Shown here: one piece after another, positions 1-64,000 of the stretch
Position numbering within the stretch: position 1 is the stretch's first letter
Layout: the number at the start of each line of letters is the position of its first letter
From: Shigella phage A2
DNA: 64,000 bases
Reading direction: 5' to 3' (one strand)
Sequence record: OP197928
Made by a program: the position numbers and the translations under genes
The notes under the pieces: generated by a model
Told to the model about the DNA's origin: nothing
What the model saw: the letters and a program-made list of their open reading frames with translations, nothing else
Database searches by the model: none

Positions 1-1
1 G

Positions 2-1939
2 GTTCAAAGCACCGTGGTTAATAACTCTACTGGTACAGCAGCTTTGGCCGGTAAATTCCAGTGGGGTCCTGCTTTTCAAATTAAACAGGTTACAAATGAA
101 GTAGATTTAGTTAATACTTTTGGTCAACCTACAGCTGAAACTGCTGACTATTTTATGTCTGCAATGAATTTCTTACAATACGGAAATGATTTGCGAGTTG
201 TGCGTGCTGTCGATAGAGATACCGCTAAAAACTCATCTCCGATTGCCGGTAATATTGAATACACTATTTCTACCCCAGGTAGTAACTACGCGGTTGGAGA
301 TAAAATCACGGTTAAGTATGTTTCAGAAGACATTGAAACAGAATGTAAAGTTACCGAAGTAGATGCTGATGGAAAAATTAAGAAAATTAATATTCCTACT
401 GCAAAAATTATCGCTAAAGCGAAAGAAGTCGGTGAATATCCAACATTAGGTTCTAACTGGACCGCGGAAATTTCTTCGTCTTCCTCTGGTTTAGCTGCAG
501 TAATAACTCTTGGAAAAATTATTACTGATTCTGGTATTTTATTAGCTGAAATTGAAAATGCCGAAGCTGCTATGACAGCTGTTGACTTTCAAGCAAATCT
601 CGAAAAATATGGAATTCCAGGAGTAGTAGCTCTTTATCCAGGCGAGTTGGGCGATAAAATCGAAATTGAAATCGTATCTAAAGCTGACTACGCAAAAGGG
701 GCTTCTGCATTACTTCCAATTTATCCAGGTGGCGGAACACGCGCATCTACTGCCAAAGCAGTGTTTGGATATGGACCACAAACTGATTCACAATACGCTA
801 TTATAGTTCGTCGCAATGATGCTATTGTTCAAAGCGTTGTTCTTTCAACGAAGCGTGGTGAAAAAGATATTTACGATAGTAACATCTATATTGATGACTT
901 TTTCGCAAAAGGTGGTTCAGAATATATTTTCGCAACTGCACAAAACTGGCCAGAAGGCTTCTCTGGAATTTTAACTCTGTCTGGTGGATTATCGTCAAAT
1001 GCTGAAGTAACAGCAGGAGATTTGATGGAAGCCTGGGACTTCTTTGCTGACCGTGAATCTGTTGACGTTCAGTTGTTTATTGCGGGTTCTTGCGCCGGCG
1101 AATCTTTAGAAACAGCATCTACTGTCCAAAAACACGTCGTTTCAATTGGTGATGCTCGCCAAGATTGCTTAGTACTGTGCTCACCACCGCGTGAAACTGT
1201 AGTTGGAATTCCTGTAACTCGTGCTGTTGATAACTTAGTCAATTGGAGAACTGCAGCAGGTTCATACACTGATAACAACTTTAATATCAGTTCAACCTAT
1301 GCAGCAATCGATGGTAACTACAAGTATCAGTATGACAAATATAATGATGTGAATCGTTGGGTTCCATTAGCAGCTGATATTGCTGGTTTATGCGCGAGAA
1401 CAGATAACGTTTCTCAGACTTGGATGTCTCCAGCTGGTTATAATCGTGGTCAGATTCTTAACGTTATTAAACTTGCTATTGAAACTCGCCAGGCGCAGCG
1501 CGACCGTTTATACCAAGAAGCTATCAACCCAGTAACTGGTACAGGTGGTGATGGTTACGTATTGTATGGTGATAAAACAGCTACTTCTGTTCCTTCTCCA
1601 TTTGATCGTATTAACGTTCGTCGTCTGTTTAATATGTTAAAAACGAATATCGGACGTAGTTCAAAATATCGTTTGTTCGAATTAAACAACGCGTTTACTC
1701 GTTCATCGTTCCGCACAGAAACTTCCCAGTACTTACAGGGAATTAAAGCTCTCGGTGGAATTTATGAATATCGTGTAGTTTGCGATACAACAAATAACAC
1801 TCCGTCAGTAATTGATAGAAATGAGTTTGTTGCAACATTCTACATTCAACCGGCTAGAAGCATTAACTACATTACCTTAAACTTCGTAGCAACTGCTACT
1901 GGTGCAGATTTCGATGAGTTAACTGGTCTTGCAGGTTAA
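2..1939 (+). CDS. 18: Tail sheath protein gp18, 5-prime end cut by window edge
   Basis: Reading frame is open from base 2; translation (VVNNSTGTAALAGKFQWGPAFQIKQ...) matches recalled T4 gp18 from about residue 20 onward; followed by tail tube gene. Confidence 0.95.
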   Translation, partial: VQSTVVNNSTGTAALAGKFQWGPAFQIKQVTNEVDLVNTFGQPTAETADYFMSAMNFLQYGNDLRVVRAVDRDTAKNSSPIAGNIEYTISTPGSNYAVGDKITVKYVSEDIETECKVTEVDADGKIKKINIPTAKIIAKAKEVGEYPTLGSNWTAEISSSSSGLAAVITLGKIITDSGILLAEIENAEAAMTAVDFQANLEKYGIPGVVALYPGELGDKIEIEIVSKADYAKGASALLPIYPGGGTRASTAKAVFGYGPQTDSQYAIIVRRNDAIVQSVVLSTKRGEKDIYDSNIYIDDFFAKGGSEYIFATAQNWPEGFSGILTLSGGLSSNAEVTAGDLMEAWDFFADRESVDVQLFIAGSCAGESLETASTVQKHVVSIGDARQDCLVLCSPPRETVVGIPVTRAVDNLVNWRTAAGSYTDNNFNISSTYAAIDGNYKYQYDKYNDVNRWVPLAADIAGLCARTDNVSQTWMSPAGYNRGQILNVIKLAIETRQAQRDRLYQEAINPVTGTGGDGYVLYGDKTATSVPSPFDRINVRRLFNMLKTNIGRSSKYRLFELNNAFTRSSFRTETSQYLQGIKALGGIYEYRVVCDTTNNTPSVIDRNEFVATFYIQPARSINYITLNFVATATGADFDELTGLAG

Positions 1940-1974
1940 TACGGTGCATTCTAAAGGCCTGTTTCGGCAGGCCA

Positions 1975-1982
1975 TATAAATA
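1975..1982 (+). promoter_or_regulatory. T4-type late promoter box TATAAATA
   Basis: Exact TATAAATA between gene 18 stop and gene 19; preceded by GGCCTG-TTTCGG-CAGGCC stem-loop at 1956..1973. Confidence 0.5.
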
Positions 1983-2033
1983 CACTATATCCTTAATTCT
2001 TTAATTCTATATGCCCTAGGTTAAACATAGGGA

Positions 2034-2041
2034 TATAAATA
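2034..2041 (+). promoter_or_regulatory. T4-type late promoter box TATAAATA upstream of gene 19
   Basis: Exact TATAAATA 14 nt upstream of GAGG Shine-Dalgarno and ATG at 2056. Confidence 0.6.
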
Positions 2042-2055
2042 CTACAGAGGCTAAT

Positions 2056-2547
2056 ATGTTTGTAGATGATGTAACACGAGCGTTTGAATCTGGTGATTTT
2101 GCTCGACCTAACTTATTCCAAGTAGAAATTTCTTATCTTGGACAAAATTTTACGTTTCAATGTAAAGCCACTGCTTTACCAGCTGGTATTGTAGAAAAAA
2201 TTCCAGTCGGATTTATGAACCGTAAAATTAACGTAGCAGGCGATCGTACATTCGATGACTGGACTGTTACAGTAATGAACGATGAGGCACATGATGCTCG
2301 CCAGAAGTTTGTTGATTGGCAAAGCATTGCTGCTGGGCAAGGGAACGAAATTACTGGTGGAAAACCAGCAGAGTATAAAAAGAGCGCTGTTGTTCGCCAA
2401 TATGCTCGTGACGCTAAAACTGTAACAAAAGAAGTCGAAATTAAAGGCTTGTGGCCTACCAACGTGGGTGAACTTCAATTAGATTGGGATTCAAACAATG
2501 AAATCCAAACCTTTGAAGTAACTCTCGCTCTCGATTATTGGGAATAA
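2056..2547 (+). CDS. 19: Tail tube protein gp19
   Basis: 163 aa, size and sequence match recalled T4 gp19; position between sheath and portal. Confidence 0.95.
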   Translation: MFVDDVTRAFESGDFARPNLFQVEISYLGQNFTFQCKATALPAGIVEKIPVGFMNRKINVAGDRTFDDWTVTVMNDEAHDARQKFVDWQSIAAGQGNEITGGKPAEYKKSAVVRQYARDAKTVTKEVEIKGLWPTNVGELQLDWDSNNEIQTFEVTLALDYWE

Positions 2548-2579
2548 AATGAATGGGGAGAAATCCCCATCCTGCTTAA

Positions 2580-4204
<1,625 letters not shown>

Positions 4205-4205
<1 letters not shown>

Positions 4206-4453
4206 TGGAAGGTTTAATTGAAGCTATTAAATCAAACGACCTCGTAGCCGCTCGTAAATTCTTTGCTGAAGCCATGGCTGCAAGAACGATTGATTTAATT
4301 AAAGAAGAAAAAATCGCTATCGCTCGTAATTTCTTAATCGAAGGTGAAGAACCTGATGATGAGGATGACGAAGACGAGGATGATGACGAAGATAGCGATG
4401 ATAAAGACGACAAAAAAGACAAAGACTCTGACGAAGACGAGGATGATGAATAA
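4205..4453 (+). CDS. 67: Prohead core protein gp67 (acidic C-terminal tail)
   Basis: 82 aa, poly-Asp/Glu C-terminus, ATGA-type overlap with gene 20 stop, T4 gene order 20-67-68-21. Confidence 0.85.
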
Positions 4454-4878
4454 TGCTTCTGATCCCTGAAACTCATGAATTAGTTCTCGAGAATGTCGAA
4501 GCACTTATTCCTGAAGCACAGGGTCGCTTTGACGAATTGTCTTCTGCTTTAAATAAAGACGATATAAATAAAATTATCGAGAATATGCTTGATGATGAAA
4601 CTGATTTAGCGGTTGCATTAGCTTCTATTAATGAAAATATGCCGTTAAATGAATTTATCGTTAAACATGTTTCTGCCCGTGGTGAAATTACTCGCACTAA
4701 AGATCGCAAAACCCGCGAACGTAATGCATTTCAAACTACCGGGTTGTCTAAAGCAAAACGTAGACAAATTGCTCGTAAAGCTACCAAAACGAAGATTGCC
4801 AATCCAGCAGGTCAATCTCGTGCTCAGCGTAAGCGTAAAAAAGCTCTTAAACGCCGTAAAGCATTAGGATTAAGCTAA
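4453..4878 (+). CDS. 68: Prohead core protein gp68
   Basis: 141 aa with basic C-terminus, translationally coupled to gp67 and gp21. Confidence 0.85.
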
Positions 4879-5516
4879 TGAATGAACCCCAATTACTAAT
4901 TGAAACTTGGGGTCAACCTGGCGAAATTATTGATGGTGTGCCAATGCTTGAATCCCACGATGGAAAAGACTTAGGTTTAAAACCTGGTTTATACATCGAA
5001 GGAATATTCATGCAAGCGGAAGTCGTCAATAGAAATAAACGTCTTTATCCAAAACGCATATTAGAAAAAGCGGTAAAAGACTATATCAATGAGCAAGTTT
5101 TAACTAAACAAGCTCTCGGAGAATTAAATCATCCTCCACGCGCTAATGTTGACCCGATGCAAGCCGCTATCATTATAGAAGATATGTGGTGGAAAGGAAA
5201 TGACGTATACGGACGAGCTCGTGTTATTGAAGGTGACCATGGTCCTGGAGATAAATTAGCAGCTAATATTCGTGCCGGATGGATTCCAGGAGTTTCTTCT
5301 CGTGGATTAGGTTCATTGACTGACACAAATAAAGGTTATCGTATCGTAAACGAAGGATTCAAATTAACTGTAGGTGTTGATGCAGTATGGGGTCCAAGTG
5401 CTCCAGATGCATGGGTAACTCCTAAGGAAATTACCGAATCACAGACGGCGGAAGCCGATACAAGTGCCGATGACGCCTATATGGCTCTCGCAGAGGCCAT
5501 GAAAAAAGCGTTATAA
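4878..5516 (+). CDS. 21: Prohead core scaffold protein and maturation protease gp21
   Basis: 212 aa, matches T4 gp21 size and position. Confidence 0.93.
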   Translation: MNEPQLLIETWGQPGEIIDGVPMLESHDGKDLGLKPGLYIEGIFMQAEVVNRNKRLYPKRILEKAVKDYINEQVLTKQALGELNHPPRANVDPMQAAIIIEDMWWKGNDVYGRARVIEGDHGPGDKLAANIRAGWIPGVSSRGLGSLTDTNKGYRIVNEGFKLTVGVDAVWGPSAPDAWVTPKEITESQTAEADTSADDAYMALAEAMKKAL

Positions 5517-5519
5517 ATA
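5512..5519 (+). promoter_or_regulatory. T4-type late promoter box TATAAATA upstream of gene 22
   Basis: Exact TATAAATA overlapping gene 21 stop, 28 nt before ATG 5547. Confidence 0.6.
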
Positions 5520-5546
5520 TTATTATCTAAACAACAGGACTACAAA

Positions 5547-6356
5547 ATGCTTAAAGAACAACTGATTGCTGAAGCGCAAAAAATTGATGCTTCCGTTGCT
5601 CTTGATAGTATTTTCGAATCAGTTAATATTTCTCCGGAAGCAAAAGAAACTTTCGGCACTGTATTCGAAGCTACCGTCAAGCAGCACGCCGTTAAATTAG
5701 CTGAATCTCATATCGCTAAAATTGCTGAAAAAGCAGAAGAAGAAGTAGAAAAAAATAAAGAAGAAGCCGAAGAAAAAGCTGAGAAGAAAATCGCTGAGCA
5801 AGCTTCTAAATTCATCGACCATCTTGCGAAAGAATGGCTCGCTGAAAATAAATTAGCAGTTGATAAAGGCATCAAAGCCGAACTGTTTGAATCCATGCTT
5901 GGTGGATTAAAAGAGCTCTTTGTTGAACACAACGTTGTTGTTCCAGAAGAATCAGTTGATGTTGTAGCTGAAATGGAAGAAGAGCTGCAAGAACATAAAG
6001 AAGAATCAGCTCGTCTGTTCGAAGAACTCAATAAGCGTGACGCATATATCAATTATGTGCAGCGTGAAGTGGCATTGAGCGAAAGTACTAAAGATCTGAC
6101 TGAGTCTCAAAAAGAAAAAGTCTCTGCTCTGGTCGAAGGTATGGATTATTCAGATGAATTCTCAAGTAAATTGAGTGCCATCGTAGAAATGGTGAAGAAG
6201 TCTAATAAAGATGAAAGCACTATTACTGAGGGTATAAATACTCCTGATACTGAAGCAGCCGGACTGAATTTCGTCACTGAAGCTGTAGAAGATAAAGCTG
6301 CACCTGGTGCAGAAGATATTGTAAGTGTATATGCGAAAGTCGCATCTCGTTTCTAA
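5547..6356 (+). CDS. 22: Prohead core scaffolding protein gp22
   Basis: 269 aa, Glu/Lys-rich coiled-coil composition, T4 gp22 size and position. Confidence 0.93.
   Translation: MLKEQLIAEAQKIDASVALDSIFESVNISPEAKETFGTVFEATVKQHAVKLAESHIAKIAEKAEEEVEKNKEEAEEKAEKKIAEQASKFIDHLAKEWLAENKLAVDKGIKAELFESMLGGLKELFVEHNVVVPEESVDVVAEMEEELQEHKEESARLFEELNKRDAYINYVQREVALSESTKDLTESQKEKVSALVEGMDYSDEFSSKLSAIVEMVKKSNKDESTITEGINTPDTEAAGLNFVTEAVEDKAAPGAEDIVSVYAKVASRF
6233..6240 (+). promoter_or_regulatory. Late promoter for gene 23 located inside gene 22 (TATAAATACTCCTGATA)
   Basis: Exact TATAAATA inside the 3-prime part of gene 22, about 135 nt upstream of gene 23 ATG, as recalled for T4 P23. Confidence 0.6.
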
Positions 6357-6374
6357 TTTTAAAGGTTAACACAA

Positions 6375-7940
6375 ATGACTATCAAAACTAAAGCTGAACT
6401 TTTGAACAAATGGAAACCATTACTGGAAGGTGAAGGTTTACCGGAAATTGCTAATAGCAAACAAGCGATTATCGCTAAAATCTTTGAAAACCAGGAAAAA
6501 GATTTCCAGACAGCTCCAGAGTACAAAGACGAAAAAATTGCTCAGGCGTTCGGTTCTTTCTTAACAGAAGCTGAAATCGGTGGTGATCACGGTTACAACG
6601 CTACTAACATTGCTGCTGGTCAGACTTCTGGCGCAGTAACTCAGATTGGCCCAGCTGTTATGGGTATGGTACGTCGTGCTATTCCTAACCTGATTGCTTT
6701 CGATATTTGTGGTGTTCAGCCGATGAACAGCCCGACTGGCCAGGTATTCGCACTGCGTGCAGTATATGGTAAAGACCCAATCGCTTCCGGTGCTAAAGAA
6801 GCATTCCACCCAATGTATGGTCCAGATGCAATGTTCTCTGGTCAGGGTGCTGCTAAGAAATTCCCAGCTTTGGCTGCTAGTACACAAACCGTTGTGGGTG
6901 ATATCTATACTCACTTCTTCCAGGAAACTGGTACTGTGTATCTGCAAGCTTCCGCTGTAGTAACAATCGATGCTAGTGCTAACGATGCAACTAAACTGGA
7001 TGCTGAAATTAAGAAACAAATGGAAGCTGGCGTACTGGTAGAAATCGCTGAAGGTATGGCTACTTCTATCGCTGAACTCCAGGAAGGTTTCAACGGTTCT
7101 ACCGATAACCCATGGAATGAAATGGGCTTCCGTATCGATAAACAAGTTATCGAAGCTAAATCTCGTCAGCTGAAAGCTGCTTACTCTATCGAATTAGCAC
7201 AAGACCTCCGCGCTGTTCACGGTATGGATGCTGATGCTGAACTGTCTGGTATTCTGGCTACCGAAATCATGCTGGAAATCAACCGCGAAGTTGTTGATTG
7301 GATTAACTACTCAGCTCAGGTTGGTAAATCTGGTATGACCCTGACTCCGGGTTCTAAAGCTGGCGTATTTGACTTCCAGGATCCGATTGATATTCGTGGT
7401 GCTCGCTGGGCGGGTGAATCCTTTAAAGCTCTGTTGTTCCAGATTGACAAAGAAGCAGTTGAAATTGCTCGTCAGACCGGTCGCGGTGAAGGTAACTTCA
7501 TTATCGCTTCCCGTAACGTAGTTAACGTTCTGGCTTCAGTTGATACTGGCATTTCTTATGCTGCACAGGGTCTGGCTACCGGCTTTAACACTGATACTAC
7601 CAAGTCAGTATTTGCTGGTGTTCTGGGTGGTAAATACCGTGTATATATCGACCAGTATGCTAAACAGGATTATTTCACTGTAGGTTATAAAGGTCCGAAC
7701 GAAATGGATGCTGGTATTTACTACGCTCCATATGTAGCTCTGACTCCGCTGCGTGGTTCCGATCCGAAGAACTTCCAACCAGTAATGGGATTCAAAACTC
7801 GTTACGGTATCGGTATCAACCCATTTGCAGAATCCGCTGCTCAGGCTCCGGCTTCTCGCATCCAGAGCGGTATGCCTTCTATTCTGAACAGCCTTGGTAA
7901 GAACGCTTACTTCCGCCGTGTATATGTTAAAGGTATCTAA
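6375..7940 (+). CDS. 23: Major capsid protein gp23
   Basis: 521 aa; near-identical to recalled T4 gp23 (MTIKTKAELLNKWKPLLEGEGLPEIANSKQ...). Confidence 0.98.
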   Translation: MTIKTKAELLNKWKPLLEGEGLPEIANSKQAIIAKIFENQEKDFQTAPEYKDEKIAQAFGSFLTEAEIGGDHGYNATNIAAGQTSGAVTQIGPAVMGMVRRAIPNLIAFDICGVQPMNSPTGQVFALRAVYGKDPIASGAKEAFHPMYGPDAMFSGQGAAKKFPALAASTQTVVGDIYTHFFQETGTVYLQASAVVTIDASANDATKLDAEIKKQMEAGVLVEIAEGMATSIAELQEGFNGSTDNPWNEMGFRIDKQVIEAKSRQLKAAYSIELAQDLRAVHGMDADAELSGILATEIMLEINREVVDWINYSAQVGKSGMTLTPGSKAGVFDFQDPIDIRGARWAGESFKALLFQIDKEAVEIARQTGRGEGNFIIASRNVVNVLASVDTGISYAAQGLATGFNTDTTKSVFAGVLGGKYRVYIDQYAKQDYFTVGYKGPNEMDAGIYYAPYVALTPLRGSDPKNFQPVMGFKTRYGIGINPFAESAAQAPASRIQSGMPSILNSLGKNAYFRRVYVKGI

Positions 7941-7955
7941 TCTTTGACGATTTAA

Positions 7956-7979
7956 GGGACCTTCGGGTCCCTTTAGTTG
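7956..7979 (+). terminator. Intrinsic terminator after gene 23 (GGGACC-UUCG-GGUCCC plus U-rich tail)
   Basis: 6-bp GC stem with UUCG tetraloop followed by TTTAGTTGTTTTTAT. Confidence 0.75.
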
Positions 7980-7988
7980 TTTTTATGG

Positions 7989-7996
7989 TATAAATA
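7989..7996 (+). promoter_or_regulatory. T4-type late promoter box TATAAATA upstream of gene 24
   Basis: Exact TATAAATA 28 nt upstream of ATG 8024. Confidence 0.6.
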
Positions 7997-8023
7997 AATC
8001 ATATAAACTGAAAGGAAAGCGCA

Positions 8024-9307
8024 ATGGCTAAAATCAACGAACTTCTGCGCGAATCAACCACAACGAATAGCAACTCAATCGGTCGCCCAAATCTCGTTGC
8101 TTTGACTCGCGCTACCACTAAATTAATATATTCTGACATTGTAGCAACGCAAAGAACTAATCAACCTGTTGCTGCTTTTTATGGTATCAAATACCTTAAC
8201 CCAGACAATGAATTTACATTTAAAACTGGTGCTACTTATGCTGGCGAAGCTGGATATGTAGACCGAGAACAAATCACAGAATTAACAGAAGAGTCTAAAT
8301 TAACTCTCAATAAAGGCGATTTATTCAAATATAATAATATCGTTTATAAAGTATTAGAAGATACACCATTTGCTGATATTGAAGAAAGTGATTTAGAATT
8401 AGCTCTTCAGATTGCAATTGTTCTTTTAAAGGTTCGTCTATTTTCTGACGCAGCGTCAACAAGCAAATTTGAAAGCTCTGATAGCGAAATTGCAGATGCT
8501 AGATTCCAGATTAATAAATGGCAAACCGCCGTTAAATCTCGTAAACTTAAAACTGGTATCACAGTTGAATTAGCACAAGATTTAGAAGCAAATGGATTCG
8601 ATGCTCCTAATTTCTTGGAAGATTTGCTTGCAACTGAAATGGCAGATGAAATCAATAAAGATATTCTGCAGTCTTTGATTACAGTATCAAAACGTTATAA
8701 AGTTACAGGAATTACTGATACTGGATTCATTGATTTGAGTTATGCATCTGCACCTGAAGCTGGTCGTTCATTATACCGAATGGTATGTGAAATGGTTTCG
8801 CATATCCAAAAAGAATCAACTTATACAGCAACGTTTTGTGTTGCTTCAGCTCGTGCCGCTGCGATTCTTGCTGCATCAGGTTGGTTAAAACATAAACCAG
8901 AAGATGATAAATATCTTTCACAAAATGCCTATGGGTTTTTAGCTAATGGTTTACCACTTTATTGCGATACTAACAGCCCATTAGATTATGTAATCGTTGG
9001 CGTAGTAGAAAATATCGGTGAAAAAGAAATTGTTGGATCAATTTTCTATGCTCCGTATACAGAAGGTCTCGACTTAGATGACCCTGAACATGTAGGTGCA
9101 TTTAAAGTTGTTGTTGATCCAGAAAGCTTGCAACCGTCTATCGGTTTATTAGTTAGATATGCTTTATCTGCAAATCCTTACACCGTAGCAAAAGATGAAA
9201 AAGAAGCAAGAGTAATTGATGGTGGAGACATGGATAAAATGGCGGGTCGTTCAGATTTGTCTGTTTTATTAGGTGTTAAGCTACCAAAAATTATCATTGA
9301 TGAATAA
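8024..9307 (+). CDS. 24: Capsid vertex protein gp24
   Basis: 427 aa, paralog-like similarity to gp23 core (ELAQDL..., IFYAPY...), T4 position. Confidence 0.95.
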   Translation: MAKINELLRESTTTNSNSIGRPNLVALTRATTKLIYSDIVATQRTNQPVAAFYGIKYLNPDNEFTFKTGATYAGEAGYVDREQITELTEESKLTLNKGDLFKYNNIVYKVLEDTPFADIEESDLELALQIAIVLLKVRLFSDAASTSKFESSDSEIADARFQINKWQTAVKSRKLKTGITVELAQDLEANGFDAPNFLEDLLATEMADEINKDILQSLITVSKRYKVTGITDTGFIDLSYASAPEAGRSLYRMVCEMVSHIQKESTYTATFCVASARAAAILAASGWLKHKPEDDKYLSQNAYGFLANGLPLYCDTNSPLDYVIVGVVENIGEKEIVGSIFYAPYTEGLDLDDPEHVGAFKVVVDPESLQPSIGLLVRYALSANPYTVAKDEKEARVIDGGDMDKMAGRSDLSVLLGVKLPKIIIDE

Positions 9308-9313
9308 AACAAA

Positions 9314-9338
9314 GGGACCTTTCGGTCCCTTTTTATTT
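9314..9338. terminator. Bidirectional hairpin terminator between convergent genes 24 and rnlB
   Basis: GGGACC-TTTC-GGTCCC followed by TTTTTATTT on plus; sits between convergent ORF ends. Confidence 0.7.
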
Positions 9339-10341
9339 AACTTACCAATTCAATCCAAGCCGGACGAAGTACATCTTGTACCATTTTAACTAATTCCTTT
9401 TTAATCAAAGAAGGATTATCCGCTTGAGTTAGAGTAATACCTTCACGAGAAGTTTCTTCCAAAATATCTTGAACAGTTAGTCCCATCACCTTTCCAAAAT
9501 CTTTTGGACCAATTTCGCCAATTTTAGAAATAACGTTATTTACTCGGTTTAGTGTAACGTAACAAGCTAAAATCCCCACCAATTTGTTATCAGCTTCTGA
9601 TAGTTCAACTTTAGCTTTAATAGGCTTATCAGACTTTTTCTTTTCACTAAATTTAGAATTCTTGCATTTGATGGCTACACGATTGCGATTAGGCAGCCAA
9701 GAAGGATAACAAGGTTTCAATACATATCCTTCAGCGGTAAATACTTCGCCTTTGGCTTCAGCTTTCCAAACACATTTATTAGCGTCAATTAAACCTGCAT
9801 TATCTACGGTAAAATTATAAGACGGAACAACAGAATCCAAATCATTTGGAAGTTTAATAAGATCTTCAAATTTACCACGACCCAAAAGTGGAGCGATTTT
9901 AAACCCAAATGAATTACAAAACGATTCCATCATGTAATCATCGACATAAGTCACATCGCCACTTTCTGTAGTGACAATAATGTCAAATACATAAAAATCT
10001 TTATCGCCATAATCAACATTCTTCTGAATGCCAGGTCCAGCGAATTCGCCAAAGACTTGATAAGATACAACCGCTGAAGTTTCCATAATATCTTGGACAG
10101 CTTTAATAGAATCTTCGTAATTCTTTAGAATAATTTCATACCCAAAGAAATCTTCAGCAGGAAGAATCGGTCCAGTACGTTTAGCGCAAGTTACTTTATC
10201 ACGCTCAATAATCAAAGAAAAGTTTGTTCCATGAATTTTTTCACGAGCTACCCATTCGCCGCCAGTCAATCCCAAGCTATAAAGTTTTTCAATAAATTTA
10301 GAGTTGTAATGATTTTCAAGACTGCTATACTTTTTAAACAT
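9337..10341 (-). CDS. rnlB: RNA ligase 2 (gp24.1, RnlB)
   Basis: 334 aa; nucleotidyltransferase lysine motif ([10 protein letters not shown]); matches recalled T4 Rnl2. Confidence 0.9.
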
Positions 10342-10350
10342 AATTAATCC

Positions 10351-10629
10351 TCAAAATGTAATTTCTAACCAATCACCATCACGCTGATCACTATTGACTT
10401 TAAAGCTGAATCCTTCTTTTCTCAGCCAATCACCAATTTCTTCAGTAATCAATTTATCGCGAGCAGTACAATAATAACTAAAATATGTTTTACCTTGTTC
10501 AGCTGCTTTATTAGCAAGTTCTGAAAAATCTTTAATAAAACACTCTAGCTTAAACTGTTTACTTTTTAATGCTTTTTCACGTAATTGATTAGCAAAAGAT
10601 TCATTTTCATAAAGATCATACTGTTCCAT
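10351..10629 (-). CDS. Hypothetical protein (T4 24.2 position)
   Basis: 92-aa ORF downstream of hoc, tightly packed. Confidence 0.6.
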   Translation of the reverse strand: MEQYDLYENESFANQLREKALKSKQFKLECFIKDFSELANKAAEQGKTYFSYYCTARDKLITEEIGDWLRKEGFSFKVNSDQRDGDWLEITF

Positions 10630-10831
10630 TTTTCACCTTTTTATTAATATGTCTTTTTCTATAGACAACTTTTTCTCGAGTTTCAAATTTATTCTTAGCA
10701 GTCATAGCTCGAGCCCATAATACAGCCACTTCTTTCGCCTGTAAGTTTAATTCACGAGCAATTTCAATGAATGACTTTCCAGACTCATGAAGAGTAAACA
10801 CCACAACCTCAGTTCTCATAATCAATCTCAT
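10616..10831 (-). CDS. Hypothetical small protein (T4 24.3 position)
   Basis: 71-aa ORF; start codon uncertain (alternative internal Met). Confidence 0.5.
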   Translation of the reverse strand: MRLIMRTEVVVFTLHESGKSFIEIARELNLQAKEVAVLWARAMTAKNKFETREKVVYRKRHINKKVKNGTV

Positions 10832-10889
10832 GTTATCGAGTTGGTGCCATTATATACATCATTTTCTGATTGTGTTTTGTGTGCTTTCA

Positions 10890-10914
10890 AAATGAAGAAA
10901 GGGGCCGAAGCCCC
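10890..10914 (-). terminator. Intrinsic terminator downstream of hoc (minus strand)
   Basis: GGGGC-CGAA-GCCCC hairpin; on minus strand followed by TTTCTTCATTTTG. Confidence 0.6.
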
Positions 10915-10920
10915 TTATGA

Positions 10921-12342
10921 TTATGGATAGGTATAGATGATACCAGTTTCTAAAGCAGTTTTATGAATGATGTATCCATTACGTGATTCTTGAACATCAA
11001 CTTCTGGATAGTCTTTCATCATCTTCTGAAGCGTATAACGATGCAAGTAGTATTTACTATCTGGATCGTCAGTTTTCCAATCTTTACCTTCTTCGGTCAT
11101 TTTTTGGATTTCATCCATAACCCACCAACCACACCAGATGTAAGCTGAAGTACGATGTGGAAGAGGATGAACATAAGGTAATTCACCTTCTGGCTCTGGA
11201 GCAACTTTATCAGTTACCTGAACTTGACCTTCCGCCGTAATAGTTTTGCTATCATAATCAGCAGCAGCAGTAACAGTTGCAGTAACTTCAATAGTTTGAC
11301 TTCCAATAGATGAGGTATCAACGGTATATACATTAGTTGACCCTTCTACAGGAGAAGAATCTTTCTTCCATGAATACGCAATTTGCGCTTCTTCTGGAGC
11401 ATCAGTGACATTAGCAGTAAATGTAGCCGAAGCATCTTGTTGAACGTTAATAGAAGGAGGAGTCAATGTAACCTGTGGATTCATTGTCTTCTTATTAACT
11501 GTTAATGATACTTCATTCGAAGTAACTTCCTTTTCATTGTAATTTTCAGCAGTTACTTGGGCTACGCATTTAATTCTTTTTACTCCACTTGTAGTTGGAG
11601 TATAGCTAAATGTAGAGTTAGTTTCTCCACCAACTTGTGAATCATCTACATACCACTGATACGTAGCAGATGCTCCATCAGGTTGAGAAGCTAAGGCAGC
11701 AGTAAATTGAACTGGTGTTCCAATTACTCCAGCTGAAGGACTATCGGGAGTTACTGCCAAAGTAGTTGTCTGTGTCTTTTTATTAACAGTCAATGACACT
11801 TCATTAGAAGTAACTTCTTTTGCATCATAATCTGTCGCGGTTACTTGAGCCACACACTTGATTGTTTTAACTCCGCTTGTGTCAGGAGTGTAATTGAATG
11901 TAGCGCTAGTCGCTTCGCTCACAGGAGAACCGTCAACGTACCATTGATACGTAGCAGATGCGCCTGATGGCTGCGAAGCCAAAGCAGCGGTAAATTCAAC
12001 AGCTGTTCCGATTACTCCTTCCGGAGGACTATTAGGAGTTACGGCTAAGGTAGTCGTCTGTGTCTTATTTTGAACTGTGATAGTTGTACTAATTTCAGCT
12101 GTTTCGGGACTACTATCGGCAACTTGATTTGTTGCAACTACTTTAATAGTCTTTTGACCGGCAGGTCCTTTTAATACATAACTAAAAGTTGCTTCAGCTC
12201 CATCTTGTGGAACATCATCAACAGTCCAAGCATATGTAATAGGTCCATCTCCAGTTTGACCACTGGGCGTAGCAGTAAACTGCTGAGTCTGATCTATAAC
12301 TCCAGTAGGTGTTTTAGGAGTTATATCAACTGTAAAAGCCAT
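10921..12342 (-). CDS. hoc: Highly immunogenic outer capsid protein Hoc, with one extra Ig-like domain
   Basis: 473 aa; N- and C-terminal regions match recalled T4 Hoc (376 aa); two tandem about 96-aa Ig-like repeats. Confidence 0.9.
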   Translation of the reverse strand: MAFTVDITPKTPTGVIDQTQQFTATPSGQTGDGPITYAWTVDDVPQDGAEATFSYVLKGPAGQKTIKVVATNQVADSSPETAEISTTITVQNKTQTTTLAVTPNSPPEGVIGTAVEFTAALASQPSGASATYQWYVDGSPVSEATSATFNYTPDTSGVKTIKCVAQVTATDYDAKEVTSNEVSLTVNKKTQTTTLAVTPDSPSAGVIGTPVQFTAALASQPDGASATYQWYVDDSQVGGETNSTFSYTPTTSGVKRIKCVAQVTAENYNEKEVTSNEVSLTVNKKTMNPQVTLTPPSINVQQDASATFTANVTDAPEEAQIAYSWKKDSSPVEGSTNVYTVDTSSIGSQTIEVTATVTAAADYDSKTITAEGQVQVTDKVAPEPEGELPYVHPLPHRTSAYIWCGWWVMDEIQKMTEEGKDWKTDDPDSKYYLHRYTLQKMMKDYPEVDVQESRNGYIIHKTALETGIIYTYP

Positions 12343-12351
12343 AAGTTATCC

Positions 12352-13032
12352 TTATTTTAATGTTACGAAAGAAGAATTGCGTGTTTCACGAATTAAAACT
12401 GATCCGTCACGGTTAATGTAATAAATTAAGCTAAATAATGTTTGGTGTGCAGAAGCATGCTCAAAACTAGTTGGGTGAGATTTCCAATCCGGAGTTTCAG
12501 CGATCCATTGATAAATCCACCAAGGAACAGTACAGAATCCTGGATTTTTTCCAATCAACTGAAGATTCGGGCTAAAGTTTTCCGGAAGAGTAAATACAGA
12601 CGGCTTTTCAGATTCAATAATCTCAGCTACAGCCTGTTCGAATTTTTCTTCAACAAAAGGAGTATCTTCAATCAAAACATCGGTATTTTCAGGAATTTTA
12701 TCCGTTTCTACTACTTCAATTTTAATGTCAGATTTAACTGGAGAATCAATCAAAAGTGCTGCTTCTGGATTGACTTCTTCATCGTCATATTTTAATCCCT
12801 CTGCAGCATCAGCAGCATCAATTAAGTCTTTAATAGATAACCCATCAGTCTCTGGCATAGGTTCACTAGCGAGCTTCTGGAGGGCTTCTTCAATATCAAC
12901 AACGATATTATCAAAAGATTTATTCTTTTTGACCTTTATACCAAACTGTTCAGCATATTCAGCTAATTTAGCTTTAGCTTCTTTATTATCATCAAGAGCC
13001 TTCAGCTCTGCAATATAATCTTTATCTATCAT
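12352..13032 (-). CDS. inh: Inh, inhibitor of prohead protease gp21
   Basis: 226 aa, T4 Inh size and hoc-inh-uvsW position. Confidence 0.75.
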   Translation of the reverse strand: MIDKDYIAELKALDDNKEAKAKLAEYAEQFGIKVKKNKSFDNIVVDIEEALQKLASEPMPETDGLSIKDLIDAADAAEGLKYDDEEVNPEAALLIDSPVKSDIKIEVVETDKIPENTDVLIEDTPFVEEKFEQAVAEIIESEKPSVFTLPENFSPNLQLIGKNPGFCTVPWWIYQWIAETPDWKSHPTSFEHASAHQTLFSLIYYINRDGSVLIRETRNSSFVTLK

Positions 13033-13045
13033 AATATTTCCTCAG

Positions 13046-13053
13046 TATAAATA
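13046..13053 (+). promoter_or_regulatory. T4-type late promoter box TATAAATA upstream of uvsW
   Basis: Exact TATAAATA 30 nt upstream of uvsW ATG 13083. Confidence 0.55.
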
Positions 13054-13082
13054 TAGATATATTTATTACATGGTATTTAGAC

Positions 13083-14594
13083 ATGACTGACATTAAAGTA
13101 CATTTTTATGATTTTAGTCACGTGAGAATTGATTGTGAAGAAAGTACATTTCATGAACTCCGTGATTTCTTTAGCTTTGAAGCTGATGGGTATCGTTTTA
13201 ATCCGAAATACAAATATGGCCACTGGGATGGACGAATCCGTCTTTTAGATTATAATCGTCTTCTTCCATTCGGCTTAGTCGGGCAAATTAAAAAGTTCTG
13301 TGATAACTTTGGCTATAAAGCCTGGATTGACCCACAAATTAACGAAAAAGAAGAATTATCAAGAAAAGATTTTGATGAATGGCTTTCTAAATTAGAAATC
13401 TATTCAGGAAATAAAAGAATTGAACCACACTGGTATCAAAAAGATGCAGTGTTCGAAGGATTAGTCAATCGTCGTAGAATTCTTAATCTTCCAACATCCG
13501 CTGGTAAATCGTTAATTCAAGCTTTGCTTGCGCGATATTATTTGGAAAATTATGAAGGTAAAATTCTTATCATTGTTCCAACAACTGCTCTAACAACTCA
13601 GATGGCTGATGACTTCGTTGACTATCGTTTATTCAGTCATGCAATGATAAAGAAAATTGGTGGCGGAGCATCAAAAGATGATAAATATAAAAATGATGCA
13701 CCAGTCGTTGTTGGTACATGGCAAACTGTAGTAAAACAACCGAAAGAATGGTTCTCACAGTTTGGAATGATGATGAATGATGAATGCCATCTTGCTACAG
13801 GAAAAAGTATTTCATCTATCATATCAGGTTTAAATAACTGTATGTTTAAATTTGGTTTGTCTGGTTCATTACGTGATGGCAAAGCTAATATCATGCAGTA
13901 TGTTGGAATGTTTGGTGAAATATTTAAGCCAGTAACGACCTCTAAATTAATGGAAGATGGACAAGTAACTGAGTTAAAAATTAATAGTATTTTTCTTCGC
14001 TATCCCGATGAGTTCACTACTAAATTAAAGGGAAAAACTTACCAAGAAGAAATAAAAATTATTACGGGGCTTAGTAAAAGAAATAAATGGATCGCTAAAT
14101 TAGCTATTAAGCTTGCGCAAAAAGATGAAAACGCTTTTGTCATGTTTAAGCATGTATCACATGGTAAAGCTATTTTCGATTTAATTAAAAATGAATACGA
14201 TAAAGTTTATTACGTATCAGGGGAAGTTGATACCGAAACCCGCAATATAATGAAAACCTTAGCTGAAAACGGTAAAGGAATAATTATAGTAGCTAGTTAT
14301 GGTGTATTTTCTACTGGTATTTCAGTTAAAAATCTGCATCACGTTGTTTTAGCACACGGTGTTAAATCTAAAATTATTGTATTGCAAACAATAGGTCGCG
14401 TATTACGTAAGCATGGTTCTAAAACAATCGCAACAGTCTGGGACCTCATCGATGATTGTGGTGTTAAGCCAAAATCTGCTAATACGAAAAAGAAATATGT
14501 TCATTTGAACTATCTTTTAAAACACGGCATTGATCGTATTCAGCGCTACGCAGATGAAAAATTTAATTACGTAATGAAAACAGTTAATTTATAA
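13083..14594 (+). CDS. uvsW: UvsW ATP-dependent DNA/RNA helicase
   Basis: 503 aa; Walker A (PTSAGKS), DEAH-like (NDECH), helicase motif VI region; matches T4 UvsW. Confidence 0.95.
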   Translation: MTDIKVHFYDFSHVRIDCEESTFHELRDFFSFEADGYRFNPKYKYGHWDGRIRLLDYNRLLPFGLVGQIKKFCDNFGYKAWIDPQINEKEELSRKDFDEWLSKLEIYSGNKRIEPHWYQKDAVFEGLVNRRRILNLPTSAGKSLIQALLARYYLENYEGKILIIVPTTALTTQMADDFVDYRLFSHAMIKKIGGGASKDDKYKNDAPVVVGTWQTVVKQPKEWFSQFGMMMNDECHLATGKSISSIISGLNNCMFKFGLSGSLRDGKANIMQYVGMFGEIFKPVTTSKLMEDGQVTELKINSIFLRYPDEFTTKLKGKTYQEEIKIITGLSKRNKWIAKLAIKLAQKDENAFVMFKHVSHGKAIFDLIKNEYDKVYYVSGEVDTETRNIMKTLAENGKGIIIVASYGVFSTGISVKNLHHVVLAHGVKSKIIVLQTIGRVLRKHGSKTIATVWDLIDDCGVKPKSANTKKKYVHLNYLLKHGIDRIQRYADEKFNYVMKTVNL

Positions 14595-14619
14595 GGGCTT
14601 CGGCCCTTTGGAGAAAAAG

Positions 14620-14850
14620 ATGTTACTAGAATTTAAACAATTTCTTTATGAAGCTTCTATTGATGAATTTATGGGTAAAATTGCCTCTTGTCAAACGATA
14701 GAAGGTCTAGAAGAACTTGAAGCTTATTATAAGAAAAGAGTTAAAGAAACTGAATTAAAAGATACTGATGACATCTCAGTCAGAGATGCTTTGGCAGGAA
14801 AAAGAGCTGAATTAGAAGATTCAGACGATGAAGTAGAAGAAAGTTTTTAA
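14620..14850 (+). CDS. uvsW.1: UvsW.1 small acidic protein
   Basis: ORF track starts at TTG 14608; ATG 14620 preceded by GGAG gives 76 aa, the recalled T4 UvsW.1 size. Confidence 0.7.
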   Translation: MLLEFKQFLYEASIDEFMGKIASCQTIEGLEELEAYYKKRVKETELKDTDDISVRDALAGKRAELEDSDDEVEESF

Positions 14851-14905
14851 ATTAAAAAAGGCCCAACCAAAAAGGAAGGGCCAAAACTATAGACTAAAGG
14901 TCACA

Positions 14906-15073
14906 CTATAGCAAAAGTTGTGTTTCATTTAATTGTTCTTCCGAACTTTCTGAAACTGGTAGTTCTTTAATGTAATTATAACAAGGCCCAGGATGTACAG
15001 GACCTTTGTCTGTTTCAACAACCAATGCAGAATCGATTGGAGTTTTACAGACAACGCAAATCTTATCTGACAT
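14906..15073 (-). CDS. Hypothetical 55-aa protein (T4 uvsY.-2 position)
   Basis: ORF below the 60-aa track cut-off, found by hand: GAGGAG SD then ATG; MSDKICVVCKTPIDS...; Cys-x2-Cys plus a distal Cys. Confidence 0.5.
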   Translation of the reverse strand: MSDKICVVCKTPIDSALVVETDKGPVHPGPCYNYIKELPVSESSEEQLNETQLLL

Positions 15074-15098
15074 GATTGTCTCCTCTGAATTATATATC

Positions 15099-15106
15099 TA
15101 TTTATA
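15099..15106 (-). promoter_or_regulatory. Possible late promoter TATAAATA (minus strand)
   Basis: Plus-strand TATTTATA, i.e. TATAAATA on minus, 26 nt upstream of the 55-aa ORF. Confidence 0.35.
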
Positions 15107-15196
15107 ACCCCATCTTAAAGCGCATTTCTTGTACACGCTTTAAACATGCTTCCATTTCTGCTAAAAGTCTAAATACTTCTTTATAATTTGTCATAT

Positions 15197-15424
15197 TTAC
15201 CCCATATCTCTCATATGCATATCAATGCCCATATCTTTAGAATAAAAATATTCATCAAGATATCCGGCAAATTTTCCTTTAATATAAAGGACATCTTCAC
15301 CACACGGGTGGTCGGCCAGAATACGAATATCCTGACGCTTAAGATTATGCTTTTTCATTAAGAATTGAATCTCAGTTTCAAATTCTTCTTCATAATTAAA
15401 AGCATCATCAATGCTATATCTCAT
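15197..15424 (-). CDS. Hypothetical protein (T4 uvsY.-1 position)
   Basis: 75-aa ORF immediately downstream of uvsY with overlapping stop/start. Confidence 0.6.
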   Translation of the reverse strand: MRYSIDDAFNYEEEFETEIQFLMKKHNLKRQDIRILADHPCGEDVLYIKGKFAGYLDEYFYSKDMGIDMHMRDMG

Positions 15425-15837
15425 TATTTTCCAGCCTCAAATGCTCGCATGTCTTGAATATGCTTAATAGCAAATCCGCGTGATTTGATAGCATCAAGAG
15501 CTCCGCTACAGAAATCCAATAAAATTCCCCAATATTGCAATGAAGTATCAACTTTTAAAACATCCTTATCAGCTGATAGAACTGTCTTCATTTCTGATTT
15601 CTCATAACGGTCCATACTAAATTCATCACCATCTCCTCGTCCCGAGTAGTAGTCTAATTTAGCTTTAAGAGCAACTTTTTTCTGTGCATCAATTCTAAGC
15701 ATTTCCTTTTTAATACTTGAATGCTTATTGAGCCATTTACTATATAACATCACATTATTAGCTGCTTCATACTGTAATTTAGTCGAATCTATAAACACAT
15801 CTTTCTTCAATTCTTCTTGAAGATCTTCTAATTTCAT
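15424..15837 (-). CDS. uvsY: UvsY recombination mediator protein
   Basis: 137 aa, matches recalled T4 UvsY. Confidence 0.95.
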   Translation of the reverse strand: MKLEDLQEELKKDVFIDSTKLQYEAANNVMLYSKWLNKHSSIKKEMLRIDAQKKVALKAKLDYYSGRGDGDEFSMDRYEKSEMKTVLSADKDVLKVDTSLQYWGILLDFCSGALDAIKSRGFAIKHIQDMRAFEAGK

Positions 15838-15903
15838 ATTGTTCTCTATTCAATTGTTATTGGATGGACTTAGATTCATTATACCACGTTTATACGTGAA
15901 GCA

Positions 15904-16302
15904 TTATACTCTGTTACTGGAAGCCAGTTGTAGTTTTATCTGCTCGATATCATCAGGGTTATCGATGACTGAAAAGCGTATTTCTACTATCAGAGTATAA
16001 TCATCATAAACCGGTATTACATTAACTGCTAATTTATCAATACGTGGCTCGTAGTTTCTTACTGCGCTTTCAATGTTACGCTCAACAGTATCAGCAGTAA
16101 GAGGAGTCATATTCTCAAAAAGCTGATCAGATAAATCGCATCCAAATTCTGGGTCAAATGGCCTTGACCCTTTCCTGGTTGTAATAATTCCCAAAAGGCT
16201 ATTTTTAATTGACCTTAATCCAAGAGATCTGGAAACGTCTTTGTCCCAATCCATTTTCATTTCTGGGTCAATGTCAGAATAAAGCTTATTAATATTTGCC
16301 AT
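15904..16302 (-). CDS. 25: Baseplate wedge protein gp25
   Basis: 132 aa, T4 gp25 size and sequence. Confidence 0.93.
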   Translation of the reverse strand: MANINKLYSDIDPEMKMDWDKDVSRSLGLRSIKNSLLGIITTRKGSRPFDPEFGCDLSDQLFENMTPLTADTVERNIESAVRNYEPRIDKLAVNVIPVYDDYTLIVEIRFSVIDNPDDIEQIKLQLASSNRV

Positions 16303-16928
16303 TACAATAGCTCAAAGAATTCTTTGAGTCCTCTTATTACATGAGCGTGAGTTTTTCCACACTCTGGACACTTAATTGGAACAGCCAAATAAACAGTAGG
16401 CTTTAAAAGCATATCTTTTATAGCTACAATATCTGACTCTGTGATGATAGAATATAAATCTTCCAACTCTTTTTCATTTAAGTCTTCAATTGGAATGCTT
16501 TCACCGTTAGCATGAATCGTTTCTATACATGATACTATCATGTGGGCTATATTTTTATCATCAAAAATTTTAGGGTAATGGAACTTAATTTTAATGTCAC
16601 CCAGTGTATACCAGAGGTCTTCTGGTGCATCTATTTGTGTATGTAATAGATTTATATGGGTTGGTATTTCAGTTCCGCAGGTGCACTTCCAGGAGTTTTC
16701 GTGATTAACTTCTCCAAGAGAATGTGCCCATAAATGAATCAATAGTAGTTCTGATTCTTGGCGGTTTAAATCTTTTGCATTTGTGCATTCTTTAATTAGC
16801 TTTTTAACGATCTCTTCTACTGAACCGTTCTTTTTAGCAGTAATAAGTTCTAGATATTCTTTAAGAGTAAATGCGCGACAGTTGATTATTTTAGAACCAA
16901 CTCTCACATCAAATTTGTATTCATACAT
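16302..16928 (-). CDS. 26: Baseplate hub protein gp26
   Basis: 208 aa, T4 gp26 size; divergent from gene 51. Confidence 0.88.
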
Positions 16929-16949
16929 ATTTAGCTCCTTTATTTATCA

Positions 16950-16961
16950 TATTTATAAATA
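16950..16961. promoter_or_regulatory. Overlapping divergent late promoters for genes 26 (minus) and 51 (plus)
   Basis: TATTTATAAATA: TATAAATA on plus at 16954..16961 and on minus at 16957..16950. Confidence 0.6.
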
Positions 16962-16978
16962 GAATAAAAGGAGCATCT

Positions 16979-17728
16979 ATGGCAAACATTATTCGTTGTA
17001 AATTACCAGATGGTGTTCATCGTTTTAAACCATTTACGGTAGAAGATTATCGAGATTTTTTGTTAGTTCGAAACGATATAGAACATCGGTCACCACAAGA
17101 ACAAAAAGAAATAATTACTGATTTAATTGATGATTATTTTGGAGACTATCCGAAGACTTGGCAACCATTTATATTTTTGCAGGTATTTGTAGGTTCAATA
17201 GGTAAAACTAAAGTACCGGTCACATTTGTATGTCCAAAATGTAAAAAAGAAAAGACAGTTCCATTTGAAATATATCAAAAAGAATTAAAGGAACCTGTTT
17301 TTGATGTAGCTAATGTTAAAATTAAATTAAAGTTTCCTTCTGAGTTTTATGAAAATAAAGCAAAGATGATTACTGAAAATATTCATTCTGTTCAAGTAGA
17401 TGAAATGTGGTATGATTGGAATGAAATTAGCGAATCAAGTCAAATAGAACTTGTTGATGCCATCGAGATAGAAACATTAGAAAAAATTCTCGATGCAATG
17501 AATCCTATTAATTTAACATTGCATATGTCATGCTGTAATAAGTACATTAAAAAATACACTGATATAGTAGATGTGTTTAAGCTATTAGTTAACCCAGATG
17601 AAATATTTACTTTTTATCAAATTAATCACACACTCGTAAAAAGTAATTATAGCTTAAATTCAATAATGAAAATGATTCCTGCTGAGCGCGGATTCGTATT
17701 AAAACTGATTGAGAAGGATAAACAATAA
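16979..17728 (+). CDS. 51: Baseplate hub assembly protein gp51
   Basis: 249 aa, T4 gp51 size and position. Confidence 0.88.
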
Positions 17729-18903
17729 TGAGTATGTTGCAACGCCCCGGATATCCAAATCTCAGCGTTAAATTATTTGATAGCTACGACGCTTGGAGTA
17801 ATAATAGATTTGTTGAATTAGCTGCTACTATTACTACATTAACTATGCGGGATTCTCTTTATGGCCGAAATGAAGGAATGCTGCAGTTTTATGATTCTAA
17901 AAACATCCATACAAAAATGGATGGAAATGAAATAATTCAGATTTCTGTAGCTAATGCAAACGATATTAATAATGTTAAAACACGAATTTATGGATGCAAG
18001 CATTTTTCCGTGTCAGTAGATTCAAAAGGCGATAACATCATTGCTATTGAATTGGGAACTATTCATTCTATAGAAAATCTTAAATTTGGTAGACCATTTT
18101 TCCCTGATGCAGGTGAATCTATAAAAGAAATGCTTGGTGTCATTTATCAAGATCGCACATTATTAACTCCAGCAATAAATGCTATAAATGCTTATGTTCC
18201 TGATATTCCATGGACTAGCACATTTGAAAACTATTTGTCATATGTAAGAGAAGTTGCTCTAGCTGTAGGAAGCGACAAATTTGTATTTGTATGGCAAGAC
18301 ATCATGGGAGTTAACATGATGGACTATGATATGATGATAAATCAAGAACCATATCCAATGATTGTCGGTGAGCCATCTTTAATAGGTCAATTTGTCCAAG
18401 AATTAAAATATCCATTAGCATATGATTTCGTTTGGTTGACTAAATCGAATCCTCACAAACGTGACCCAATGAAAAATGCTACTATCTATGCTCATTCATT
18501 TTTAGATTCTTCATTGCCAATGATTACTACGGGAAAGGGCGAAAACTCTATTGTAGTGTCAAGGTCAGGTGCTTATTCTGAAATGACTTATAGGAATGGA
18601 TATGAAGAAGCTATTCGTCTTCAAACTATGGCACAATATGACGGCTATGCTAAATGTTCTACTGTCGGTAATTTTAACTTGACTCCTGGTGTTAAAATTA
18701 TTTTTAATGATAGTAAAAACCAATTTAAAACAGAATTTTACGTTGATGAAGTTATCCACGAATTATCTAATAATAATTCAGTAACTCATCTATATATGTT
18801 CACTAATGCAACGAAACTGGAAACAATAGACCCAGTTAAGGTTAAAAATGAATTTAAATCTGATACTACCACTGAAGAAAGTAGTTCTTCCAATAAGCAA
18901 TAA
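17728..18903 (+). CDS. 27: Baseplate hub protein gp27
   Basis: 391 aa, T4 gp27 size. Confidence 0.93.
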
Positions 18904-19381
18904 AGAAGTTTCTATTCCTAAAATGGGTCTTAAACATTATAACATTTTAAAAGATGTTAAAGGTCCTGACGAAAATTTAAAACTTCTTATTGATTCTATT
19001 TGTCCGAATTTATCACCAGCAGAAGTTGATTTCGTTTCTATTCATTTATTGGAATTTAATGGAAAGATTAAATCTCGTAAAGAAATAGATGGTTATACTT
19101 ATGACATTAATGATGTTTATGTATGCCAAAGATTGGAATTTCAATACCAAGGAAATACATTTTATTTTAGACCTCCTGGAAAATTTGAACAATTTTTAAC
19201 GGTGAGCGATATGTTATCCAAATGCTTGCTTAAGGTCAATGATGAAGTTAAAGAAATTAATTTTCTTGAGATGCCAGCATTCGTTTTAAAATGGGCAAAT
19301 GATATTTTTACAACTTTAGCAATTCCTGGCCCTAATGGTCCAATAACCGGAATTGGCAATATTATTGGATTATTTGAATGA
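18848..19381 (+). CDS. 28: Baseplate hub distal protein gp28
   Basis: 177 aa; start lies 56 nt inside gene 27 in another frame. Confidence 0.8.
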
Positions 19382-21150
19382 AAAAGCCACAAGAAATGCA
19401 AACGATGCGTAGAAAAGTTATTTCAGATAATAAACCAACACAGGAAGCGGCTAAATCCGCTTCTAACACTTTATCTGGACTTAACGATATATCTACGAAA
19501 TTGGATGATGCTCAAGCTGCTTCTGAATTAATTGCTCAAACTGTCGAAGAAAAATCGAATGAAATAATTGGAGCAATTGACAATGTAGAAAGCGCAGTGA
19601 GTGATACTACTGCTGGTTCTGAGTTAATTGCTGAAACTGTCGAAATTGGCAATAATATTAATAAAGAAATCGGTGAATCGCTCGGGAGCAAATTAGATAA
19701 ATTAACAAGTTTACTAGAGCAAAAAATTCAGACAGCTGGAATTCAACAAACAGGAACTAGTTTAGCTACGGTTGAAAGCGCTATTCCTGTTAAAGTTGTT
19801 GAGGACGATACAGCTGAATCTGTGGGTCCTTTATTACCGGCTCCTGAAGCAGTTAATAATGATCCTGATGCTGATTTTTTCCCTACCCCTCAGCCAGTTG
19901 AACCTAAACAAGAATCGCCAGAAGAAAAACAGAAAAAAGACGCATTTAACTTAAAATTATCTCAAGCTTTAGATAAATTAACAAAGACTGTTGATTTCGG
20001 ATTTAAGAAATCTATTTCAATTACTGATAAAATATCAAGCATGCTATTTAAGTATACCGTCAGTGCTGCTATTGAAGCTGCTAAAATGACTGCAATGATA
20101 TTGGCTGTTGTTGTTGGAATAGACCTGTTGATGGTTCATTTCAAATATTGGTCAGATAAATTTTCACAGGCATGGGATTTATTTAGTACAGACTTTACTA
20201 AATTCTCTAGCGAAACCGGAACATGGGGTCCTTTATTACAGAGCATCTTTAGTTCTATTGATGAAATTAAAAAATTCTGGGAAGAGGGAGATTGGGGCGG
20301 TTTGACGGTAGCTATTGTAGAAGGGCTTGGAAAGGTTCTTTATAATTTAGGAGAACTTATTCAGCTTGGAATGGCTAAATTATCTGCTGCAATTCTTCGA
20401 GTCATTCCTGGCATGAAGGATACCGCTGATGAAGTAGAAGGAAGAGCACTAGAAAATTTCCAAAATTCTACTGGAGCATCTCTCAATAAAGAAGACCAGG
20501 AAAAAGTTGCAAATTATCAAGATAAACGAATGAACGGAGACCTTGGTCCGATAGCAAAAGGATTAGATAAAATTGCTAATTGGAAAACTCGTGCATCTAA
20601 CTGGATTCGTGGCGTTGATAATAAAGAAGCACTAACTACCGACGAAGAACGCGCAGCAGAAGAAGAAAAATTAAAGCAACTTTCACCAGAAGAAAGAAAA
20701 AATGCTTTAATGAAGGCTAATGAAGCTCGGGCCGCGATGATTCGTTTTGAAAAATATGCTGATTCAGCTGATATGAGTAAAGACTCAACGGTTAAATCAG
20801 TTGAAGCTGCCTATGAAGACCTTAAAAAACGGATGGATGACCCGGATTTAAATAATTCACCGGCAGTTAAAAAAGAACTTGCTGCTAGATTTTCTAAAAT
20901 TGATGCTACTTATCAAGAGCTCAAGAAAAATCAGCCTAATGCCAAACCTGAAACTTCTGCTAAATCGCCAGAAGCAAAACAAGTCCAGGTAATAGAAAAG
21001 AACAAAGCACAGCAAGCTCCTGTTCAACAAGCATCTCCTTCGATCAATAATACTAATAATGTTGTTAAGAAAAATACTGTCGTTCATAATATGACACCCG
21101 TAACGAGCACGACTGCTCCTGGTGTATTTGACGCGACTGGAGTTAATTAA
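19378..21150 (+). CDS. 29: Baseplate hub / tail length determinator gp29
   Basis: 590 aa, T4 gp29 size and position. Confidence 0.9.
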   Translation: MKKPQEMQTMRRKVISDNKPTQEAAKSASNTLSGLNDISTKLDDAQAASELIAQTVEEKSNEIIGAIDNVESAVSDTTAGSELIAETVEIGNNINKEIGESLGSKLDKLTSLLEQKIQTAGIQQTGTSLATVESAIPVKVVEDDTAESVGPLLPAPEAVNNDPDADFFPTPQPVEPKQESPEEKQKKDAFNLKLSQALDKLTKTVDFGFKKSISITDKISSMLFKYTVSAAIEAAKMTAMILAVVVGIDLLMVHFKYWSDKFSQAWDLFSTDFTKFSSETGTWGPLLQSIFSSIDEIKKFWEEGDWGGLTVAIVEGLGKVLYNLGELIQLGMAKLSAAILRVIPGMKDTADEVEGRALENFQNSTGASLNKEDQEKVANYQDKRMNGDLGPIAKGLDKIANWKTRASNWIRGVDNKEALTTDEERAAEEEKLKQLSPEERKNALMKANEARAAMIRFEKYADSADMSKDSTVKSVEAAYEDLKKRMDDPDLNNSPAVKKELAARFSKIDATYQELKKNQPNAKPETSAKSPEAKQVQVIEKNKAQQAPVQQASPSINNTNNVVKKNTVVHNMTPVTSTTAPGVFDATGVN

Positions 21151-21158
21151 GGAATAAT

Positions 21159-22253
21159 ATGGCAATTGTTAAAGAAATAACTGCTGATTTAATTAAAAAG
21201 TCCGGTGAGAAAATTTCAGCCGGACAGAGTACTAAATCAGAAGTAGCAACTAAAACATACACTGCCCAGTTTCCAACTGGGCGTGCTAGTGGTAATGACA
21301 CTACAGGGGACTTCCAGGTAACAGATCTATATAAGAATGGATTATTATTTACTGCATACAATATGTCATCTAGGGATTCTGGAAGTCTTAGATCGATGAG
21401 ATCTAACTACTCTTCTTCATCTTCGAGTATTTTAAGTACAGCTAGAAACACTATTAGTAGTACAGTATCAAAACTATCAAATGGATTAATATCAAACAAT
21501 AATTCAGGAACAATAAGTAAAGCTCCTGTCGCAAACATTCTTTTACCGAGATCTAAATCTGACGTTGATACATCATCACATAGATTTAACGATGTCCAAG
21601 AAAGCCTTATCAGCAGAGGCGGAGGTACTGCTACTGGTGTGTTAAGTAATATTGCTTCAACTGCAGTATTTGGGGCACTGGAAAGTATAACGCAAGGTAT
21701 AATGGCTGATAATAATGAACAGATTTATACGACAGCCAGAAGTATGTATGGCGGTGCTGAGAATAGAACTAAAGTGTTTACATGGGATTTGACACCACGT
21801 TCAACAGAAGATTTGATGGCTATTATTAATATCTATCAGTATTTTAACTATTTTTCTTATGGTGAAACGGGCAAATCTCAATATGCTGCTGAAATAAAGG
21901 GGTATTTAGATGATTGGTATCGTTCTACATTAATTGAACCTTTATCTCCGGAAGACGCAGCTAAAAATAAAACACTATTTGAGAAAATGACATCGAGTTT
22001 AACTAACGTTCTAGTAGTTTCAAACCCGACAATTTGGATGGTGAAAAACTTTGGTGCAACATCTAAGTTTGATGGAAAAACGGAAATATTTGGCCCATGT
22101 CAAATACAGAGCATCAGATTTGATAAAACACCTAATGGTAACTTTAATGGATTAGCTATTGCTCCAAACCTCCCTAGTACATTTACTCTTGAGATTACTA
22201 TGAGAGAAATTATCACGTTAAACCGTGCTTCTTTATATGCGGGGACTTTTTAA
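21159..22253 (+). CDS. 48: Baseplate tail tube cap gp48
   Basis: 364 aa, T4 gp48 size. Confidence 0.9.
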   Translation: MAIVKEITADLIKKSGEKISAGQSTKSEVATKTYTAQFPTGRASGNDTTGDFQVTDLYKNGLLFTAYNMSSRDSGSLRSMRSNYSSSSSSILSTARNTISSTVSKLSNGLISNNNSGTISKAPVANILLPRSKSDVDTSSHRFNDVQESLISRGGGTATGVLSNIASTAVFGALESITQGIMADNNEQIYTTARSMYGGAENRTKVFTWDLTPRSTEDLMAIINIYQYFNYFSYGETGKSQYAAEIKGYLDDWYRSTLIEPLSPEDAAKNKTLFEKMTSSLTNVLVVSNPTIWMVKNFGATSKFDGKTEIFGPCQIQSIRFDKTPNGNFNGLAIAPNLPSTFTLEITMREIITLNRASLYAGTF

Positions 22254-23218
22254 TGTATTCTTTAGAGGAATTTAATAATCAAGCAATAAACGCAGATTTC
22301 CAACGTAATAATATGTTTAGCTGCGTTTTTGCGACAACTCCATCAACTAAAAGCTCTTCGTTGATAAGTTCAATTAGCAACTTTTCTTATAATAACTTGG
22401 GTCTAAATTCAGATTGGTTAGGATTGACTCAAGGCGATATTAATCAGGGAATTACCACGCTAATTACCGCTGGCACACAAAAACTGATAAGAAAATCAGG
22501 GGTTAGTAAATATCTTATTGGTGCCATGAGTCAACGTACAGTTCAAAGTTTATTGGGCTCATTTACAGTTGGTACATATTTAATTGACTTCTTTAACATG
22601 GCATATAACTCATCTGGATTGATGATATATTCTGTAAAAATGCCAGAGAATAGATTATCCTATGAAACTGACTGGAACTATAATTCTCCTAATATTCGTA
22701 TAACTGGGAGAGAATTAGACCCTTTGGTTATTTCATTTAGAATGGATTCAGAAGCATGTAACTATCGTGCAATGCAAGACTGGGTTAACGCTGTTCAAGA
22801 CCCAGTAACTGGATTGCGTGCTTTGCCACAAGATGTCGAGGCAGATATTCAGGTTAATCTTCATGCTCGTAATGGATTACCTCATACTGCGGTGATGTTC
22901 ACTGGATGCATTCCAGTGTCAGTGAGTGCTCCTGAGTTATCATATGATGGAGATAACCAAATAACTACATTTGATGTTACTTTTGCGTATAGAGTCATGC
23001 AGGCTGGGTCGGTTGATAGACAAGCTGCGCTTGAGTGGCTTGAATCTGCTGCTATAAATGGCATTCAAAGCGTTCTCGGAAATAGTGGAGGTGTTACTGG
23101 ATTATCTAATTCGCTTTCACGACTTAGTAGATTAGGAGGAACTGCTGGAAGCATTTCAAACATTAATACTATGACGGGAATTGTCAACTCGCAAAGTAAA
23201 ATATTAGGAGCAATATAA
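22253..23218 (+). CDS. 54: Baseplate tail tube initiator gp54
   Basis: 321 aa, gp19-like C-terminal similarity, T4 position. Confidence 0.9.
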   Translation: MYSLEEFNNQAINADFQRNNMFSCVFATTPSTKSSSLISSISNFSYNNLGLNSDWLGLTQGDINQGITTLITAGTQKLIRKSGVSKYLIGAMSQRTVQSLLGSFTVGTYLIDFFNMAYNSSGLMIYSVKMPENRLSYETDWNYNSPNIRITGRELDPLVISFRMDSEACNYRAMQDWVNAVQDPVTGLRALPQDVEADIQVNLHARNGLPHTAVMFTGCIPVSVSAPELSYDGDNQITTFDVTFAYRVMQAGSVDRQAALEWLESAAINGIQSVLGNSGGVTGLSNSLSRLSRLGGTAGSISNINTMTGIVNSQSKILGAI

Positions 23219-23222
23219 CAAT

Positions 23223-23252
23223 GGGGACCGAAAGGTCCCCATATTTTTATTT
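23223..23252. terminator. Bidirectional hairpin terminator between gene 54 and the minus-strand alt cluster
   Basis: GGGGACC-GAAA-GGTCCCC followed by ATATTTTTATTT. Confidence 0.7.
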
Positions 23253-23537
23253 ACGGAATGAAATAAAAGCAGCAACTGAAGCAACTAAACTGTCTTCAAT
23301 ATAAACTTCAATTTTTACCGGAGCTTCTGACTCAAATTTACCTGTTACTACACCTTGGAAAATGCTTTCAGTCTGCTCTGGCTTTGAAAAATTTTCAGAA
23401 GGAAAAATTCCGAACTTTTTATCTGTTCCAAAAATTTTGATAAATTCATCATAAACTGCTTCATTAAAAGCATTATCAGCAGGAATAACGCCTTCAACTA
23501 CAAGTTCTTGACCTAAAAAGCGCAAAGAAGATTTCAT
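23247..23537 (-). CDS. Hypothetical protein (T4 alt.-3 position)
   Basis: 96-aa ORF preceded by an early-promoter-like element. Confidence 0.55.
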   Translation of the reverse strand: MKSSLRFLGQELVVEGVIPADNAFNEAVYDEFIKIFGTDKKFGIFPSENFSKPEQTESIFQGVVTGKFESEAPVKIEVYIEDSLVASVAAFISFRK

Positions 23538-23576
23538 TTTGTGTTCCTCATGTTATGTCAGTAAAATTACTATAAC

Positions 23577-23606
23577 ACAACACGAGGGACTTGTAAACTA
23601 CATCTT
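23577..23606 (-). promoter_or_regulatory. T4-type early promoter (-35 GTTTAC, -10 TATAGT on minus strand)
   Basis: Plus GTAAAC at 23601..23606 and ACTATA at 23577..23582, 18-bp spacer; nearly identical cassette at 39204..39233. Confidence 0.55.
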
Positions 23607-25655
23607 GAACTTTTTAGACATTCCGTTGATGTTAACCAAAGAAGCCAAGATTTGAGAAACTTCGTTTTTCTCTTCTTTTGATTCTTCTACAAGGAATTGA
23701 TTAAACCCAGCCATTGGACGAACTTCACCAGTTTCCATCAGATGATCGCCATCATATACCGATTCTTCTAATTGTTCAGAAGGAGGAACGATTGTGCCTT
23801 CGATTAGATACTTGTTATAAGCAGTTTCTTTCATCATGTACGTGCTTACTTTATTAATCTTCAACAAAATTCCACGCGGTAAAATAACTTCAGCTTCTGA
23901 TGGAAATCCTGATAAATGACCTGGAACGATAACTTTAATTCGCTCAGCTCCTTTTATTACCATACCTACGCTAGTTTCAGCATCTTCATTAGCATATGCA
24001 GAATGACTGCCCATATGCATTAAATCTTCAGCATCAACAGAACCTTCTCCTTCACCAGAAAATACTGCGCCGGAATCATCTAGAGCCATATAGTTTTTAC
24101 CATGCTCACCGAAGATATTTGGTTTAAGCGATGTTGATACGAAGTTCTTGAAATAAAACATTTTATTTTCAATATTATGACGTAAAGTTTTAAAGGTAAC
24201 TTCTTGTCCACGATAAAGCGTAGTTCCTGGAGGAAGAACTGAACCTTTGGCAAAGGCAGAATCCATTGTCTCGATGTGTTTAATAGCTCGTTCCATGTAT
24301 TCTTCACGGGTAGAATCTGGTTTACCCAAGAGGAACGAGTTCATTTCAACATATGAATCTGCACAATAATCTTCAATTACATCAGACTCAGCCTGAGTCA
24401 GTCCTTTTGGAGTTACTTCGGTGCTTGCGTATTCATATGCCTGAGCAGCAGATTCATTAATCAATTTATAAATGCCATTCATGACAAATTGAATAATAGC
24501 TACCTTTTCGTCTGGCGTGGCTTTAGAACCTTTAACTAAATCATTGATAATTTTCTTAATAACATCAAAGCTATTAGAAATATTAATGTCAGCGAGATCG
24601 CTCAAAATTTTATCGGTTTTATAATCAAAGAATTCTTTATTCTTTAAATATTCTTGAGAACCTTGATATGTTATATCGCTCTGCAGCTTGATAGATGGAT
24701 CACGTAAACGTGCATGGGCCAATGCAATATGATTTCGGAAGCTTTCTAGTTCATAATCATTAGATTTAAAACGAGAAGCACTCCTCATACCACCGATAGC
24801 TCCTTTGCCGAAGTTTGAACCAATCTGAATAACGCCAGAGTTCATTGGTCCTTCTGCTTTATATACCGGAACTTTAGATTCAAACTCTTGATATTTCTTA
24901 GCGGCGAAGCTATCACCCTGAAGTGAAGCATCGACAGTAGAATATTGAGCTTGTGCTGCTAATCGACGACTAATTTTAGTTTTCTGAATAACAGCTTGAT
25001 CCGTGCGCTTATCATTTTCTAGAGCAATAGAAGCGGCAACAGCAACAGCTTTAGGAACAGCATTACCTGTTTTAACGTCTACATAAACATCACCAACCTT
25101 TGATTCAACTTTTGTGAATAACTCAGTTGAAATAGGAGGTACACCTGGAATGTCTTCTAAATTAGCAGTTTTACGATAAACCATAATATATGCATACTTT
25201 TTATCATAGTCCCAGATTTCCTTTAAAAGAACATATCGACCTGCTCCTTTAGTACGTACTAAACGGTCAGCAATAACTTGCATTTGACGAGCAGCGCCAT
25301 TTGTTTTACTTTTTAGTACGCGGAATAGGCATGCGTCAATTTTATACTGTTTCATTGTTTGAAGAGCAGTATCAAAAACCGCATTAATGACACCAATTGG
25401 ATTTCCACCCAAGTTTTTAAGTTTAACTAATGATAGTTTCTCATTAACACCTATCATTACGATATGCATCATTTTATCGCCTGGCTTAACGTTTTTATTT
25501 GTATCACCGCCAGAGGTGTATGTACAAAATCTAAATCCAGGAAGCACACTTTCTTCACCGGCTTGAATAGCAAAAATTTGAGGTATTTTATGCTTAGGAT
25601 TTAAGTTAACAACCGGCGCCGAAGCGCCGTCAAATAATTCTGTAATAAGTTCCAT
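23598..25655 (-). CDS. Alt-family ADP-ribosyltransferase paralog (685 aa)
   Basis: N-terminus MELITELFD...; C-terminal ART signature YRGQ ... FVSTSL ... SEAEVILPRG (R / S-T-S / E-x-E); paralogous to adjacent 698-aa ORF. Confidence 0.85.
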   Translation of the reverse strand: MELITELFDGASAPVVNLNPKHKIPQIFAIQAGEESVLPGFRFCTYTSGGDTNKNVKPGDKMMHIVMIGVNEKLSLVKLKNLGGNPIGVINAVFDTALQTMKQYKIDACLFRVLKSKTNGAARQMQVIADRLVRTKGAGRYVLLKEIWDYDKKYAYIMVYRKTANLEDIPGVPPISTELFTKVESKVGDVYVDVKTGNAVPKAVAVAASIALENDKRTDQAVIQKTKISRRLAAQAQYSTVDASLQGDSFAAKKYQEFESKVPVYKAEGPMNSGVIQIGSNFGKGAIGGMRSASRFKSNDYELESFRNHIALAHARLRDPSIKLQSDITYQGSQEYLKNKEFFDYKTDKILSDLADINISNSFDVIKKIINDLVKGSKATPDEKVAIIQFVMNGIYKLINESAAQAYEYASTEVTPKGLTQAESDVIEDYCADSYVEMNSFLLGKPDSTREEYMERAIKHIETMDSAFAKGSVLPPGTTLYRGQEVTFKTLRHNIENKMFYFKNFVSTSLKPNIFGEHGKNYMALDDSGAVFSGEGEGSVDAEDLMHMGSHSAYANEDAETSVGMVIKGAERIKVIVPGHLSGFPSEAEVILPRGILLKINKVSTYMMKETAYNKYLIEGTIVPPSEQLEESVYDGDHLMETGEVRPMAGFNQFLVEESKEEKNEVSQILASLVNINGMSKKFKM

Positions 25656-25658
25656 GAT

Positions 25659-27755
25659 TTATCCTTGAACGAACTTGTAAGGCATGTTTGCAATATCTAT
25701 GCAAGACGCAATAATTCCAAGAGATGATTCTACTTTTTGTTTAACATTTGATGAAACAAATGATGCAAAGTCAACTCTGTCTTCTATTTCAATATCACCT
25801 GTCATTGTAACTACTTCACCAGTTTCCATTAGACGGTCACCGTCATAAATTACTGATTCGGTGAGTTCTTCCGTAGTCATAACTTCAGCTTGAATGAGTT
25901 TTGTATTATTAGATGTTGTTCCGTCATTATTAGAAGCATCAGTTATTTTATTAACTTTGACCATCAATCCTCGTGGTAGAATAACTTCAGCTTCTGTTGC
26001 TATTCCGAGACTTCCTGGATATACAACATTAACTTTATGAGCTCCATCAATTGCCCATCCTATTTGAACTTTAACGTATTCTGGATTTTCTTTATACGCT
26101 CTTATTTCGTTTGGATTAATAGTTATTCCTTCTTCATTTTTATCAACTGTTAATTCATTACGAGCTTCTGGTTCTAAAAGACCAATGCCAGCATGTGTAA
26201 TTCCAAAACGTCCAAAAATGATAGGAGTTAAAGAAGTAGATACAAAATTTCTGAAATAGAACACTTTATTTTTAACTAGTGCTTCGTATATAGGAGCAGT
26301 CATACTTTGAGCACGATAAACTGTAATGCCTTCTGGTATACGGTCACCATTTTCAAAAGCTGAATCTAAGTTATTTATAGCAGATTCAATTTCTTTTTCA
26401 CTCATTACATCATATCGTTCTGGATTGTAGCGTCCTAAAAGAAGATTATTGATGTCAGTATATCCTGAACCGCAATACTCTCTAATGCCGCGCTTTTGTG
26501 ATGGAGTATATTTAGAACCATCACGGGCAATAGTAATATCAATCATTGGACCTGCACCAATTCCAGAAAAACTATAAATCATTCGTTTGAGGAATTTAGT
26601 TTTTGCTGCGTTCCAGGAATTTTTAGTTATTTCTTCCCAGACTTCATCTGGCTGCCCTTTACGAGTTTTATTATGTTTATCAAGCCAAGTATCTTTATAT
26701 TCTTCAAAGAATTTATTAATAGCTGCTGCATACTTCTCTAAACATTTTATTGAAGTAGTCGGTTCATTTTTAATCGCATTAAGAATTACATCTTTAATTT
26801 TTTCAGAAACTTCATTAACCTCACTTTTTGAAAAGAATTTATAGTCATAATGAAGTTCATCTGCGGTTCCTTCGGCAATAATTTTTGCTGCCTTAGTTTT
26901 AGAAGCTAATGAATTAATTCCAAGTTTCATTTCTTCTGCTTCGGGAATTAAAGGAGCGGTAGCAGGTTTATTGAAATTAGCTGCGGTAGATTCATATTTC
27001 TGGAATAATTCACTTTCAAATCTAGAAGATTCCAATGACTGACTTTGTGCAATTGCTCTACGGGAAATTTTAACTTTAACGATTACAGCTTGGTCAGAAC
27101 GTTTATCATTTTCTTGTGCAATAGATGCTGCAATTGCCTCATTTTTAGTTACTTGAGCTCCAGTATCTTTATTGATATAAACATCGCCGACTTTCGATTC
27201 AACTTTAGTAAAGAGCTCGGTGCTAATTTCCGGAACTCCTGGAATGTCTTCTAGTGATACATTTTTGCGATGTATAAGAATATATGCATACTTTTTATCA
27301 TAATCCCAGAGTTCCTTAAGAAGGACGTATCTGCCACCTGAACGACTGCGGATAAGTCTATCAGCAATAACTTGAATTTGTCGAGCTTGACCAGCAGTTT
27401 TAGACTTAAGAATACGAAGCATACAGGCATCAATTTTATACTGACGCATCGTCTGCATCGCAACAGTAAAAACTGAATTGATGTAATTAATTGGGCTTGG
27501 ACCGAGACCTTTTAATTTAGCAATTGAACCTTTAGCAGTTAATGTAAAAGGAACAATATGCATCATTTTATCGCCCATCTTTAAATCGCGATTAGTATCA
27601 CCTCCAGATGTATAGGTACATAAACGAAAGCCTGGTTGTTCAATTGCGTCATCAACATGAACTGAAAAAATTTGTGGTATTTTCTTCTTTGGATTTAAGT
27701 TTGTAATCGGAAGAGTAGTATCTTCGTCAAATAATTCTGTAATGAGTTCCATCAT
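25659..27755 (-). CDS. alt: Alt ADP-ribosyltransferase (698 aa), packaged internal head protein
   Basis: N-terminus MMELITELFDE...; ART signature YRAQ ... FVSTSL ... TEAEVILPRG; sits next to the DNA ligase gene as alt does in T4; which of the two paralogs is the T4 alt ortholog is not certain. Confidence 0.75.
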   Translation of the reverse strand: MMELITELFDEDTTLPITNLNPKKKIPQIFSVHVDDAIEQPGFRLCTYTSGGDTNRDLKMGDKMMHIVPFTLTAKGSIAKLKGLGPSPINYINSVFTVAMQTMRQYKIDACMLRILKSKTAGQARQIQVIADRLIRSRSGGRYVLLKELWDYDKKYAYILIHRKNVSLEDIPGVPEISTELFTKVESKVGDVYINKDTGAQVTKNEAIAASIAQENDKRSDQAVIVKVKISRRAIAQSQSLESSRFESELFQKYESTAANFNKPATAPLIPEAEEMKLGINSLASKTKAAKIIAEGTADELHYDYKFFSKSEVNEVSEKIKDVILNAIKNEPTTSIKCLEKYAAAINKFFEEYKDTWLDKHNKTRKGQPDEVWEEITKNSWNAAKTKFLKRMIYSFSGIGAGPMIDITIARDGSKYTPSQKRGIREYCGSGYTDINNLLLGRYNPERYDVMSEKEIESAINNLDSAFENGDRIPEGITVYRAQSMTAPIYEALVKNKVFYFRNFVSTSLTPIIFGRFGITHAGIGLLEPEARNELTVDKNEEGITINPNEIRAYKENPEYVKVQIGWAIDGAHKVNVVYPGSLGIATEAEVILPRGLMVKVNKITDASNNDGTTSNNTKLIQAEVMTTEELTESVIYDGDRLMETGEVVTMTGDIEIEDRVDFASFVSSNVKQKVESSLGIIASCIDIANMPYKFVQG

Positions 27756-27791
27756 ATCCTCTCTAGTGTTTATTCTATTTATAAAATTAAA

Positions 27792-27803
27792 GGCCCGAAG
27801 GCC
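27792..27803. other. GC-stem tetraloop hairpin (GGCC-CGAA-GGCC) between gene 30 region and alt
   Basis: Inverted repeat AAAGGCC CGAA GGCCTTT. Confidence 0.4.
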
Positions 27804-27804
27804 T

Positions 27805-27993
27805 TTAATAATCTATTGGTAAGAGAGTACGATATATTTCAAACTTTGGACCTTTTTCATAGGCATCAAATGTTTCTGTGAATTTATTATAAGCATATGC
27901 ATCTATAAATTCAATCATAATTTGTGATACAGAAGTAGAAACATCTCCACCTTCTTTTTGAGCAACGACAATTGTTTCTAAGTAAGCTTTCAT
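27805..27993 (-). CDS. Hypothetical 62-aa protein between ligase and alt
   Basis: ORF overlapping the gene 30 stop by 4 nt; no recognisable motif. Confidence 0.4.
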   Translation of the reverse strand: MKAYLETIVVAQKEGGDVSTSVSQIMIEFIDAYAYNKFTETFDAYEKGPKFEIYRTLLPIDY

Positions 27994-29453
27994 AGACCAG
28001 TTACCTCATGAAAATCACCAAATACATCCTCGAATGTATTAGCTTTAGTTTTATCTTCACGTAAACGAATCGCAATTGGAAGAAATAATTTTACGTAATC
28101 AGTGCGGCCATCAGATTTTAACCAACCATTGCATTCGCACTCTAGAATTTTTCCAATATAATAATTTTGGTTTTCCATAATGCGAGTACGGTCAAGTTCA
28201 TGTGATTTTACGCCGGCTTTATCTTTTAAGCCTGAACCAGCATTTACTTTAATTTTTCCACACTCTGATTCAAGAATAAATCCACCTGCTTTAGTAGGGT
28301 CTTTACGGTGAGGATAAATTCCTACAATTTTTAAATCAACATCAATTACTTCTTTAAATTTATAGAGATTTTTTGAACGAGCATTTTCCCACAATCCATC
28401 GGTATTTTTGAGAATAATACCTTCAAGACCTTGGTCAATATACTTTTTATAAATTACCTTAGCTTCATCTAGGTTATTTACTACCTGGTTTTCAATTAAA
28501 ATTACTTTATCATATCCTGATGTCATTTGTTCTAGTTTAGAAAAACGTACATCATATTTTAAACGAAACGCCGGAAGACCGTATATTTCTACCAACGGGA
28601 CATAATCCCAGACCTGAAACTTCATGCATTCGGCTTCTTTTTCGGAAATGGTTCCTTTTAAGGATTTATTGGCGATTCCATTAGAAGCAGTACGAGATTC
28701 CGCTACTTCGGCGAATTCTTTAGCTTTACTAATTTCAGGATAAGCATCAAAAAGAAAATCTAGGCCTTCTGGTTCCTTTTTAACTTGCTCATGGTATACC
28801 AATTCGCCATCAATTAACACACCTTCTGGATGAATCTGGCGGGCTTCAGCAGTCATTTTGATTAATTCTTCCTTAAGAAGATCTAATCCTAGATATTCAT
28901 TACCAGCTCGTGATAAAAGACGAACATCATCTAATTCATCGCCTCGGACTTCAGCAAAACACCGAGCTCCATCTGCTTTTAACTGTGCAAAGGCTGGAAA
29001 TTTGATATTCTTATTAATGCCTTTTTCATCATAAGAACTTGCCAGCATTTGAGGTTGTTCAGGAATTAAACCTGGCCAAACTTTGTTTGCAATAGATACT
29101 GAAGCACCGCATTCAAGGTCTCGCATCATCACTCGACGCAAAACTTCAACATCATCCTTTTTACCATCGGTGATATATCCAGTCAATTCCTCAATTGCAG
29201 CATTTCCGGTCAATTTCCGAGTAGCTAACGTGAATTCAATGAAGTCAAGCATATCGGTAATGGTCAGCATTCCAAAACTCTGGGTAGCAATACCAGGTTT
29301 AGGCCATTTCTTGATATAATACTGTAACCCACGAGAATAAGTCAGACGATATACCCGTTTAAGCAATTCATTATCTTTATTCTTTTCAAGAATTGCTTGC
29401 TTCTGCTTAGTTGATCCAATAGATGCTATTTCATTCAGAATTTTAAGAATCAT
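27990..29453 (-). CDS. 30: ATP-dependent DNA ligase gp30
   Basis: 487 aa; adenylation lysine motif (KADGAR); near-identical to recalled T4 DNA ligase. Confidence 0.97.
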   Translation of the reverse strand: MILKILNEIASIGSTKQKQAILEKNKDNELLKRVYRLTYSRGLQYYIKKWPKPGIATQSFGMLTITDMLDFIEFTLATRKLTGNAAIEELTGYITDGKKDDVEVLRRVMMRDLECGASVSIANKVWPGLIPEQPQMLASSYDEKGINKNIKFPAFAQLKADGARCFAEVRGDELDDVRLLSRAGNEYLGLDLLKEELIKMTAEARQIHPEGVLIDGELVYHEQVKKEPEGLDFLFDAYPEISKAKEFAEVAESRTASNGIANKSLKGTISEKEAECMKFQVWDYVPLVEIYGLPAFRLKYDVRFSKLEQMTSGYDKVILIENQVVNNLDEAKVIYKKYIDQGLEGIILKNTDGLWENARSKNLYKFKEVIDVDLKIVGIYPHRKDPTKAGGFILESECGKIKVNAGSGLKDKAGVKSHELDRTRIMENQNYYIGKILECECNGWLKSDGRTDYVKLFLPIAIRLREDKTKANTFEDVFGDFHEVTGL

Positions 29454-29719
29454 TGCTCATCCTTCAAAGTTTGGTTTACAGCTCTATTATAAATCAATTC
29501 ATCATTAAGCTCAGGCAAAGACTTATGATATGTAGTTCTAACTTTATTTCCTTGCATCCAGTGCTTGATATAAATGAAACCTTGCTCTACACATTTTTTA
29601 AAAATTCGTTCGTCTTTTTGAGCTCGGAATTCTGGATTGCATCTAAAAAATTGATTTACGTGACCGTAATCACGTGTAGTATTACCTTCATTTTCATAAA
29701 TAGTGTGAACGACAAACAT
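29450..29719 (-). CDS. Hypothetical protein (T4 30.1 position)
   Basis: 89-aa ORF, translationally coupled. Confidence 0.5.
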   Translation of the reverse strand: MFVVHTIYENEGNTTRDYGHVNQFFRCNPEFRAQKDERIFKKCVEQGFIYIKHWMQGNKVRTTYHKSLPELNDELIYNRAVNQTLKDEQ

Positions 29720-30582
29720 TAGAATGCTCCTTGGAAAATATTATCACCACTAGTAAATCTATTAAAATACCCTGCATCACCAGGCTTAGTATAACTCCAC
29801 GTATGGAATGGATTCATATGATACGGGTGTGTATAATATGGATTATATGGATGTGTATAATATGGATTATACGGATTAAATCCAGGAGTTCTCCAGGTAG
29901 TGTTCCAACGAAAAGAATCGTTTTTAACCATCTTCTCAATTACATCTTTTATAGCTTTTTCACTATCAAAACTTTCTTTATTTTCCTTCGGTGAAAAAAG
30001 CTTATTTTCTACATCATTCCATGTATAAACTCGCTGAGCGGTTTTTGGAATATTGTCACGCTCTCCTCGCGCCATCCAATAAACAGGAACATTTAATATT
30101 TCACTCGCATGATCGCAGTGGTGAGCAAGATCGTCAATATAACAAATTACGTTATATTTCTCTTTTGCCTTTTTGAATAACTCTTCTTTTGAAGAATCAT
30201 GACCACACATCATTACTTCTGAGAAGGCACCAGGAAAAAGAGCATTCAAATTAAATTGACGATTCAACAGAGCGTCAATAGAATCACCCAACGCTGTAAC
30301 AGCTACAAAATTATAATCTTCTTTTAATTTGTTAATTACGCACAGGGCGTCTTTATATGGAGACAAATAACGAATAAAATCTGAACGATTGTATTTTTCA
30401 ATTAACTTGACGCCAAGTTCTTCATCACAATTAAAGAGTTTACCCGGAGAAATAAATTTCTCATCTTGGATCATTTTTAAAATATGTTCTAACGGAAGAT
30501 TATATTTCTGAGCAAAATAAGGAAGGCCTGATTGCCAGCTTAAACATACTCCATCAATATCAGTTAAAATAGTAGGCTTCAT
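29719..30582 (-). CDS. HAD-superfamily-like hydrolase with C-terminal Tyr/Pro-rich repeat tail (T4 30.2 position)
   Basis: 287 aa; N-terminal ILTDIDGV (HAD motif I, DxDG); C-terminal NPYNPYYTHPYNPYYTHPYHMNPF. Confidence 0.6.
   Translation of the reverse strand: MKPTILTDIDGVCLSWQSGLPYFAQKYNLPLEHILKMIQDEKFISPGKLFNCDEELGVKLIEKYNRSDFIRYLSPYKDALCVINKLKEDYNFVAVTALGDSIDALLNRQFNLNALFPGAFSEVMMCGHDSSKEELFKKAKEKYNVICYIDDLAHHCDHASEILNVPVYWMARGERDNIPKTAQRVYTWNDVENKLFSPKENKESFDSEKAIKDVIEKMVKNDSFRWNTTWRTPGFNPYNPYYTHPYNPYYTHPYHMNPFHTWSYTKPGDAGYFNRFTSGDNIFQGAF
29825..29872. repeat. Perfect-to-near-perfect 24-bp tandem duplication inside the HAD-like ORF
   Basis: GGGTGTGTATAATATGGATTATAT / GGATGTGTATAATATGGATTATAC, encoding the YNPYYTHP repeat on minus strand. 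Confidence 0.8.
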
Positions 30583-31043
30583 AGAGAGTCTCTTAATAGA
30601 TTTAACACATCAATAAATTCAGCTTCGGTTAGTATTGTATCATCTTTTGTTAGACCACTAGCCATGCTGTGCTTCAAAACTTTTCCTTTCGAGGCTTGTA
30701 ATGCATCGCGAAAGCCCTTGTTTTGGAACGCTGCTTCAAAATATGCATTTGTGTATAATTCTTTCCATGCTTCGGAATATCTTGAAAACGGAGTTCCAAG
30801 CCAGAACAACGTGCCACGGTCCTGAGCTCTAGCATAAGCTCGTCCAGCTTGTTGGGCGGCAAGCCCGGATAACCCAAATATACGACGCTGTTGTTCAACA
30901 TTTTTCACCTTGCATCCTTGGAGGAATCCTTCGAGACCTCCAAATTGGATACCGTCCATAACAAAAGGCCATTGGGCGAAATTACTTAATGCACATGATG
31001 GCCATCTAAAATTGCTTCTAATCTCTAGCTCAGACATTTTCAA
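30579..31043 (-). CDS. NADAR / YbiA-like (DUF1768) domain protein (T4 30.3 position)
   Basis: 154 aa; ALSNFAQWPFVMDGIQFGGLEGFLQGCK parallels the recalled E. coli YbiA core DFSNFAAWPIKVDGKTWPTSEHYFQAQK, plus downstream W and LKH segments. Confidence 0.6.
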   Translation of the reverse strand: MKMSELEIRSNFRWPSCALSNFAQWPFVMDGIQFGGLEGFLQGCKVKNVEQQRRIFGLSGLAAQQAGRAYARAQDRGTLFWLGTPFSRYSEAWKELYTNAYFEAAFQNKGFRDALQASKGKVLKHSMASGLTKDDTILTEAEFIDVLNLLRDSL

Positions 31044-31245
31044 TACTTATAATTTCAACATCAGCCCAATGACCATAACTTGGTAAACGGTCTTCAATAG
31101 ATAATCCGCCATCATATTTAAGCATTTTAATTGTCATAATATATGGCTCTAAATGGTCTTCAGTGAGCGGAGAGACATCAGTCACACGATAAGTAACTTC
31201 GACCATTTCCGTGCCCAGTAATTTCTGGATTAATTTCTTAAACAT
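31030..31245 (-). CDS. Hypothetical protein
   Basis: 71-aa ORF in the 30.x cluster. Confidence 0.45.
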   Translation of the reverse strand: MFKKLIQKLLGTEMVEVTYRVTDVSPLTEDHLEPYIMTIKMLKYDGGLSIEDRLPSYGHWADVEIISIENV

Positions 31246-31249
31246 TTTA

Positions 31250-31537
31250 TTAAAATCTCATCTGAAAACCGTGTGATTTAACATTACCGCCGCCGATATC
31301 AGAAATGTTAATTTCACGCGCAATTGAAGGGTCAATGTCAATTTCACGATTAAGTTTAGTGATAGCTAAAGTATCGCGGCCATTTACAGTACGGAACTCT
31401 AAAGGGCAGACTACATTAACGTAGTTTTTAATTGATTCACTGGTAGGTTGCAAATGAGCAGGAAGGTCTTTAGGTGCCTTAGAGAAAACCACTTCACAGA
31501 AATTTTTGCGGGTATCAAAATAAGTAGTCATAAACAT
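31250..31537 (-). CDS. Hypothetical protein
   Basis: 95-aa ORF in the 30.x cluster. Confidence 0.5.
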   Translation of the reverse strand: MFMTTYFDTRKNFCEVVFSKAPKDLPAHLQPTSESIKNYVNVVCPLEFRTVNGRDTLAITKLNREIDIDPSIAREINISDIGGGNVKSHGFQMRF

Positions 31538-31554
31538 AGTATTTTCCTCAGTAA

Positions 31555-31580
31555 GGGGCCGAAGCCCCTCATTTTATTTT
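31555..31580 (+). other. GC hairpin with plus-strand T-run (GGGGC-CGAA-GCCCC then TCATTTTATTTT)
   Basis: Terminator-like geometry oriented for the plus strand inside a minus-strand gene cluster. Confidence 0.4.
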
Positions 31581-31944
31581 AAATATCAAATTCGTTAAGA
31601 ACTACATCAAAGATTGCTTCAAGATGCTCAGGTTTAGCTCTGTTACTCAAAATATGACGAATCCAAGTTTTAACCAGAAGCTTGCGATTAACGCCATTCC
31701 AGCAAGGATGAGTCCCTAAATCGCGTTGACGAAAATCATCATCCAAAGCGATTTTAAAAGAAGAACCTTCTTTCGTGATTGAAACCGTGATGCCATTTTC
31801 AAATCGCATATAAACGTAGTTAGGAGTCATATACTGTTCAATTTCGCATACTGATCCATTTTGATGTTTCCAAAGGCAGATAGTATCAATAGAACCTGCA
31901 ATACCGTTAGAAACATATTTACGTTCAAAGTTGATGTAGTTCAT
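31579..31944 (-). CDS. Hypothetical protein
   Basis: 121-aa ORF preceded by an early-promoter-like element. Confidence 0.5.
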   Translation of the reverse strand: MNYINFERKYVSNGIAGSIDTICLWKHQNGSVCEIEQYMTPNYVYMRFENGITVSITKEGSSFKIALDDDFRQRDLGTHPCWNGVNRKLLVKTWIRHILSNRAKPEHLEAIFDVVLNEFDI

Positions 31945-31981
31945 TTTTATTCTCCGAGATGTTTAATTGCGGTACAGGTAT

Positions 31982-32010
31982 ATAATATCATATCCTGTAC
32001 CAAAGTAAAC
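31982..32010 (-). promoter_or_regulatory. T4-type early promoter (-35 GTTTAC, -10 TATTAT)
   Basis: Plus GTAAAC 32005..32010 and ATAATA 31982..31987, 17-bp spacer. Confidence 0.5.
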
Positions 32011-32014
32011 TATT

Positions 32015-32383
32015 TTATGCAACTTTAATCCAATTATCTAAATTTAATTCACCTTTGGCTTTCATTTTTTCAATCAAAAGATCAGCGGTAATACGACCAT
32101 TTTGATACCATGTAACATCTTCAGAGTAACCAGTTTCTTTATCTTCATAAGTCTCACAACGAATTTTACCAATAATCAAAGTTTTCAATTCGTATGTATC
32201 TCCAGTAAAAAAGTTAGTTAACATTATTTTCCAAGAGAAATCATCAGAAGGACCTTCAGGAGTCATGCAACCTACAAATTCAAATTGTTCTTTGTATAAG
32301 TGCCACTGAAGTTCTTTAGTTTCGATAGCTTTATAGCCGTCGTGGTCTTTACCTTTGATGTATGAGTTAAGATTGATTTTCAT
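32015..32383 (-). CDS. Hypothetical protein
   Basis: 122-aa ORF. Confidence 0.5.
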   Translation of the reverse strand: MKINLNSYIKGKDHDGYKAIETKELQWHLYKEQFEFVGCMTPEGPSDDFSWKIMLTNFFTGDTYELKTLIIGKIRCETYEDKETGYSEDVTWYQNGRITADLLIEKMKAKGELNLDNWIKVA

Positions 32384-32410
32384 TTTATTCTCCTTTGTTT
32401 GTGTAAGATA

Positions 32411-32440
32411 ATACTATCACAAAGGAACCATACTGTAAAC
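32411..32440 (-). promoter_or_regulatory. T4-type early promoter (-35 GTTTAC, -10 TAGTAT)
   Basis: Plus GTAAAC 32435..32440 and ATACTA 32411..32416, 18-bp spacer. Confidence 0.5.
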
Positions 32441-32460
32441 AACTTTGTGCAATCTTTGGA

Positions 32461-32488
32461 AAATAAAAAAGGACTCCCGAAGGAGTCC
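32461..32488 (-). terminator. Intrinsic terminator (GGACUCC-UUCG-GGAGUCC then UUUUUUAUUU on minus strand)
   Basis: 7-bp GC stem with tetraloop, followed on minus strand by a T6 run. Confidence 0.75.
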
Positions 32489-32493
32489 TCAAC

Positions 32494-32670
32494 TTATGCT
32501 TTCTGCTTACCAAAACGAGAAGCATCATCTCGAAGAACCGCACGTGCTCGGCGCATGATCTTCTCAACAGTTTGATTGATACGAGAGTTCGACCCACGCT
32601 TGTAACCAGCGCGTTTAGAATCACCAACTTTCTTTTCAACTGCTTTCTTTGCTTTAGCTTGTTTTGCCAT
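32494..32670 (-). CDS. Small highly basic protein (T4 30.9 region)
   Basis: Lys/Arg-rich 58 aa from ATG 32670 (ORF track extends to 32712); overlapping 84-aa alternative frame judged less likely. Confidence 0.4.
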   Translation of the reverse strand: MAKQAKAKKAVEKKVGDSKRAGYKRGSNSRINQTVEKIMRRARAVLRDDASRFGKQKA

Positions 32671-32864
32671 TATAAATTCTCTTTTAAATGAAAATGCAGG
32701 ACTTATTGGCATTGCCTGCGAAAGCCCTCAAGGGGTACTTAGGTTTTGAATATTTACCGACAGGATAACCATAAACCTCGTCAACATTCAAGAGGTACAC
32801 CGTAAAACAAAGTTCGACGGCTCCTCGTTTTAACTTCACACTAAGGCAGTGACTCTCCAATAAA

Positions 32865-33113
32865 TTACTTCAGTGTTACCACAAAGTGACGAACTGCTTT
32901 TCGTGCAGCAGAAGCCAGAGGCTTAGCATATTTAAGTTCATCTTTTTCCTGAAGCTCAGCAGCTAATGCAGTTTGAGCAGGATTCAGATGTTTGAAATAA
33001 CGCAGGATTTCAAGAGCTTCGGCTTCAACATCAATAGATGCGCCATAGTTTTCGTGACCATTATTCCATGCGTTTCGTTGCAGTTCAAGAGCGTGTTGTA
33101 ATTGTTTAATCAT
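32865..33113 (-). CDS. rIII: rIII lysis inhibition accessory protein
   Basis: 82 aa, T4 rIII size, adjacent to gene 31. Confidence 0.8.
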   Translation of the reverse strand: MIKQLQHALELQRNAWNNGHENYGASIDVEAEALEILRYFKHLNPAQTALAAELQEKDELKYAKPLASAARKAVRHFVVTLK

Positions 33114-33239
33114 TTAAAAATTCTCGTTAGAGATTAAAACTCGGTAGTCACGTTCTTCTGAATTTCATCTTCTTTCGACAGATCTCTCAGTTGTAGACTA
33201 CCACATAGAATTGAAACTCAATTCATATTATTATTTATA

Positions 33240-33575
33240 TCACTTATAAAGACACGGAATAGCTTTATAGTGACAGGTAACGAATTTTTGCTTAATTTCT
33301 TTTGGCTGCTTAAGACCCAGAGCTACAAAAGGATGAGGAACGTTTCGAATTTGACCAACTGGAAGAGAAGTCAAATCACCAACTTCGCAGAAACCTTCAG
33401 GAACATCAGGACCAACAGAATGAACTACACACAGTTCAGGAACTTCACCTTGAACACGTTTACCGATAATAAGTCCTGATTCTGTAACTTCTTCATCACC
33501 GGCTTGCGCAGGTTCAGAAACTAAAATAACATATTCACCGACAGCACGAATTGGTAGCTGTTGTACTTCAGACAT
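33240..33575 (-). CDS. 31: Co-chaperonin gp31 (GroES-like)
   Basis: 111 aa, matches recalled T4 gp31. Confidence 0.93.
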
Positions 33576-33631
33576 CGTTTTTCCTTTTTGTTAACAGATG
33601 AATTAATAATAACAAATAATTCTTAAAGCAT

Positions 33632-33940
33632 TTATTTACCAATAAATTGAAGCAAATGCTCAACTTTCATGCCATTAACGGAAATCAATTTGTCAATAGA
33701 AAAACCTCGCCATGCACCGAGCTCAACATCAAATACCGGAATCATATCAGTAGATTCTTTCCGAGTAGATTCAGTCAATTTACCAGTTTGCATGGTTGGC
33801 ATAAAGTCTGCATCACGAGTGCCTTTCATGGTACGAATAGTACCATCAGACTTTTCAAAAACCACGTTTGAAATACCCATGGACAATTTAGTTTTCAAAA
33901 TTTCACGAATTGCTACTTTCTGTTCAGTTGTCAATTTCAT
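33632..33940 (-). CDS. Hypothetical protein (T4 31.1 position)
   Basis: 102-aa ORF. Confidence 0.5.
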   Translation of the reverse strand: MKLTTEQKVAIREILKTKLSMGISNVVFEKSDGTIRTMKGTRDADFMPTMQTGKLTESTRKESTDMIPVFDVELGAWRGFSIDKLISVNGMKVEHLLQFIGK

Positions 33941-34177
33941 TTATTTACCTATTACAGTTTTAATATGGGTTGTTCCACGTTCTTTAAGAGTGGAAAGCAA
34001 CTTTTGGCATTTTTCTAAATCAGATTTCCAACTATACGGCCTATCAATACAAACCCATTCTGACTTATAATACTGTTTCCATTTAGAGAAAAAATACTTC
34101 TTATACTCTACAGCAAATGAAATGTTCTCGTTAGAATAAGAACTAATTGCTGTGAGCTGTACCAAACGAAATTTCAT
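33941..34177 (-). CDS. Hypothetical protein (T4 31.2 position)
   Basis: 78-aa ORF. Confidence 0.5.
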   Translation of the reverse strand: MKFRLVQLTAISSYSNENISFAVEYKKYFFSKWKQYYKSEWVCIDRPYSWKSDLEKCQKLLSTLKERGTTHIKTVIGK

Positions 34178-34758
34178 TATTCACCACAGAATTCGTTGAT
34201 ATTTTCCCAATTTAACTTATTCAAGTTTTTCTTAGGAACATTAAACACTTCAATACCTGCATTTCGCAGAATATCATCCCAGCCAGGTTTATTTTTATCG
34301 TATGTTTCGCAATAAACCAGCTTTTTAATTCCAGATTGAGCTATCGCTTTTGCACAATCTGGGCAAGGAGAAAGTGTTACATACATAGTAGCACCTTCAA
34401 TTGAAGAACCATTTCGCGCAGCAAACAAAATCGCATTTAGTTCAGCATGAATTTCATTTTTAGACGACCACTCAGAGTGAGCACTACGATGTTCTTTCGC
34501 CAAGACAAAACGATCAGTTGAACCAAATGATACACATTCAGGCTTATGACCTTGAATGATAGTATGTTTAGGCTTATTCAGCAACCAACCTTGCTCAGCA
34601 GCATAATCGCAGCAATTCACACCCCCGGCAGGTGAACCATTATATCCGGTAGAAATAATACGTCCATTCTTTTCAATTACCGCTCCTACCTTCCAGGAGC
34701 AACATTTTGATTCTTGTGATACTAAATATGCAATTTGAAGTACTGTACTCGCTTTCAT
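34177..34758 (-). CDS. cd: dCMP deaminase
   Basis: 193 aa; cytidine/dCMP deaminase zinc motifs (HAE...PCPDC). Confidence 0.95.
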   Translation of the reverse strand: MKASTVLQIAYLVSQESKCCSWKVGAVIEKNGRIISTGYNGSPAGGVNCCDYAAEQGWLLNKPKHTIIQGHKPECVSFGSTDRFVLAKEHRSAHSEWSSKNEIHAELNAILFAARNGSSIEGATMYVTLSPCPDCAKAIAQSGIKKLVYCETYDKNKPGWDDILRNAGIEVFNVPKKNLNKLNWENINEFCGE

Positions 34759-35093
34759 TTCATAATCACCAGATAAGCAGATTTAGCAGTTTCAACACGA
34801 TAAATTTCGTGACGAAGTTTAGTTATACTTTTAATAACAGAACTAATTATATTCTGCCCATCTTTAAAGCGGTTTTTCTTATCAATAAAAATTGCACCAA
34901 CCATCTTTTTGTGAAGCTCAACCGGATACTTCGTCACAATAATAGCATCATACACAGAAGGATGAATACTATTCACTAGAGTATCATTCATTAAAGTTAT
35001 TCTAATGAACTGTGCTGTTTCAGAGTCAAGCGCTCTATGATCGCCAGTATCATTTTCAAGACAATTATCAATTATATCAGTTAAATTCATCAT
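34755..35093 (-). CDS. Hypothetical protein (cd.1 position)
   Basis: 112-aa ORF. Confidence 0.5.
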   Translation of the reverse strand: MMNLTDIIDNCLENDTGDHRALDSETAQFIRITLMNDTLVNSIHPSVYDAIIVTKYPVELHKKMVGAIFIDKKNRFKDGQNIISSVIKSITKLRHEIYRVETAKSAYLVIMK

Positions 35094-35326
35094 AGTACGC
35101 CATACACCCTTTGTGCTTCAACTAATCCATCAAAATCCAGTTTAAGATGCGATATTTGATCGCCATCACCTGGATTCACAATTACTAATACTGAACGAGG
35201 AGTTTCGGTAATAACACGAACCGATGTTTCAGGAAATCGTTCAGAAACCTTATTTACTAATTCCTGTGCAAATAGTTTAACTTTTTCTTGGAATTCTTTA
35301 ACAGTAATTGGTTTTTCACTTAGCAT
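35090..35326 (-). CDS. Hypothetical protein (cd.2 position)
   Basis: 78-aa ORF. Confidence 0.5.
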   Translation of the reverse strand: MLSEKPITVKEFQEKVKLFAQELVNKVSERFPETSVRVITETPRSVLVIVNPGDGDQISHLKLDFDGLVEAQRVYGVL

Positions 35327-35847
35327 GTTGATCCCAGCTCCTTACTTTCAACGTTTTTAACTAATTTGACAGAAACTAATTCAGCATCTTGAGTAATCAT
35401 TACCGGGCCTTCTTCATACTCTTCAAGATATTCTAGAGCTTTCTTTTTAGCTTCTTCCTTCGTATCAGTTTGAGCATAGATATAAAACATACAACCAGTA
35501 ATACCTACTACTTTCCACTTAATTTCTTTATCAGTTTTAATTTCAAATTTACTGACAGAATCATCTTTTTGAACTTCTTCGAAAAAAGAATATTCTAACA
35601 TATAAGCAATTGAAAATAACGGGCTAACTTTATAAGATTCGCCCATTACATCAACAGCTTTATACCAACAATCATCAATTTCGCGTTTAATGCTAATAAC
35701 ATTTTTCGCAGGATCTATTTTTACTTTAAATGAATTTTCCCCAATAAACTGGGCAATTCGTTTATTAGCCCCGCAAGTTTCATTAAAAATATCTTTATAT
35801 CCAGCTTTAAAGCGATAAACCTTATCTTCTTCAAACCATTCGCTCAT
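35320..35847 (-). CDS. Hypothetical protein (cd.3 position)
   Basis: 175-aa ORF. Confidence 0.55.
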   Translation of the reverse strand: MSEWFEEDKVYRFKAGYKDIFNETCGANKRIAQFIGENSFKVKIDPAKNVISIKREIDDCWYKAVDVMGESYKVSPLFSIAYMLEYSFFEEVQKDDSVSKFEIKTDKEIKWKVVGITGCMFYIYAQTDTKEEAKKKALEYLEEYEEGPVMITQDAELVSVKLVKNVESKELGSTC

Positions 35848-35878
35848 TTCAATTTCCTCATTTGTTTTTGGTAGAGCT

Positions 35879-35908
35879 ATAATATCACAACTCTACCGTA
35901 AAGTAAAC
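35879..35908 (-). promoter_or_regulatory. T4-type early promoter (-35 GTTTAC, -10 TATTAT)
   Basis: Plus GTAAAC 35903..35908 and ATAATA 35879..35884. Confidence 0.5.
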
Positions 35909-35910
35909 TA

Positions 35911-36186
35911 TTAAATTGCTTTGAATTCTGATGTCTGCGATTCAAAACGAATATCGCCTTTGATGACTAGCTCAGCATCAAGACCGAATACAACAATGAT
36001 ATGCGCGGAACCTGGATACAACGTGATGGCAACAGAATCCACCTGGTCTGGAAGCAAAGTGTTCAACACATGAGTCACTTGAGCATGAATTCGAAGCTCA
36101 GCTGCGTTATCAAGTTTTTCAAACATATTATTAGCGATAATTTGGCTAAACACTACTTCTACGATTTTAGAATAAGTCGGAAACAT
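35911..36186 (-). CDS. Hypothetical protein (cd.4 position)
   Basis: 91-aa ORF. Confidence 0.5.
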   Translation of the reverse strand: MFPTYSKIVEVVFSQIIANNMFEKLDNAAELRIHAQVTHVLNTLLPDQVDSVAITLYPGSAHIIVVFGLDAELVIKGDIRFESQTSEFKAI

Positions 36187-36188
36187 AT

Positions 36189-36389
36189 TTACCTCACATA
36201 ATTTTCTTCAAGCCAATCAATAACATCCAACGCATTATCAAAAGTTGAACCATCTACTTTATCTTCTGTTTCATAATCAAGAACATCTAAGCCTACTCTT
36301 CCATCAACAATAGGCCATAAACAAAATAGATATTTCTTTTCTTTTTCAATTTTATCACAAAGTCGATAAATCTTTTCTATGTTATTCAT
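36189..36389 (-). CDS. Hypothetical protein (cd.5 position)
   Basis: 66-aa ORF. Confidence 0.5.
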   Translation of the reverse strand: MNNIEKIYRLCDKIEKEKKYLFCLWPIVDGRVGLDVLDYETEDKVDGSTFDNALDVIDWLEENYVR

Positions 36390-36578
36390 AAGTTTTCCAT
36401 GGTAAAGGCAGTTTAGTTTTCTTTACTGTTAGTTCAACATCAGGATTCTTTTCTCTTAATTTAAGGCATTCCTCCCAAGCTCTGATTTCACTAGTGAATA
36501 CACAAAATTGCCCATTACTAGTACCAACTAAACCACTATTTACAATAACAATAGACCAAGTTTCATGATGCCACGCCA

Positions 36579-36579
<1 letters not shown>
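36382..36579 (-). CDS. Hypothetical small protein downstream of pseT
   Basis: ORF track gives 75 aa from 36609; internal ATG at 36579 overlaps the pseT stop and is the likelier start (65 aa). Confidence 0.4.
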
Positions 36580-37804
<1,225 letters not shown>

Positions 37805-37807
37805 TTA

Positions 37808-38038
37808 TTATTTCTCAACCAATGATTGAATATAATCATGCAAGTCTTTAGATGCTTTACCCCACTTATTTTGGTATTCATTTTTAAGATTAGCCCGAGA
37901 TTGAGCTAATAAAACATCATTAGTTGGAGGTAAAGATTCTAATCGTTGAATCTGGCGTCCATAAATCATTGCAGCCATCTCGGATTCATAAATCAATCCT
38001 TTGAGATGTTCAAATTGATGCCATGAAATCATTTGCAT
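37808..38038 (-). CDS. Hypothetical protein
   Basis: 76-aa ORF. Confidence 0.45.
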   Translation of the reverse strand: MQMISWHQFEHLKGLIYESEMAAMIYGRQIQRLESLPPTNDVLLAQSRANLKNEYQNKWGKASKDLHDYIQSLVEK

Positions 38039-38328
38039 TTATCCTCTTTTAGCTCTTGACGATAATAACATATCATAGTTTTTTGGTCATGTACATATCG
38101 TTTTACATCATTAAGCCAAATACGAAATTCCTGGGAATCTTCAAATGGCATACCGACCCAAGCTTTACCATCAATAACTTTAACTTGCCAAGATAGTTTA
38201 GCTTCATCATATGACTTTATTTGTACAGGCCAATTAGGATGAACTGTTTCTTTCTTTACTTCTAGAGGCTTTGTCGAACAACCAACTAGAAGACCAATAG
38301 ATAATATTACTGCTGATAGTTTAATCAT
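38029..38328 (-). CDS. Outer-membrane spanin (o-spanin lipoprotein; T4 pseT.2 equivalent)
   Basis: 99 aa; signal peptide with lipobox LLVGC; immediately downstream of the i-spanin-like ORF. Confidence 0.6.
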   Translation of the reverse strand: MIKLSAVILSIGLLVGCSTKPLEVKKETVHPNWPVQIKSYDEAKLSWQVKVIDGKAWVGMPFEDSQEFRIWLNDVKRYVHDQKTMICYYRQELKEDKCK

Positions 38329-38678
38329 TTAGAAAGGTCCTGGATGTCTTCTGCGAACTTGTTGAAGGAGTTGTTGATTTGTTTTTCAACCAATCCTGGC
38401 TTATGAGCCACCACATCCGCCTTCTTTGCGTCTTTGCGCAGTTTTTCATTTTCACGCTCAATAGCAGCAATTGCCTCACGATTTTTATTATTCATCGCAT
38501 CAATATAATTATACTGAATTCGCAAATTATTTAATGCTAAAGCGTTTTCATTGGCCGTTTTTGTAATTTCTACGACAGACGTTTCTAATCTTTCAATTTT
38601 ATTTTTTAAAATTAAAGAAGTTCCGCCCAATGCAATTACAATTAATAGCAAGCCTGCTGTCGTATTACTTAATTGCAT
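38325..38678 (-). CDS. Inner-membrane spanin (i-spanin; T4 pseT.3 equivalent)
   Basis: 117 aa; N-terminal transmembrane helix then charged coiled-coil region. Confidence 0.6.
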   Translation of the reverse strand: MQLSNTTAGLLLIVIALGGTSLILKNKIERLETSVVEITKTANENALALNNLRIQYNYIDAMNNKNREAIAAIERENEKLRKDAKKADVVAHKPGLVEKQINNSFNKFAEDIQDLSK

Positions 38679-39175
38679 AAAGTTTTAATAACCTCTATAA
38701 TATCGTCTTGAGAAAGACCGTTAATTAAAATATGATGTTCAGCCGGAGATTTAGAAATTTTAAAGCATGCCTCAACATCTTCTGCCATATCCGATGCGCT
38801 ACGATTTGGATTACTAATTCCAAGACGATGTTTTCCCGTTAAAGGATTAACGATGATATAGCATTTACAGTTGTTAATATGAACATTAGGTTGAGTCTGA
38901 TTAATGAACACATCGCAATCATATTTCGCAAGCTGATTTTCTAAAAAGACTTTCATCTCCTCAACCGCATCAGGAAGCATATCACGGGCTTGCTCAAGAC
39001 GACGATTTCGATATTCTTTAATGGTCGTTTTCCGCTTGACTTGTTTAGCTAAATCTTTCTTAAGATCGGTGATATATCCAACTCGACGATTTCCTTTAAA
39101 TACAGAAATCCCATCTGTAGTATCACCGTATGCTTCAACGACCATTTCAGTAGTAATAAGCTGTAAATCCATCAT
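38669..39175 (-). CDS. alc: Alc, inhibitor of host transcription on cytosine-containing DNA
   Basis: 168 aa, T4 Alc size and position next to rnlA. Confidence 0.8.
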   Translation of the reverse strand: MMDLQLITTEMVVEAYGDTTDGISVFKGNRRVGYITDLKKDLAKQVKRKTTIKEYRNRRLEQARDMLPDAVEEMKVFLENQLAKYDCDVFINQTQPNVHINNCKCYIIVNPLTGKHRLGISNPNRSASDMAEDVEACFKISKSPAEHHILINGLSQDDIIEVIKTLCN

Positions 39176-39203
39176 AAAGTCCTCATGTTATGTCAGTAAG
39201 ACT

Positions 39204-39233
39204 ACTGTAACACAACACGAGGGACTTGTAAAC
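39204..39233 (-). promoter_or_regulatory. T4-type early promoter (-35 GTTTAC, -10 TACAGT)
   Basis: About 50-bp cassette nearly identical to that at 23553..23606. Confidence 0.5.
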
Positions 39234-39236
39234 AGC

Positions 39237-40824
<1,588 letters not shown>

Positions 40825-40851
40825 AATAAAATGGGCCTTGCGGCCCACTCC

Positions 40852-42030
40852 TTAAAAATATTTTTTAAAACTCATCATAACTTTATCATCAACATCATTA
40901 TCAATCTGTGCAACAAGGTAAGATGACAGTTCTACTTCTTGCGGTGCAGATTGAACATTATCAGAATTAAGATATTCACGAATCCAAGGATATGGATGTT
41001 TAACCGGAGCATCGGTAATTGGGCATGGAAGACCGCACTGTTTCATACGAGATACAGTTAAGTAATCAATAAAGCTCCACATGCTATTTGTATTTAATCC
41101 AGGAACATCGCCATCTTTAAATAAATGAACTGCCCAATCTTTTTCTTGGCGGTTAACTTCCATGAAAATATCAACTGCTTCTTGTTCACACTCTTTGGCA
41201 ATTTTAACCCATTCATCGCCATCAGTACCAGATTGAAGTTGACGAATAATATATTGTGTACCTTTAAGATGAAGCTGCTCATCACGTGCAATAAATTTCA
41301 TAATCTTCGCATTACCTTCCATGATTTCCATGTTCTTATGGAAGTTGAAAGTACATGCAAAGGATACATAAAAACGAATAGCTTCCAATGCGTTGATTAC
41401 ATGCAGACAAAGGTAAAGAGAACGCATTAGTTCGTATTTGCATTCTTCTACATGCATAAGGCTATTTGAATATGCGTCCAAATCATATTCATTCTCTGAA
41501 AAACACCTAAAAATTTCTTTTGCGTTTTCCCATTCACGAGTTTTCTCAATAACATCATCATAATAACGACCAATAGATTCAGCACGTTTCATGATAGCTT
41601 TATCTAATACAATCTCATCAAATACCTTTGACGGATCAGTATAAAGATTTCGCATGATATGAGTATATGAACGACTGTGAATAGTTTCACTAAAAGTCCA
41701 CGTAGCAACCCATGTATCAAGGCTTGGGTCTGAAATTAATGACATAAGTACAGCAGACGGCGCACGACCCTGAATGCTATCCAAAAGTGATTGATACTTC
41801 AGATTATTAGTAAAAATATTTTGCTGATACTGAGGAAGCTTATTAAACTGTGCAGCATCCATCATCAAGTTTACTTCTTCAGGACGCCAGAAAAATGACA
41901 ATTGCTTTTCGGTTAAATCTTCAAAAACTTTATGGCGTTGAATATCATAACGCGCAATACCAAGACCTGAACCGAAGAACATAGGTTCTTTTAAAACATC
42001 AACTGGATTTGTATTAAAAACTGTGCTCAT
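40852..42030 (-). CDS. nrdB: Ribonucleotide reductase small subunit NrdB, uninterrupted
   Basis: 392-aa continuous ORF; no intron. Confidence 0.95.
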   Translation of the reverse strand: MSTVFNTNPVDVLKEPMFFGSGLGIARYDIQRHKVFEDLTEKQLSFFWRPEEVNLMMDAAQFNKLPQYQQNIFTNNLKYQSLLDSIQGRAPSAVLMSLISDPSLDTWVATWTFSETIHSRSYTHIMRNLYTDPSKVFDEIVLDKAIMKRAESIGRYYDDVIEKTREWENAKEIFRCFSENEYDLDAYSNSLMHVEECKYELMRSLYLCLHVINALEAIRFYVSFACTFNFHKNMEIMEGNAKIMKFIARDEQLHLKGTQYIIRQLQSGTDGDEWVKIAKECEQEAVDIFMEVNRQEKDWAVHLFKDGDVPGLNTNSMWSFIDYLTVSRMKQCGLPCPITDAPVKHPYPWIREYLNSDNVQSAPQEVELSSYLVAQIDNDVDDKVMMSFKKYF

Positions 42031-42081
42031 AAATTTTCCGCTTAGTTAATAGATAGTGACTCGTCCATGAGTCAAATTATA

Positions 42082-44346
42082 TCATAATTTACAGGATGAA
42101 CAATCTTCAGCTTTTGGAGTTTCTATTTCATAATCATCAGTACCAGAACCGTCACGTGTATTATGATAATAGAAATTTTTTCCGCCAAAATACCAAAAAT
42201 ACAAAAGGTCATCAATCATTATTGACATTGGAACCTTTCCTTTTGGAAAAATCTGCGGGTCATAGTATGTATTCGCCGAAGCTGATTGACATACCCATTT
42301 AAGCATAATAGCTACTTGCGTAAGATAAGGTTTATTACCTTTCTTAGCTAATTTCCACGTATAATCATAGAGGTCTATGTTATGCTCAATATTGGGCACG
42401 ACTTGATTAAAGGAACCCTCTTTTGATTCTTTAACAGAGACTGGTCCACGTGGAGGCTCGATACCGTTTGTACTGTTAGAAACTTGGGAAGATGACTCAC
42501 ATGGCATAAGTGCTGATAATGTGCTATTACGGATGCCAAAGAGCTTAAGGTCTTCCCGCAGCGACGACCAGTCACAAACGTATTTTGGAGCTGCGATTTG
42601 GTCAATCTTTTTATTGTACCAGTCGATAGGTAATTCGCCTCGAGACCAACGAGTGTCTGAATAATATTCGCAAGGTCCTTTTTCTTTGGCGAGCTTAATG
42701 GATGCTTTAATGAGTCCATACTGTAATCTCTCAAATAGTTCATGTGTTAAATCGTTAGCATCTTCATAAGAAGCAAAGTTACTTGCCAGCCAAGCTGCAT
42801 AGTTGGTAACACCTACGCCAAGATTTCGACGCTTTTTAGCTTTTTCTGCTTCAGGAACCGGATATCCTTGGTAATCCAAAAGATTATCAAGAGCACGAAC
42901 CTGGACTTCTGCCAATTCATTAATTTTATCTTGGTCTTGCCAGTCAAAATTATCCAGTACGAATGCAGAGAGAGTACACAATCCAATTTCAGCATCAGGA
43001 CTATTCACATCATTTGTTGGAATAGCAATTTCACAGCACAAGTTACTCTGACGAATAGGTGCCTTTTCACGAATAAACGGAGTATAGTTATTCGTATTAT
43101 CAATGAACTGTACATAAATCCTTGCTGTTCCTGAGCGTTCAGTCATGAGCAATTCAAATAGTTCACGAGCTTTAATACGCTTTTTACGAATATTAGGGTC
43201 TTTTTCTGCGGCTTCATACAATTCACGGAAACGGTCTTGGTCTTTAAAATAAGAATAATAAAGCTCTCCGCCCATTTCATGGGGACTGAACAAAGTAATG
43301 TAATCGTTCTTTCCAAAACGTTCCATCATCAAATCATTCAGTTGAACACCATAATCCATATGACGAATGCGGTTTTCTTCTACGCCTTTGTTATTTTTCA
43401 AAACAAGAAGATTTTCAACTTCCAAATGCCAAATAGGATAATAAGCAGTAGCAGCGCCGCCACGAATTCCACCCTGTGAGCATGATTTAACAGCAGTCTG
43501 AAAATGTTTCCAAAAAGGAATAACACCAGTATGGCGTACTTCACCCATGCCAATCTTAGAACCTTCAGCACGAATCATACCAACGTTAATACCAATTCCA
43601 GCGCGTTTAGAGATATATTCAACAATTGAAGCGGAAGCCTTATTGATAGACTTTAATGAATCACCTGCCTCAATAACAACGCATGAACTAAACTGCCGGG
43701 TTGGAGTACGGCAACCAGCCATAATAGGAGTTGGCAATGAAATCTGTCGAGTAGATACTGCTTCATAAAAACGGATAACGTGTTTTAATCTATCAACAGG
43801 TTCATCTTGATGCAATGCCATTCCAATAGTCATAAATGCAAACTGTGGAGTTTCATAAATTTGACCAGTGGTTTTATCTTTAACTAGATATTTTTCTTTT
43901 AATTGCATCGCCCCGGAATAAGTAAATTCCATATCCCGCTCGTGCTTAATTTTTGATTCTAAAAATGTAATTTCTTCTGCAGAATATTTTGACAACAATT
44001 CAGGGTCGTATTTACCTTCATTTACACAGTAAGAAATATGGTCAATAAATGAACGTGGTTCATACTGCCCATAAACATGCTTACGAAGAGCGAACATTAA
44101 ACAGCGTGCAGCTACATATTGATAATCAGGCTCTTCAACTGAAATAGAATTCGCAGCAGCCTTAATTACAATGGTTTGAATGTCATCAGTTGTCATTCCA
44201 TCACGGAGATATGATTTAATATTTTCATATAATTCATAAGGATCTACAGATGTTCCTTCAGCTGCCCAAGATAAAACTTTAATAATTTTTTGCGGGTCAA
44301 AGCTCTGAGAAACACCACTACTTTTGATAACATTAATTAATTGCAT
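42082..44346 (-). CDS. nrdA: Ribonucleotide reductase large subunit NrdA
   Basis: 754 aa with class I RNR motifs; T4 NrdA size. Confidence 0.97.
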   Translation of the reverse strand: MQLINVIKSSGVSQSFDPQKIIKVLSWAAEGTSVDPYELYENIKSYLRDGMTTDDIQTIVIKAAANSISVEEPDYQYVAARCLMFALRKHVYGQYEPRSFIDHISYCVNEGKYDPELLSKYSAEEITFLESKIKHERDMEFTYSGAMQLKEKYLVKDKTTGQIYETPQFAFMTIGMALHQDEPVDRLKHVIRFYEAVSTRQISLPTPIMAGCRTPTRQFSSCVVIEAGDSLKSINKASASIVEYISKRAGIGINVGMIRAEGSKIGMGEVRHTGVIPFWKHFQTAVKSCSQGGIRGGAATAYYPIWHLEVENLLVLKNNKGVEENRIRHMDYGVQLNDLMMERFGKNDYITLFSPHEMGGELYYSYFKDQDRFRELYEAAEKDPNIRKKRIKARELFELLMTERSGTARIYVQFIDNTNNYTPFIREKAPIRQSNLCCEIAIPTNDVNSPDAEIGLCTLSAFVLDNFDWQDQDKINELAEVQVRALDNLLDYQGYPVPEAEKAKKRRNLGVGVTNYAAWLASNFASYEDANDLTHELFERLQYGLIKASIKLAKEKGPCEYYSDTRWSRGELPIDWYNKKIDQIAAPKYVCDWSSLREDLKLFGIRNSTLSALMPCESSSQVSNSTNGIEPPRGPVSVKESKEGSFNQVVPNIEHNIDLYDYTWKLAKKGNKPYLTQVAIMLKWVCQSASANTYYDPQIFPKGKVPMSIMIDDLLYFWYFGGKNFYYHNTRDGSGTDDYEIETPKAEDCSSCKL

Positions 44347-44663
44347 AAGTCCTCAACTTGAAAATCGTCTTTAAACAATCGGTTAACTATATGAGCTATT
44401 ATATCACCATGACACGGCTTTGGTTTACATGTGCATCCTAGCCTCATTCCACGTAAAGGCTCTAAATGTGCTTTAGTTATTTCTCCGGATTTAATTCGAC
44501 GTATAAAATCTTTTTTGAATAATTCAATGGCAGCCTCCCGGCTGCCAGCATCTTTACCGACGTAATTTCCCCAAAATGTACCACGGTGAATATTAACATC
44601 AAAGTCGGATTTATATTTATTCACTACTCGGCATATACGGCCTGCGCGGTTGTAAGTGTTCAT
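44337..44663 (-). CDS. Hypothetical protein (nrdA.1 position)
   Basis: 108-aa ORF with CTCKPKPCH cysteine cluster. Confidence 0.5.
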
Positions 44664-44892
44664 ATTGTTCTTCCGTTAAAACAGTAATATCGTAGTAACA
44701 GTCAGAAGAAGTTTTAACTGTGGAAATTTTATTATCAAAATACTCACGAGTCATTTTATGAGTATAATATTTTTTGCCATAAATGATAATAGGCTGTTCT
44801 GGTCCTGGAACTTCTAACTCGCTTGGATTAGGAAGTGTAAAAAGAACGACACCAGAAGTATCCTTAAATCGTAAAATCATATATCCTCTCAA
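44617..44892 (-). CDS. Hypothetical protein (nrdA.2 position)
   Basis: 91-aa ORF. Confidence 0.5.
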
Positions 44893-44903
44893 TTAAATTA
44901 AAA

Positions 44904-45764
44904 TTACACCGCCATCTTTCCTTTCAATACACCGTGGGACTGATAATCTTTGAGAACGAAATCTTTAGGCCTGAGTTTAAGAACATATTCCAATTGTTCT
45001 TTAGTAGAAAGATAACGGAATTTATAAGGCAATCCGCCTATTACCAGTTCACAAAGCTCTTTAGGTTCACGACGCAAAATTTCTTTGCATTGTTCTACAT
45101 GATTCATATAGATATGAGTATTACCACCAGAAAATATCAAATCTCCTGGAGTAAGATTACACATCTTAGCTACAATATGAACTAACGCAGCATATGATGC
45201 AATATTAAATGGAAGGCCGAGAAAAACATCTACTGATCGTTGATACCACTGCAAATCCAAATAGCCATTACGCACATTAAACTGATAGAACATATGACAA
45301 GGCGGTAATGCCATCTGCTTGATTTCAGCTGGATTCCATGCTGAAACGATTTGACGTCGATCAGTTGGTAATTTTTTAATACGATCAATAGTTTCAACTA
45401 ATTGATCCACACCACCGAAATCACGCCATTGTTTACCATATATAGGACCAAGTTCACCACTATGATATCCTAGGTCTTTAGCCTGGTTTTCATAGTTATC
45501 GTCCCAAATAGTTTTACCTTGAATAAGACTACCATGAGTGCGAAGACGTAAATCATTAACATTGGTAGAACCGGAAATAAACCATAAAAGCTCAGCAATG
45601 CATGCATTCCAGGCGAGCTTCTTAGTTGTTACTGCAGGAAAACCTTTGGTTAAATCCCATCGTAATTTAGTACCGAACAAAGCAATTGTTCCTGTGCCCG
45701 TTCGGTCATCGGTTTCATAGCCATTTTCAAAAATGTCTTTAATTAAATCTTGGTATTGTTTCAT
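44904..45764 (-). CDS. td: Thymidylate synthase, uninterrupted
   Basis: 286-aa continuous ORF; no intron. Confidence 0.97.
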   Translation of the reverse strand: MKQYQDLIKDIFENGYETDDRTGTGTIALFGTKLRWDLTKGFPAVTTKKLAWNACIAELLWFISGSTNVNDLRLRTHGSLIQGKTIWDDNYENQAKDLGYHSGELGPIYGKQWRDFGGVDQLVETIDRIKKLPTDRRQIVSAWNPAEIKQMALPPCHMFYQFNVRNGYLDLQWYQRSVDVFLGLPFNIASYAALVHIVAKMCNLTPGDLIFSGGNTHIYMNHVEQCKEILRREPKELCELVIGGLPYKFRYLSTKEQLEYVLKLRPKDFVLKDYQSHGVLKGKMAV

Positions 45765-45809
45765 TTAGTACCTTATATAAATTATAATACATTTTATGAA
45801 GCTAAATAA

Positions 45810-46169
45810 TCAATACGGTTTAGCATCAAATTTTCTCTCAATTTCAGGCGTGAAATATAATTCTTTACCGCGTTTGGAAAAGCGACCAATAATATGATAA
45901 TTATTCTCATCAAACGTGATATTACCAATATCCATAGCTTTCAACCAAATATCGATATTTCTATCCAGCTTTATATCAAAATTCCAATACGGAGAACTAT
46001 TACCGAAAATAATGCAAGCGGATTCAGTGAAACAACTGCTATAAATCTTGTCTTTAGGAACTACTAATTGATAGACACCTTTAATAAACTGAGGACCCTG
46101 CCACTTTGGCTGTTTCGTGTCTTTTTCTAATAGAATAGGGTAATAATTAAAATTCATATTTTCCGCCAC
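45810..46169 (-). CDS. Hypothetical protein inserted between frd and td
   Basis: 119-aa ORF with its own spacing; no recognisable domain. Confidence 0.5.
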   Translation of the reverse strand: MAENMNFNYYPILLEKDTKQPKWQGPQFIKGVYQLVVPKDKIYSSCFTESACIIFGNSSPYWNFDIKLDRNIDIWLKAMDIGNITFDENNYHIIGRFSKRGKELYFTPEIERKFDAKPY

Positions 46170-46177
46170 GTGTTATT

Positions 46178-47007
<830 letters not shown>

Positions 47008-47018
47008 ATTATCTCCTA

Positions 47019-47351
47019 TTAAAAAGGATCAGGAACATATCCACTAGCTTTAATCATTTTAATTAACGTTAACATTCCTTTGTTAACTGCTTGTGAGATT
47101 TCATCAAAAACTTCATCATTAAAAAGTTCTAGCACACCCTTCTGAACTTTTAATTTACAGCCAACAATTTCGTCATCGCCTATAGTAAATTCATTACCGC
47201 CAATTCCACCGAAAAACTTAATTACCCCAGTTAACTGTCTTCCACGAGAATATGGGTCATGTGATAAAGTAATATGAGTCACCCCAGGTACAGTTTTAAA
47301 TTGACAGCGAATGTTTACTTGAGAAATTCCAGTTACATGAATGTCAGACAT
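47019..47351 (-). CDS. Hypothetical protein (frd.2 position)
   Basis: 110-aa ORF. Confidence 0.5.
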   Translation of the reverse strand: MSDIHVTGISQVNIRCQFKTVPGVTHITLSHDPYSRGRQLTGVIKFFGGIGGNEFTIGDDEIVGCKLKVQKGVLELFNDEVFDEISQAVNKGMLTLIKMIKASGYVPDPF

Positions 47352-47361
47352 AATATTTTCC

Positions 47362-47604
47362 TCAAACAGACTTTTTCACAATTTTCCAATCAGCTTTAAA
47401 CTGATCAACATCAGAATGGTAAATCCAGAATCCTGCGCTTTCTCCATCTTCATAAAGAGGACATCCATCGCATTCATCTTCCCATCCCATATCACGCAAA
47501 AGACGTTCAGCTTTTTCAACAAGTTCAGAATCTTTACCGATGATATTAAAATACCATTTACCTTTAACTTCTGAATCTTTAATGCTCTGACGTTGTAATC
47601 TCAT
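47362..47604 (-). CDS. Hypothetical protein (frd.3 position)
   Basis: 80-aa ORF. Confidence 0.5.
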   Translation of the reverse strand: MRLQRQSIKDSEVKGKWYFNIIGKDSELVEKAERLLRDMGWEDECDGCPLYEDGESAGFWIYHSDVDQFKADWKIVKKSV

Positions 47605-47629
47605 TTTATTCTCCTTAGTTGATAGGGTA

Positions 47630-47659
47630 ATAGTATCACACTACTACCCTACTGTAAAC
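47630..47659 (-). promoter_or_regulatory. T4-type early promoter (-35 GTTTAC, -10 TACTAT)
   Basis: Plus GTAAAC 47654..47659 and ATAGTA 47630..47635. Confidence 0.5.
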
Positions 47660-48021
47660 TACTTTTTGAAAGTTTTTCGCAAAAGTTCAATGATTTCATC
47701 TACATTGTTTTCGTCAACAATGCAGTGAATTTTTGTTACGCCAGAAACCTTGTCTTCGACTTCATCTTCAGAAGTCGGTTCTTTATACTCACGAAAACAA
47801 TGAAATTCATCTTCGCAGACGTTGAAGTAAAAATGCTTTCCATTGGCGCATTCTACGTGTTTTACTACTTTAAATCCATCAGCAAAGAAAACTTCTTTAA
47901 CTTCAAACCATCCGCCATTTTCTTGAATAGCTTTAACTATTAATGAATTAGAACGCGGGCGATAATTAATAAATGTATCAATAAGTCTTGGAACAAGTTC
48001 GTACTTTTTATCAATATACAT
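47659..48021 (-). CDS. Hypothetical Cys/His-containing protein
   Basis: 120-aa ORF; HVECANGKHFYFNVCEDEFHCF suggests possible metal binding. Confidence 0.5.
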   Translation of the reverse strand: MYIDKKYELVPRLIDTFINYRPRSNSLIVKAIQENGGWFEVKEVFFADGFKVVKHVECANGKHFYFNVCEDEFHCFREYKEPTSEDEVEDKVSGVTKIHCIVDENNVDEIIELLRKTFKK

Positions 48022-48066
48022 TATGTTTTCCTCATTTTAATAGGGGGCTTGATAGCCCCTCGATAA

Positions 48067-48318
48067 TTACTGTTCAATCAATCCCATGTAAAATTCTGCA
48101 TCTTCAGCATCCATACCATCACAGTATTCATTAGCCATAAATCGTTCAAGAACTTCTAAAGGACCTTCAATAACAATAGAAAAATTGCAATAATTGGGAT
48201 CATCATGAATACTTGTGATACTAAGTTCAGGATAACGATTACGAATAATTTCTTCAATATATTCAAAATCAACGATGTCAATATCAACTTTAGCCATATT
48301 ATTTTCCTCTTTAATCAT
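48067..48318 (-). CDS. Hypothetical acidic protein
   Basis: 83-aa ORF (alternative start at 48297); early-promoter-like element upstream at 48341..48370. Confidence 0.45.
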
Positions 48319-48390
48319 CAGCAGTATTGCCGATAGTTGTATAGTACCATAAAGCTTTATGCTTGTAAACCGTTTTGTGAAAAAATTTTT

Positions 48391-48420
48391 GAAATAAAAA
48401 AGGGGACCTCTAGGGTCCCC
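48391..48420 (-). terminator. Intrinsic terminator downstream of gene 32 (GGGGACC-tetraloop-GGUCCCC then UUUUUUAUUU)
   Basis: 7-bp GC stem followed on minus strand by T6 run, 22 nt after gene 32 stop. Confidence 0.75.
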
Positions 48421-48442
48421 AATTAATTAGTAATATAATCTA

Positions 48443-49351
48443 TTAAAGGTCATTCAAAAGGTCATCCAGGTCCGTGTCATCAGCACTAGATGAACTGCCA
48501 GAGCTTGAGCTCATAAAATCATCTTCAGTTTTTGTTTTGAAGTCATCAACATTAAATGCATCCAAATCATCAGCAACTTTATCGGCTTTCTTAGCAGCAG
48601 TTGCTGCGGCACCACCCATAGCAGCAGTTCCCATAACTTGACTGAACTTAGTGCTCAGTTCTTCAAACGATTTGAATTTATCTTTAGAAGTCATTTCAGA
48701 AAGGTCAACCATTTGTTCGAACAGTTCTTTCTGGAAAGATTCATCATCAATGTTTGGAATCGCAGATTGATTCAGGAATTTAGATTCGTCGTAGTTACTA
48801 AAACCAGAAACTTGTTTAACTTTCAGTACAAAGTTAGCACCTTCCCACGGACAAGTTACATCAACCGGAGTTTCACCCATTTCAACATCAACTGCAATCA
48901 TTGCGTTGATTTTATCCCAGATTTTCTTACCGAAACGGTATTTAAATACTTTACCTTCATTTTCTGGAGCAGCTGGGTCTTTTACTACAAGAATGTTAGC
49001 CCAGTAAGAAGTTTTACGTTTAACAAGACCGTACTCTTTATTGTCAGTGTTGTACAAATCATTTTTACTGATATACTGACATACTGGGCAAGAATCGTAA
49101 TCACCGTGGGTAGATGAACAGTTTTCAATATACCATTTACCATTTTTCTTGAAACCGTGATTTACAAGAATTGCGAATGGTGCTTGTTCATCATTTTTAG
49201 ACGGAAGAAAACGAATTACTGCTTGACCGTTACCCGCATTATCGAGTTTCAGTTTCCACTCGCCTTTATCTTCAGAAGAAAAACCACCTTTGTTTCCAGC
49301 CAGTTTAGCCATTTGTGCAGCGAGTTCAGCAGTAGATTTACGTTTAAACAT
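48443..49351 (-). CDS. 32: Single-stranded DNA-binding protein gp32
   Basis: 302 aa; near-identical to recalled T4 gp32 including acidic C-terminus. Confidence 0.97.
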
Positions 49352-49430
49352 TTTTATTTCCTTTTTAATTTAATTAACAGTTGGTGCTATGACGATGTAT
49401 GACCTCATAGCTGGTCAGTGAGATAATTAT
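49352..49430 (-). promoter_or_regulatory. Gene 32 autoregulatory translational operator (leader pseudoknot plus A/U-rich gp32-binding region)
   Basis: Leader ...GCTGACCAGCTATGAGGTCATACATCGTCATAGCACC... then TTAATTAAATTAAAAAGGAAATAAAA-ATG matches the recalled T4 gene 32 leader. Confidence 0.55.
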
Positions 49431-49434
49431 AATC

Positions 49435-49442
49435 TATTTATA
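49435..49442 (-). promoter_or_regulatory. Late promoter TATAAATA for gene 32 (minus strand)
   Basis: Plus-strand TATTTATA just downstream of gene 59 stop. Confidence 0.5.
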
Positions 49443-49450
49443 ATAAGCAA

Positions 49451-50104
49451 TTAATACTTGCAAGATTTCACAGTTTCAATGAAAACTTTTTTAGCTTCCT
49501 GTGAATCGATATTTAAAATTTTTCTATAAGCCTTTAACTTTATAGAATAATTATTCCAGACTAAATTATCAGTCTGTTCATCATGTTTATCGATTATATT
49601 TAAAAACGAATCAAGCAAGATAAACGTCTCAAACGAAATTATATTCGATTGCAGAAGTTTAAAAATATAACTTGATTGAACTTTTGGATTATACTCAAAG
49701 ATTTCTTTAAAAGCAGAAACTTCAACTTTTTTACTAAAATAATAAATGTTGCGAATATCTTCTTCAAACTTAAATTTAATTTGCTTTAAGCGTCCGATAT
49801 ATTCACGATAAAACACAAGTGCATCAGCGTCAGAGATGTCACCAATCCAAGCATCTTGGTTAGCAACAAGATTGCTTATAAAGATTAAAGCAAGTTCCTT
49901 TAATTTATATTTTTCTGATAACTTCTGGAAAAAATACTTATCCCTTCGCTTTTGATAAGCGGCATCAGACACCCGCATGCACCAATTATACTTAATTACA
50001 TCATACTTTCCATTCATATGTTGTTTTATCATTAAGTATAATTTATAAACTGATTTACCATCAATATATCTTTCACCACCAGCAGGCATGCGGAGTTTAA
50101 TCAT
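49451..50104 (-). CDS. 59: Helicase loader gp59
   Basis: 217 aa, matches T4 gp59. Confidence 0.95.
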   Translation of the reverse strand: MIKLRMPAGGERYIDGKSVYKLYLMIKQHMNGKYDVIKYNWCMRVSDAAYQKRRDKYFFQKLSEKYKLKELALIFISNLVANQDAWIGDISDADALVFYREYIGRLKQIKFKFEEDIRNIYYFSKKVEVSAFKEIFEYNPKVQSSYIFKLLQSNIISFETFILLDSFLNIIDKHDEQTDNLVWNNYSIKLKAYRKILNIDSQEAKKVFIETVKSCKY

Positions 50105-50439
50105 AGTAGAAAATCTAATGTATTAGTTTTTTCACAACGAACAACAGAAGGACGTAAAAGATTTTCGTCAATAGCTTCTGACTGAATTTTTTCAATTATA
50201 CCCGAAGGAATAAATTTAGCAAATTGAGTTTCAGGAATAGAATTTTCTTCCAAGAATGCTGTTGTAGCTTCAAGATAACTCATTCCAAACTCTTCTACCA
50301 TTTTTTCAATAATAAATCCATTTTCTTGGCGGTCAAGAAGCTTTGCAATTTCATCCTTTTCTTTCTTAATTGAAAGTTCTTTTTCTGAAAGCCCGGCCTC
50401 ATCGACCGGGCGAATATCATTTAGAGAAAACTGTGTCAT
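50101..50439 (-). CDS. 33: Late transcription accessory protein gp33
   Basis: ORF to 50448; start set at MTQFSLNDIRP... (112 aa) by recalled T4 gp33. Confidence 0.9.
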   Translation of the reverse strand: MTQFSLNDIRPVDEAGLSEKELSIKKEKDEIAKLLDRQENGFIIEKMVEEFGMSYLEATTAFLEENSIPETQFAKFIPSGIIEKIQSEAIDENLLRPSVVRCEKTNTLDFLL

Positions 50440-50686
50440 AAAGTTCAACTACCTCTTCAGTTTCAGCTTCAAACACATCACGGTTATCTTTATGATACAA
50501 AGCTAATAGACGATTAAACATCTTGCCATCAACACCAAGTTCATCTTTGGCACGAATTCGAATATCTTTAATCAATTCATTATAACCAGAAATTTTCAGT
50601 TTATGATCAGATGCTTCTTTAATAAATTTAGCCAAGTCTTCGCCATGGATAGCTTCATCAAATTCAACCATTTCTTTTTTAGCCAT
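50417..50686 (-). CDS. dsbA: Double-stranded DNA-binding protein DsbA
   Basis: 89 aa, T4 DsbA size; overlaps gene 33 start. Confidence 0.88.
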   Translation of the reverse strand: MAKKEMVEFDEAIHGEDLAKFIKEASDHKLKISGYNELIKDIRIRAKDELGVDGKMFNRLLALYHKDNRDVFEAETEEVVELYDTVFSK

Positions 50687-50694
50687 TATTCACC

Positions 50695-51612
50695 TCAAAA
50701 TTCATTAATGCTATTAGTTAATTTAGAAAGACCCGCTTTTACAAAATATGAATAAATTTTGCCGCGCGGTGGTAATTTATATGAATTATAGTAATTCACA
50801 ATGTTTGAAGCAATATTATCAGGAATATAATCAAAATCAATTAGAACTAAATTTTCTTTATAACGATTATATTCAGATTCTGTGAGAAGCACCTTAGCTT
50901 GCTCACGATCATTAGCAATAGCTTCAACAATAGAGGTTTTCATTGAAGGAGTTCGTTCACCTTCAACTTTGGTAAACCAAAAGTCAGATCGTACTTTAAC
51001 TGAAGCAACGTTATCCTTTTTGTCGCCTTTAAGGATTTTAGTCATACAGTCAATTTCAGCAGAACCGCTTTTAATTTTAACCCATTTCTTATGCATCGGC
51101 GACCATTGCTTAACATTTGGGTATTTATGAAGCTGTGTAAAGTCACCATCCGATGAAATGATTAAAATCTTGTGTCCTTCTAAAGAGAACTTTTTAACAA
51201 GAACAGCAATGTGGTCATCTGCTTCATACTTATCAATATCCATAACAATGTATGGCATATAAGCTTTCAATTCATCTATAACTTTATGGCTGGATTCAAA
51301 ATAACCTTCCCAGTCCCAAGTAGATTCTTCTCGTGCTTTTCCACGGTTTTTCTTATAATAATACGCGAAATCACGACGCCAGTATCCAGATTTCGCGTTA
51401 TCAATACACAATACAATTTTAGTGTATCCAAGAGTTTTTGCTTTTTTGACATTAAACTTAATTGAGTTCAATATCAAATGACGAACCATTGATAAATTAA
51501 TTTTTTCTTTATCTGGGAAGTTTACTAAAGCAGTTGAAAGCGCAATTTGACTAAAGTCAATAAAGCAAATTCCTTCTTTATAATCTTCATCCAACATCAT
51601 TTCTAAATCCAT
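50695..51612 (-). CDS. rnh: RNase H (5-prime to 3-prime exonuclease, FEN family)
   Basis: ORF to 51627; start set at MDLEMMLDEDYKEG... (305 aa) by recalled T4 RNase H. Confidence 0.93.
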   Translation of the reverse strand: MDLEMMLDEDYKEGICFIDFSQIALSTALVNFPDKEKINLSMVRHLILNSIKFNVKKAKTLGYTKIVLCIDNAKSGYWRRDFAYYYKKNRGKAREESTWDWEGYFESSHKVIDELKAYMPYIVMDIDKYEADDHIAVLVKKFSLEGHKILIISSDGDFTQLHKYPNVKQWSPMHKKWVKIKSGSAEIDCMTKILKGDKKDNVASVKVRSDFWFTKVEGERTPSMKTSIVEAIANDREQAKVLLTESEYNRYKENLVLIDFDYIPDNIASNIVNYYNSYKLPPRGKIYSYFVKAGLSKLTNSINEF

Positions 51613-51674
51613 ATGAACCTCGTTCAATTAGTGAGATTTCTATTATATACCATCCAAATCTTAAAGTAAACAAG

Positions 51675-51682
51675 TATAAATA
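51675..51682 (+). promoter_or_regulatory. T4-type late promoter box TATAAATA upstream of gene 34
   Basis: Exact TATAAATA 35 nt upstream of ATG 51717. Confidence 0.6.
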
Positions 51683-51716
51683 CTTATTATTGAAAACACA
51701 ATAGGAGCCCGGGAGA

Positions 51717-54700
51717 ATGGCCGAGATTAAAAGAAAGTTCAGAGCAGAAGATGGTCTGGACGCAGGTGGTGATAAAATAATCAACGTAGCTTTAGCTGAT
51801 CGTGCCGTAGGAACTGACGGTGTTAACGTTGATTACTTAATTCAAGAAAACACAGTTCAACAATATGATCCAACTCGTGGATATTTAAAAGATTTTGTAA
51901 TCATTTATGATAACCGCTTTTGGGCTGCTATAAATGATATTCCAAAACCGGCAGGAGCTTTTAATAGCGGACGCTGGAGAGCATTACGTACCGATGCTAA
52001 CTGGATTACAGTCTCATCTGGTTCATATCAATTAAAATCTGGTGAAGCTATTTCGGTTAACACTGCAGCTGGTAATGATATTACATTTACTTTACCATCT
52101 ACCCCAATTGACGGTGATACTATCGTTCTCCAAGACATTGGAGGAAAACCTGGAGTTAACCAAGTTTTAATTGTAGCTCCAGTGCAAAGTATTGTAAACT
52201 TCAGAGGCGAGCAAGTACGTTCAGTACTAATGACTCATCCAAAGTCACAGTTAGTTTTAATTTTTAGTAATCGTCTGTGGCAAATGTATGTTGCCGATTA
52301 TAGTAGAGAAGCTGTCGTTGTAACACCAGCAAGTCTCTATCAGGCGCAATCTAATGATTTTATCGTACGTAGATTTACTTCTGCTGCACCAATTAATGTT
52401 AAACTTCCAAGATTTGCTAATCATGGCGATATTATTAATTTCGTTGATTTAGATAAACTGAATCCACTTTATCATACAATTGTTACTACATACGATGAAA
52501 CGACTTCAGTACAAGAAGTTGGAACTCATTCCATTGAAGGCCGTACATCAATTGACGGTTTCTTGATGTTTGATGATAATGAGAAATTGTGGAGATTGTT
52601 TGACGGGGATAGTAAAGCACGTTTACGAATTATAACGACTAATTCTAATATTCGTCCAAACGAAGAAGTCATGGTATTTGGTGCGAATAACGGAACAACT
52701 CAAACAATTGAGCTTCAGCTTCCAACTAATATTTCTGTTGGTGATACTGTTAAAATTTCCATGAATTACATGAGAAAAGGACAAACAGTTAAAATCAAAG
52801 CTGCCGGTGAAGATAAAATTGCTTCTTCAGTTCAATTGCTGCAATTCCCAAAACGTTCAGAATATCCGCCTGAAACTAAATGGGTAACTGTTCAAGAATT
52901 AGTTTTTAACGGTGAAACTAATTATGTTCCAGTTTTACAACTTGCTTATATAGAAGATTCTGATGGAAAATACTGGGTTGTACAACAAAACGTTCCAACC
53001 GTAGAAAGAGTTGATTCTTTGAATGATTCTACTAGAGCAAGATTAGGCGTAATTGCTTTAGCTACACAGGCTCAAGCTAACGTCGATTTAGAAAATTCTC
53101 CACAAAAAGAATTAGCAATTACTCCAGAAACATTAGCTAACCGTACTGCTACAGAAACTCGTAGAGGTATCGCAAGAATAGCAACTACTGCTCAAGTGAA
53201 TCAGAACACCACATTCTCTTTTGCTGATGATATTATCATCACTCCTAAAAAGCTGAATGAAAGAACTGCTACAGAAACTCGCAGAGGTGTTGCAGAAATT
53301 GCTACTCAGCAAGAAACAAACGCAGGAACAGATGATACAACCATCATTACTCCTAAAAAGCTTCAAGCTCGTCAAGGTTCTGAATCATTATCTGGTATTG
53401 TAACCTTTGTATCTACCGCAGGAGCTACTCCAGCTTCTAGTCGTGAATTAAATGGTACAAACGTTTATAATAAAAACACTAATAATTTAGTTGTTTCGCC
53501 TAAAGCTCTGGATCAGTATAAAGCTACTCCAACACAACAAGGTGCAGTAATTTTAGCAGTTGAAAGCGAAGTAATTGCTGGACAAAGCCAAGAAGGATGG
53601 GCAAATGCGGTTGTAACGCCAGAAACGTTACATAAAAAGACATCAACTGATGGAAGAATTGGTTTAATTGAAATTGCTACGCAAAGTGAAGTTAATACAG
53701 GAACTGATTATACTCGTGCAGTCACTCCTAAAACTTTAAATGACCGTAGAGCAACTGAAAGTTTAAGTGGTATAGCTGAAATTGCTACACAAGTTGAATT
53801 CGACGCAGGCGTCGACGATACTCGTATCTCTACACCATTAAAAATTAAAACTAGATTTAATAGTACTGATCGTACTTCTGTTGTTGCTCTATCTGGATTA
53901 GTTGAATCAGGAACTCTCTGGGACCATTATACCCTTAATATTCTTGAAGCAAATGAGACACAGCGTGGTACACTTCGTGTAGCTACACAAGTTGAAGCTG
54001 CTGCAGGAACATTAGATAATGTTTTAATAACTCCTAAAAAGCTTTTAGGTACTAAATCTACCGAATCGCAAGAAGGTGTTATTAAAGTTGCAACTCAAGC
54101 TGAAACCGTAGCTGGAACGTCAGCAAATACTGCTGTATCTCCAAAAAATTTAAAATGGATTGTGCAGAGTGAACCTACCTGGGCAGCTACTACTGCGATA
54201 AGAGGTTTTGTTAAAACTTCATCTGGTTCAATTACATTCGTTGGTAATGATACAGTCGGTTCTACCCAAGATTTAGAACTATATGAGAAAAATAGCTATG
54301 CAGTATCACCATATGAATTAAACCGTGTATTAGCAAATTATTTGCCGTTAAAAGCAAAAGCTGCTGATACAAATTTATTGGATGGTCTAGATTCATCTCA
54401 GTTCATTCGTAGGGATATTGCACAGACGGTTAATGGTTCACTAACCTTAACCCAGCAAACGAATCTGAGTGCCCCTCTTGTATCATCTAGTACTGCTACG
54501 TTTGGTGGATCAGTTTCGGCAAATAGTACATTAACTATTTCTAATACTGGAACGGCAACTCGTCTGATTTTTGAGAAAGGACCTCAAACTGGAACTAACC
54601 CAGCACAGACGATGACTATCAGAGTTTGGGGAAATCAGTTTGGCGGCGGTTCAGATACAACACGTTCTACTGTATTTGAAGTTGGTGATGAAACGTCTAA

Positions 54701-55586
54701 TCACTTTTATTCTCAACGCAATAAAGCTGGTAATATTACGTTTAGCATTAATGGTACTGTAATGCCAATAAATGTTAACGCTTCCGGTTCATTGAATGCG
54801 AATGGCGTAGCAACATTTGGTAGTTCAGTTACAGCCAATGGTGAATTCATTAGCAAGTCTGCAAATGCTTTCAGAGCAATAAATGGCGACTATGGATTCT
54901 TTATTCGCAATGATGCTGCTAACACCTATTTTATGCTTACTGCATCGGGTGATCAGACTGGCGGATTTAATGGATTACGTCCTTTAGCTATTAATAATGC
55001 ATCTGGTCAAGTAACTATTGGTGAAAGCTTAATCATTGCCAAAGGTGCTACTATAAATTCAGGTGGTTTAACTGTTAACTCGAGAATTCGTTCTCAAGGT
55101 TCTAAAACTGCTGATTTATATACTCGTGCTCCTACCGCTGATACAGTCGGATTCTGGTCAATTGACATTGATGATTCAGCTACATATAACCAATTCCCTG
55201 GTTATTTTAAAATGGTTGAAAAAACTAATGAAGTGACTGGGCTTCCATACTTAGAACGTGGTGAAGAAGTTAAATCTCCTGGTACACTGACACAGTTTGG
55301 TAACACACTTGATTCGCTTTACCAAGATTGGATTACTTATCCAACGACACCAGAAGCGCGTACCACTCGCTGGACACGTACATGGCAGAAAACCAAAAAC
55401 TCTTGGTCAAGTTTTGTTCAGGTATTTGACGGAGGTAACCCTCCACAACCGTCTGATATCGGTGCTTTACCATCTGATAATGCTACAATGGGGAATCTTA
55501 CTATTCGTGATTTCTTACGAATTGGTAATGTTCGCATTATTCCTGACCCAGTGAATAAAACGGTTAAATTTGAATGGGTTGAATAA
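51717..55586 (+). CDS. 34: Long tail fibre proximal subunit gp34
   Basis: 1289 aa, T4 gp34 size; repeated ATE(T/S)RRG(I/V)A..AT motifs. Confidence 0.97.
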   Translation: MAEIKRKFRAEDGLDAGGDKIINVALADRAVGTDGVNVDYLIQENTVQQYDPTRGYLKDFVIIYDNRFWAAINDIPKPAGAFNSGRWRALRTDANWITVSSGSYQLKSGEAISVNTAAGNDITFTLPSTPIDGDTIVLQDIGGKPGVNQVLIVAPVQSIVNFRGEQVRSVLMTHPKSQLVLIFSNRLWQMYVADYSREAVVVTPASLYQAQSNDFIVRRFTSAAPINVKLPRFANHGDIINFVDLDKLNPLYHTIVTTYDETTSVQEVGTHSIEGRTSIDGFLMFDDNEKLWRLFDGDSKARLRIITTNSNIRPNEEVMVFGANNGTTQTIELQLPTNISVGDTVKISMNYMRKGQTVKIKAAGEDKIASSVQLLQFPKRSEYPPETKWVTVQELVFNGETNYVPVLQLAYIEDSDGKYWVVQQNVPTVERVDSLNDSTRARLGVIALATQAQANVDLENSPQKELAITPETLANRTATETRRGIARIATTAQVNQNTTFSFADDIIITPKKLNERTATETRRGVAEIATQQETNAGTDDTTIITPKKLQARQGSESLSGIVTFVSTAGATPASSRELNGTNVYNKNTNNLVVSPKALDQYKATPTQQGAVILAVESEVIAGQSQEGWANAVVTPETLHKKTSTDGRIGLIEIATQSEVNTGTDYTRAVTPKTLNDRRATESLSGIAEIATQVEFDAGVDDTRISTPLKIKTRFNSTDRTSVVALSGLVESGTLWDHYTLNILEANETQRGTLRVATQVEAAAGTLDNVLITPKKLLGTKSTESQEGVIKVATQAETVAGTSANTAVSPKNLKWIVQSEPTWAATTAIRGFVKTSSGSITFVGNDTVGSTQDLELYEKNSYAVSPYELNRVLANYLPLKAKAADTNLLDGLDSSQFIRRDIAQTVNGSLTLTQQTNLSAPLVSSSTATFGGSVSANSTLTISNTGTATRLIFEKGPQTGTNPAQTMTIRVWGNQFGGGSDTTRSTVFEVGDETSNHFYSQRNKAGNITFSINGTVMPINVNASGSLNANGVATFGSSVTANGEFISKSANAFRAINGDYGFFIRNDAANTYFMLTASGDQTGGFNGLRPLAINNASGQVTIGESLIIAKGATINSGGLTVNSRIRSQGSKTADLYTRAPTADTVGFWSIDIDDSATYNQFPGYFKMVEKTNEVTGLPYLERGEEVKSPGTLTQFGNTLDSLYQDWITYPTTPEARTTRWTRTWQKTKNSWSSFVQVFDGGNPPQPSDIGALPSDNATMGNLTIRDFLRIGNVRIIPDPVNKTVKFEWVE

Positions 55587-55594
55587 GAGGTATT

Positions 55595-56710
55595 ATGGAA
55601 AAATTTATGGCAGAGTTTGGACAAGGATATGTCCAAACGCCATTTTTATCGGAAAGTAATTCAGTAAGATATAAAATAAGTATAGCGGGTTCTTGCCCGC
55701 TTTCTACGGCAGGACCATACGTTAAATTTCAGGATAATCCTGTTGGAAGTCAAACATTTAGCGCAGGACTTCATTTAAGAGTTTTTGATCCTTCCACCGG
55801 AGCATTAGTTGATAGTAAGTCATATGCCTTTTCGACTTCAAACGATACTACATCAGCTGCTTTTGTTAGTTTCATGAATTCTTTGGCGAATAACAGACTT
55901 GTTGCTATATTAACTAACGGAAAGGTTAATTTTCCTCCTGAAGTAGTATCTTGGTTAAGAACAGCAGGAACGTCTGCTTTTCCATCTGACTCTGTATTGT
56001 CAAGATTCGACGTATCATATGCTGCTTTTTATACTTCTTCTAAAAGAGCTATTGCATTAGAGCATGTTAAACTGAGTAATAGAAAAAGCACAGATGATTA
56101 TCAAACTATTTTAGATGTTGTATTTGACAGTTTAGAAGACGTCGGAGCTACCGGGTTTCCAAGAAGAACGTATGAAAGCGTTGAGCAATTTATGTCAGCG
56201 GTTGGTGGAACTAATAACGAAATTGCAAGATTACCAACTTCAGCTGCTATAAGTAAACTATCTGACTACAATTTAATTCCTGGCGATGTTCTTTATCTTA
56301 AAGCACAGTTATATGCTGATGCCGATTTACTTGCGCTTGGAACAACAAATATATCTATCCGTTTTTATAACGCATCTAATGGATATATTTCCTCGACACA
56401 AGCTGAGTTTACTGGACAAGCTGGATCTTGGGAATTAAAAGAAGATTATGTGGTTGTTCCAGAAAACGCTGTCGGATTTACGATATATGCACAGAGAACT
56501 GCGCAAGCTGGTCAAGGTGGCATGAGAAATTTAAGCTTTTCTGAAGTGTCAAGAAATGGAGGTATTTCGAAACCTGCTGAATTTGGCGTCAATGGCATTC
56601 GTGTTAATTATATCTGTGAATCTGCTTCACCTCCGGATATAATGGTACTTCCTACGCAAGCATCGTCTAAAACTGGTAAAGTGTTTGGGCAAGAATTTAG
56701 AGAAGTTTAA
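55595..56710 (+). CDS. 35: Long tail fibre hinge connector gp35
   Basis: 371 aa, T4 gp35 size and position. Confidence 0.9.
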   Translation: MEKFMAEFGQGYVQTPFLSESNSVRYKISIAGSCPLSTAGPYVKFQDNPVGSQTFSAGLHLRVFDPSTGALVDSKSYAFSTSNDTTSAAFVSFMNSLANNRLVAILTNGKVNFPPEVVSWLRTAGTSAFPSDSVLSRFDVSYAAFYTSSKRAIALEHVKLSNRKSTDDYQTILDVVFDSLEDVGATGFPRRTYESVEQFMSAVGGTNNEIARLPTSAAISKLSDYNLIPGDVLYLKAQLYADADLLALGTTNISIRFYNASNGYISSTQAEFTGQAGSWELKEDYVVVPENAVGFTIYAQRTAQAGQGGMRNLSFSEVSRNGGISKPAEFGVNGIRVNYICESASPPDIMVLPTQASSKTGKVFGQEFREV

Positions 56711-56715
56711 ATTGA

Positions 56716-56740
56716 GGGAGCCTTCGGGTTCCCTTTTTCT
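56716..56740 (+). terminator. Intrinsic terminator after gene 35 (GGGAGCC-UUCG-GGUUCCC then UUUUU)
   Basis: GC stem with UUCG tetraloop and T5 run. Confidence 0.7.
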
Positions 56741-56741
56741 T

Positions 56742-56749
56742 TATAAATA
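56742..56749 (+). promoter_or_regulatory. T4-type late promoter box TATAAATA upstream of gene 36
   Basis: Exact TATAAATA 24 nt upstream of ATG 56773. Confidence 0.6.
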
Positions 56750-56772
56750 CTATTAAAATAAAGGGGCATACA

Positions 56773-57438
56773 ATGGCTGATTTAAAAGTAGGTTCAACAA
56801 CTGGAGGCTCTGTCATTTGGCATCAAGGAAATTTTCCATTGAATCCAGCCGGTGACGATGTACTCTATAAATCATTTAAAATATATTCAGAATACAATAA
56901 ACCACAAGCTGTTGATAACGATTTCGTTTCTAAAGCTAATGGTGGTACTTATGCATCAAAGGTAACATTTAATGCTGGTGTTCAAGTACCATATGCTGTA
57001 AACAATACAAACCCGTGCGGTATTTATCCAGGTAACGGTGATAATGCTACTTTTGCTGTAGCAAATATCGATATTGTTTCGTGGAATGGTATTGGTTTTA
57101 AATCATCACAGGGTTCAGCAGCCCGAACTGTTGTAATTAATGCACGTAATGGTGATATTAGTACAAAAGGCGTTGTGTCGGCAGCAGGTCAAGTAAGAAG
57201 TGATGCGGCTGCTCCTATAGCAGCGAATGACCTTACTAGAAAGGACTATGTTGATGGAGCAATAAATACTGTTACAGCAAATGCGAACTCTAGAGTGTTA
57301 CGATCTGGTGATACTATGACTGGAAACTTAACCGCACCAAACTTTTTCTCACAGAATCCTGCATCTCAACCTTCACATGTTCCACGATTTGACCAAATCG
57401 TAATTAAGGATTCTGTTCAAGATTTCGGCTATTATTAA
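56773..57438 (+). CDS. 36: Long tail fibre distal connector gp36
   Basis: 221 aa, T4 gp36 size. Confidence 0.9.
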   Translation: MADLKVGSTTGGSVIWHQGNFPLNPAGDDVLYKSFKIYSEYNKPQAVDNDFVSKANGGTYASKVTFNAGVQVPYAVNNTNPCGIYPGNGDNATFAVANIDIVSWNGIGFKSSQGSAARTVVINARNGDISTKGVVSAAGQVRSDAAAPIAANDLTRKDYVDGAINTVTANANSRVLRSGDTMTGNLTAPNFFSQNPASQPSHVPRFDQIVIKDSVQDFGYY

Positions 57439-57446
57439 GAGGACTT

Positions 57447-60400
57447 ATGGCTACTTTAAAACAAATACAATTTAAAAGAAGCAAAACTGCAGGTCAACGT
57501 CCTGCTGCTTCAGTATTAGCCGAAGGTGAATTGGCTATAAACTTAAAAGACCGTACTCTTTTTACTAAAGATGACTCGGGAAATATTATTGATTTAAGCA
57601 TTACCGCTGGCGGTAATATTAGTGGAAATATCACTCAAACTGGCGATTATACACAGACTGGAAAATTTAATTTAATTGGTCCGCAAATTGTAGCAAGCGG
57701 TGGATATATTGAGTTTAATTATCGTACTACTGGAAGTGGGGCTTGGTCCGGTCAACACACTGCAAAAGCTCCAATTTTTGTAGATTTAAGCTCAGCTACT
57801 TCCACATCTGAATATAATCCTATAATTAAACAGCGCTTTAAAGATGGAACTTTTTCATTAGGTACTTTAGTTTCTGAAGGTTCGTTGAAGATTCATTATA
57901 TTGATGAAACTGGTCAATCTAAATATTGGACATTTGCGCGCTCAGGTAATTTTCAAGTTGATTCTGGTAATTTATTAGTATCTGGTGGGTATTTAGTCGC
58001 TCAGAGTAATATTGAAACAAGAACAGGTTCTTTGATTGGTCCATCTGTTGTAACTAAAAATATTTCATTTGATACGAAAGCGTTTGGACAATACGATTCG
58101 CAGTCATTAGTTCAATATGTTTATCCTGGAACTGGTGAAACAAACGGAATTAATTACCTTCGTAAATTCCGTGCAAAATCTGGTGGTACGATTTATCATG
58201 AATTAGCTTCTGCACAAACCGGAAAAAGTGATGAACTGTCTTGGTGGACCGGTAATACAGCCGTTAATAAACAAATGGGCCTTCGCAATGATGGGTCTTT
58301 AGTGTTGCGACGCTCACTCGCAATTGGTACAATTACAACAGATGAAAACATTAATAATTACGGCTCCACTGGAGCAATGGGTGAATGCTATATAGTCATT
58401 GGAGATGCCGCAACTGGTGTATCATATAAAAGATCTGGTGTATATGATTTAGTTGCTAATGGTCTTTCTATCGCGTCTATTACTCCTGATAGTTTCCGTA
58501 GTACTCGTAAAGCGTTATTTGGACGTTCAGAAGACCAAGGCGGAACCTGGACAATGCCTGGAACGAATGCTGCATTTTTATCAGTTCAAACACAGGCTGA
58601 TGAAAACAGTGCTGGAGACGGTCAGACACATATTGGCTATAATTCAGGCGGAAAAATGAACCACTATTTCCGCGGCAAAGGCAAAACTAATATTAATACT
58701 CAAGAAGGCATGGAAGTTAACCCGGGTATTCTTAAAATAGTAACCGGTGCAAATAATGTAATGTTTTATGCTGATGGCGGTATTACATCCACTAAGCAGC
58801 TTTCAATATATAATGGTGTATATTTAGCAGCTAATAATTCTACTGCTGGGCTAACATTCGCTCCAACTACTACAATTGATGGCACTAAGCAAATTTTGTG
58901 GGAAGGTGGTAAGCGCGCTGGACAGAATAAAAGCTATGTAACTGTTAAAGCGTGGGGTAATTCATTTAACGCATCTGGCGATCGTAATCGTGAAACAGTT
59001 TTTGAAGTAGCTGACGGACAAGGTTATTATTTTTATTCCCAGCGTGTAGCCCCAAGCGGCTCAGAAACTACTGGTCCTGTTGTAACTCAGTTTGCTGGAG
59101 CTGTTAATGCTAGAGGAAGTATTATTACTGACGGAAGTTTTAAAGTTAATGGATTGAGCACTTTAGTCGGTAATGTTACCATGTCTAATGGTTTGTTTGT
59201 CCAAGGTGGTTCTTCTGTTACTGGACAAGTTAAAATCGGCGGAACTGCTGATGCATTAAGAATTTGGAATGCCGAATATGGTGCTATTTTCCGTCGCTCA
59301 GAAAGTAATCTTTATATTATCCCGACTCCTAAAGATGCTGGAGAATCTGGTGGTATAAGTAATCTTAGACCATTGATAATAGAACTGAACACTGGCACAG
59401 TTAAAATGTCGCATGATGTTCATTTAGGAGATTCTGGATCTGGTACAGGATTATTACAAGTAAGTAATAGTCTTAAAACTATTAAAATGATATGTCCAGT
59501 AACTATTAATGAACGCAATGCAGCGCTTACTCTAGATTCTCCTTCATCTTCTTCTGCTAATTATTTGCAGGGTTCTAAAGCTGGAACTAGATCGTGGTAT
59601 GTTGGTCTTGGTGGTGCTGGAAATGATTTATCACTTTATAGCCAATCTTATGGGCATGGTCTTGTTATAAGTGATAATTTCGTGTCAATCACTAAACCCT
59701 TTAAAGTCGGAAATGCCCAACTAGGAACTGACGGTAATATTACCAACGGTTCAGGAAACTTTGCTAACTTAAATACCACGTTAAATCGTAAAGTTAATTC
59801 TGGATTTATTACTTATGGAGCAACTGCTGGATGGTATAAGTTTGCAACAGTAACAATGCCACAATCCACTTCGACAGTCTTCTTTAAAATAGCCGGTGGT
59901 TCTGGATTTAATAGCGGATTATTCACACAATGTAATATTGCTGAAATTGTTTTACGTACTAGCAATGAAAGACCTGCTGACTTAAATGCTGTATTATACA
60001 CAAGAACAATTGGATCTGCATTTAAAGATATTGCAGTTAATAACGTCTCTGGAGATACATATGACATTTATGTTTCTGCCGGAACATATTGCAATCAATT
60101 AACTTGTGAATGGACATGTACTGAAAACGCTACGGTTAGTGTTATTGGTATTAACTCATCTACACAATCGCCTGTAGATGCTCTTCCAGACACAGCAGTT
60201 AACGGTCAAGTTGCTAATGTTCTTAATAACTTGGTTGATCGCGGTAAAGTTAAACGTTACGAAGCTGATTCTGAAATAGCTATTAATAACCAAACCGGCA
60301 TTCGTATTAGAAGCAACGGCGATAAAACTGGTTCTATTGCTACAATGCTACGAAATGATGGCGGTAGTTTTTATATTCTGTTTACAGATAAAAATGCCAC

Positions 60401-61229
60401 CGATGGCGCAGCAACTGTTAACGGCGATTGGAATAGTAAGCGTCCTTTCGCAATTAACTTAACAACCGGTGAAGTGCTAATGAATAACGGTATAGCTGTT
60501 CGCAGCGCTGCTTTATTCTATAATAGCATAAACGTCAAAGATAATGGTTCTATTAACTTTGATAAATCAGGCGCTAACCCTAGAAATATGAGAATATTTC
60601 ATGCTGGCGATGCTTCTCGCGGTAACCGTATTGAAATTGCCGATGAAACTAACTATATTGCTTACTTTGAAAAAGCTCCAGGTGGAGCTAACCGCTTTGT
60701 AGTAAATAATGCTACTGTGGCTGGTGTTAATCAAATGAATTCATTTGGTATTAACATCAATAACGCACTTGGTGGAAACAGTATAGCATTTGGTGATAAT
60801 GACACGGGTATTAAGCAAAACGGCGATGGATTATTAGACATTTATGCGAATGGTGTGCAAACGTTCCGTTTCCAAAACGGTGATTTGTACTCATATAAAA
60901 ATATAAATGCCCCAAACGTTTATATTCGTTCTGATATTCGCTTAAAATCTAATTTCAAACCTATCGAAAATGCACTTGATAAAGTTGAAAAACTCAATGG
61001 TGTCATTTATGATAAAGCTGAATACATCGGTGGAGAGGCAATTGAAACTGAAGCGGGTATTGTGGCTCAAACGTTACAAGACGTTTTACCAGAAGCTGTC
61101 CGTGAAACAGAAGACAGCAAGGGTAATAAAATACTCACTGTTTCTTCTCAAGCCCAGATTGCTCTTCTGGTTGAAGCTGTGAAAACACTTTCTTCTCGTG
61201 TAAAAGAACTTGAATCTAAACTTATGTAA
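57447..61229 (+). CDS. 37: Long tail fibre distal subunit gp37 (T2-type, with C-terminal intramolecular chaperone domain)
   Basis: 1260 aa (T4 gp37 is about 1026); N-terminal part T4-like; C-terminus carries SDIRLK autoproteolysis motif and coiled-coil tail. Confidence 0.93.
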   Translation: MATLKQIQFKRSKTAGQRPAASVLAEGELAINLKDRTLFTKDDSGNIIDLSITAGGNISGNITQTGDYTQTGKFNLIGPQIVASGGYIEFNYRTTGSGAWSGQHTAKAPIFVDLSSATSTSEYNPIIKQRFKDGTFSLGTLVSEGSLKIHYIDETGQSKYWTFARSGNFQVDSGNLLVSGGYLVAQSNIETRTGSLIGPSVVTKNISFDTKAFGQYDSQSLVQYVYPGTGETNGINYLRKFRAKSGGTIYHELASAQTGKSDELSWWTGNTAVNKQMGLRNDGSLVLRRSLAIGTITTDENINNYGSTGAMGECYIVIGDAATGVSYKRSGVYDLVANGLSIASITPDSFRSTRKALFGRSEDQGGTWTMPGTNAAFLSVQTQADENSAGDGQTHIGYNSGGKMNHYFRGKGKTNINTQEGMEVNPGILKIVTGANNVMFYADGGITSTKQLSIYNGVYLAANNSTAGLTFAPTTTIDGTKQILWEGGKRAGQNKSYVTVKAWGNSFNASGDRNRETVFEVADGQGYYFYSQRVAPSGSETTGPVVTQFAGAVNARGSIITDGSFKVNGLSTLVGNVTMSNGLFVQGGSSVTGQVKIGGTADALRIWNAEYGAIFRRSESNLYIIPTPKDAGESGGISNLRPLIIELNTGTVKMSHDVHLGDSGSGTGLLQVSNSLKTIKMICPVTINERNAALTLDSPSSSSANYLQGSKAGTRSWYVGLGGAGNDLSLYSQSYGHGLVISDNFVSITKPFKVGNAQLGTDGNITNGSGNFANLNTTLNRKVNSGFITYGATAGWYKFATVTMPQSTSTVFFKIAGGSGFNSGLFTQCNIAEIVLRTSNERPADLNAVLYTRTIGSAFKDIAVNNVSGDTYDIYVSAGTYCNQLTCEWTCTENATVSVIGINSSTQSPVDALPDTAVNGQVANVLNNLVDRGKVKRYEADSEIAINNQTGIRIRSNGDKTGSIATMLRNDGGSFYILFTDKNATDGAATVNGDWNSKRPFAINLTTGEVLMNNGIAVRSAALFYNSINVKDNGSINFDKSGANPRNMRIFHAGDASRGNRIEIADETNYIAYFEKAPGGANRFVVNNATVAGVNQMNSFGININNALGGNSIAFGDNDTGIKQNGDGLLDIYANGVQTFRFQNGDLYSYKNINAPNVYIRSDIRLKSNFKPIENALDKVEKLNGVIYDKAEYIGGEAIETEAGIVAQTLQDVLPEAVRETEDSKGNKILTVSSQAQIALLVEAVKTLSSRVKELESKLM

Positions 61230-61230
61230 A

Positions 61231-61256
61231 AGAGGGCTTCGGCCCTCTAAGGATTT
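61231..61256 (+). terminator. Hairpin after gene 37 (AGAGGGC-UUCG-GCCCUCU) with downstream U-run
   Basis: 7-bp stem, UUCG tetraloop, then AAGGATTTTTA containing the gene 38 SD; probably attenuating. Confidence 0.5.
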
Positions 61257-61259
61257 TTA

Positions 61260-62045
61260 ATGGCAATTGTAGGTGTTCCTGGCTGGATTGGTGAATCTGC
61301 CGTGAATGAAACTGGACAACGTTGGATGGATGCTGCAATGAGAGCAGTCCGTGTTTCAGTTCCCGGTTGGATGAGCTCAATGGCCGGACAATCTAAAGAA
61401 GTATATTATAGCATTGGTGCTAGTAATTCTTATAATAAAGATACATTAATAAACTGGATAAAAGCACAAGGGTCCACGCCTGTTGTTATTACTATTACAG
61501 GAAATATTGTTTCTCAATCTACTGGTGTTCCATGCTTAGATTTTCCTAGCTCATTAACTAATGCATACGTGACACTTAATATCAATTCAGGCGTGCATGT
61601 TTGGGGCCGTGGTGGGAATGGCGGAAATAACTCTGCCGGTAGAGCAGGAGGAACTGCAATAAATAATGGAATTGGAACTAGATTGCGTATTAACAACAAT
61701 GGTGTTATCGCAGGAGGCGGTGGCGGCGGTGGAGGCGGATATTATTCTCCTTTTTCACAAATGAAATTGACTTTTGGCGGTGGCGGCGGTCGTCCATTTG
61801 GTGCTGCTGGCGGGTCTGCTAATATGGAACAGGGCGCTACTGCTGGTACTATTTCTGCACCTGGTAAAGGGTCTGTCAATGGTATCTATAATGGCGGGAA
61901 TGGCGGTGATGCTGGTGCCGCAGGTGGTAAATGTAATATTCGTGGGCAAGGATCAGAATATAACGGCGGCGCGGCTGGTAAAGCTGTTACTGGTAATGCT
62001 CCAACTTGGACTAAGGTTGGTACAATATATGGTTCAAGAGTATAA
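61260..62045 (+). CDS. 38: Receptor-recognising adhesin gp38 (T2-type, glycine-rich motifs)
   Basis: 261 aa; conserved N-terminal gp37-attachment region followed by several Gly-rich motifs separated by variable segments. Confidence 0.85.
   Translation: MAIVGVPGWIGESAVNETGQRWMDAAMRAVRVSVPGWMSSMAGQSKEVYYSIGASNSYNKDTLINWIKAQGSTPVVITITGNIVSQSTGVPCLDFPSSLTNAYVTLNINSGVHVWGRGGNGGNNSAGRAGGTAINNGIGTRLRINNNGVIAGGGGGGGGGYYSPFSQMKLTFGGGGGRPFGAAGGSANMEQGATAGTISAPGKGSVNGIYNGGNGGDAGAAGGKCNIRGQGSEYNGGAAGKAVTGNAPTWTKVGTIYGSRV
61713..61739 (+). repeat. Nine consecutive glycine codons (GGA GGC GGT GGC GGC GGT GGA GGC GGA) inside gene 38
   Basis: Direct reading of codons in the gene 38 frame; second G5 tract at 61774..61797. 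Confidence 0.9.
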
Positions 62046-62077
62046 TTTTTGAATAAATATCCTTAAAAGGAGGGTCT

Positions 62078-62734
62078 ATGGCAGCACCTAGAATATCATT
62101 TTCGCCCTCTGATATTCTATTTGGTGTTCTAGATCGCTTGTTCAAAGATAACGCTACCGGGAAAGTTCTTGCTTCCCGGGTAGCTGTCGTAATTCTTTTA
62201 TTTATGATGGCGATTGTTTGGTATAGGGGAGATAGTTTCTTTGAGTACTATAAGCAATCAAAGTATGAAACATACAGTGAAATTATTGAAAAGGAAAGAA
62301 ATGCACGCTTTGAATCTGTCGCCCTGGAACAACTCCAGATAGTTCATATATCATCTGAGGCAGACTTTAGTGCGGTGTATTCTTTCCGCCCTAAAAACTT
62401 AAACTATTTTGTTGATATTATAGCATATGAAGGAAAATTACCTTCAACAATAAGTGAAAAATCACTTGGAGGATATCCTGTTGATAAAACTATGGATGAA
62501 TATGCAGTTCATTTAAATGGACGTCATTATTATTCCAACTCAAAATTTGCTTTTTTACCAACTAAAAAGCCTACTCCCGAAATAAACTACATGTACAGTT
62601 GTCCATATTTTAATTTGGATAATATCTATGCTGGAACGATAACCATGTACTGGTATAGAAATGATCATATAAGTAATGACCGCCTTGAATCAATATGTGC
62701 TCAGGCGGCCAGAATATTAGGAAGGGCTAAATAA
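62078..62734 (+). CDS. t: Holin T
   Basis: 218 aa; single N-terminal TM segment and large periplasmic domain; T4 holin size. Confidence 0.95.
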   Translation: MAAPRISFSPSDILFGVLDRLFKDNATGKVLASRVAVVILLFMMAIVWYRGDSFFEYYKQSKYETYSEIIEKERNARFESVALEQLQIVHISSEADFSAVYSFRPKNLNYFVDIIAYEGKLPSTISEKSLGGYPVDKTMDEYAVHLNGRHYYSNSKFAFLPTKKPTPEINYMYSCPYFNLDNIYAGTITMYWYRNDHISNDRLESICAQAARILGRAK

Positions 62735-63007
62735 TTATTTGTTCGTATACATCTCTAGATATCGATATACACCCTCAAAACCCTCGTTGAATTCGTCGAT
62801 GAGGGTTTTCTTATCTTCTTGAGTTAATTCAGAAACAATTTTACGGAATGAATTCTGATTTAATTTTCTACCTTCATGCGTTACTCCAATCTCATTCAGA
62901 AATGCAATAAAATTAGCACGATTTTCAACAATATCTTCTCTGGAAAATTTAATCAAAATAGACGCAACAGTAATAATTTCACGCACAACTTCAACAGCGT
63001 TATTCAT
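62735..63007 (-). CDS. asiA: Anti-sigma-70 factor AsiA
   Basis: ORF to 63022; 90 aa from internal Met; matches recalled T4 AsiA. Confidence 0.9.
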   Translation of the reverse strand: MNNAVEVVREIITVASILIKFSREDIVENRANFIAFLNEIGVTHEGRKLNQNSFRKIVSELTQEDKKTLIDEFNEGFEGVYRYLEMYTNK

Positions 63008-63062
63008 AATATTCCAACTCAATAAGATTAGTCATTTATTCAATAAGTTTATTATAACAAAC

Positions 63063-63191
63063 CTATTCTTCTTGTAAACTACTTTGTACAACTTTTTCTG
63101 GATTTGTATAACCTTGTCCCAAGAATTCCGCAACTGTCTGGGCTTCTCTAAGACGTTCTGACTCAACTACTTGCTCAAGATTATGACTCAT
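63063..63191 (-). CDS. Possible 42-aa ORF (T4 asiA.5-like position)
   Basis: Hand-found ORF MSHNLEQVVESERLREAQ... with ATG overlapping the upstream stop; below the 60-aa cut-off. Confidence 0.3.
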   Translation of the reverse strand: MSHNLEQVVESERLREAQTVAEFLGQGYTNPEKVVQSSLQEE

Positions 63192-63502
63192 AGGAGTTCC
63201 TCTATACAACTATCATTATCCTTATAGCTATCAATATAGTCCTGTAGGTCAAAGAACGCAATTTCATATTCTAGAGCTTTAAGAGCTCGTTCTTCGGTGT
63301 AGTCAGAACCGAAGACAATAATGATTTCACCAGGCCAGTTGCGGTCGAAGTCGACACTAAAAGGAATACGAGAACATACTTCGTCTGCCATATCTGCGAT
63401 AACATTGCGATACACATTCTTGTTAACACGATAGAGCTCTGCGAGTTCTTCACAGCGAATAACCAGTTCAGTGGCAGGAGTTTCTTTTATTTTAGTAAGC
63501 AT
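63188..63502 (-). CDS. Acidic small protein, possibly Arn (anti-restriction, McrBC inhibitor)
   Basis: 104-aa acidic ORF adjacent to asiA as arn is in T4; sequence identity not verifiable from memory. Confidence 0.4.
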   Translation of the reverse strand: MLTKIKETPATELVIRCEELAELYRVNKNVYRNVIADMADEVCSRIPFSVDFDRNWPGEIIIVFGSDYTEERALKALEYEIAFFDLQDYIDSYKDNDSCIEELL

Positions 63503-63603
63503 AATCTTTACCCTTATGTTTCTGTTTGCGTTTAGATTGAAGTTCTACTTTCTTCTTGTCTTTATGGACAGAAGCCTTATTAAAATCATGCTTTGCTACG
63601 AGA

Positions 63604-63879
63604 TTATTCATCTTCCAGTTTCCTTAATTGATATTGCAAAGAGCTAATAATTTCTTCGTTCATTTTAATATACATATCACGTAAGAAAGGTTTTAGTCCG
63701 TGGCTCATAATAGCTAATGTATCACCTTTACCCAAATTAACCAAATAAGGGTGATCTAAAGCATCCCAACCAGGTTGATTAGCATACATCCCGTAATCCT
63801 TTTCCATCATATGGTTAAGACGTTTAATTTCTTGAATACGATTTTCAATAGCGTCTTTCTGGAGTTGTTTATTATTCAT
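63604..63879 (-). CDS. Hypothetical protein
   Basis: 91-aa ORF. Confidence 0.45.
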   Translation of the reverse strand: MNNKQLQKDAIENRIQEIKRLNHMMEKDYGMYANQPGWDALDHPYLVNLGKGDTLAIMSHGLKPFLRDMYIKMNEEIISSLQYQLRKLEDE

Positions 63880-63881
63880 TA

Positions 63882-64000
63882 GTAAAGGTCCTCAGAGTAA
63901 AGTTCTTTTTCACTACCACCACGTTCAATACGTACTTGTCCAGCGTAAGTTGCAATAATCATTGCTTCTTCGCGAGTCCAATAATTACTATATTGGTCAA
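63882..64000 (-). CDS. Hypothetical protein, 3-prime end only (start lies beyond window)
   Basis: Open frame from window edge to TAA at 63879..63881 (...[30 protein letters not shown]). Confidence 0.35.

Follow-up and report, generated by a model that had tools for sequence, protein, structure and literature searches.

Hoc is a monomeric fibre whose C-terminal domain plugs into the centre of the gp23 hexamer and whose Ig-like domains project outward. T4 display and vaccine work is built on it, and among the candidates for phage adherence to mucus it is the best studied. T4 Hoc forms a linear fibre of four domains, ~180 Å long, and is dispensable in the laboratory (PMC10385173). Hoc homologues carry 1 to 10 Ig-like domains; the aromatic residues, Arg300, Asp313 and the ESRNG loop are conserved in the capsid-binding domain, and residues 326-344 of gp23 form the Hoc contact region (PMC10385173). 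In the three-domain Hoc variant of PhiPNJ-9, the D2 residues S183, L184 and T185 have been mapped as the MUC2-fucose contact (PMC11853027). Here we describe the hoc gene of Shigella phage A2 (OP197928), as found in a stretch of 64,000 nucleotides (the window), and compare its domain content with that of other T4-type phages.

The hoc gene and its domain architecture

The first 25 kb of the window share 97-98% identity with many Tequatrovirus genomes, and the gene order rnlB, 24.2, 24.3, hoc, inh, uvsW is the T4 order. The hoc gene sits between inh and 24.3, which is the T4 arrangement. Its product matches PHROG 1149 ('Hoc-like head decoration') with an E value of 1e-140 and the T4 Hoc chains in the PDB (5vf3, 8t1x and others) with an E value of 9e-219. 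The genes concerned are:

6375-7940, plus strand: gene 23, major capsid protein and docking partner of Hoc, 98% identical to T4 gp23
9337-10341: rnlB, neighbour in T4 order
10921-12342, minus strand: hoc, an ORF of 473 aa plus stop codon, supported by PHROG, PDB and T4 synteny
12352-13032, minus strand: inh, upstream neighbour of hoc in T4 gene order, 97% nt identity to T4 inh
13083-14594: uvsW, an ORF of 503 aa

Some small features of the surrounding region are recorded for completeness. uvsW encodes 503 aa in both the window and RB27; the T4 RefSeq record, which bears a note on sequence discrepancies, gives 587 aa. The 24.3 ORF (10616-10831) is longer than its annotation in T4 (71 versus 56 aa). 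The window has no homing-endonuclease gene at the T4 segD site between genes 23 and 24 (gap 7941-8023, 83 nt) or at the T4 segE site between inh and uvsW (gap 13033-13082, 50 nt). An endonuclease adjoining inh is present in teqhal and in contig L010.

The Hoc of the window is 473 aa long, compared with 376 aa (1131 nt) for T4 Hoc, in agreement with the lengths given in an earlier note made from the sequence. Pairwise alignment of the two proteins opens a single 96-aa gap, in T4, and the one extra Ig-like module that the note had proposed is also recovered as a separate domain in the AlphaFold2 (AF2) model. The domain string is D1, D2(A), D2(B), D3, D4 in the window and D1, D2(B), D3, D4 in T4. 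The domains of the window protein, in N- to C-terminal order, are:

12067-12342, minus strand: domain 1, Ig-like, aa 1-92; beta-sandwich in the AF2 model (pLDDT ~84-93), 83% aa identity to T4 D1
11779-12066, minus strand: copy A, an A-type D2, aa 93-188; found by Tandem Repeats Finder, the module that is extra relative to T4; AF2 pLDDT 89-96
11491-11778, minus strand: copy B, a B-type D2, aa 189-284; orthologue of T4 Hoc domain 2 by the module identity matrix; Pfam PKD at 195-267
11212-11490, minus strand: domain 3, Ig-like, aa 285-377; Pfam Ig_3 at 289-353, alignment to T4 and AF2 model
10924-11211, minus strand: C-terminal capsid-binding domain (D4), aa 378-473; alignment to T4 residues 281-376

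The AF2 model, which draws on 35 homologues, contains four beta-sandwich domains (residues 1-91, 93-187, 189-283 and 285-377) with pLDDT values mostly between 85 and 96. The protein therefore has four Ig-like domains, compared with exactly three in the canonical T4 Hoc. The C-terminal domain is modelled as an alpha/beta fold with low confidence (pLDDT 37-61), probably because this domain is almost invariant in the alignment; as it is unreliable in the model, the model was not used for overall geometry or length. Foldseek finds its best PDB matches in ectodomains with four Ig domains, ICAM-5 D1-D4 and Dscam among them. Among Pfam families, the PKD match (PF00801) reaches 40.2 bits against a curated cut-off of 23.5, and the Ig_3 match barely reaches its cut-off (30.1 bits against 30); the matches to Ig_2, I-set and V-set lie below the Pfam cut-offs. 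D3 contains three consecutive Ala codons at 11260-11268 (TAAADYD), one more than in T4 and the 472-aa alleles, and this extra codon makes the protein 473 aa rather than 472.

The capsid-proximal end is nearly unchanged. Within residues 378-473 there is a single change from T4, S to T in HRSSAY; the ESRNG loop and the conserved residues named in PMC10385173 are all present. Residues 326-344 of gp23 are identical between the window and T4. With the capsid-binding domain and the docking site unchanged, the usual number of Hoc fibres per particle is expected.

Similarity and selection between the two D2 modules

The repeat is detected by Tandem Repeats Finder at 11485-12066, with a period of 288, 2.0 copies, 77% matches and a score of 689. 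Comparison of the gene with itself confirms it: the protein self-match at an offset of 96 aa gives 105 identities, with a z value of ~12 relative to other offsets. The earlier note had located the same feature at 11494-12069, which is 3 nt out of register with the in-frame modules (11491-12066). It had also described the copies as nearly identical in protein and ~80% identical in DNA; both values were too high, since 76 of the 96 residues (79%) and 218 of the 288 nucleotides (75.7%) are identical between copy A and copy B. All other pairs of Ig-like domains in the protein share 30-39% identity. Since D2a and D2b are far more alike than these, they form the most recent layer in a series of internal repeats that is itself older.

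The 70 nucleotide differences between the copies fall at the first, second and third codon positions in the numbers 11, 12 and 47, and the codon differences comprise 38 synonymous and 20 non-synonymous changes. The NG86 method gives a dN of 0.12, a dS of 1.48 and a dN/dS of ~0.08; these are NG86 values only, and the dS is saturated and thus a lower bound, so that ages are only relative. Sixteen of the 20 amino acid differences lie outside the predicted strands, in loops (Fisher p = 3e-4). By this pattern of substitutions, the copies are old and held under purifying selection, with the beta-sandwich framework kept. The low dN/dS may reflect nothing beyond the need to fold.

Distribution and origin of the D2 alleles

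A megablast search of hoc against 50,697 phage records matched 684 records, 597 of them over the full length. Coverage in these matches does not distinguish the long alleles from the short ones, whose single module matches both query copies; the alleles were told apart by their span in the record and by a junction peptide. The D2-D2 junction was found in 245 records by tblastn with the 44-aa junction peptide (at least 80% of the peptide length), the remaining matches being partial, to the D2-D3 junction. Set against the 597 full-length matches, these ~245 records indicate that ~35-40% of Tequatrovirus-type hoc genes carry at least two modules, in a database that is redundant and whose sampling is biased. 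A systematic sample taken down the megablast ranking contained ~17 long (1419 nt) and 32 short (1131 nt) hoc genes. Among the best 120 protein clusters, 81 are ~376 aa, 30 are 468-472 aa and 9 are 567-570 aa long. The survey of domain number that the earlier note proposed thus yielded an answer across T4-type genomes: the size classes of ~376, ~472 and 567-570 aa correspond to one, two and three D2 modules.

The two-D2 architecture also occurs in many metagenome contigs. In IMG/VR, a collection with few T4-type contigs, a degenerate DNA pattern for the D2-D2 junction gave a single match. The junction SLTVNK/KTQTTT is present in the Hoc of the window, which places it in the two-D2 allele class. 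The rarity that the earlier note had implied does not hold, given the ~245 phage records with this junction: the hoc gene of the window is an ordinary, already catalogued two-D2 allele, with nothing unexpected about it.

The abundance of this architecture also bears on the concern that the repeat was expanded or mis-joined during assembly. Beyond the general risk that tandem repeats pose to assembly, nothing speaks for such an artefact. With 70 differences in 288 nucleotides and exact shared runs of at most 17 nt, the copies would be neither merged nor multiplied by an assembler. In addition, the hoc ORF is intact, and ~245 independent phage records, RB27 among them, have a hoc gene with this 1419-nt layout, as do many metagenome contigs. 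An architecture present in hundreds of public records is therefore neither artefactual nor rare; we regard the chance of an assembly error as negligible, as the earlier note had also judged.

To place the two copies among the modules of other phages, we compared D2 modules in a DNA identity matrix, which resolves two clades. The A clade (84-99% nt identity) includes the first modules of the window, teqhal, RB27 and the three-copy gene of UGKSEcP1, together with the sole module of HX01. The B clade (86-100%) includes the second modules of the multi-copy genes and the sole module of T4. Identity between the clades is 75-79% nt, and each of them includes modules from one-, two- and three-copy genes. 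Copy A is 99% identical in DNA to module 1 of teqhal, 92% to module 1 of RB27 and 90% to the single module of HX01. Copy B is 91-100% identical to the T4, RB27 and teqhal modules; relative to T4 D2 it shows 91% nt identity, 92% aa identity and a dS of 0.23, compared with 78.5% nt identity and a dS of 0.85 for copy A.

These relationships bear on the simplest account, in which D2 was duplicated once, in situ and in tandem, in the lineage of the window, and the copies then diverged under purifying selection, with the four-domain Hoc of T4 as the ancestral form. The copies are adjacent, in frame and of equal length (288 nt), they are 79% alike compared with 30-39% for other domain pairs, and a duplication must have occurred at least once in the history of hoc. 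However, copies that arose by a lineage-specific duplication should be closest to each other, whereas A and B are 76% identical in DNA, A is 90-99% identical to the RB27, teqhal and HX01 modules, and B is 91-100% identical to the T4, RB27 and teqhal modules; each copy is much closer to modules of other phages, including the sole modules of HX01 (for A) and T4 (for B), than to the copy beside it. In three different genes, A and B are separated by a dS of 1.1-1.5. The dS between the window and T4 is 0.06-0.34 for D1, D3, D4, inh, rnlB and 24.2; the synonymous divergence of the modules is ~4-10 times that of the surrounding locus compared with T4. The existence of three-copy hoc genes, and of near-identical alleles with different copy number, also argues against this account, as does the distribution of module states described below. 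We consider a single duplication in this lineage improbable. The statement of the earlier note that the repeat is an older duplication maintained under selection is therefore upheld for the age of the copies and for purifying selection (dN/dS ~0.08), and is not upheld insofar as it implies one duplication in one lineage.

Of 82 single-copy proteins, the module is A-like in 32, B-like in 36 and intermediate in 14. Scored at the 20 positions that differ between the copies in the window, single-copy modules prove to be mosaics, with blocks of A states alternating with blocks of B states. The T4 module, for instance, is B-like except at the last four marker positions. In two-copy proteins, an A-like module occupies the first position in 31 of 32 and a B-like module the second position in 28 of 32, and only 3 clustered positions consistently separate first from second modules across these 32 proteins. 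That so few positions separate the two places, and that single-copy modules are mosaic, counts against one duplication in this lineage.

One metagenome contig, the single case in which a crossover could be read from the DNA, illustrates how alleles of different copy number may be related. Contig L009 (Logan SRR14812374_604, 1501-2631), a short-read metagenome assembly, contains a single-copy hoc gene with 0 mismatches to the window across copy A and 3 mismatches in D1. Its module turns from A-like to B-like in the final ~20 nt, the pattern expected if 288 nt had been lost from an A-B tandem by deletion between the conserved ends of its modules. By its sequence the gene looks like the allele of the window with copy B deleted, a recent deletion derivative of the two-copy allele. 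D3 differs from the window at 13 positions, so the contig is not a strictly isogenic deletion derivative.

Alternatively, the tandem may have formed by unequal or illegitimate crossover between diverged A-type and B-type single-copy alleles in a mixed infection. The divergence would then precede the tandem, which might be of fairly recent origin. Single-copy genes of both types exist, T-even phages recombine heavily and the modules are mosaic; moreover, the nearly constant order of an A-like first and a B-like second module fits one founding A/B junction that later spread. Against this, recombination would have to take place at the few bases that the end of one D2 shares with the start of the other (VNK/KTQ versus VQNK/TQ), which is rare, and single-copy A or B genes are equally explicable as deletion products of the tandem, one of which contig L009 resembles. 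We regard a crossover origin as possible but doubtful. Duplication followed by divergence, and allele divergence followed by unequal crossover, predict the same present pattern.

The reading that we prefer is that D2 is an old, polymorphic cassette of 96 aa, of which phages of the genus carry one to three copies in tandem. The split between types A and B long predates the divergence of the present genomes. Both types also circulate as sole modules and as A/B block mosaics, from which we conclude that copy number and content are reshuffled by recombination, both between co-infecting phages and between tandem copies. Such a history goes beyond one duplication in the lineage of the window phage. 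Taken jointly, the identification of the gene, its architecture, the commonness of the allele and the cassette-like population pattern are put forward with high confidence, and the functional consequences with less.

A more ambitious form of the cassette reading is an adaptive system driven by recombination: A, B and a third type, all ancient, would persist as a standing polymorphism, and their combination into arrays of up to three copies would tune the fibre length and the number and kind of glycan-binding surfaces. Selection would also favour the strong synonymous divergence between neighbouring copies, since it guards the array against collapse by recombination in a highly recombinogenic phage. 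If true, the arrays would be suited to different mucosal or host-surface niches. We consider this adaptive form rather unlikely.

Further observations concern the spread of hoc modules and the state of the gene in other phages. Alleles P0047 (472 aa) and P0048 (567 aa) carry much more divergent second- or third-position modules, for example ...AVEIGTATTFTANVSNQP..., so modules have apparently also been imported from more distant Hoc lineages. Phage HX01 (JX536493; L002 925-2055), classed as Mosigvirus, carries an unannotated Tequatrovirus-type hoc gene of 376 aa with an A-type D2, whereas RB69, another Mosigvirus, matches the query in the C-terminal domain only, which suggests exchange of hoc between genera. 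In phage T2 (PV958097; L005 1063-2052), the hoc region carries annotations for three short 'Hoc-like' fragments, and in the T2 RefSeq record hoc is split in two; T2 appears to have a broken gene.

The fibre and its relation to known Hoc proteins

The additional module would lengthen the Hoc fibre by one Ig domain, or ~4-4.5 nm on top of the ~18 nm of T4, a gain that is derived from the reported length of the T4 fibre. The change in reach that the earlier note proposed is thus a reasonable expectation, although a bent or folded-back fibre would cancel it. Each D2 copy has a Ser-Leu-Thr motif near its C-terminal end:

11788-11796, minus strand: Ser183-Leu184-Thr185 at the end of copy A, identified from the sequence; residue mapping from PMC11853027, putative function
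11500-11508, minus strand: Ser279-Leu280-Thr281 at the end of copy B, identified from the sequence; same motif as in copy A

Judged by its sequence, the fibre is predicted to present two non-identical D2 surfaces, both with this motif. By analogy with the motif of PhiPNJ-9, the additional module may provide a second glycan-binding surface and may take part in mucus adhesion; in the 'bacteriophage adherence to mucus' model, mucin glycans are bound by Ig-like domains, and the diffusion of the phage through mucus is slowed. The module could instead be a functionally neutral spacer, which brings no gain in adherence or reach and is kept because a misfolded Ig domain harms the fibre. The dispensability of Hoc in the laboratory (PMC10385173) agrees with this. 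Moreover, the forms with one, two and three modules are all frequent and coexist in genomes that otherwise hardly differ, which fits weak or fluctuating selection. The concentration of amino acid differences in loops with a conserved framework, and the retention of the SLT motif in both copies, hint at the contrary. A neutral spacer is a tenable explanation, to which we assign a lesser chance.

The two-D2 architecture is already present in hundreds of public records, and variation in the number of Ig-like domains of Hoc has been published. In the literature searched, we found no description of a one-, two- or three-copy D2 polymorphism in Tequatrovirus, of the A and B module types or of a duplicated Hoc domain, which leaves a small descriptive gap. 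Natural phages with one, two or three non-identical D2 modules on an unchanged anchor provide a series in which fibre length and valency can be related to mucus binding, aggregation and immunogenicity. The D2 copy number must also be taken into account in mapping Hoc domains by residue number from phage to phage.

Compared with T4 Hoc (376 aa; NP_049793; PDB 5vf3 and 8t1x), the window gene has the same position, and its D1, D3 and D4 are orthologous to those of T4. T4 has a single D2, before which the window gene has an A-type module inserted, giving four Ig-like domains. The nearest allele is that of AdolfPortmann (MZ501046), with the same two-D2 architecture and boundaries and 98.6% DNA identity in hoc; teqhal (MN895435) shares architecture and boundaries with 98.4% identity. 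RB27 (NC_025448) has an annotated two-D2 hoc gene of 472 aa with ~92-95% DNA identity, and slur02, PhiZZ30 and others have two-D2 hoc genes of the same architecture as the window. Many other hoc records are 92-97% identical to the window with the same 1419-nt span. Relative to the two-D2 alleles of 472 aa, the window differs by one extra Ala codon in D3 and a few substitutions, and the architecture is equal.

The three-D2 Hoc proteins of Escherichia phages UGKSEcP1 and UGKSEcP2 (567-570 aa) share D1, D3 and D4 with the window and carry an A-type module followed by a B-type module. The UGKSEcP1 protein (OV877085; L006 1501-3207) has 568 aa and five Ig-like domains, and its third module is of a further type, 84% identical in DNA to B and 79% to A. 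More distant Hoc proteins change their domain count in other ways. The Hoc of PhiPNJ-9 lacks D3 and shares the Ser-Leu-Thr of D2 with the window (PMC11853027). Among Hoc-like proteins with 1 to 10 Ig-like domains, such as that of Serratia phage Muldoon, the C-terminal anchor is conserved and the number of Ig-like domains is variable (PMC10385173). In proteins of the PhiPNJ-9 and Muldoon types, whose sequences are far more divergent, the domain count thus changes by loss of D3 or by the presence of many more distant domains, rather than by the tandem D2 modules seen in the window.

Follow-up and report, generated by a model that had tools for sequence, protein, structure and literature searches.

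T4 is usually described as encoding three ADP-ribosyltransferases (ARTs), Alt, ModA and ModB, and this set is often made to stand for the T-even phages in general (PMC10468400). In the T4-like Shigella phage A2, two adjacent intact Alt-family genes lie on the minus strand of the window, the 64,000-nucleotide stretch of record OP197928 analysed here, raising the question of what the second gene is and whether its product is an additional injected effector. T4 Alt itself is a core protein of about 40 copies that is ejected with the DNA (PMC5694885; PMC9026906), and alt is non-essential in T4 (PMC9026906). The determinant that targets Alt to the capsid has been posed as an open question (PMC5694885).

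Organization and expression of the alt locus

The upstream gene, alt (25659..27752, minus strand; 697 aa plus stop), codes for the T4 Alt orthologue, here Alt1, and has the same synteny beside alt.1 and gene 30 as in T4, T2 and T6. The gene for the second Alt paralogue, Alt2 (23598..25655, minus strand; 685 aa plus stop), goes by the name alt.-2 in the annotated genomes of RB32 and T6. It is flanked by gene 30/alt.1 on one side and alt.-3/gene 54 on the other, and the baseplate genes are on the other strand. Both open reading frames had been recognized in an earlier sequence-only reading, and the 685 residues it gave for the downstream product stand; the 698 residues it gave for the upstream one correspond to the mechanical ORF (25659-27755), which begins MMELITE, one ATG ahead of 27752. 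The second ATG is the likely start of Alt1, as T4 has the same ATGATGGAA and is annotated from MELITE, the spacing of the ribosome-binding site read from the sequence, GAGAGGA (27757..27763, minus strand), fits the second ATG better, and the published numbering of the ITE-6 cleavage agrees with it. A ribosome-binding site for Alt2, (C)AAGGA (25662..25667, minus strand), lies within the last codons of alt, and the Alt2 ATG is 3 nt past the alt stop codon. The downstream neighbour, alt.-3 (23247..23537, minus strand; 96 aa, DUF5498), is not an ART and is preceded by an early-type promoter of its own (-35 at 23593-23598, -10 at 23569-23574).

Upstream of alt is an exact T4-type late promoter box, TATAAATA (27776..27783, minus strand), in a region identical to that of T4 except for a 5-nt indel. 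A terminator scan of the minus strand found no terminator-like site from this promoter down to 23242-23221, and alt and Alt2, perhaps with alt.-3 as well, are probably co-transcribed late from this box. A second TATAAATA within alt (26372-26379) is a chance-level occurrence. Directly after alt.1, a GC-rich hairpin that is conserved in T4, AAAGGCCTTCGGGCCTTT (27789..27806, minus strand), was read from the sequence and is likely the terminator of the upstream early unit; it was missing from the output of the consensus terminator scan.

Alt1 and Alt2 are paralogous arginine-type ARTs

Alt1 and Alt2 are 41% identical over 718 alignment columns (BLASTP E 2e-161), far beyond chance, and both match PF03496 (ADPrib_exo_Tox; cutoff 23.4 bits), Alt1 at 1.7e-37 and 129.2 bits and Alt2, over residues 416-620, at 2.8e-20 and 72.9 bits. 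PHROG 802, "Alt-like RNA polymerase ADP-ribosyltransferase", matches both proteins end to end (6.6e-255 for Alt2 residues 1-685), the precomputed domains of the 99%-identical P0001 and of every homologue listed include PF26846 (Tevenvirinae_ADPRT), which represents the N-terminal module specific to the family, and Alt2 has the C3/VIP2-like ART fold. The proposal that the two are tandem Alt-family paralogues is therefore borne out, and the shared blocks on which it had been based (MELITELFD, KIPQIF, PGFR.CTYTSGGDTN, GDKMMHIV, QYKIDAC...VGDVY, YR.Q, FYF.NFVSTSL and EAEVILPRG) are all present.

The Alt2 ART domain spans residues 416-625 (23781..24410, minus strand). It contains R482 in YRGQ (24204-24215), S507-T508-S509 (24129-24137) and E587-A-E589 in EAEV (23886-23897), all on the minus strand; the corresponding residues of Alt1 are R480, S505-T506-S507 and E587/E589. 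The R, S-T-S and E-x-E columns of both proteins are invariant relative to T4 Alt, and R, S and E-x-E align with those of ModA and ModB in the correct order and spacing, so that an intact arginine-type signature in both proteins, as had been suggested, is upheld. The segment from S-T-S to E-x-E differs in length and sequence between Alt1 and Alt2, and loop 516-528 of Alt2 is poorly modelled by AF2. In T4 Alt, the E577A mutant is catalytically dead (PMC11404850). By our count the E-x-E of T4 Alt is at E574/E576 as against E577 in that study, and the published mutant probably maps onto this motif, off by one.

Alt2 can be compared with several known ARTs. T4 Alt (NP_049811), a packaged NAD+-arginine ADP-ribosyltransferase, shares with Alt2 the N-module, helical middle, R-S-ExE ART domain, propeptide, both gp21 motifs and probably the late context, but it is only 42% identical to Alt2, its central region is essentially unrelated (4-8% identity in places) and its S-T-S to E-x-E segment differs. 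ModA and ModB of T4 are likewise members of the R-S-E ART clade; however, they are early proteins of about 200 aa that are not packaged, lack the N-module, helical region and propeptides, and share 16-20% identity with Alt2. The bacterial ART toxins C3, VIP2, iota, CDTa and Vis are 13-24% identical to Alt2 and are secreted, with other delivery domains.

Conserved ends flank a variable center

The strong divergence of the central regions that had been noted was confirmed, with 17-32% identity between the paralogues at alignment columns 241-420. In Alt2, an N-terminal alpha/beta module (residues 7-240; 24936..25637, minus strand) that is 53-77% identical to Alt1 and modelled by AF2 with a pLDDT of 83.8 precedes a hypervariable region of predicted helices (residues 241-415; 24411..24935, minus strand). 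Structural comparison of the N-module yielded no assignable fold family. A GNAT acyl-CoA N-acyltransferase fold was considered for this module and rejected, as no GNAT similarity stood out from other folds. At a level of 70% identity, the helical regions of 121 homologues form at least 11 sequence types. The proteins are conserved at both ends, in the N- and C-terminal modules, around a hypervariable central and catalytic cassette. This cassette is not the same in Alt1 and T4 Alt either: these two proteins are 70% identical overall in a mosaic manner, with about 100% identity at residues 1-246, 16-37% in the central region, 55-79% in the ART domain and 83-100% at the C-terminus.

Predicted gp21 processing

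In T4 Alt, cleavage occurs at ITE-6 and at LTE-619, the latter removing 63 C-terminal residues (PMC5694885). Alt1, Alt2 and T4 Alt all begin with the same nine residues, MELITELFD, and the N-terminal ITE (codons 4-6 of Alt2; 25638..25646, minus strand), previously suggested as a gp21 motif, is the same motif as the experimentally mapped T4 site (PMC5694885). The sequence-only reading had made no mention of a C-terminal L-x-E, which is LTE-632 in Alt1 and LEE-631 in Alt2. In Alt1 the site, LTE/SV (residues 630-634; 25851..25865, minus strand), is identical in sequence to that of T4; in Alt2 the predicted site, LEE/SV (residues 629-633; 23757..23771, minus strand), is homologous to LTE-619 of T4 Alt. 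E631 is invariant in 11 Straboviridae Alt sequences, and conservation of the C-terminal cleavage site, like that of the YDGD.LMETGE block, extends to the whole family. The predicted C-terminal propeptide of Alt2 (residues 632-685; 23601..23762, minus strand) is homologous to the piece removed from T4 Alt. The AF2 pLDDT is below 50 across residues 631-685, and the low-confidence ends of the model are both predicted propeptides.

Distribution, selection and loss of Alt2 in T4

Alt2 is present at 95% identity or more in 396 phage records, and several hundred Tequatrovirus records annotate the full-length gene as "Alt-like RNA polymerase ADP-ribosyltransferase". The tandem pair is also found in T2, T6, RB32, KRT47 and a divergent metagenomic phage. 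RB32 alt.-2 (YP_803136, annotated "similar to alt" in 2006) is 98.2% identical to Alt2 (tblastn), and the T2 (BBC14817, "hypothetical protein") and T6 (AXN58232, "apparent insertion in alt.-2; also similar to alt") genes are the same 2058-nt gene, the latter differing at 14 non-synonymous sites (dN 0.009). With the same length, strand and place between alt and alt.-3 and no difference of substance, the Alt2 gene of the window is one more allele of the T2/T6/RB32 gene. Duplications adjoining alt are also known in other genera, full-length in 44RR (ORF187c) and partial in RB49 (ORF183c) and 44RR (ORF188c) (Nolan et al. 2006, PMC1524935). Against the RB32 and T6 orthologues, Alt2 has 73-78 synonymous and 14 non-synonymous differences (dN/dS 0.044-0.047), indicating strong purifying selection; against a 74%-identical orthologue dN/dS is 0.13.

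T4 is the exception because most of the second copy is deleted. It is without the 1,699 bp between two copies of a direct 9-nt repeat, ACTTTTTAG (23609..23617 and 25308..25316), keeps only the Alt2 codons upstream of the second copy (about 1-116) and aligns to positions 25308-25655 of the window. Together with a frameshift near codon 55, the deletion leaves no ART domain in T4 alt.-1 and alt.-2 (NP_049810, NP_049809), which represent the first ~116 codons of Alt2. In agreement, PHROG 23015 (61 positions) matches Alt2 residues 1-56 at 2e-40 and PHROG 15247 (67 positions) matches residues 62-117 at 3e-38, in both cases better than Alt1. According to the GenBank notes for T4, alt.-1 and alt.-2 duplicate the beginning of alt, and the note on alt.-2 calls the duplication old. 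T4 evidently lost Alt2 by a short-repeat deletion.

The cultured phages ECML-134 and PST encode a single alt gene in which an Alt1 N-terminus is fused to an Alt2 body, with different crossover points. The locus is recombinationally active, and these chimeras are the product of unequal crossing-over between the paralogues, for which the conserved 5' parts of both genes give the opportunity. They suggest that the Alt2 effector works with the delivery end of Alt1 and can serve as the sole Alt.

Discussion

The above makes it highly probable that the locus is the standard undeleted Tequatrovirus alt locus, with two tandem genes for NAD+-dependent arginine-type mono-ADP-ribosyltransferases that act by the following route, the mechanism being part of this estimate. 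Both genes would be transcribed late from the TATAAATA box and translated in tandem, and the two proteins would enter the prohead core via their shared N-module. By homology with the T4 Alt sites, gp21 would then shorten both at either end, cutting behind E6 and behind the conserved L-x-E that precedes the C-terminus by about 55-65 residues, giving a predicted mature Alt2 of residues 7-631, and both would be ejected with the DNA to ADP-ribosylate host proteins at the onset of infection. It is reasonable to infer that Alt1 and Alt2 modify different or partly overlapping sets of host proteins, since their delivery parts are shared but their helical regions and the loops that surround the catalytic core differ. 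As T4 does without Alt2 and alt is non-essential, any contribution of Alt2 would be conditional.

Rather than adding targets, Alt2 could be a redundant copy. The two proteins share family, catalytic signature and delivery modules, and there are phages with the Alt1 type alone (T4) or the Alt2 type alone (ECML-134, PST), as if either suffices. Redundancy is nevertheless rather unlikely given that a discrete pair is maintained at a dS above 1 with each member under strong purifying selection, that the paralogues are so divergent in the central region and between S-T-S and E-x-E, and that the combinations have been reshuffled, with a T4-type Alt paired with a full-length Alt2 in HP3, G4507 and PM136. 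Decay is far harder to reconcile with the data. A catalytically dead duplicate heading to the T4 state, at most a structural component of the core, might be suspected from the loss of the gene in T4, the Pfam score below that of Alt1 and the poorly modelled loop, but the ORF is intact and conserved in the 396 records, dN/dS is about 0.045, all catalytic residues are invariant and ECML-134 and PST have no Alt body other than that of Alt2, making this explanation very improbable.

It also seems improbable, if slightly less so, that Alt2 goes unpackaged and acts late in the producing cell, from within like ModA and ModB, with its N-terminal similarity a relic of the duplication. Our literature search found no virion proteomics for Alt2 and no experimental study of its packaging, cleavage, enzymatic activity or targets, and its N-module is only 53-77% identical to that of Alt1. 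Yet the N-terminal cleavage motif lies in the nine identical first residues, the C-terminal site and YDGD.LMETGE are retained across the family, and the N-module is under purifying selection, its between-paralogue dN/dS of 0.21 being the lowest of four segments. In addition, N-modules are exchanged freely in natural chimeras and expression of Alt2 appears coupled to that of alt behind the late promoter. We favor two packaged and injected ARTs.

More tentatively, and with somewhat less than even confidence, proteins of the Alt family may act as delivery vehicles built from modules, in which the N-module and propeptide serve for loading and ejection and the part between them, made up of the helical region and the ART domain, is an effector cassette open to exchange. 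The Alt2 cassette would then have a set of host targets unlike that of T4 Alt, possibly for counter-defence. If so, the fact that T2 and T6 have Alt2 whereas T4 has lost it may contribute to known differences among these phages in the outcome of host defences.

The suggestion that the second gene encodes an unrecognized extra effector is not supported by comparison with related phages. It is a known conserved paralogue, full-length at the syntenic position in T2, T6 and RB32 and a truncated remnant in T4, with such duplications in print in 2006 (PMC1524935). The second Alt gene is real but an already known feature, annotated since 2006, whose function is inferred; in family, in fold and probably in the way it is delivered Alt2 is like Alt, and it constitutes no discovery. 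What the locus does make plain is that T4 is atypical, as most sequenced Tequatroviruses, T2 and T6 included, carry a fourth intact ART, of the Alt type, that is probably injected. With no characterization of an Alt2-type enzyme apparent in the literature, Alt2 offers a tractable gap for research on phage takeover and ADP-ribosylation, and it cautions against generalizing from T4.

A tandem pair of intact Alt-family genes

Shigella phage A2 carries adjacent minus-strand ORFs at 23598-25655 (685 aa) and 25659-27755 (698 aa), exactly as a sequence-only reading of the window had claimed. The latter ORF, alt, opens ATG-ATG-GAA, a sequence identical in T4, where the Alt annotation starts at the second ATG. 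Given that annotation, the better spacing of the ribosome-binding site GAGAGGA (27757-27763) to the ATG at 27752, and ITE-6 cleavage numbering that fits MELITE, the alt start is taken as 27752, with a product of 697 aa (Alt1); the downstream 685-aa protein is termed Alt2. The surroundings are T-even, with gp29, gp48, gp54, alt.-3, the two alt genes, alt.1, DNA ligase and the gene 30.x series. Shigella phage KRT47 is the nearest record across 23200-28000 (98.6%); of the 541 phage records with a match to this stretch, 354 cover at least 80% of it.

The proposed paralogy is borne out (BLASTP 41% identity, E 2e-161), and the shared motifs quoted for it are all found in both proteins. Both match Pfam PF03496 (ADP-ribosyltransferase exoenzyme) well over the curated cutoff, as well as PHROG 802 ('Alt-like RNA polymerase ADP-ribosyltransferase') end to end, and precomputed Pfam assignments on homologues pair PF26846 (Tevenvirinae_ADPRT) with PF03496. 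Identity to T4 Alt is 70% for Alt1, the orthologue, and 42% for Alt2. The R / S-T-S / E-x-E signature, described as apparently intact in both, is so: R482, S507-T508-S509 and E587/E589 of Alt2 are invariant against Alt1 and T4 Alt, the R, S and ExE positions align with ModA and ModB, and the catalytic residues are conserved in 22 homologues and five other Straboviridae genera. In T4 Alt, 'E577A' abolished activity (PMC11404850); because the T4 ExE is counted here at E574/E576, the published residue only probably maps onto this motif, off by one. A tblastn search of the window, its queries being Alt1, Alt2 and T4 Alt, turned up no third ADP-ribosyltransferase.

Alt2 was modelled with AlphaFold2 from a 22-sequence alignment (mean pLDDT 74.9, pTM 0.69); the model consists of an alpha/beta N-domain (residues ~12-215), a helical region (~220-470) and a beta-rich catalytic domain (480-622), with low-confidence ends at residues 1-11 and 631-685. 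The N-domain found no place in any fold family. PDB chains searched by sequence with Alt2 and with an N-domain profile gave no match, Pfam at E up to 10 left the N-domain without a hit and returned just noise for the central region, and NCBIfam has no model for Alt1 or Alt2.

Distribution of Alt2 and its loss from T4

The suggestion that Alt2 is an unrecognised extra effector was not sustained, as the pair is the usual, annotated state of the locus, with full-length Alt2 in T2, T6 and RB32. In RB32 the 685-aa gene was annotated in 2006 as 'alt.-2 ... similar to alt', and T2 and T6 carry the same 2058-nt gene beside a 2094-nt alt. The alt genes of T2, T4 and T6 were reportedly the subject of work by Koch and Rueger in 1994. 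In RefSeq both carry the name 'Alt-like RNA polymerase ADP-ribosyltransferase'. Nolan et al. (2006, PMC1524935) had already described paralogous duplications of alt in T4-like phages; in the literature searched, which mostly excluded subscription journals, no experimental work on a second Alt paralogue (virion proteomics, targets or mutants) was found. By tblastn, 396 phage records, among them RB5, RB32, ime09, Shfl2 and HY01, carry Alt2 with at least 95% identity; only six more fall at 80-95%, none at 60-80% and 820 below 60%. In a large protein collection, the 90%-identity clusters hold 772 members for Alt2 and 641 for Alt1.

Alt2 differs from its RB32 and T6 orthologues by 73-78 synonymous and 14 non-synonymous changes, with dN/dS at 0.044-0.047, equal to that of Alt1; against a 74%-identical orthologue it is 0.13. 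These substitution patterns show Alt2 to be a live gene. A divergent T4-like phage, represented by a Logan contig (SRR23924977, 2242-6423), also carries a tandem pair, of 697 and 694 aa, and the duplication therefore predates that divergence. Its Alt2 is 74% identical to that of the window, and no alt.1 is called between its ligase gene and alt.

The orthologous T4 interval had been raised as one that might already encode the same full-length protein. A paralogue at this locus is indeed known in T4, but the T4 copy is truncated. The T4 alignment to the window runs to 23617 and resumes at 25308, and the junction falls inside a 9-nt direct repeat, ACTTTTTAG (window copies 23609-23617 and 25308-25316); T4 therefore carries a 1,699-bp deletion (7080-7140 in the T4 record). 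An additional T4 frameshift near codon 55 divides what is left into alt.-1 and alt.-2. PHROGs 23015 and 15247 have the same lengths as T4 alt.-1 and alt.-2 and give better matches to Alt2 (residues 1-56 and 62-117, respectively) than to Alt1. The T4 annotation describes alt.-1/alt.-2 as a duplicate of the initial portion of alt, and its note on alt.-2 calls the duplication old. Thus, the tandem pair is not new, and T4 is a deletion derivative.

Elsewhere in the window, ORFs of 1260 aa and then 261 aa lie in the gp37/gp38 position (57447-62045, plus strand). Their sizes are in keeping with the T2/T6-type tail-fibre-plus-adhesin arrangement and not with that of T4, which would be consistent with the T2/T6-like alt locus.

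Probable delivery signals and expression context

T4 Alt is a prohead-core protein of ~40 copies that is ejected with the DNA (PMC5694885; PMC9026906), and mass spectrometry showed that the prohead protease gp21 cuts it after ITE-6 and LTE-619 to give a 68.2-kDa mature protein (PMC5694885). As had been noted, both proteins of the window carry the N-terminal gp21-type I-T-E, their first nine residues, MELITELFD, being common. At the C-terminus, Alt1 keeps LTE (630-632); the homologous position in Alt2 reads LEE (629-631), and a family-wide block, S.(.)YDGD.LMETGE, comes after it. Since Alt2 shares MELITELFD, has LEE with an E631 invariant across genera, and has both predicted propeptides at the disordered ends of the AlphaFold2 model, homology supports Alt2 as a probably packaged and gp21-processed protein. 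The molecular reading, in which the window encodes two intact Alt-family enzymes bearing gp21 motifs, has good support.

Downstream of alt.1 lies a GC-rich hairpin (27789-27806, minus strand), and between it and the alt ribosome-binding site stands a late-promoter motif, TATAAATA (27776-27783, minus strand); this whole stretch differs from T4 only by a 5-nt indel. The Alt2 start codon lies 3 nt past the alt stop, with the ribosome-binding site AAGGA, and a minus-strand scan found no terminator-like site until a bidirectional hairpin at 23221-23242. A second TATAAATA, within alt (26372-26379), was dismissed as a promoter, being about at chance level for AT-rich sequence (by our own estimate, some 0.5 occurrences in 4 kb of each strand).

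Immediately 3' of Alt2 lies alt.-3 (23247-23537, minus strand; 96 aa, DUF5498 / PF17602), preceded by an early-type promoter of its own. This promoter belongs to a 54-nt early-promoter/5'-leader cassette present in two minus-strand copies, at 23545-23598, before alt.-3, and at 39180-39233, before a 168-aa ORF (38669-39175); the 26-nt core GTTTACAAGTCCCTCGTGTTGTGTTA is perfectly conserved between the copies, where chance would give 0 matches. The cassette probably resembles the mobile 'promoter-early stem-loop' cassettes described from T4-type genomes. T4 mutants with C-terminal extensions of alt.-3 escape the CmdTAC defence system (PMC11618068). On the other side of the pair, the gene 30.2 homologue (ORF 29719-30582) contains a 24-nt unit repeated 2.3 times (90% matches) at 29821-29876, duplicating the peptide PYNPYYTH near the protein's C-terminus.

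Modular divergence and unequal crossing-over

The strong divergence reported for the central regions of the paralogues is real: with identity computed per 30-column step of the alignment, Alt2 and Alt1 share 17-32% there (columns 241-420), against 53-77% in the N-module and 20-63% in the ART domain. Between Alt1 and T4 Alt the corresponding values are 16-37%, about 100% and 55-79%. At the DNA level, window 26516-26946 has no detectable similarity to T4 8276-8697. The Alt1 centre (26517-27014, minus strand) lacks detectable DNA similarity to T4 alt, with 16-37% protein identity, while the 246 N-terminal residues beside it match T4 Alt at about 100% identity. With this mismatch set between conserved ends, the Alt1 centre behaves, in these alignments, as a putative swapped or hypervariable cassette that varies between orthologues too. 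Among 121 sequences the central region falls into at least 11 types at 70% identity, and HP3, G4507 and PM136 are among the phages that pair a full-length Alt2 with an Alt of T4 type. In RB69 (AY303349, 1-2070), both ends of the alt frame line up with other Alts, but ~60 residues stand in place of the expected YR..FVSTS region, apparently through a compensated double frameshift or through a sequencing error in the record.

Four protein clusters (P0003, P0004, P0005 and P0007) are exact chimeras, with an N-terminus 100% Alt1 and a remainder about 100% Alt2, and crossovers near residues 40, 110, 170 and 220; each of their contigs carries just one alt, placed between alt.1 and alt.-3. Such proteins could be assembly collapses of a tandem repeat, but this was rejected because the complete genomes of the cultured phages ECML-134, SCS4 and PST show chimeras with different crossovers. 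ECML-134 and Yersinia phage PST each have one alt gene between alt.1 and alt.-3, chimeric at 2501-4561 in both records, with the crossover near residue 158 in the former and near residue 102 in the latter; SCS4 gives one equivalent match with coordinates as in ECML-134. Crossover points that differ between phages are what independent events of unequal crossing-over in the tandem pair would be expected to leave. The chimeras show that the N-modules are interchangeable and, as single-alt phages, that an Alt2-type body can be a viable phage's sole Alt.

What the first reader, a model, noticed from the sequence alone, without database searches (positions are those of the whole stretch)
29719..30582. 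HAD-like hydrolase ORF ending in a tandemly duplicated Tyr/Pro-rich tail
The N-terminus ILTDIDGV is a canonical HAD-superfamily motif I (DxDG nucleophile). The C-terminal about 40 aa is low-complexity (NPYNPYYTHPYNPYYTHPYHMNPF), generated by a 24-bp tandem duplication at 29825..29872. A phosphatase or nucleotidase next to DNA ligase with a recently duplicated aromatic-rich tail is unusual; the tail could mediate protein or nucleic-acid binding, and the repeat number may vary between isolates.
Basis: seen in the sequence. Interest (0 to 1): 0.45.

Follow-up and report, generated by a model that had tools for sequence, protein, structure and literature searches.

The report
T4 gene 30.2 phosphatase, variable tail
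This is the T4-type phage gene 30.2, a long-catalogued but uncharacterised HAD-family phosphatase that looks most like a nucleotidase. Its odd Tyr/Pro-rich ending is a fast-evolving, disordered tail in which a 24-bp slippage duplication is one common natural allele, so the finding is real but fairly ordinary.

Summary
ORF 29719-30582 (minus strand, 287 aa) exists. It carries all four HAD motifs (D8/D10, T96, K132, D150/D151). It contains a 24-bp tandem duplication (2 mismatches, both synonymous) that encodes PYNPYYTH twice.

The window is a Tequatrovirus (T4-like) genome and the ORF is the orthologue of T4 gene 30.2. It lies in the translationally coupled string 30.3 (AdfN NADAR) - 30.2 - 30.1 - 30 (DNA ligase).

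The AlphaFold model is confident for residues 1-195 and shows a C1-capped HAD fold. Its nearest characterised relatives are the NT5C-type 5'(3')-deoxyribonucleotidases. Residues 221-287 are predicted disordered.

The duplication is not an artefact. The two-copy junction is found in 60 phage records, and phage D5505 carries the exact one-copy version of the same haplotype. Across Tequatrovirus alleles the protein is 278-287 aa long, with at least 6 indel sites in the tail, all in frame. The tail evolves much faster than the core.

More distant relatives lack the tail or carry unrelated Pro/aromatic tails that end in short conserved motifs. The gene sits next to the DNA ligase gene in every lineage examined.

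The substrate and the role of the tail remain untested. Some GenBank records already annotate the gene as a HAD hydrolase or deoxyribonucleotidase. Interest is low to moderate.

The parts
29719..30582 (-). Gene 30.2 orthologue, 287 aa (stop codon 29719-29721). It is a HAD-superfamily phosphatase with a C-terminal tail.
   Evidence: ORF list; phrog_420 E=3e-89; 623 phage records match by megablast, Tequatrovirus records annotate it as 30.2.
29992..30582 (-). HAD catalytic core plus cap, residues 1-197.
30547..30561 (-). HAD motif I, D8-I-D10-G-V. D8 is the predicted nucleophile and D10 the predicted general acid/base.
   Evidence: D8 and D10 are invariant in 80 homologues. The stretch aligns to DGVLADFESGL of mouse cdN, PDB 2jao.
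30358..30537 (-). C1 cap, a helical insertion at residues about 16-75 that includes the invariant W16, S18, Y64 and S67.
   Evidence: Predicted helices 16-26, 32-40, 46-49, 54-65 and 68-72 lie between motif I and strand 91-96. Conservation.
30289..30309 (-). HAD motif II, FVAVTAL (T96).
   Evidence: T96 is at least 90% conserved and A97 is invariant.
30187..30189 (-). HAD motif III, lysine K132.
   Evidence: Invariant in both the 80-sequence and the 145-sequence alignments.
30130..30135 (-). HAD motif IV, D150-D151 (YIDDL), the predicted Mg2+ ligands.
   Evidence: Invariant in A1. Codons GAC GAT read directly from the sequence.
29923..29964 (-). Isolated helix, residues 207-220, at the start of the tail.
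   Evidence: DSSP helix 207-220; mean pLDDT about 86 for residues 211-220.
29722..29922 (-). Predicted disordered Pro/Tyr/Phe/Trp/His/Asn-rich tail, residues 221-287.
   Evidence: Mean pLDDT is 58-60 for residues 221-250 and below 50 for 254-287. Within the genus the last ~59 residues (from about 229) are 60-93% identical at the aa level against 96-99.6% for everything upstream. The tail is absent from most distant relatives.
29827..29874 (-). 24-bp tandem duplication, in-frame copies 29851-29874 and 29827-29850, each encoding PYNPYYTH.
   Evidence: TRF; sequence; two-copy junction in 60 records and a one-copy allele in phage D5505.
29803..29826 (-). Degenerate third unit, PYHMNPFH. It begins with the same CCGTAT as copy 1, which is the microhomology available for slippage.
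   Evidence: Sequence.
29752..29781 (-). GDAGYFNRFT, a diverged version of the G-x-(I/L)-E-Y-L-x-N/Q-x-P-T motif found near the C-terminus of many tailed homologues.
   Evidence: Tail survey: the motif occurs in 17 tailed homologues from several genera. T4-type alleles read GGIEYLYNRPT.
29722..29748 (-). C-terminal GDNIFQGAF.
   Evidence: NIFQGAF is identical in all 13 Tequatrovirus alleles compared. The full nine residues are identical in 12; SHFML-11 reads ANNIFQGAF.
30579..31037 (-). Upstream neighbour, gene 30.3 = AdfN (anti-DarT NADAR), 152 aa. Its stop codon overlaps the 30.2 start (ATGA).
   Evidence: Pfam Phage_30_3 E=1.5e-68. Function from PMC11825919. Overlap read from the sequence.
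29450..29719 (-). Downstream neighbour, gene 30.1 (DUF3045), 89 aa. Its ATG overlaps the 30.2 stop codon (TAATG).
   Evidence: Pfam DUF3045 E=2e-63. Sequence.
27990..29453 (-). Gene 30, ATP-dependent DNA ligase, 487 aa. Its start overlaps the 30.1 stop codon.
   Evidence: ORF list. Annotated as DNA ligase in related records.

Best explanation
The ORF is the orthologue of bacteriophage T4 gene 30.2 and has two parts.

(1) Residues 1-197 form a Mg2+-dependent HAD phosphatase with a C1 helical cap. By analogy with the superfamily, D8 would attack the substrate phosphate to form an aspartyl-phosphate. D10 would act as the general acid/base. T96 and K132 would hold the phosphoryl group, and D150/D151 would hold Mg2+. 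The cap closes over a small substrate. The closest characterised relatives are the NT5C-type 5'(3')-deoxyribonucleotidases, so the substrate is most likely a nucleoside monophosphate. The residues and the fold are shown here. The catalysis and the substrate are inferred.

(2) Residues 198-287 form a lineage-specific extension: a linker, one short helix, and then an intrinsically disordered stretch rich in Pro and aromatic residues. This tail evolves quickly by in-frame slippage indels. The 24-bp duplication (PYNPYYTH twice) is one such event. It probably arose by slipped-strand mispairing between the CCGTAT repeats that flank the unit, and it is now a common allele. The frame and the last residues are always kept, and related genera conserve a short motif near the end. 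The tail is therefore most likely a flexible tether that carries a short docking motif for an unknown partner, and the Tyr/Pro repeats act mainly as a spacer of variable length (inferred).

The gene is co-transcribed and translationally coupled with 30.3 (AdfN), 30.1 and the DNA ligase gene.
For: Identity: phrog_420 E=3e-89. There are 623 matching phage records, almost all from T4-like phages of Escherichia, Shigella and Yersinia. Tequatrovirus records annotate the gene as 30.2, between 30.3 and 30.1/30.

NT5C-like: the best target-normalised TM-scores are to cdN, mdN and 3bwv (0.63-0.70). The A1 profile's only PDB sequence hit of any weight is cdN 2jao (E=0.04), and it aligns DxDGVxxxW-x-SGL with DGVLADFESGL. 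The wider A2 profile hits 3bwv, a putative 5'(3')-deoxyribonucleotidase, at E=6.8e-7. Of 145 family representatives, 48 hit Pfam NT5C (best E=4e-10), against 24 for Hydrolase, 22 for HAD_2 and 1 for HAD_PNKP. Structural neighbours among viral proteins are annotated as 5' nucleotidase or deoxyribonucleotidase.

Tail: pLDDT is below 50 for residues 254-287. Tail lengths in the family run from 0 to more than 100 aa, and about half of the members scanned have no tail. Twelve Tequatrovirus alleles show at least 6 indel sites, all multiples of 3, and keep the C-terminal NIFQGAF. Tail aa identity is 60-93% against 96-99.6% for the core.

Duplication: the 2-copy junction is in 60 records. The 1-copy allele in D5505 differs at only 19 of 840 nt once one copy is removed. 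CCGTAT flanks the unit.

Motif: G-x-I-E-Y-L-x-x-Q-P-T recurs in 17 tailed homologues from different genera, although the linkers before it cannot be aligned.

Operon: the stop and start codons overlap at 30.3/30.2, 30.2/30.1 and 30.1/30.

Against: A dNMP phosphatase has no obvious place in T4 nucleotide economy, because the phage recycles host dNMPs (my own knowledge).

In this window's allele the putative docking motif is degraded (GDAGYFNRFT versus GGIEYLYNRPT). Within the genus, tail aa identity is lower than tail nt identity. Both facts fit relaxed constraint as well as they fit a functional motif. No partner was identified, and no paper on the function of 30.2 was found.
Confidence: 0.6

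Rival explanations
1. gp30.2 is a nucleic-acid end-healing enzyme. On this view it is a PNKP-like 3'-phosphatase that removes 3'-phosphates at nicks so that the ligase encoded next door can seal them, and the aromatic tail binds DNA.
For: The gene lies immediately upstream of the DNA ligase gene, with 0-1 small ORFs between, in Tequatrovirus, in Acinetobacter, Shewanella, Klebsiella, Erwinia and Salmonella phages and in phage UGJNEcP4. In a more distant phage it lies two ORFs from the ligase gene. There is a weak match to the PHROG polynucleotide-kinase family (phrog_415, E=0.0012, residues 74-177). Some polynucleotide kinase/phosphatases appear among the viral structural neighbours.
Against: A roughly 60-residue C1 cap covers the active site. 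HADs that act on macromolecules, such as PNKP and the CTD phosphatases, are typically capless (established knowledge of the superfamily). Only 1 of 145 family representatives touches Pfam HAD_PNKP, against 48 for NT5C. These phages already encode a PNK with a HAD_PNKP domain nearby. Gene order is broadly conserved in T4-like genomes, so adjacency is weak evidence of a shared function.
Confidence: 0.1
2. gp30.2 is a HAD phosphatase, or another kind of HAD hydrolase, that acts on a small molecule other than a nucleotide, such as a sugar phosphate, a cofactor intermediate or an ADP-ribose-derived metabolite.
Against: The Asp at the nucleophile+2 position (D10) is typical of phosphatases rather than dehalogenases (established knowledge). 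The only sequence-level links that favour one characterised subfamily are to NT5C. The flap motif W16-x-S18-G-L aligns with F-E-S-G-L of cdN, PDB 2jao. I recall that the corresponding Phe in the related mdN/cdN enzymes lies near the substrate sugar; this was not checked.
Confidence: 0.2
3. The Tyr/Pro repeat is itself the functional element. On this view it is an array of NPY/NPF-like motifs whose copy number tunes binding to a host or phage partner, and it is kept variable by diversifying selection in the manner of a contingency locus.
For: Repeat length varies among otherwise nearly identical alleles: 1 versus 2 copies of the 24-bp unit, plus 3-, 6- and 9-bp variants. Tail aa identity is lower than tail nt identity, whereas the reverse holds in the core. 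All indels keep the reading frame.
Against: The repeat region is not conserved outside Tequatrovirus. Many relatives with a 74-77% identical core have no tail at all. Frame preservation is equally explained by a need to keep only the C-terminal end. No partner is known.
Confidence: 0.08
4. The duplication is a sequencing or assembly artefact.
For: Short tandem repeats can be mis-assembled.
Against: The identical two-copy junction occurs in 60 independently deposited genomes from several countries and hosts. These include diverged versions such as AV121, which is 93.9% identical over the junction query. The two copies have themselves diverged at two positions.
Confidence: 0.01

Closest known systems
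Bacteriophage T4 gene 30.2 product (PHROG 420; NCBI CDD PHA02597 '30.2', as quoted in a GenBank note)
   Same: Same gene. The synteny is the same (30.3 - 30.2 - 30.1 - 30), the sequence is 91% identical to the representative of the 279-aa cluster that holds the T4-type alleles, and the HAD core is the same.
   Different: The tail allele differs. T4-type proteins are 279 aa and read ...NPYNHLYHPYQTHPFQTWNYIKPGGIEYLYNRPTSGDNIFQGAF. The window allele is 287 aa, carries PYNPYYTH twice, and reads GDAGYFNRFT in place of GGIEYLYNRPT.
NT5C family 5'(3')-deoxyribonucleotidases (human and mouse cdN and mdN; S. epidermidis 3bwv; Pfam PF06941)
   Same: C1-capped HAD fold of about 190 residues. The four motifs are present, including DxDGV, and an aromatic-x-SGL flap motif follows motif I. 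These proteins are the best sequence-profile and TM-score matches.
   Different: Only 14-21% identity. The query does not reach the Pfam NT5C threshold or even E<=1. The solved NT5C-family chains are 168-207 residues long, so they have no comparable C-terminal extension. The substrate is unknown.
T4 polynucleotide kinase/3'-phosphatase (PseT) phosphatase domain
   Same: A phage-encoded HAD phosphatase from the same genomic region, associated with ligases. There is a weak PHROG hit.
   Different: As I recall, the PNKP phosphatase domain has no comparable cap and acts on polynucleotide 3' ends (not checked here). gp30.2 has a 60-residue cap and no kinase domain.
Phage-induced dNMP nucleotidases, such as the dTMP phosphohydrolase of PBS2 and the T5 Dmp 5'-deoxyribonucleotidase (from memory, not checked here)
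   Same: They are a precedent for phages encoding nucleotide monophosphatases that reshape dNTP pools.
   Different: No sequence comparison was made here. T4 is not known to need such an activity.

Membership tests
HAD superfamily (phosphatase type) | Motif I DxD with Asp at nucleophile+2 | tested here: met
   D8-I-D10-G-V. Both Asp residues are invariant in 80 homologues.
HAD superfamily (phosphatase type) | Motif II Ser/Thr at the end of strand 2 | tested here: met
   T96 in FVAVTAL, at least 90% conserved, at the end of predicted strand 91-96.
HAD superfamily (phosphatase type) | Motif III Lys/Arg | tested here: met
   K132 is invariant in A1 and in the 145-sequence A2.
HAD superfamily (phosphatase type) | Motif IV acidic pair (DD or DxxxD) | tested here: met
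   D150-D151 are invariant in A1, at the end of strand 145-150.
HAD superfamily (phosphatase type) | Rossmannoid core fold with a cap insertion | tested here: met
HAD superfamily (phosphatase type) | Mg2+-dependent phosphoryl transfer through an aspartyl-phosphate | not testable with these tools
   Needs an enzyme assay.
HAD superfamily (phosphatase type) | Match to a curated HAD profile (Pfam Hydrolase, HAD_2) | tested here: not met
   The query has no Pfam hit at E<=1 and no NCBIfam hit at E<=10. Distant family members do hit Hydrolase and HAD_2.
NT5C 5'(3')-deoxyribonucleotidase family (PF06941) | Score above the Pfam gathering threshold | tested here: not met
   The query has no hit. Of 145 family representatives, 48 hit at E<=0.01, best 4.2e-10. 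The three that were scanned individually scored 17.8-22.5 bits against a cut-off of 24.8.
NT5C 5'(3')-deoxyribonucleotidase family (PF06941) | Detectable homology to solved NT5C structures | tested here: inconclusive
   A1 profile versus cdN 2jao gives E=0.04. A2 profile versus 3bwv gives E=6.8e-7, and versus mdN and cdN gives E=0.08-0.3. Structural TM-scores normalised to the target are 0.63-0.70.
NT5C 5'(3')-deoxyribonucleotidase family (PF06941) | Dephosphorylation of 5'- or 3'-dNMPs | not testable with these tools
   Needs an enzyme assay.
PNKP-type polynucleotide 3'-phosphatase (HAD_PNKP) | Capless (C0) HAD domain accessible to polynucleotide ends | tested here: not met
   A helical cap of about 60 residues lies between motif I and motif II.
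PNKP-type polynucleotide 3'-phosphatase (HAD_PNKP) | Match to the HAD_PNKP profile | tested here: not met
   The query has no hit. One of 145 relatives hits at E=0.003. The phrog_415 hit is only E=0.0012.
T4 gene 30.2 orthologous group | Sequence match and position between 30.3 and 30.1/30 | tested here: met
   phrog_420 E=3e-89. Flanked by Phage_30_3 and DUF3045. Related records annotate it as 30.2.

The most novel reading that the evidence does not exclude
gp30.2 may be a phage counter-defence or replisome-associated nucleotidase whose disordered tail carries a short docking motif (G-x-I-E-Y-L-x-N/Q-x-P-T in the T4 type). The motif would recruit it to a partner. One candidate partner is the neighbouring, translationally coupled AdfN (gp30.3); the authors who characterised AdfN infer an unidentified T-even 'potentiating factor' for it. 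Another candidate is the sliding clamp, whose known ligands, such as gp33 in this window, end in TLDFLL. Once recruited, the enzyme could destroy nucleotide-derived danger signals such as dNMPs released by host DNA breakdown. On this view the rapid turnover of the tail would reflect an arms race.
Probability: 0.07. Interest if true: 0.7.

Novelty: already known. Interest (0 to 1): 0.22.

Why it matters
Gene 30.2 is one of the roughly 100 T4 genes that still have no assigned function (the figure comes from PMC11825919). It is conserved next to the DNA ligase gene across very divergent T4-like phages, and it sits directly after the recently characterised anti-DarT gene adfN. Showing that it is an intact, NT5C-like, capped HAD phosphatase with an optional, fast-evolving tail gives a concrete biochemical hypothesis to test: nucleotide phosphatase activity, and a partner for the tail. 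The duplicated Tyr/Pro tail itself is only a common length allele, so it adds little beyond a clear example of slippage-driven evolution in a disordered region.

Tried and rejected
1. Curated family searches with the query found nothing (Pfam, NCBIfam). A single-sequence search of PDB sequences gave only a chance hit at E=1.6.

2. Seven literature searches for gp30.2 or 30.2 found no paper on its function. Two further attempts failed on term length. The only relevant paper concerns the neighbouring gene 30.3 (AdfN). A preprint on a bacterial PUA-Cal-HAD defence system does not mention 30.2.

3. I tested whether having a tail correlates with having gene 30.1. It does not: UGJNEcP4 has a tail-less HAD together with 30.1, and the Klebsiella and Erwinia phages have tails but no Pfam-recognisable DUF3045 in the small ORF that follows.

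4. I tested whether the long C-terminal region of the phiR1-RT homologue (P0067) is a fused 30.1. BLASTP finds no similarity. P0014, however, is a genuine 30.2::DUF3045 fusion.

5. The plus-strand ORF at 29731-29994 (87 aa, TTG start) is rejected as a shadow of the repeat. The differences between the two copies are synonymous only in the minus-strand frame.

6. Promoter and terminator scans were at chance level, and there were no Rfam hits in 27000-33000.

7. The afdb50 fold library was unavailable.

8. A look-up of distant representatives returned no names or taxonomy. I therefore could not establish whether the roughly 1300-cluster wider family is phage-only.

Full report
**What is there.** The window is part of a Tequatrovirus (T4-like) genome. 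A megablast search with the ORF finds 623 phage records, almost all from phages of Escherichia, Shigella and Yersinia, and the best match is 99.8% identical.

The ORF at 29719-30582 (minus strand, 287 aa, 33.6 kDa) lies between a Phage_30_3 protein (30579-31037) and a DUF3045 protein (29450-29719). The 487-aa DNA ligase gene follows at 27990-29453. Related records annotate the same gene as 30.2, and it matches PHROG 420 at E=3e-89.

The stop and start codons of 30.3/30.2 (ATGA), 30.2/30.1 (TAATG) and 30.1/30 overlap. The four genes therefore form one translationally coupled string. No promoter or terminator signal above chance and no Rfam family lies in the region.

**The repeat.** Tandem Repeats Finder reports a 24-bp period at 29821-29876, 2.3 copies, 90% matches. 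In frame, the copies are 29851-29874 and 29827-29850. Both encode PYNPYYTH and they differ at two synonymous positions. A degenerate third unit, PYHMNPFH, follows.

The repeat is not an artefact. An 82-nt query across the junction finds 60 phage records, 57 of them at 95% identity or more, from several hosts and countries. Phage AV121 carries a diverged copy of the same duplication.

Phage D5505 carries the exact one-copy version of the same haplotype. It is 279 aa and differs at 19 of 840 nt once one copy is removed from the window sequence. In D5505 the unit is flanked by CCGTAT on both sides, which is the microhomology expected for slipped-strand duplication. This is an inference from the sequence.

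**The tail as a whole.** Thirteen Tequatrovirus alleles were compared and are 278-287 aa long. A DNA alignment of twelve of them shows at least six separate indel sites in the last 190 bp. They include the 24-bp unit, variants of 3, 6 and 9 bp, and a TAGTGG duplication that gives SGSG. All are multiples of three. The C-terminal NIFQGAF is the same in all alleles.

Against the window allele, the core is 94-97.5% identical at the nt level and 96-99.6% at the aa level. The tail is only 69-94% (nt) and 60-93% (aa) identical. The tail is therefore translated and kept in frame, but it evolves far faster than the enzyme.

AlphaFold2, run with an 80-sequence alignment, gives pLDDT of 93-98 for residues 1-190. 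It predicts an isolated helix at 207-220 and gives pLDDT below 50 for residues 254-287.

Outside the genus, homologues with a 74-77% identical core have no tail at all and are 196-212 aa long. Other genera carry Pro/Trp/Tyr-rich tails that cannot be aligned with this one. An exhaustive profile search finds 1309 clusters at 50% identity, and most of the 150 best-scoring clusters listed are 190-215 aa, which is core only.

The tails nevertheless end in a few recurrent short motifs: G-x-I-E-Y-L-x-x-Q-P-T (17 proteins), L-R/K-A-Y-Y (14) and D-Y-x-L-L-N (5). T4-type alleles read GGIEYLYNRPT. The window allele reads GDAGYFNRFT at the same place.

**The enzyme.** In the 80-sequence alignment D8, D10, K132, D150 and D151 are invariant, and T96 is at least 90% conserved. 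All four HAD motifs are therefore present. K132 stays invariant, and D8, D10 and D151 stay at least 90% conserved, in a 145-sequence alignment that reaches down to 21-30% identity.

At the sequence level the query matches no Pfam or NCBIfam model. The family profile's best PDB hit is mouse cdN (E=0.04), and the alignment places DxDGVxxxW-x-SGL on DGVLADFESGL. The broader profile hits 3bwv at E=6.8e-7. Of 145 family representatives, 48 match Pfam NT5C, with a best E of 4e-10. That compares with 24 for Hydrolase, 22 for HAD_2 and 1 for HAD_PNKP. Viral structural neighbours are annotated as 5' nucleotidase or deoxyribonucleotidase. A few GenBank, JGI and UniRef entries already name this protein 'haloacid dehalogenase-like hydrolase' or '5'(3')-deoxyribonucleotidase'.

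I conclude that the ORF encodes an intact, capped HAD phosphatase from a divergent branch allied to NT5C. The substrate is probably a nucleoside monophosphate, but this is inferred and not shown.

**Context.** The gene is directly upstream of the ligase gene, with 0 or 1 small ORF between, in an Acinetobacter phage, a Shewanella phage, Escherichia phage UGJNEcP4, a Klebsiella phage, an Erwinia phage and a Salmonella phage. In a more distant phage it lies two ORFs from the ligase gene. Gene 30.3 is present in only some of these.

Gene 30.3 has been shown to be AdfN, a NADAR DNA ADP-ribosylglycohydrolase that counters DarTG1. Its authors note that T-even phages probably encode another factor needed for full AdfN activity (PMC11825919). 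One metagenomic homologue, P0014, is a 30.2::DUF3045 fusion. These observations are suggestive only, because gene order in T4-like genomes is broadly conserved anyway.

**Rivals.** A PNKP-like end-healing role beside the ligase fits the conserved adjacency and a weak PHROG hit. The cap and the profile statistics argue against it. A small-molecule substrate other than a nucleotide cannot be excluded on structure. The idea that the repeat is itself a tunable binding array fits the length polymorphism and the pattern of aa identity falling below nt identity. It does not fit the absence of the repeat outside the genus. An assembly artefact is excluded.

**Verdict.** The object is the known, uncharacterised T4 gene 30.2. 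The duplicated tail is a common natural allele of a hypervariable, disordered C-terminal extension. Novelty is low. The remaining interest lies in the untested substrate, the unknown partner of the tail, and the conserved linkage to the DNA ligase gene (and, in some lineages, to adfN).

Noticed in passing
window 30579-31037 (-): The upstream gene is a full-length (152 aa) 30.3/AdfN, the anti-DarT NADAR ADP-ribosylglycohydrolase described in PMC11825919. That paper ties DarTG1 sensitivity of RB69 to a frameshift that truncates this gene, so this phage would be predicted to resist DarTG1. In phage UGJNEcP4 (L026) the 30.3 homologue is only 91 aa.
   Followed up: partly
window 23598-25655 (-) and 25659-27755 (-): Two adjacent large ORFs of 685 and 698 aa both begin MELITELFD. 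They look like tandem paralogues of the Alt ADP-ribosyltransferase. I did not check their domains or compare them with each other.
   Followed up: no
P0014 (Logan contig, 1378 nt); compare window 29450-30582: One metagenomic homologue is a single 302-aa protein in which a tail-less 30.2 HAD core is fused to a DUF3045 (30.1) domain (Pfam E=8e-15). This hints that 30.2 and 30.1 work together. I did not check whether the fusion is real or a frameshift error.
   Followed up: partly
L011, L012, L014 (ECML-134, REP1, T2), aligned to window about 29740-29750: A second small tandem duplication, TAGTGG giving SGSG, is present near the C-terminus in some alleles and absent from the window allele.
   Followed up: yes
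window 50101-50439 (-): The gp33 homologue ends in TLDFLL. From memory this is the sliding-clamp-binding tail motif. The I-E-Y-L-Y segment in T4-type 30.2 tails has a loosely similar pattern, but it is not at the C-terminus.
   Followed up: no
L016 (MZ375356, mutant T4 clone T4_583L): In this genome-reduced T4 mutant the annotated 30.2 CDS covers only the last 110 codons, so the HAD core is disrupted. This suggests the gene is dispensable under laboratory conditions. I did not examine the sequence.
   Followed up: no
cluster of P0001: The 90%-identity protein cluster that holds the T4-type 30.2 proteins also lists 152-aa gp30.3/AdfN proteins as members. This looks like a clustering artefact, possibly caused by read-through ORFs that bridge the two overlapping genes.
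   Followed up: no
P0153 (591 aa), P0201 (660 aa), P0103 (430 aa), P0144 (365 aa): A few distant relatives carry the HAD domain fused to large regions that have no Pfam match. In P0153 and P0201 the extra region is N-terminal. In P0103 and P0144 it is C-terminal.
   Followed up: partly

Follow-up and report, generated by a model that had tools for sequence, protein, structure and literature searches.

An intact T4-type adfN allele in Shigella phage A2, predicted to encode a core-only NADAR enzyme that reverses DarT1 guanine ADP-ribosylation

Introduction

Resistance of phages T2 and T4 to the DarTG1 defence system was mapped by Johannesman et al. (Nat Commun 2025) to gene 30.3, which was renamed adfN (anti-DarT factor NADAR; PMC11825919). 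The T4 product, AdfN(T4), is a DNA ADP-ribosylglycohydrolase specific for guanine and is required for growth of T4 on DarTG1 hosts; the purified protein strips ADP-ribose off DarT1-modified DNA (PMC11825919). AdfN(T4) is weakened by the substitutions E36A and K43A and by a C-terminal truncation like that of RB69, a DarTG1-sensitive phage whose own allele is frameshifted and has lost the last 15 residues and with them the C-terminal helix (PMC11825919). In vitro, the T4 protein hydrolyses guanine-ADPr and not thymine-ADPr (Toxins 2024, PMC11125620); nor does it remove cytosine-ADPr, and the protein consists of the bare core domain (Toxins 2026, PMC12945103). In HIDEN-SEQ, a transposon screen of T4, adfN was dispensable on K-12, and insertions were lost only on DarTG1 hosts (bioRxiv 10.1101/2025.11.20.689424). 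The methods of the Toxins 2024 study list the T4 NADAR (gp30.3) construct as residues 1–208, and T4 gp30.3 is 152 aa in length (PMC11125620).

Full activity of AdfN(T4) has been reported only in T-even infection, with weak rescue of non-T-even phages (PMC11825919), and uninfected cells are not saved from DarT1 toxicity by the protein (PMC11125620). These two observations point to a further part of the AdfN mechanism, presumably a phage cofactor or a localization step.

The NADAR superfamily is split by a residue of the last strand, which is Glu in YbiA, Asp in the DarT1-associated NADARs and His in phage gp30.3 (PMC11125620, PMC11543638, PMC12945103). The catalytic glutamate and the phosphate-coordinating lysine are seven residues apart both in PnNADAR (E43/K50) and in the NADAR of E. 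coli C7 (E88/K95) (PMC11543638). The ybiA gene shares an operon with dinG, rhlE and ybiB that is under LexA control and is induced by DNA damage (Toxins 2024, PMC11125620), and the NADARs of T4-like phages have been described as early genes that are expressed along with ARTs (Iyer et al. 2022, PMC9503650).

Here, we describe a member of this superfamily in the genome of Shigella phage A2 (sequence record OP197928), from which a stretch of 64 000 nt, referred to below as the window, was analysed. As the gene and its biological role, like the fold and chemistry of its product, were already published in 2023–2025, none of these is a new finding, and the analysis adds little as discovery; its main use is in annotation.

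Results

Extent of the ORF and its junctions

The ORF that drew attention lies on the minus strand and was called mechanically from 31043 to 30579, with a TTG start and a product of 154 aa. A second candidate start, an ATG at 31037, is found two codons 3′ of the TTG and yields 152 aa. The true start is almost certainly this ATG, because T4 30.3 is annotated from the equivalent codon (459 nt) and because the published E36/K43 numbering is in register solely with it. The two additional codons, TTG AAA, are therefore probably not part of translated AdfN. Thus, the ORF of the preliminary description is real, and its start has been moved by two codons. The features of the locus are collected in Table 1.

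Table 1. Features of the adfN locus of Shigella phage A2 (positions are those of the window)
Feature	Position	Strand	Basis
Alt-like ADP-ribosyltransferase, PF03496, one of a tandem pair	23598..25655	-	
Alt-like ADP-ribosyltransferase, PF03496, one of a tandem pair	25659..27755	-	
DNA ligase gp30	27990..29453	-	
gp30.2, translationally coupled downstream of adfN	29719..30582	-	
ATGA overlap, adfN stop / 30.2 start	30579..30582	-	
adfN (gene 30.3) CDS, 152 aa + stop, predicted NADAR-fold DNA ADP-ribosylglycohydrolase	30579..31037	-	
C-terminal alpha-helix, residues 138–151, intact	30585..30626	-	AF2 model; T4 identity
His123 codon, end of last strand (LKHS), phage gp30.3 clade marker	30669..30671	-	
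Lys43 codon, phosphate-coordinating lysine (PnNADAR K50, E. coli C7 NADAR K95)	30909..30911	-	
Glu36 codon, catalytic glutamate (PnNADAR E43, E. coli C7 NADAR E88)	30930..30932	-	sequence read; alignment
ATGTCTGA overlap, 30.4 stop / adfN start; translational coupling in the early minus-strand cluster	31030..31037	-	
Two extra codons TTG AAA from the mechanical ORF call	31038..31043	-	T4 annotation; E36/K43 numbering
30.1 (DUF3045), 30.2, adfN, 30.4, 30.6, 30.7, 30.8	around adfN	-	
rIII	32865..33113	-	
gp31	33240..33575	-	

Within ATGTCTGA, the start codon ATG of adfN shares bases with TGA, the stop codon of the upstream gene 30.4. A scan for promoters and terminators around adfN returned background levels.

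A 75-codon ORF is nested inside adfN in the +1 frame (window 30674..30901, minus strand). This ORF corresponds to T4 gene 30.3′, which is annotated as 'internal translation in a different reading frame'; it matches a Pfam family of its own (PF11097, DUF2883; E=1.5e-44). The 30.3′ frame is open in T4, in T6 and in the more distant Dhakavirus VR5, where its product is far more diverged than the VR5 AdfN. The internal ORF may be a genuine gene, or its open frame may be a side effect of the conservation of adfN.

Genome neighbourhood

The region around adfN carries the gene set of a T4-type phage (Tequatrovirus), all on the minus strand, and the order 30-30.1-30.2-30.3-30.4 is that of T4, with adfN between 30.4 and 30.2. 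The gene and its junctions are 97% identical to T4 at the nucleotide level. The 3 kb stretch around adfN shares 98.5% identity with Shigella phage SH-1, and at least 80% of this stretch is covered in 481 phage records.

Upstream of adfN, gene 30.5 of T4 is absent (window 31030..31537, minus strand). The 30.4-like ORF (71 aa) has just 36 of 66 residues identical to T4 gp30.4, save for the conserved C-terminal YGHWADVEIISIENV, and directly adjoins 30.6, whose product is 93/95 identical to that of T4. The missing 30.5 and the divergent 30.4 explain why the match of the region to most T4-like records is split in two, with 94% coverage. A strong terminator-like hairpin was found at 32469..32490 (minus strand), with a 9 bp stem containing five GC pairs followed by a T-run. 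It falls in the interval from rIII to 30.8, on the strand that encodes the early cluster, just 3′ of a 30.9-like ORF that ends at 32494.

The two ART genes that had been noted near the ORF are real: both products match PF03496, and the genes lie 2.8–7 kb from adfN. The tandem Alt-like proteins are full-length (685 and 698 aa) and share approximately 45% identity (294/660). Of the two, the upstream copy has 72% identity to T4 Alt. In the downstream copy, the first 116 residues correspond to two small ORFs of T4, alt.-1 (54/61) and alt.-2 (54/55), which the T4 annotation calls remnants of an old alt duplication; phage A2 therefore keeps intact the alt paralog that was lost from T4.

The ORF is the phage A2 copy of T4 gene 30.3

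A gap-free alignment of the predicted protein to T4 gp30.3 (NP_049816) showed identity at 147 of 152 residues (97%) and the same C-terminus. The five differences from T4 (S67A, V82T, P89E, I104F and I125M) all lie away from conserved positions; I125M is two residues from H123, and Met is also found here in T6. A Pfam search returned PF08010 (Phage_30_3, 'Bacteriophage protein GP30.3') with E=1.5e-68; the match scored 229.3 bits (gathering cutoff, 36) and spanned the full profile (positions 1–138 of 138). In PHROGs the protein matched phrog_652, of unknown function. The preliminary description had proposed looking at the T4 30.3 position for an ortholog; that ortholog is the ORF itself, at the same locus. 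We conclude that phage A2 carries T4 gene 30.3 (adfN) in the form of this ORF.

A protein that is 100% identical is present in Escherichia virus KFS-EC3. Using tblastn, homologs of gp30.3 were detected in 1510 phage records, mostly of Straboviridae with Escherichia, Klebsiella, Shigella, Aeromonas, Acinetobacter, Vibrio and other bacteria as hosts; the phages with a homolog come from at least 10 host genera. Many of the tblastn matches ended at residue 144, suggesting a class of alleles with a truncated or variant C-terminus. This idea was ruled out, as the T6 protein is 152 aa long with the same C-terminus and the early end of the matches is an artefact of where the alignments stop. Some gp30.3 relatives among the metagenomic matches are ~201 aa in length.

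Assignment to the NADAR fold

Searched as a single sequence, AdfN matched PF08010 alone in Pfam at E≤10, with no match to PF08719 (NADAR), and no match was found in NCBIfam, in PADLOC or, by phmmer, among the PDB sequences; Pfam models the gp30.3 clade separately from NADAR, as PF08010. The assignment consequently rests on profile and fold evidence. For the profile, a family alignment was built of 67 full-length relatives drawn from a search of 5.8 billion proteins. This profile identified E. coli YbiA (2b3w) by hmmsearch with E=0.0044, and the aligned segment was the one flagged in the preliminary description, where a YbiA sequence had been quoted; the quoted stretch proved to be exactly residues 28–55 of E. 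coli K-12 YbiA. Comparison of the family with YbiA by hhalign gave a probability of 93.9% (E=1.5e-7) over residues 15–122. PF08719 was touched individually by 27 of the 67 relatives, at best with E=1.5e-7, and several relatives bear the JGI name for the YbiA/DUF1768 family.

An AlphaFold2 model of AdfN made from the family alignment had a mean pLDDT of 93.3 and a pTM of 0.88. [quoted passage not shown] The top three Foldseek matches in the PDB were YbiA and two NADAR structures, those from Phytophthora nicotianae (8bau, with ADP-ribose) and Geobacter lovleyi (8bat), followed by noise. In BFVD, a database of predicted viral structures, homologs of phage gp30.3 ranked best, ahead of dozens of viral proteins annotated as NADAR. 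The proposal of a NADAR/YbiA-like domain is thereby upheld on both counts: a NADAR match was obtained through the family profile, and the model superposes best on YbiA/NADAR structures, with no sign of an unrelated fold.

Active site and C-terminal helix

Residue E36 is invariant in all 67 family members and aligns to the Glu of YbiA SEHYFQAQK, and K43, conserved in at least 90% of the same 67 members, aligns to the Lys of YbiA QAQK. The E36/K43 spacing of seven residues is that of PnNADAR and E. coli C7 NADAR. Residue H123, which follows a strand at residues 120–122 in the AF2 model, is likewise invariant (67/67), and a one-residue extension of the hhalign alignment would place it opposite the Glu of YbiA LVE. 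Residues 126–152 are the same as in T4, with no frameshift of the RB69 type. The active site (E36, K43 and H123) and the C-terminal helix are intact in this allele.

Comparison with described systems

AdfN(T4) and the protein encoded in the window share their position, the overlapping start and stop codons, E36/K43/H123 and the C-terminal helix. The neighbours differ slightly: 30.5 is absent from phage A2, 30.4 is divergent and the tail of 30.2 is longer. The DarG1 antitoxins (BC4488-type NADARs, such as those of G. lovleyi, 8bat, and E. coli C7) are encoded beside darT1, whereas adfN in the window lies beside 30.2 and 30.4; since no darT1 is adjacent, it is an orphan NADAR. A PADLOC search of the AdfN ORF and gp30.2 gave no match. 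DarG1 also carries an N-terminal extension and a catalytic Asp in the last strand, in contrast to the 152 aa core and His123 of the AdfN studied here. Furthermore, DarG1 acts as an antitoxin, a part that T4 AdfN cannot play in uninfected cells (PMC11125620, PMC11825919).

E. coli YbiA (2b3w) is 18–21% identical to AdfN and has Glu (LVEH) where AdfN has His123. It is encoded by a chromosomal gene and belongs to a family tied to riboflavin metabolism (PMC11825919), whereas AdfN is phage-borne. AdfN(Bas32) and AdfN(Bas60), from T5-like and Vequintavirinae phages, are also orphan phage NADARs that are guanine-specific and counter DarTG1 (PMC11825919). However, they belong to other NADAR clades and were independently acquired, and they are active without T-even infection, rescuing DarT1 toxicity in uninfected cells (PMC11825919).

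Discussion

We consider it very probable that the gene is the ortholog of T4 adfN and encodes a core-only NADAR enzyme that reverses guanine ADP-ribosylation by DarT1. The preliminary description had guessed at such an anti-defence role, the reversal of DarT-type guanine modification, and this has been shown experimentally for T4 gp30.3/AdfN (PMC11825919, PMC11125620, 10.1101/2025.11.20.689424). By analogy, we infer that the phage A2 allele behaves like AdfN(T4). AdfN would be produced early in infection. In a host in which the DarT1 toxin ADP-ribosylates guanines in the phage DNA, so that replication is blocked, AdfN would cut the N-glycosidic bond between ADP-ribose and guanine; the DNA would be restored and phage replication could resume.

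A further suggestion was that the enzyme modulates the phage's own ADP-ribosylation. AdfN would then mainly edit or erase the marks set by the Alt-like, ModA and ModB enzymes, either arginine-ADPr on protein or ADP-ribose-linked RNA, and so tune host takeover. The presence of two intact PF03496 genes on the same strand and in the same early cluster is consistent with this idea, as are the early co-expression of phage NADARs with ARTs (Iyer et al. 2022, PMC9503650) and the ability of NADARs to strip guanine-ADPr from RNA (PMC12945103). Nevertheless, little can be read from gene proximity inside a conserved block of T4-type synteny, and the sole reported phenotypes are DarTG1-specific, with adfN dispensable on E. 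coli K-12 lacking DarTG1 (10.1101/2025.11.20.689424). The reported substrates all carry base-linked (guanine N2) ADP-ribose, and none is arginine-linked (PMC11125620, PMC11543638, PMC12945103). We found no report in the literature of AdfN acting on Alt/Mod products, and nothing computed speaks for it; beyond gene proximity and early co-expression, the suggestion found no backing, and we regard it as very improbable. The same resemblance to E. coli YbiA that identified the fold could also point to a small-molecule N-glycosidase, clearing riboflavin-pathway by-products or soluble immune signals derived from ADP-ribose, and having no part in DNA repair: YbiA, an annotated N-glycosidase, is the best match at the sequence level and nearly the best in fold, and a preference of phage NADARs for ADPr derivatives of low molecular weight was proposed by Iyer et al. 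2022 (PMC9503650). However, the last-strand Glu that defines YbiA is replaced by an invariant His, and the published phylogeny places the clade nearest the DarG1 antitoxins and not YbiA (PMC11825919). AdfN(T4), moreover, frees DNA of ADP-ribose in vitro, and its loss sensitizes T4 specifically to DarTG1 (PMC11825919, 10.1101/2025.11.20.689424). A small-molecule role therefore has hardly any likelihood in our judgement.

The reversal of DarT1 modification could also be one instance of a wider role, in which AdfN counters any guanine-directed nucleic-acid ADP-ribosyltransferase, be it another DarT1 variant, a secreted toxin or an RNA-targeting system. DarTG1 would then be no more than the first target to be identified. 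This reading extends the main explanation and is compatible with it; we regard it as less likely than not. AdfN acts on the product and not on the toxin, and is therefore independent of toxin structure (PMC11825919). Guanine-ADPr is hydrolysed by the T4 NADAR when it is the product of ScARP, an unrelated transferase (PMC11125620, PMC12945103), and reversal of guanosine ADP-ribosylation, both on DNA and on RNA, is reported for all four NADAR families, the phage one among them (PMC12945103). The spread of homologs across phages of at least 10 host genera is in keeping with such a role. On the other hand, AdfN is inactive on thymine-ADPr and cytosine-ADPr (PMC11125620, PMC11825919, PMC12945103), and a second defence system countered by AdfN is not reported in the literature that we found.

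The product of the coupled downstream gene was considered as a candidate partner. We judge it improbable that 30.2 supplies the T-even partner of AdfN, or that AdfN also acts on nucleic-acid ADP-ribosylation by phage Alt/Mod. Gene 30.2 lies close 3′ of 30.3 in the distant Straboviridae Acj61 and RB16, with one or two small ORFs between them, and the N-terminal ~180 residues of gp30.2 are 49% identical between the window and Acj61. The linkage is absent for gp30.3 homologs outside Straboviridae, whose neighbours are unrelated: on a 308 kb metagenomic contig the gene that follows the gp30.3 homologs is unrelated to gp30.2, and in a Rhizobium phage the homolog adjoins a helicase gene. The T4 transposon screen reported adfN alone as lost on DarTG1 and did not mention 30.2 (10.1101/2025.11.20.689424).

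The gp30.2 protein of phage A2 is 287 aa in length, compared with 278 aa in T4. Its N-terminus contains a DxDG motif (MKPTILTDIDGV), and its tail is encoded by a region with a 24 bp tandem repeat (29821..29876; 2.3 copies, 90% matches), which encodes NPYYTHPY twice within a Pro/Tyr/His-rich stretch unlike T4. Searches of gp30.2 against Pfam and the PDB sequences gave no match. The Acj61 homolog touches PF00702 (HAD) below threshold (E=0.0057), a weak hint that gp30.2 may be HAD-like. A single-sequence AF2 model of gp30.2 residues 1–196 reached a pLDDT of only 43.6, too low for use.

The intact adfN allele predicts that phage A2 would resist DarTG1-type defence, which is relevant to host-range prediction. 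In most of the 1510 homolog-bearing phage records, the gp30.3 homolog is labelled 'hypothetical protein'. Mislabelled homologs were also seen, as 'prohead core protein' in T6 (NC_054907.1) and as 'putative homing endonuclease' in Rhizobium phage P10VF (KM199770.1).

Follow-up and report, generated by a model that had tools for sequence, protein, structure and literature searches.

Organization of the long tail fibre locus

The window analysed here, that is, the whole stretch of 64,000 nt from Shigella phage A2 (OP197928), corresponds to a Tequatrovirus whose nearest relatives are FriedrichMiescher, JLBYU22 and teqhal (~96% nucleotide identity), and its plus strand bears a T-even long-tail-fibre block. 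The open reading frames of this block, all in the + orientation, encode gp34 (51717-55586; 1289 aa), the hinge protein gp35 (55595-56710), gp36 (56773-57438), gp37, the precursor of the long tail fibre distal subunit (gene 37, 57447-61229; 1260 aa, 134.3 kDa), gp38, a T2-type adhesin (gene 38, 61260-62045; 261 aa), and the holin t (62078-62734). The same 34-35-36-37-38-t order is found in phage T4, whose gp37 has N-terminal and shaft domains homologous to those of A2. At the nucleotide level, gene 37 is 96.6-96.7% identical to the annotated gp37 of teqhal and FriedrichMiescher, and a Pfam search of its product recognized the gp37_trimer, Gp34_trimer and Peptidase_S74 domains.

Residues 508-645 and 694-766 of gp37 match Gp34_trimer (PF21446, two stretches) and gp37_trimer (PF20744), the Gp34_trimer module being common to the proximal and the distal half-fibres. 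As for the hinge protein gp35, its residues 58-127 match the Pfam family PF15711 (ILEI, interleukin-like EMT inducer), scoring 35 bits where the cutoff is 27 (E = 2e-8), a surprising family name for a phage fibre hinge.

The C-terminal module of gp37

Translation of positions 60930-61229 yields SDIRLKSNFKPIENALDKVEKLNGVIYDKAEYIGGEAIETEAGIVAQTLQDVLPEAVRETEDSKGNKILTVSSQAQIALLVEAVKTLSSRVKELESKLM, followed by the stop codon, which reproduces exactly the 99-aa tail, the coordinates and the sequence given in the preliminary description of this DNA. The tail corresponds to a C-terminal intramolecular chaperone module (60930-61226, + strand; residues 1162-1260, 10.83 kDa, pI 4.9) that runs to the gp37 stop codon, and its position is therefore the extreme C-terminal one. 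It opens with the motif SDIRLK (60930-60947, + strand), found once in gp37, at residue 1162, with Ser1162 encoded by the codon TCT (60930-60932) and Lys1167 at 60945-60947. Ser1162 is the predicted nucleophile, with which the released fragment would begin, and Lys1167 is the predicted general base. The predicted mature gp37 would then comprise residues 1-1161 (57447-60929, + strand) and end in NAPNVYIR; its mass of 123.5 kDa, against 134.3 kDa for the precursor, and the 10,830 Da of the tail agree with the loss of about 11 kDa that had been anticipated. In the 1986 work on T2, the part removed was reportedly estimated at about 120 residues, as compared with the 99 predicted here, a difference that weighs against the proposed cleavage.

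Within the module, a Pfam-matched Peptidase_S74 core (PF13884; 60930-61103, + strand, residues 1162-1219) is followed by a C-terminal amphipathic helix (61146-61223, + strand, residues 1234-1259; DSSP on the structural model), along which I1238, L1241, V1245, L1248, V1252, L1255 and L1259 are placed in an unbroken 3-4-3-4-3-4 hydrophobic spacing. The coiled-coil-like character formerly attributed to the tail is borne out by this repeat and by the modelling of residues 1234-1259 as a single helix. The helix is predicted to form the trimeric coiled coil of the chaperone, which would fit the chaperones of T5 and K1F, both of which have a central trimeric coiled coil (PMC4690869).

A 70-aa open reading frame in another frame (60970-61182) was dismissed, since the coding region that contains it is strongly conserved and nothing independent speaks for it.

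Domain identity, catalytic pair and predicted fold

When gp37 was compared with Pfam, PF13884 (Peptidase_S74, "Chaperone of endosialidase") matched with 56.5 bits over a cutoff of 22 (E = 3.5e-15), spanning the full length of the profile (positions 1-58 of 58) and with its first residue falling exactly on Ser1162. The preliminary description had proposed a profile search for the chaperone domain and had held that the lack of a profile match would speak against the claim; with a match of this strength, what was found is the opposite. An NCBIfam search of gp37, the module and gp38 gave no match, which is uninformative since that library has no model for them.

A homolog profile and the alignment used for modelling were built from only those 15 matches that contained the module, and for this reason the alignment is shallow; most matches of the large protein search were short fragments, and about two thirds of them covered only the ~50 residues preceding the cleavage site, with no chaperone. 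Searched against the PDB, the homolog profile recovered gp37 of phage S16 (6F45_A, E = 4e-19); 8JOV, a tail fibre (5e-12); 7DC3, the autocleavage domain of MYRF (3.5e-10); and 3GUD, the neck appendage chaperone of GA-1 (3e-6), whose crystallised chain starts at the homologous Ser (SDERHK). Although the aligned homologs are no more than 35-42% identical, none of them departs from the Ser, Asp and Lys of the motif, and the Arg is almost invariant. The motif formerly given as S-D-x-R-L-K can thus be kept in the form S-D-x-R-x-K, which is conserved, while the Leu is common and not invariant (SDRRIK in S16, SDERHK in GA-1). A catalytic Ser/Lys pair, with the two residues five positions apart, is known from the endosialidase, T5 pb1 (Ser1264/Lys1269) and MYRF (S578/K583), and in A2 a Ser at the first residue of the domain is likewise followed by a Lys five residues downstream (S1162-D-I-R-L-K1167); as aligned, Ser1162 and Lys1167 sit at the catalytic Ser/Lys positions of the family.

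The last 119 residues of gp37 were also modelled as a monomer with AlphaFold2 (mean pLDDT 78.9; 81-97 across the module). The model displays a mixed alpha/beta fold leading into a long helix at the C-terminus, a single one of 26 residues in the DSSP assignment (residues 1234-1259, model residues 93-118; pLDDT 89-97). Its only significant PDB matches were the chaperone domains 7DC3, 3GW6 and 3GUD: the best of them, 7DC3, was matched with a TM-score of 0.69-0.70 (E ~1e-6, 26-28% identity), and 3GW6, from the K1F endosialidase, superposes on the model in part only (TMq 0.53). That the model matches only solved intramolecular chaperone domains and that the Ser/Lys pair is invariant both uphold the kinship with endosialidase-type chaperones that had been put forward from the motif.

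In K1F and T5, the active site is completed by upstream residues, namely an Arg of the neighbouring chain (oxyanion hole), plus an Asp and a Thr. Upstream of the A2 site, R1141, D1146 and K1151 are present and constitute candidate folding-sensor residues; the model is a monomer and of low confidence in this region, its pLDDT staying under 50 over the 17 residues that precede the site, which likewise weighs against the mechanism proposed below.

Could SDIRLK and the helical tail be a chance resemblance, with no homologous domain behind them? The Pfam and PDB profile matches (E = 3.5e-15 and 4e-19, respectively) and the fold match refute this reading; the 1,735 phage records in which fibre genes end in the module also speak against it, and we regard it as vanishingly improbable.

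Distribution of the module among phages

These 1,735 records were retrieved by tblastn with the last 109 residues of gp37, and 67 of them match at 99% identity or more, including ime09 at 100%. The matches include gp37 of T-even phages of enterobacterial hosts, KVP40, cyanophages, T5-like L-shaped fibres and Burkholderia phages. Furthermore, a search of the PHROGs collection with the 99 aa gave matches to 32 different tail-fibre families, located at the very C-terminal end of each profile, which is the pattern that a portable C-terminal module would produce.

In two records the module lies under genes with other annotations, namely "gp36 small distal tail fiber subunit" in RB16 (HM134276.1, 169435-169755) and "baseplate wedge initiator" in cyanophage ACG-2014f (KJ019151.1, 212715-212996); either these annotations are loose, or the module has been joined to other fibre or baseplate proteins.

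A different distribution was observed for the segment that precedes the cleavage site: gp37 residues ~1112-1161 (60780-60929; AFGDNDTGIKQNGDGLLDIYANG...) match "phage tail protein" fragments from E. coli, Shigella and Salmonella with up to 92% identity. Those prophage fragments have no Peptidase_S74 domain, which suggests, from the sequences compared, that this tip segment is common to prophage fibres that fold in other ways.

Comparison with self-cleaving chaperones

Chaperone domains of this kind have been ascribed to the fibres of S16 and T5 and to the spikes of K1F and phi29 (PMC7289586). Among the structurally solved relatives, S16 gp37 shows homology to A2 gp37 both in the tip preceding the site and in the chaperone (E = 4e-19), with the autocleavage Ser aligned. 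In S16 gp37, the intramolecular chaperone comprises the last 113 residues; its self-cleavage at DLNVS^SDRRIKK exposes the docking surface for gp38, and the same cleavage has been predicted at DVYIR^SDGRLKI in the Tequatrovirus phages fPS-2, -65 and -90 (PMC7917993). The A2 sequence NVYIR^SDIRLKS presents nearly the same junction as the fPS phages. With respect to S16, the A2 module is shorter (99 aa instead of 113), its site reads R^SDIRLK instead of S^SDRRIK, and the sequence just upstream differs; the residue preceding the scissile Ser is Arg in A2, as opposed to Ser in S16 and Thr in T5, which also weighs against the proposed cleavage.

The long fibre of T5 resembles that of A2 in that pb1 carries a C-terminal chaperone with a Ser and, five residues on, a Lys; in T5 the chaperone is removed autoproteolytically by a Ser/Lys mechanism (PMC4690869), and the fibre is active only once processed. 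Unlike A2, the T5 chaperone comprises 133 aa with long beta-hairpin tentacles, and the mature tip binds the receptor by itself, with no capping adhesin. The K1F endosialidase endoNF (3GW6; PF13884, MEROPS S74) is the founding member of the family and has in common with A2 the S-D-x-R-x-K motif, the Ser/Lys mechanism and the C-terminal coiled coil; its module, however, is larger, bears extended "tentacle" hairpins and serves a tailspike enzyme. The same Ser/Lys pair is also present in the ICA domain of MYRF (7DC3), a eukaryotic membrane-bound transcription factor in which cleavage frees the N-terminal part for entry into the nucleus, and does not contribute to the maturation of a fibre.

These systems bear on the possibility that the A2 module is a genuine chaperone removed by a separate protease, of the host or the phage, and not by its own Ser/Lys pair. 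Processing was established by the work on T2, as related in PMC3157838, and the accounts consulted do not document autocatalysis for the gp37 of T2-type Tequatrovirus; in addition, for the upstream active-site residues the monomer model leaves no more than candidates. Against this, Ser and Lys are invariant at the catalytic positions of the family, the homologous modules of S16, T5 and K1F cleave themselves, a Ser-to-Ala change blocking the reaction, as in T5 (PMC7917993, PMC4690869, PMC7289586), and the released GA-1 chaperone begins at the same Ser. A separate protease thus seems very unlikely to us, and self-cleavage by the Ser/Lys pair is the reading that we retain.

T2-type and T4-type distal fibres

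The distal fibre of A2 is almost that of T2 and K3 at its end. T2 gp37 (1341 aa) matches PF13884 at residues 1243-1300 and K3 gp37 (1243 aa) at residues 1145-1202, both with the same Pfam score as A2; both finish in a 99-aa tail starting with SDIRLK, and the A2 module is identical to each of them at 98 of 99 positions, with a single Ser/Ala change. In T2 and K3, as in A2, a gp38 adhesin gene lies downstream, after a 30-nt spacer that is identical, hairpin included, to that of A2. Conversely, the gp37 shafts diverge considerably (723 identical positions in 1,272 alignment columns between A2 and T2, and 860 in 1,171 between A2 and K3), and the receptor-binding part of gp38 differs from that of T2, with 58% nucleotide identity.

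T4, in contrast, binds its receptor through the tip of gp37 and matures its fibre with chaperones that act in trans (gp38 and gp57A), its gp38 being an assembly factor. Scanning of T4 gp37 (NC_000866, 1026 aa) gave neither a PF13884 match nor an SD.R.K motif, the end of the protein being occupied by Collar and fibre-repeat domains; T4 gp38, when scanned, matched neither of the two GP38 Pfam families. A2 gp37, on its part, has no Collar or Phage_fiber match in Pfam and does not belong to the T4 type. The contrast drawn earlier between a T2-type arrangement here and that of T4 therefore holds, given the near-identical T2 and K3 tails and a T4 gp37 devoid of both domain and motif. As tblastn had returned matches in T4_ev151 and wV7, we considered whether T4 itself carries the module, and this was ruled out by the scan of NC_000866 gp37.

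The gene downstream of gene 37 encodes a glycine-rich adhesin with an N-terminal attachment domain, as is proper to a T2-type fibre. A2 gp38 matches PF05268 with 246 bits and PF21721 (Gp38_N) with 64.6 bits, and it aligns with S16 gp38 (6F45_D) at E = 4e-49. In the S16 complex (6F45; Dunne et al. 2018), the authors of the structure describe the tips of the gp38 helices as carrying three conserved tryptophans, which insert into three equivalent pockets of the gp37 base, and W9, W22 and W37 of A2 gp38 align with these docking tryptophans. The adhesin partner that had been expected for gp37 is thus present, and it is of the T2 type.

According to PMC3157838, a secondary account that cites Drexler, Riede and Henning (1986), the gp37 C-terminus of T2 and T6 undergoes proteolytic cleavage and subsequently receives gp38 as its cap. 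Near-identity to T2 and homology to S16 lead us to infer that C-terminal processing of A2 gp37 exposes the docking surface of gp38, the new C-terminus (...NVYIR) of the mature protein being the predicted docking base by analogy with these phages. In a contrasting arrangement, the module would stay on the mature fibre as a lasting trimerisation knob, with gp38 bound at some other place. This is hard to reconcile with the identity of 98 out of 99 residues to T2, where cleavage precedes capping in the account just cited, with the position of S16 gp38 on a gp37 base exposed only after removal of the chaperone (PMC7917993), and with the intact catalytic pair of A2. We hold a retained knob to be highly improbable, and removal of the module before capping by gp38 is preferred.

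Proposed maturation of the A2 distal fibre

What was computed here for A2 comprises the identity of the domain, its conserved catalytic pair, its fold and C-terminal position, the T2-type gp38 partner and the absence of the module from T4. We consider it highly probable that gp37 ends in a 99-residue chaperone of the Peptidase_S74/endosialidase family, acting through trimerisation, cleavage and capping by gp38. By homology with S16, T5, K1F and T2, cleavage would take place in A2, would be autocatalytic and would fall on the bond proposed below, with the events in the following order. The C-terminal helices would form a trimeric coiled coil, bringing three nascent gp37 chains into register; from this nucleus at its C-terminal end, the beta-structured distal fibre would fold. 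The geometry of a correctly folded trimer would place Ser1162 beside Lys1167, and the Ser1162 thus activated by Lys1167 would attack the Arg1161-Ser1162 peptide bond in each chain, after which the chaperone trimer (3 x 10.8 kDa) would dissociate. One gp38 would then cap the exposed base of the gp37 trimer, with W9, W22 and W37 of its N-terminal three-helix bundle seated in three equivalent pockets; once docked, gp38 would read the receptor.

The feature itself is already known: it is the T2-type gp37 chaperone, one residue away from that of T2, and the earlier reading of it is the textbook one for this type of fibre. The processing of T2 gp37 has been on record since 1986 and structures have explained the mechanism in S16, T5, K1F and GA-1, so that no new question is opened. 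Public records give gp37 only as "long tail fibre distal subunit", with the cleavable module unmarked, and the relevance of the assignment lies mainly in annotation and in engineering (chimeric fibres, recombinant gp37-gp38 tips and host-range swaps). Since mature gp37 is predicted to end at Arg1161, the 99-aa tail would be needed in an expression construct for folding and would be absent from the product.

Conservation and mosaic structure around the predicted cleavage site

Identity to T2 DNA amounts to 97.0% in the module, 100% in the 30-nt spacer and 93.6% in the segment encoding the N-terminus of gp38 (61260-61400), whereas mature gp37 as a whole reaches 68.8%. The 180 nt before the cleavage site, which encode the docking tip, are 84% identical to T2, below the 97% of the module. 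The nine nucleotide differences in the module result in a single amino-acid change, which points to purifying selection. The flanks are much less similar to T2, with 58% in the rest of gp38 and 52-70% in the bins of the distal shaft (60147-60746).

Gene 37 is itself mosaic in its upstream part: positions 57447-57896 are T2-like (93-99% to T2, 41-91% to K3), and positions 59397-60746 are K3-like (91-98% to K3, 48-70% to T2).

Together, the module, the hairpin of the spacer and the attachment domain of gp38 make up a single island (60897-61400), 94-100% identical to T2 DNA, between segments with only about 50-60% identity. On the basis of this conservation, the chaperone may do more than fold gp37, although we find this distinctly improbable. 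One possibility is that the island is maintained as a unit because the chaperone trimer, on leaving, passes the new tip on to gp38; another is that it provides a homology patch at which fibre shafts and adhesins recombine. Such a recombination patch is said to have been proposed already for T-even phages, by Tetart et al. in 1998, and of the two readings only the hand-over from chaperone to gp38 would be new, if true.

The spacer, which is 100% identical in K3 as well, contains a GC-rich hairpin with a UUCG loop (AGAGGGC-UUCG-GCCCUCU; 61231-61248, + strand; -13.4 kcal/mol, z = -2.0), located between the stop codon of gene 37 and the ribosome-binding site AAGGA of gene 38. The K3 record X04747 annotates the spacer hairpin as a potential terminator overlapping the ribosome-binding site of gene 38, and its candidate roles include attenuation, transcript stability and translational coupling.
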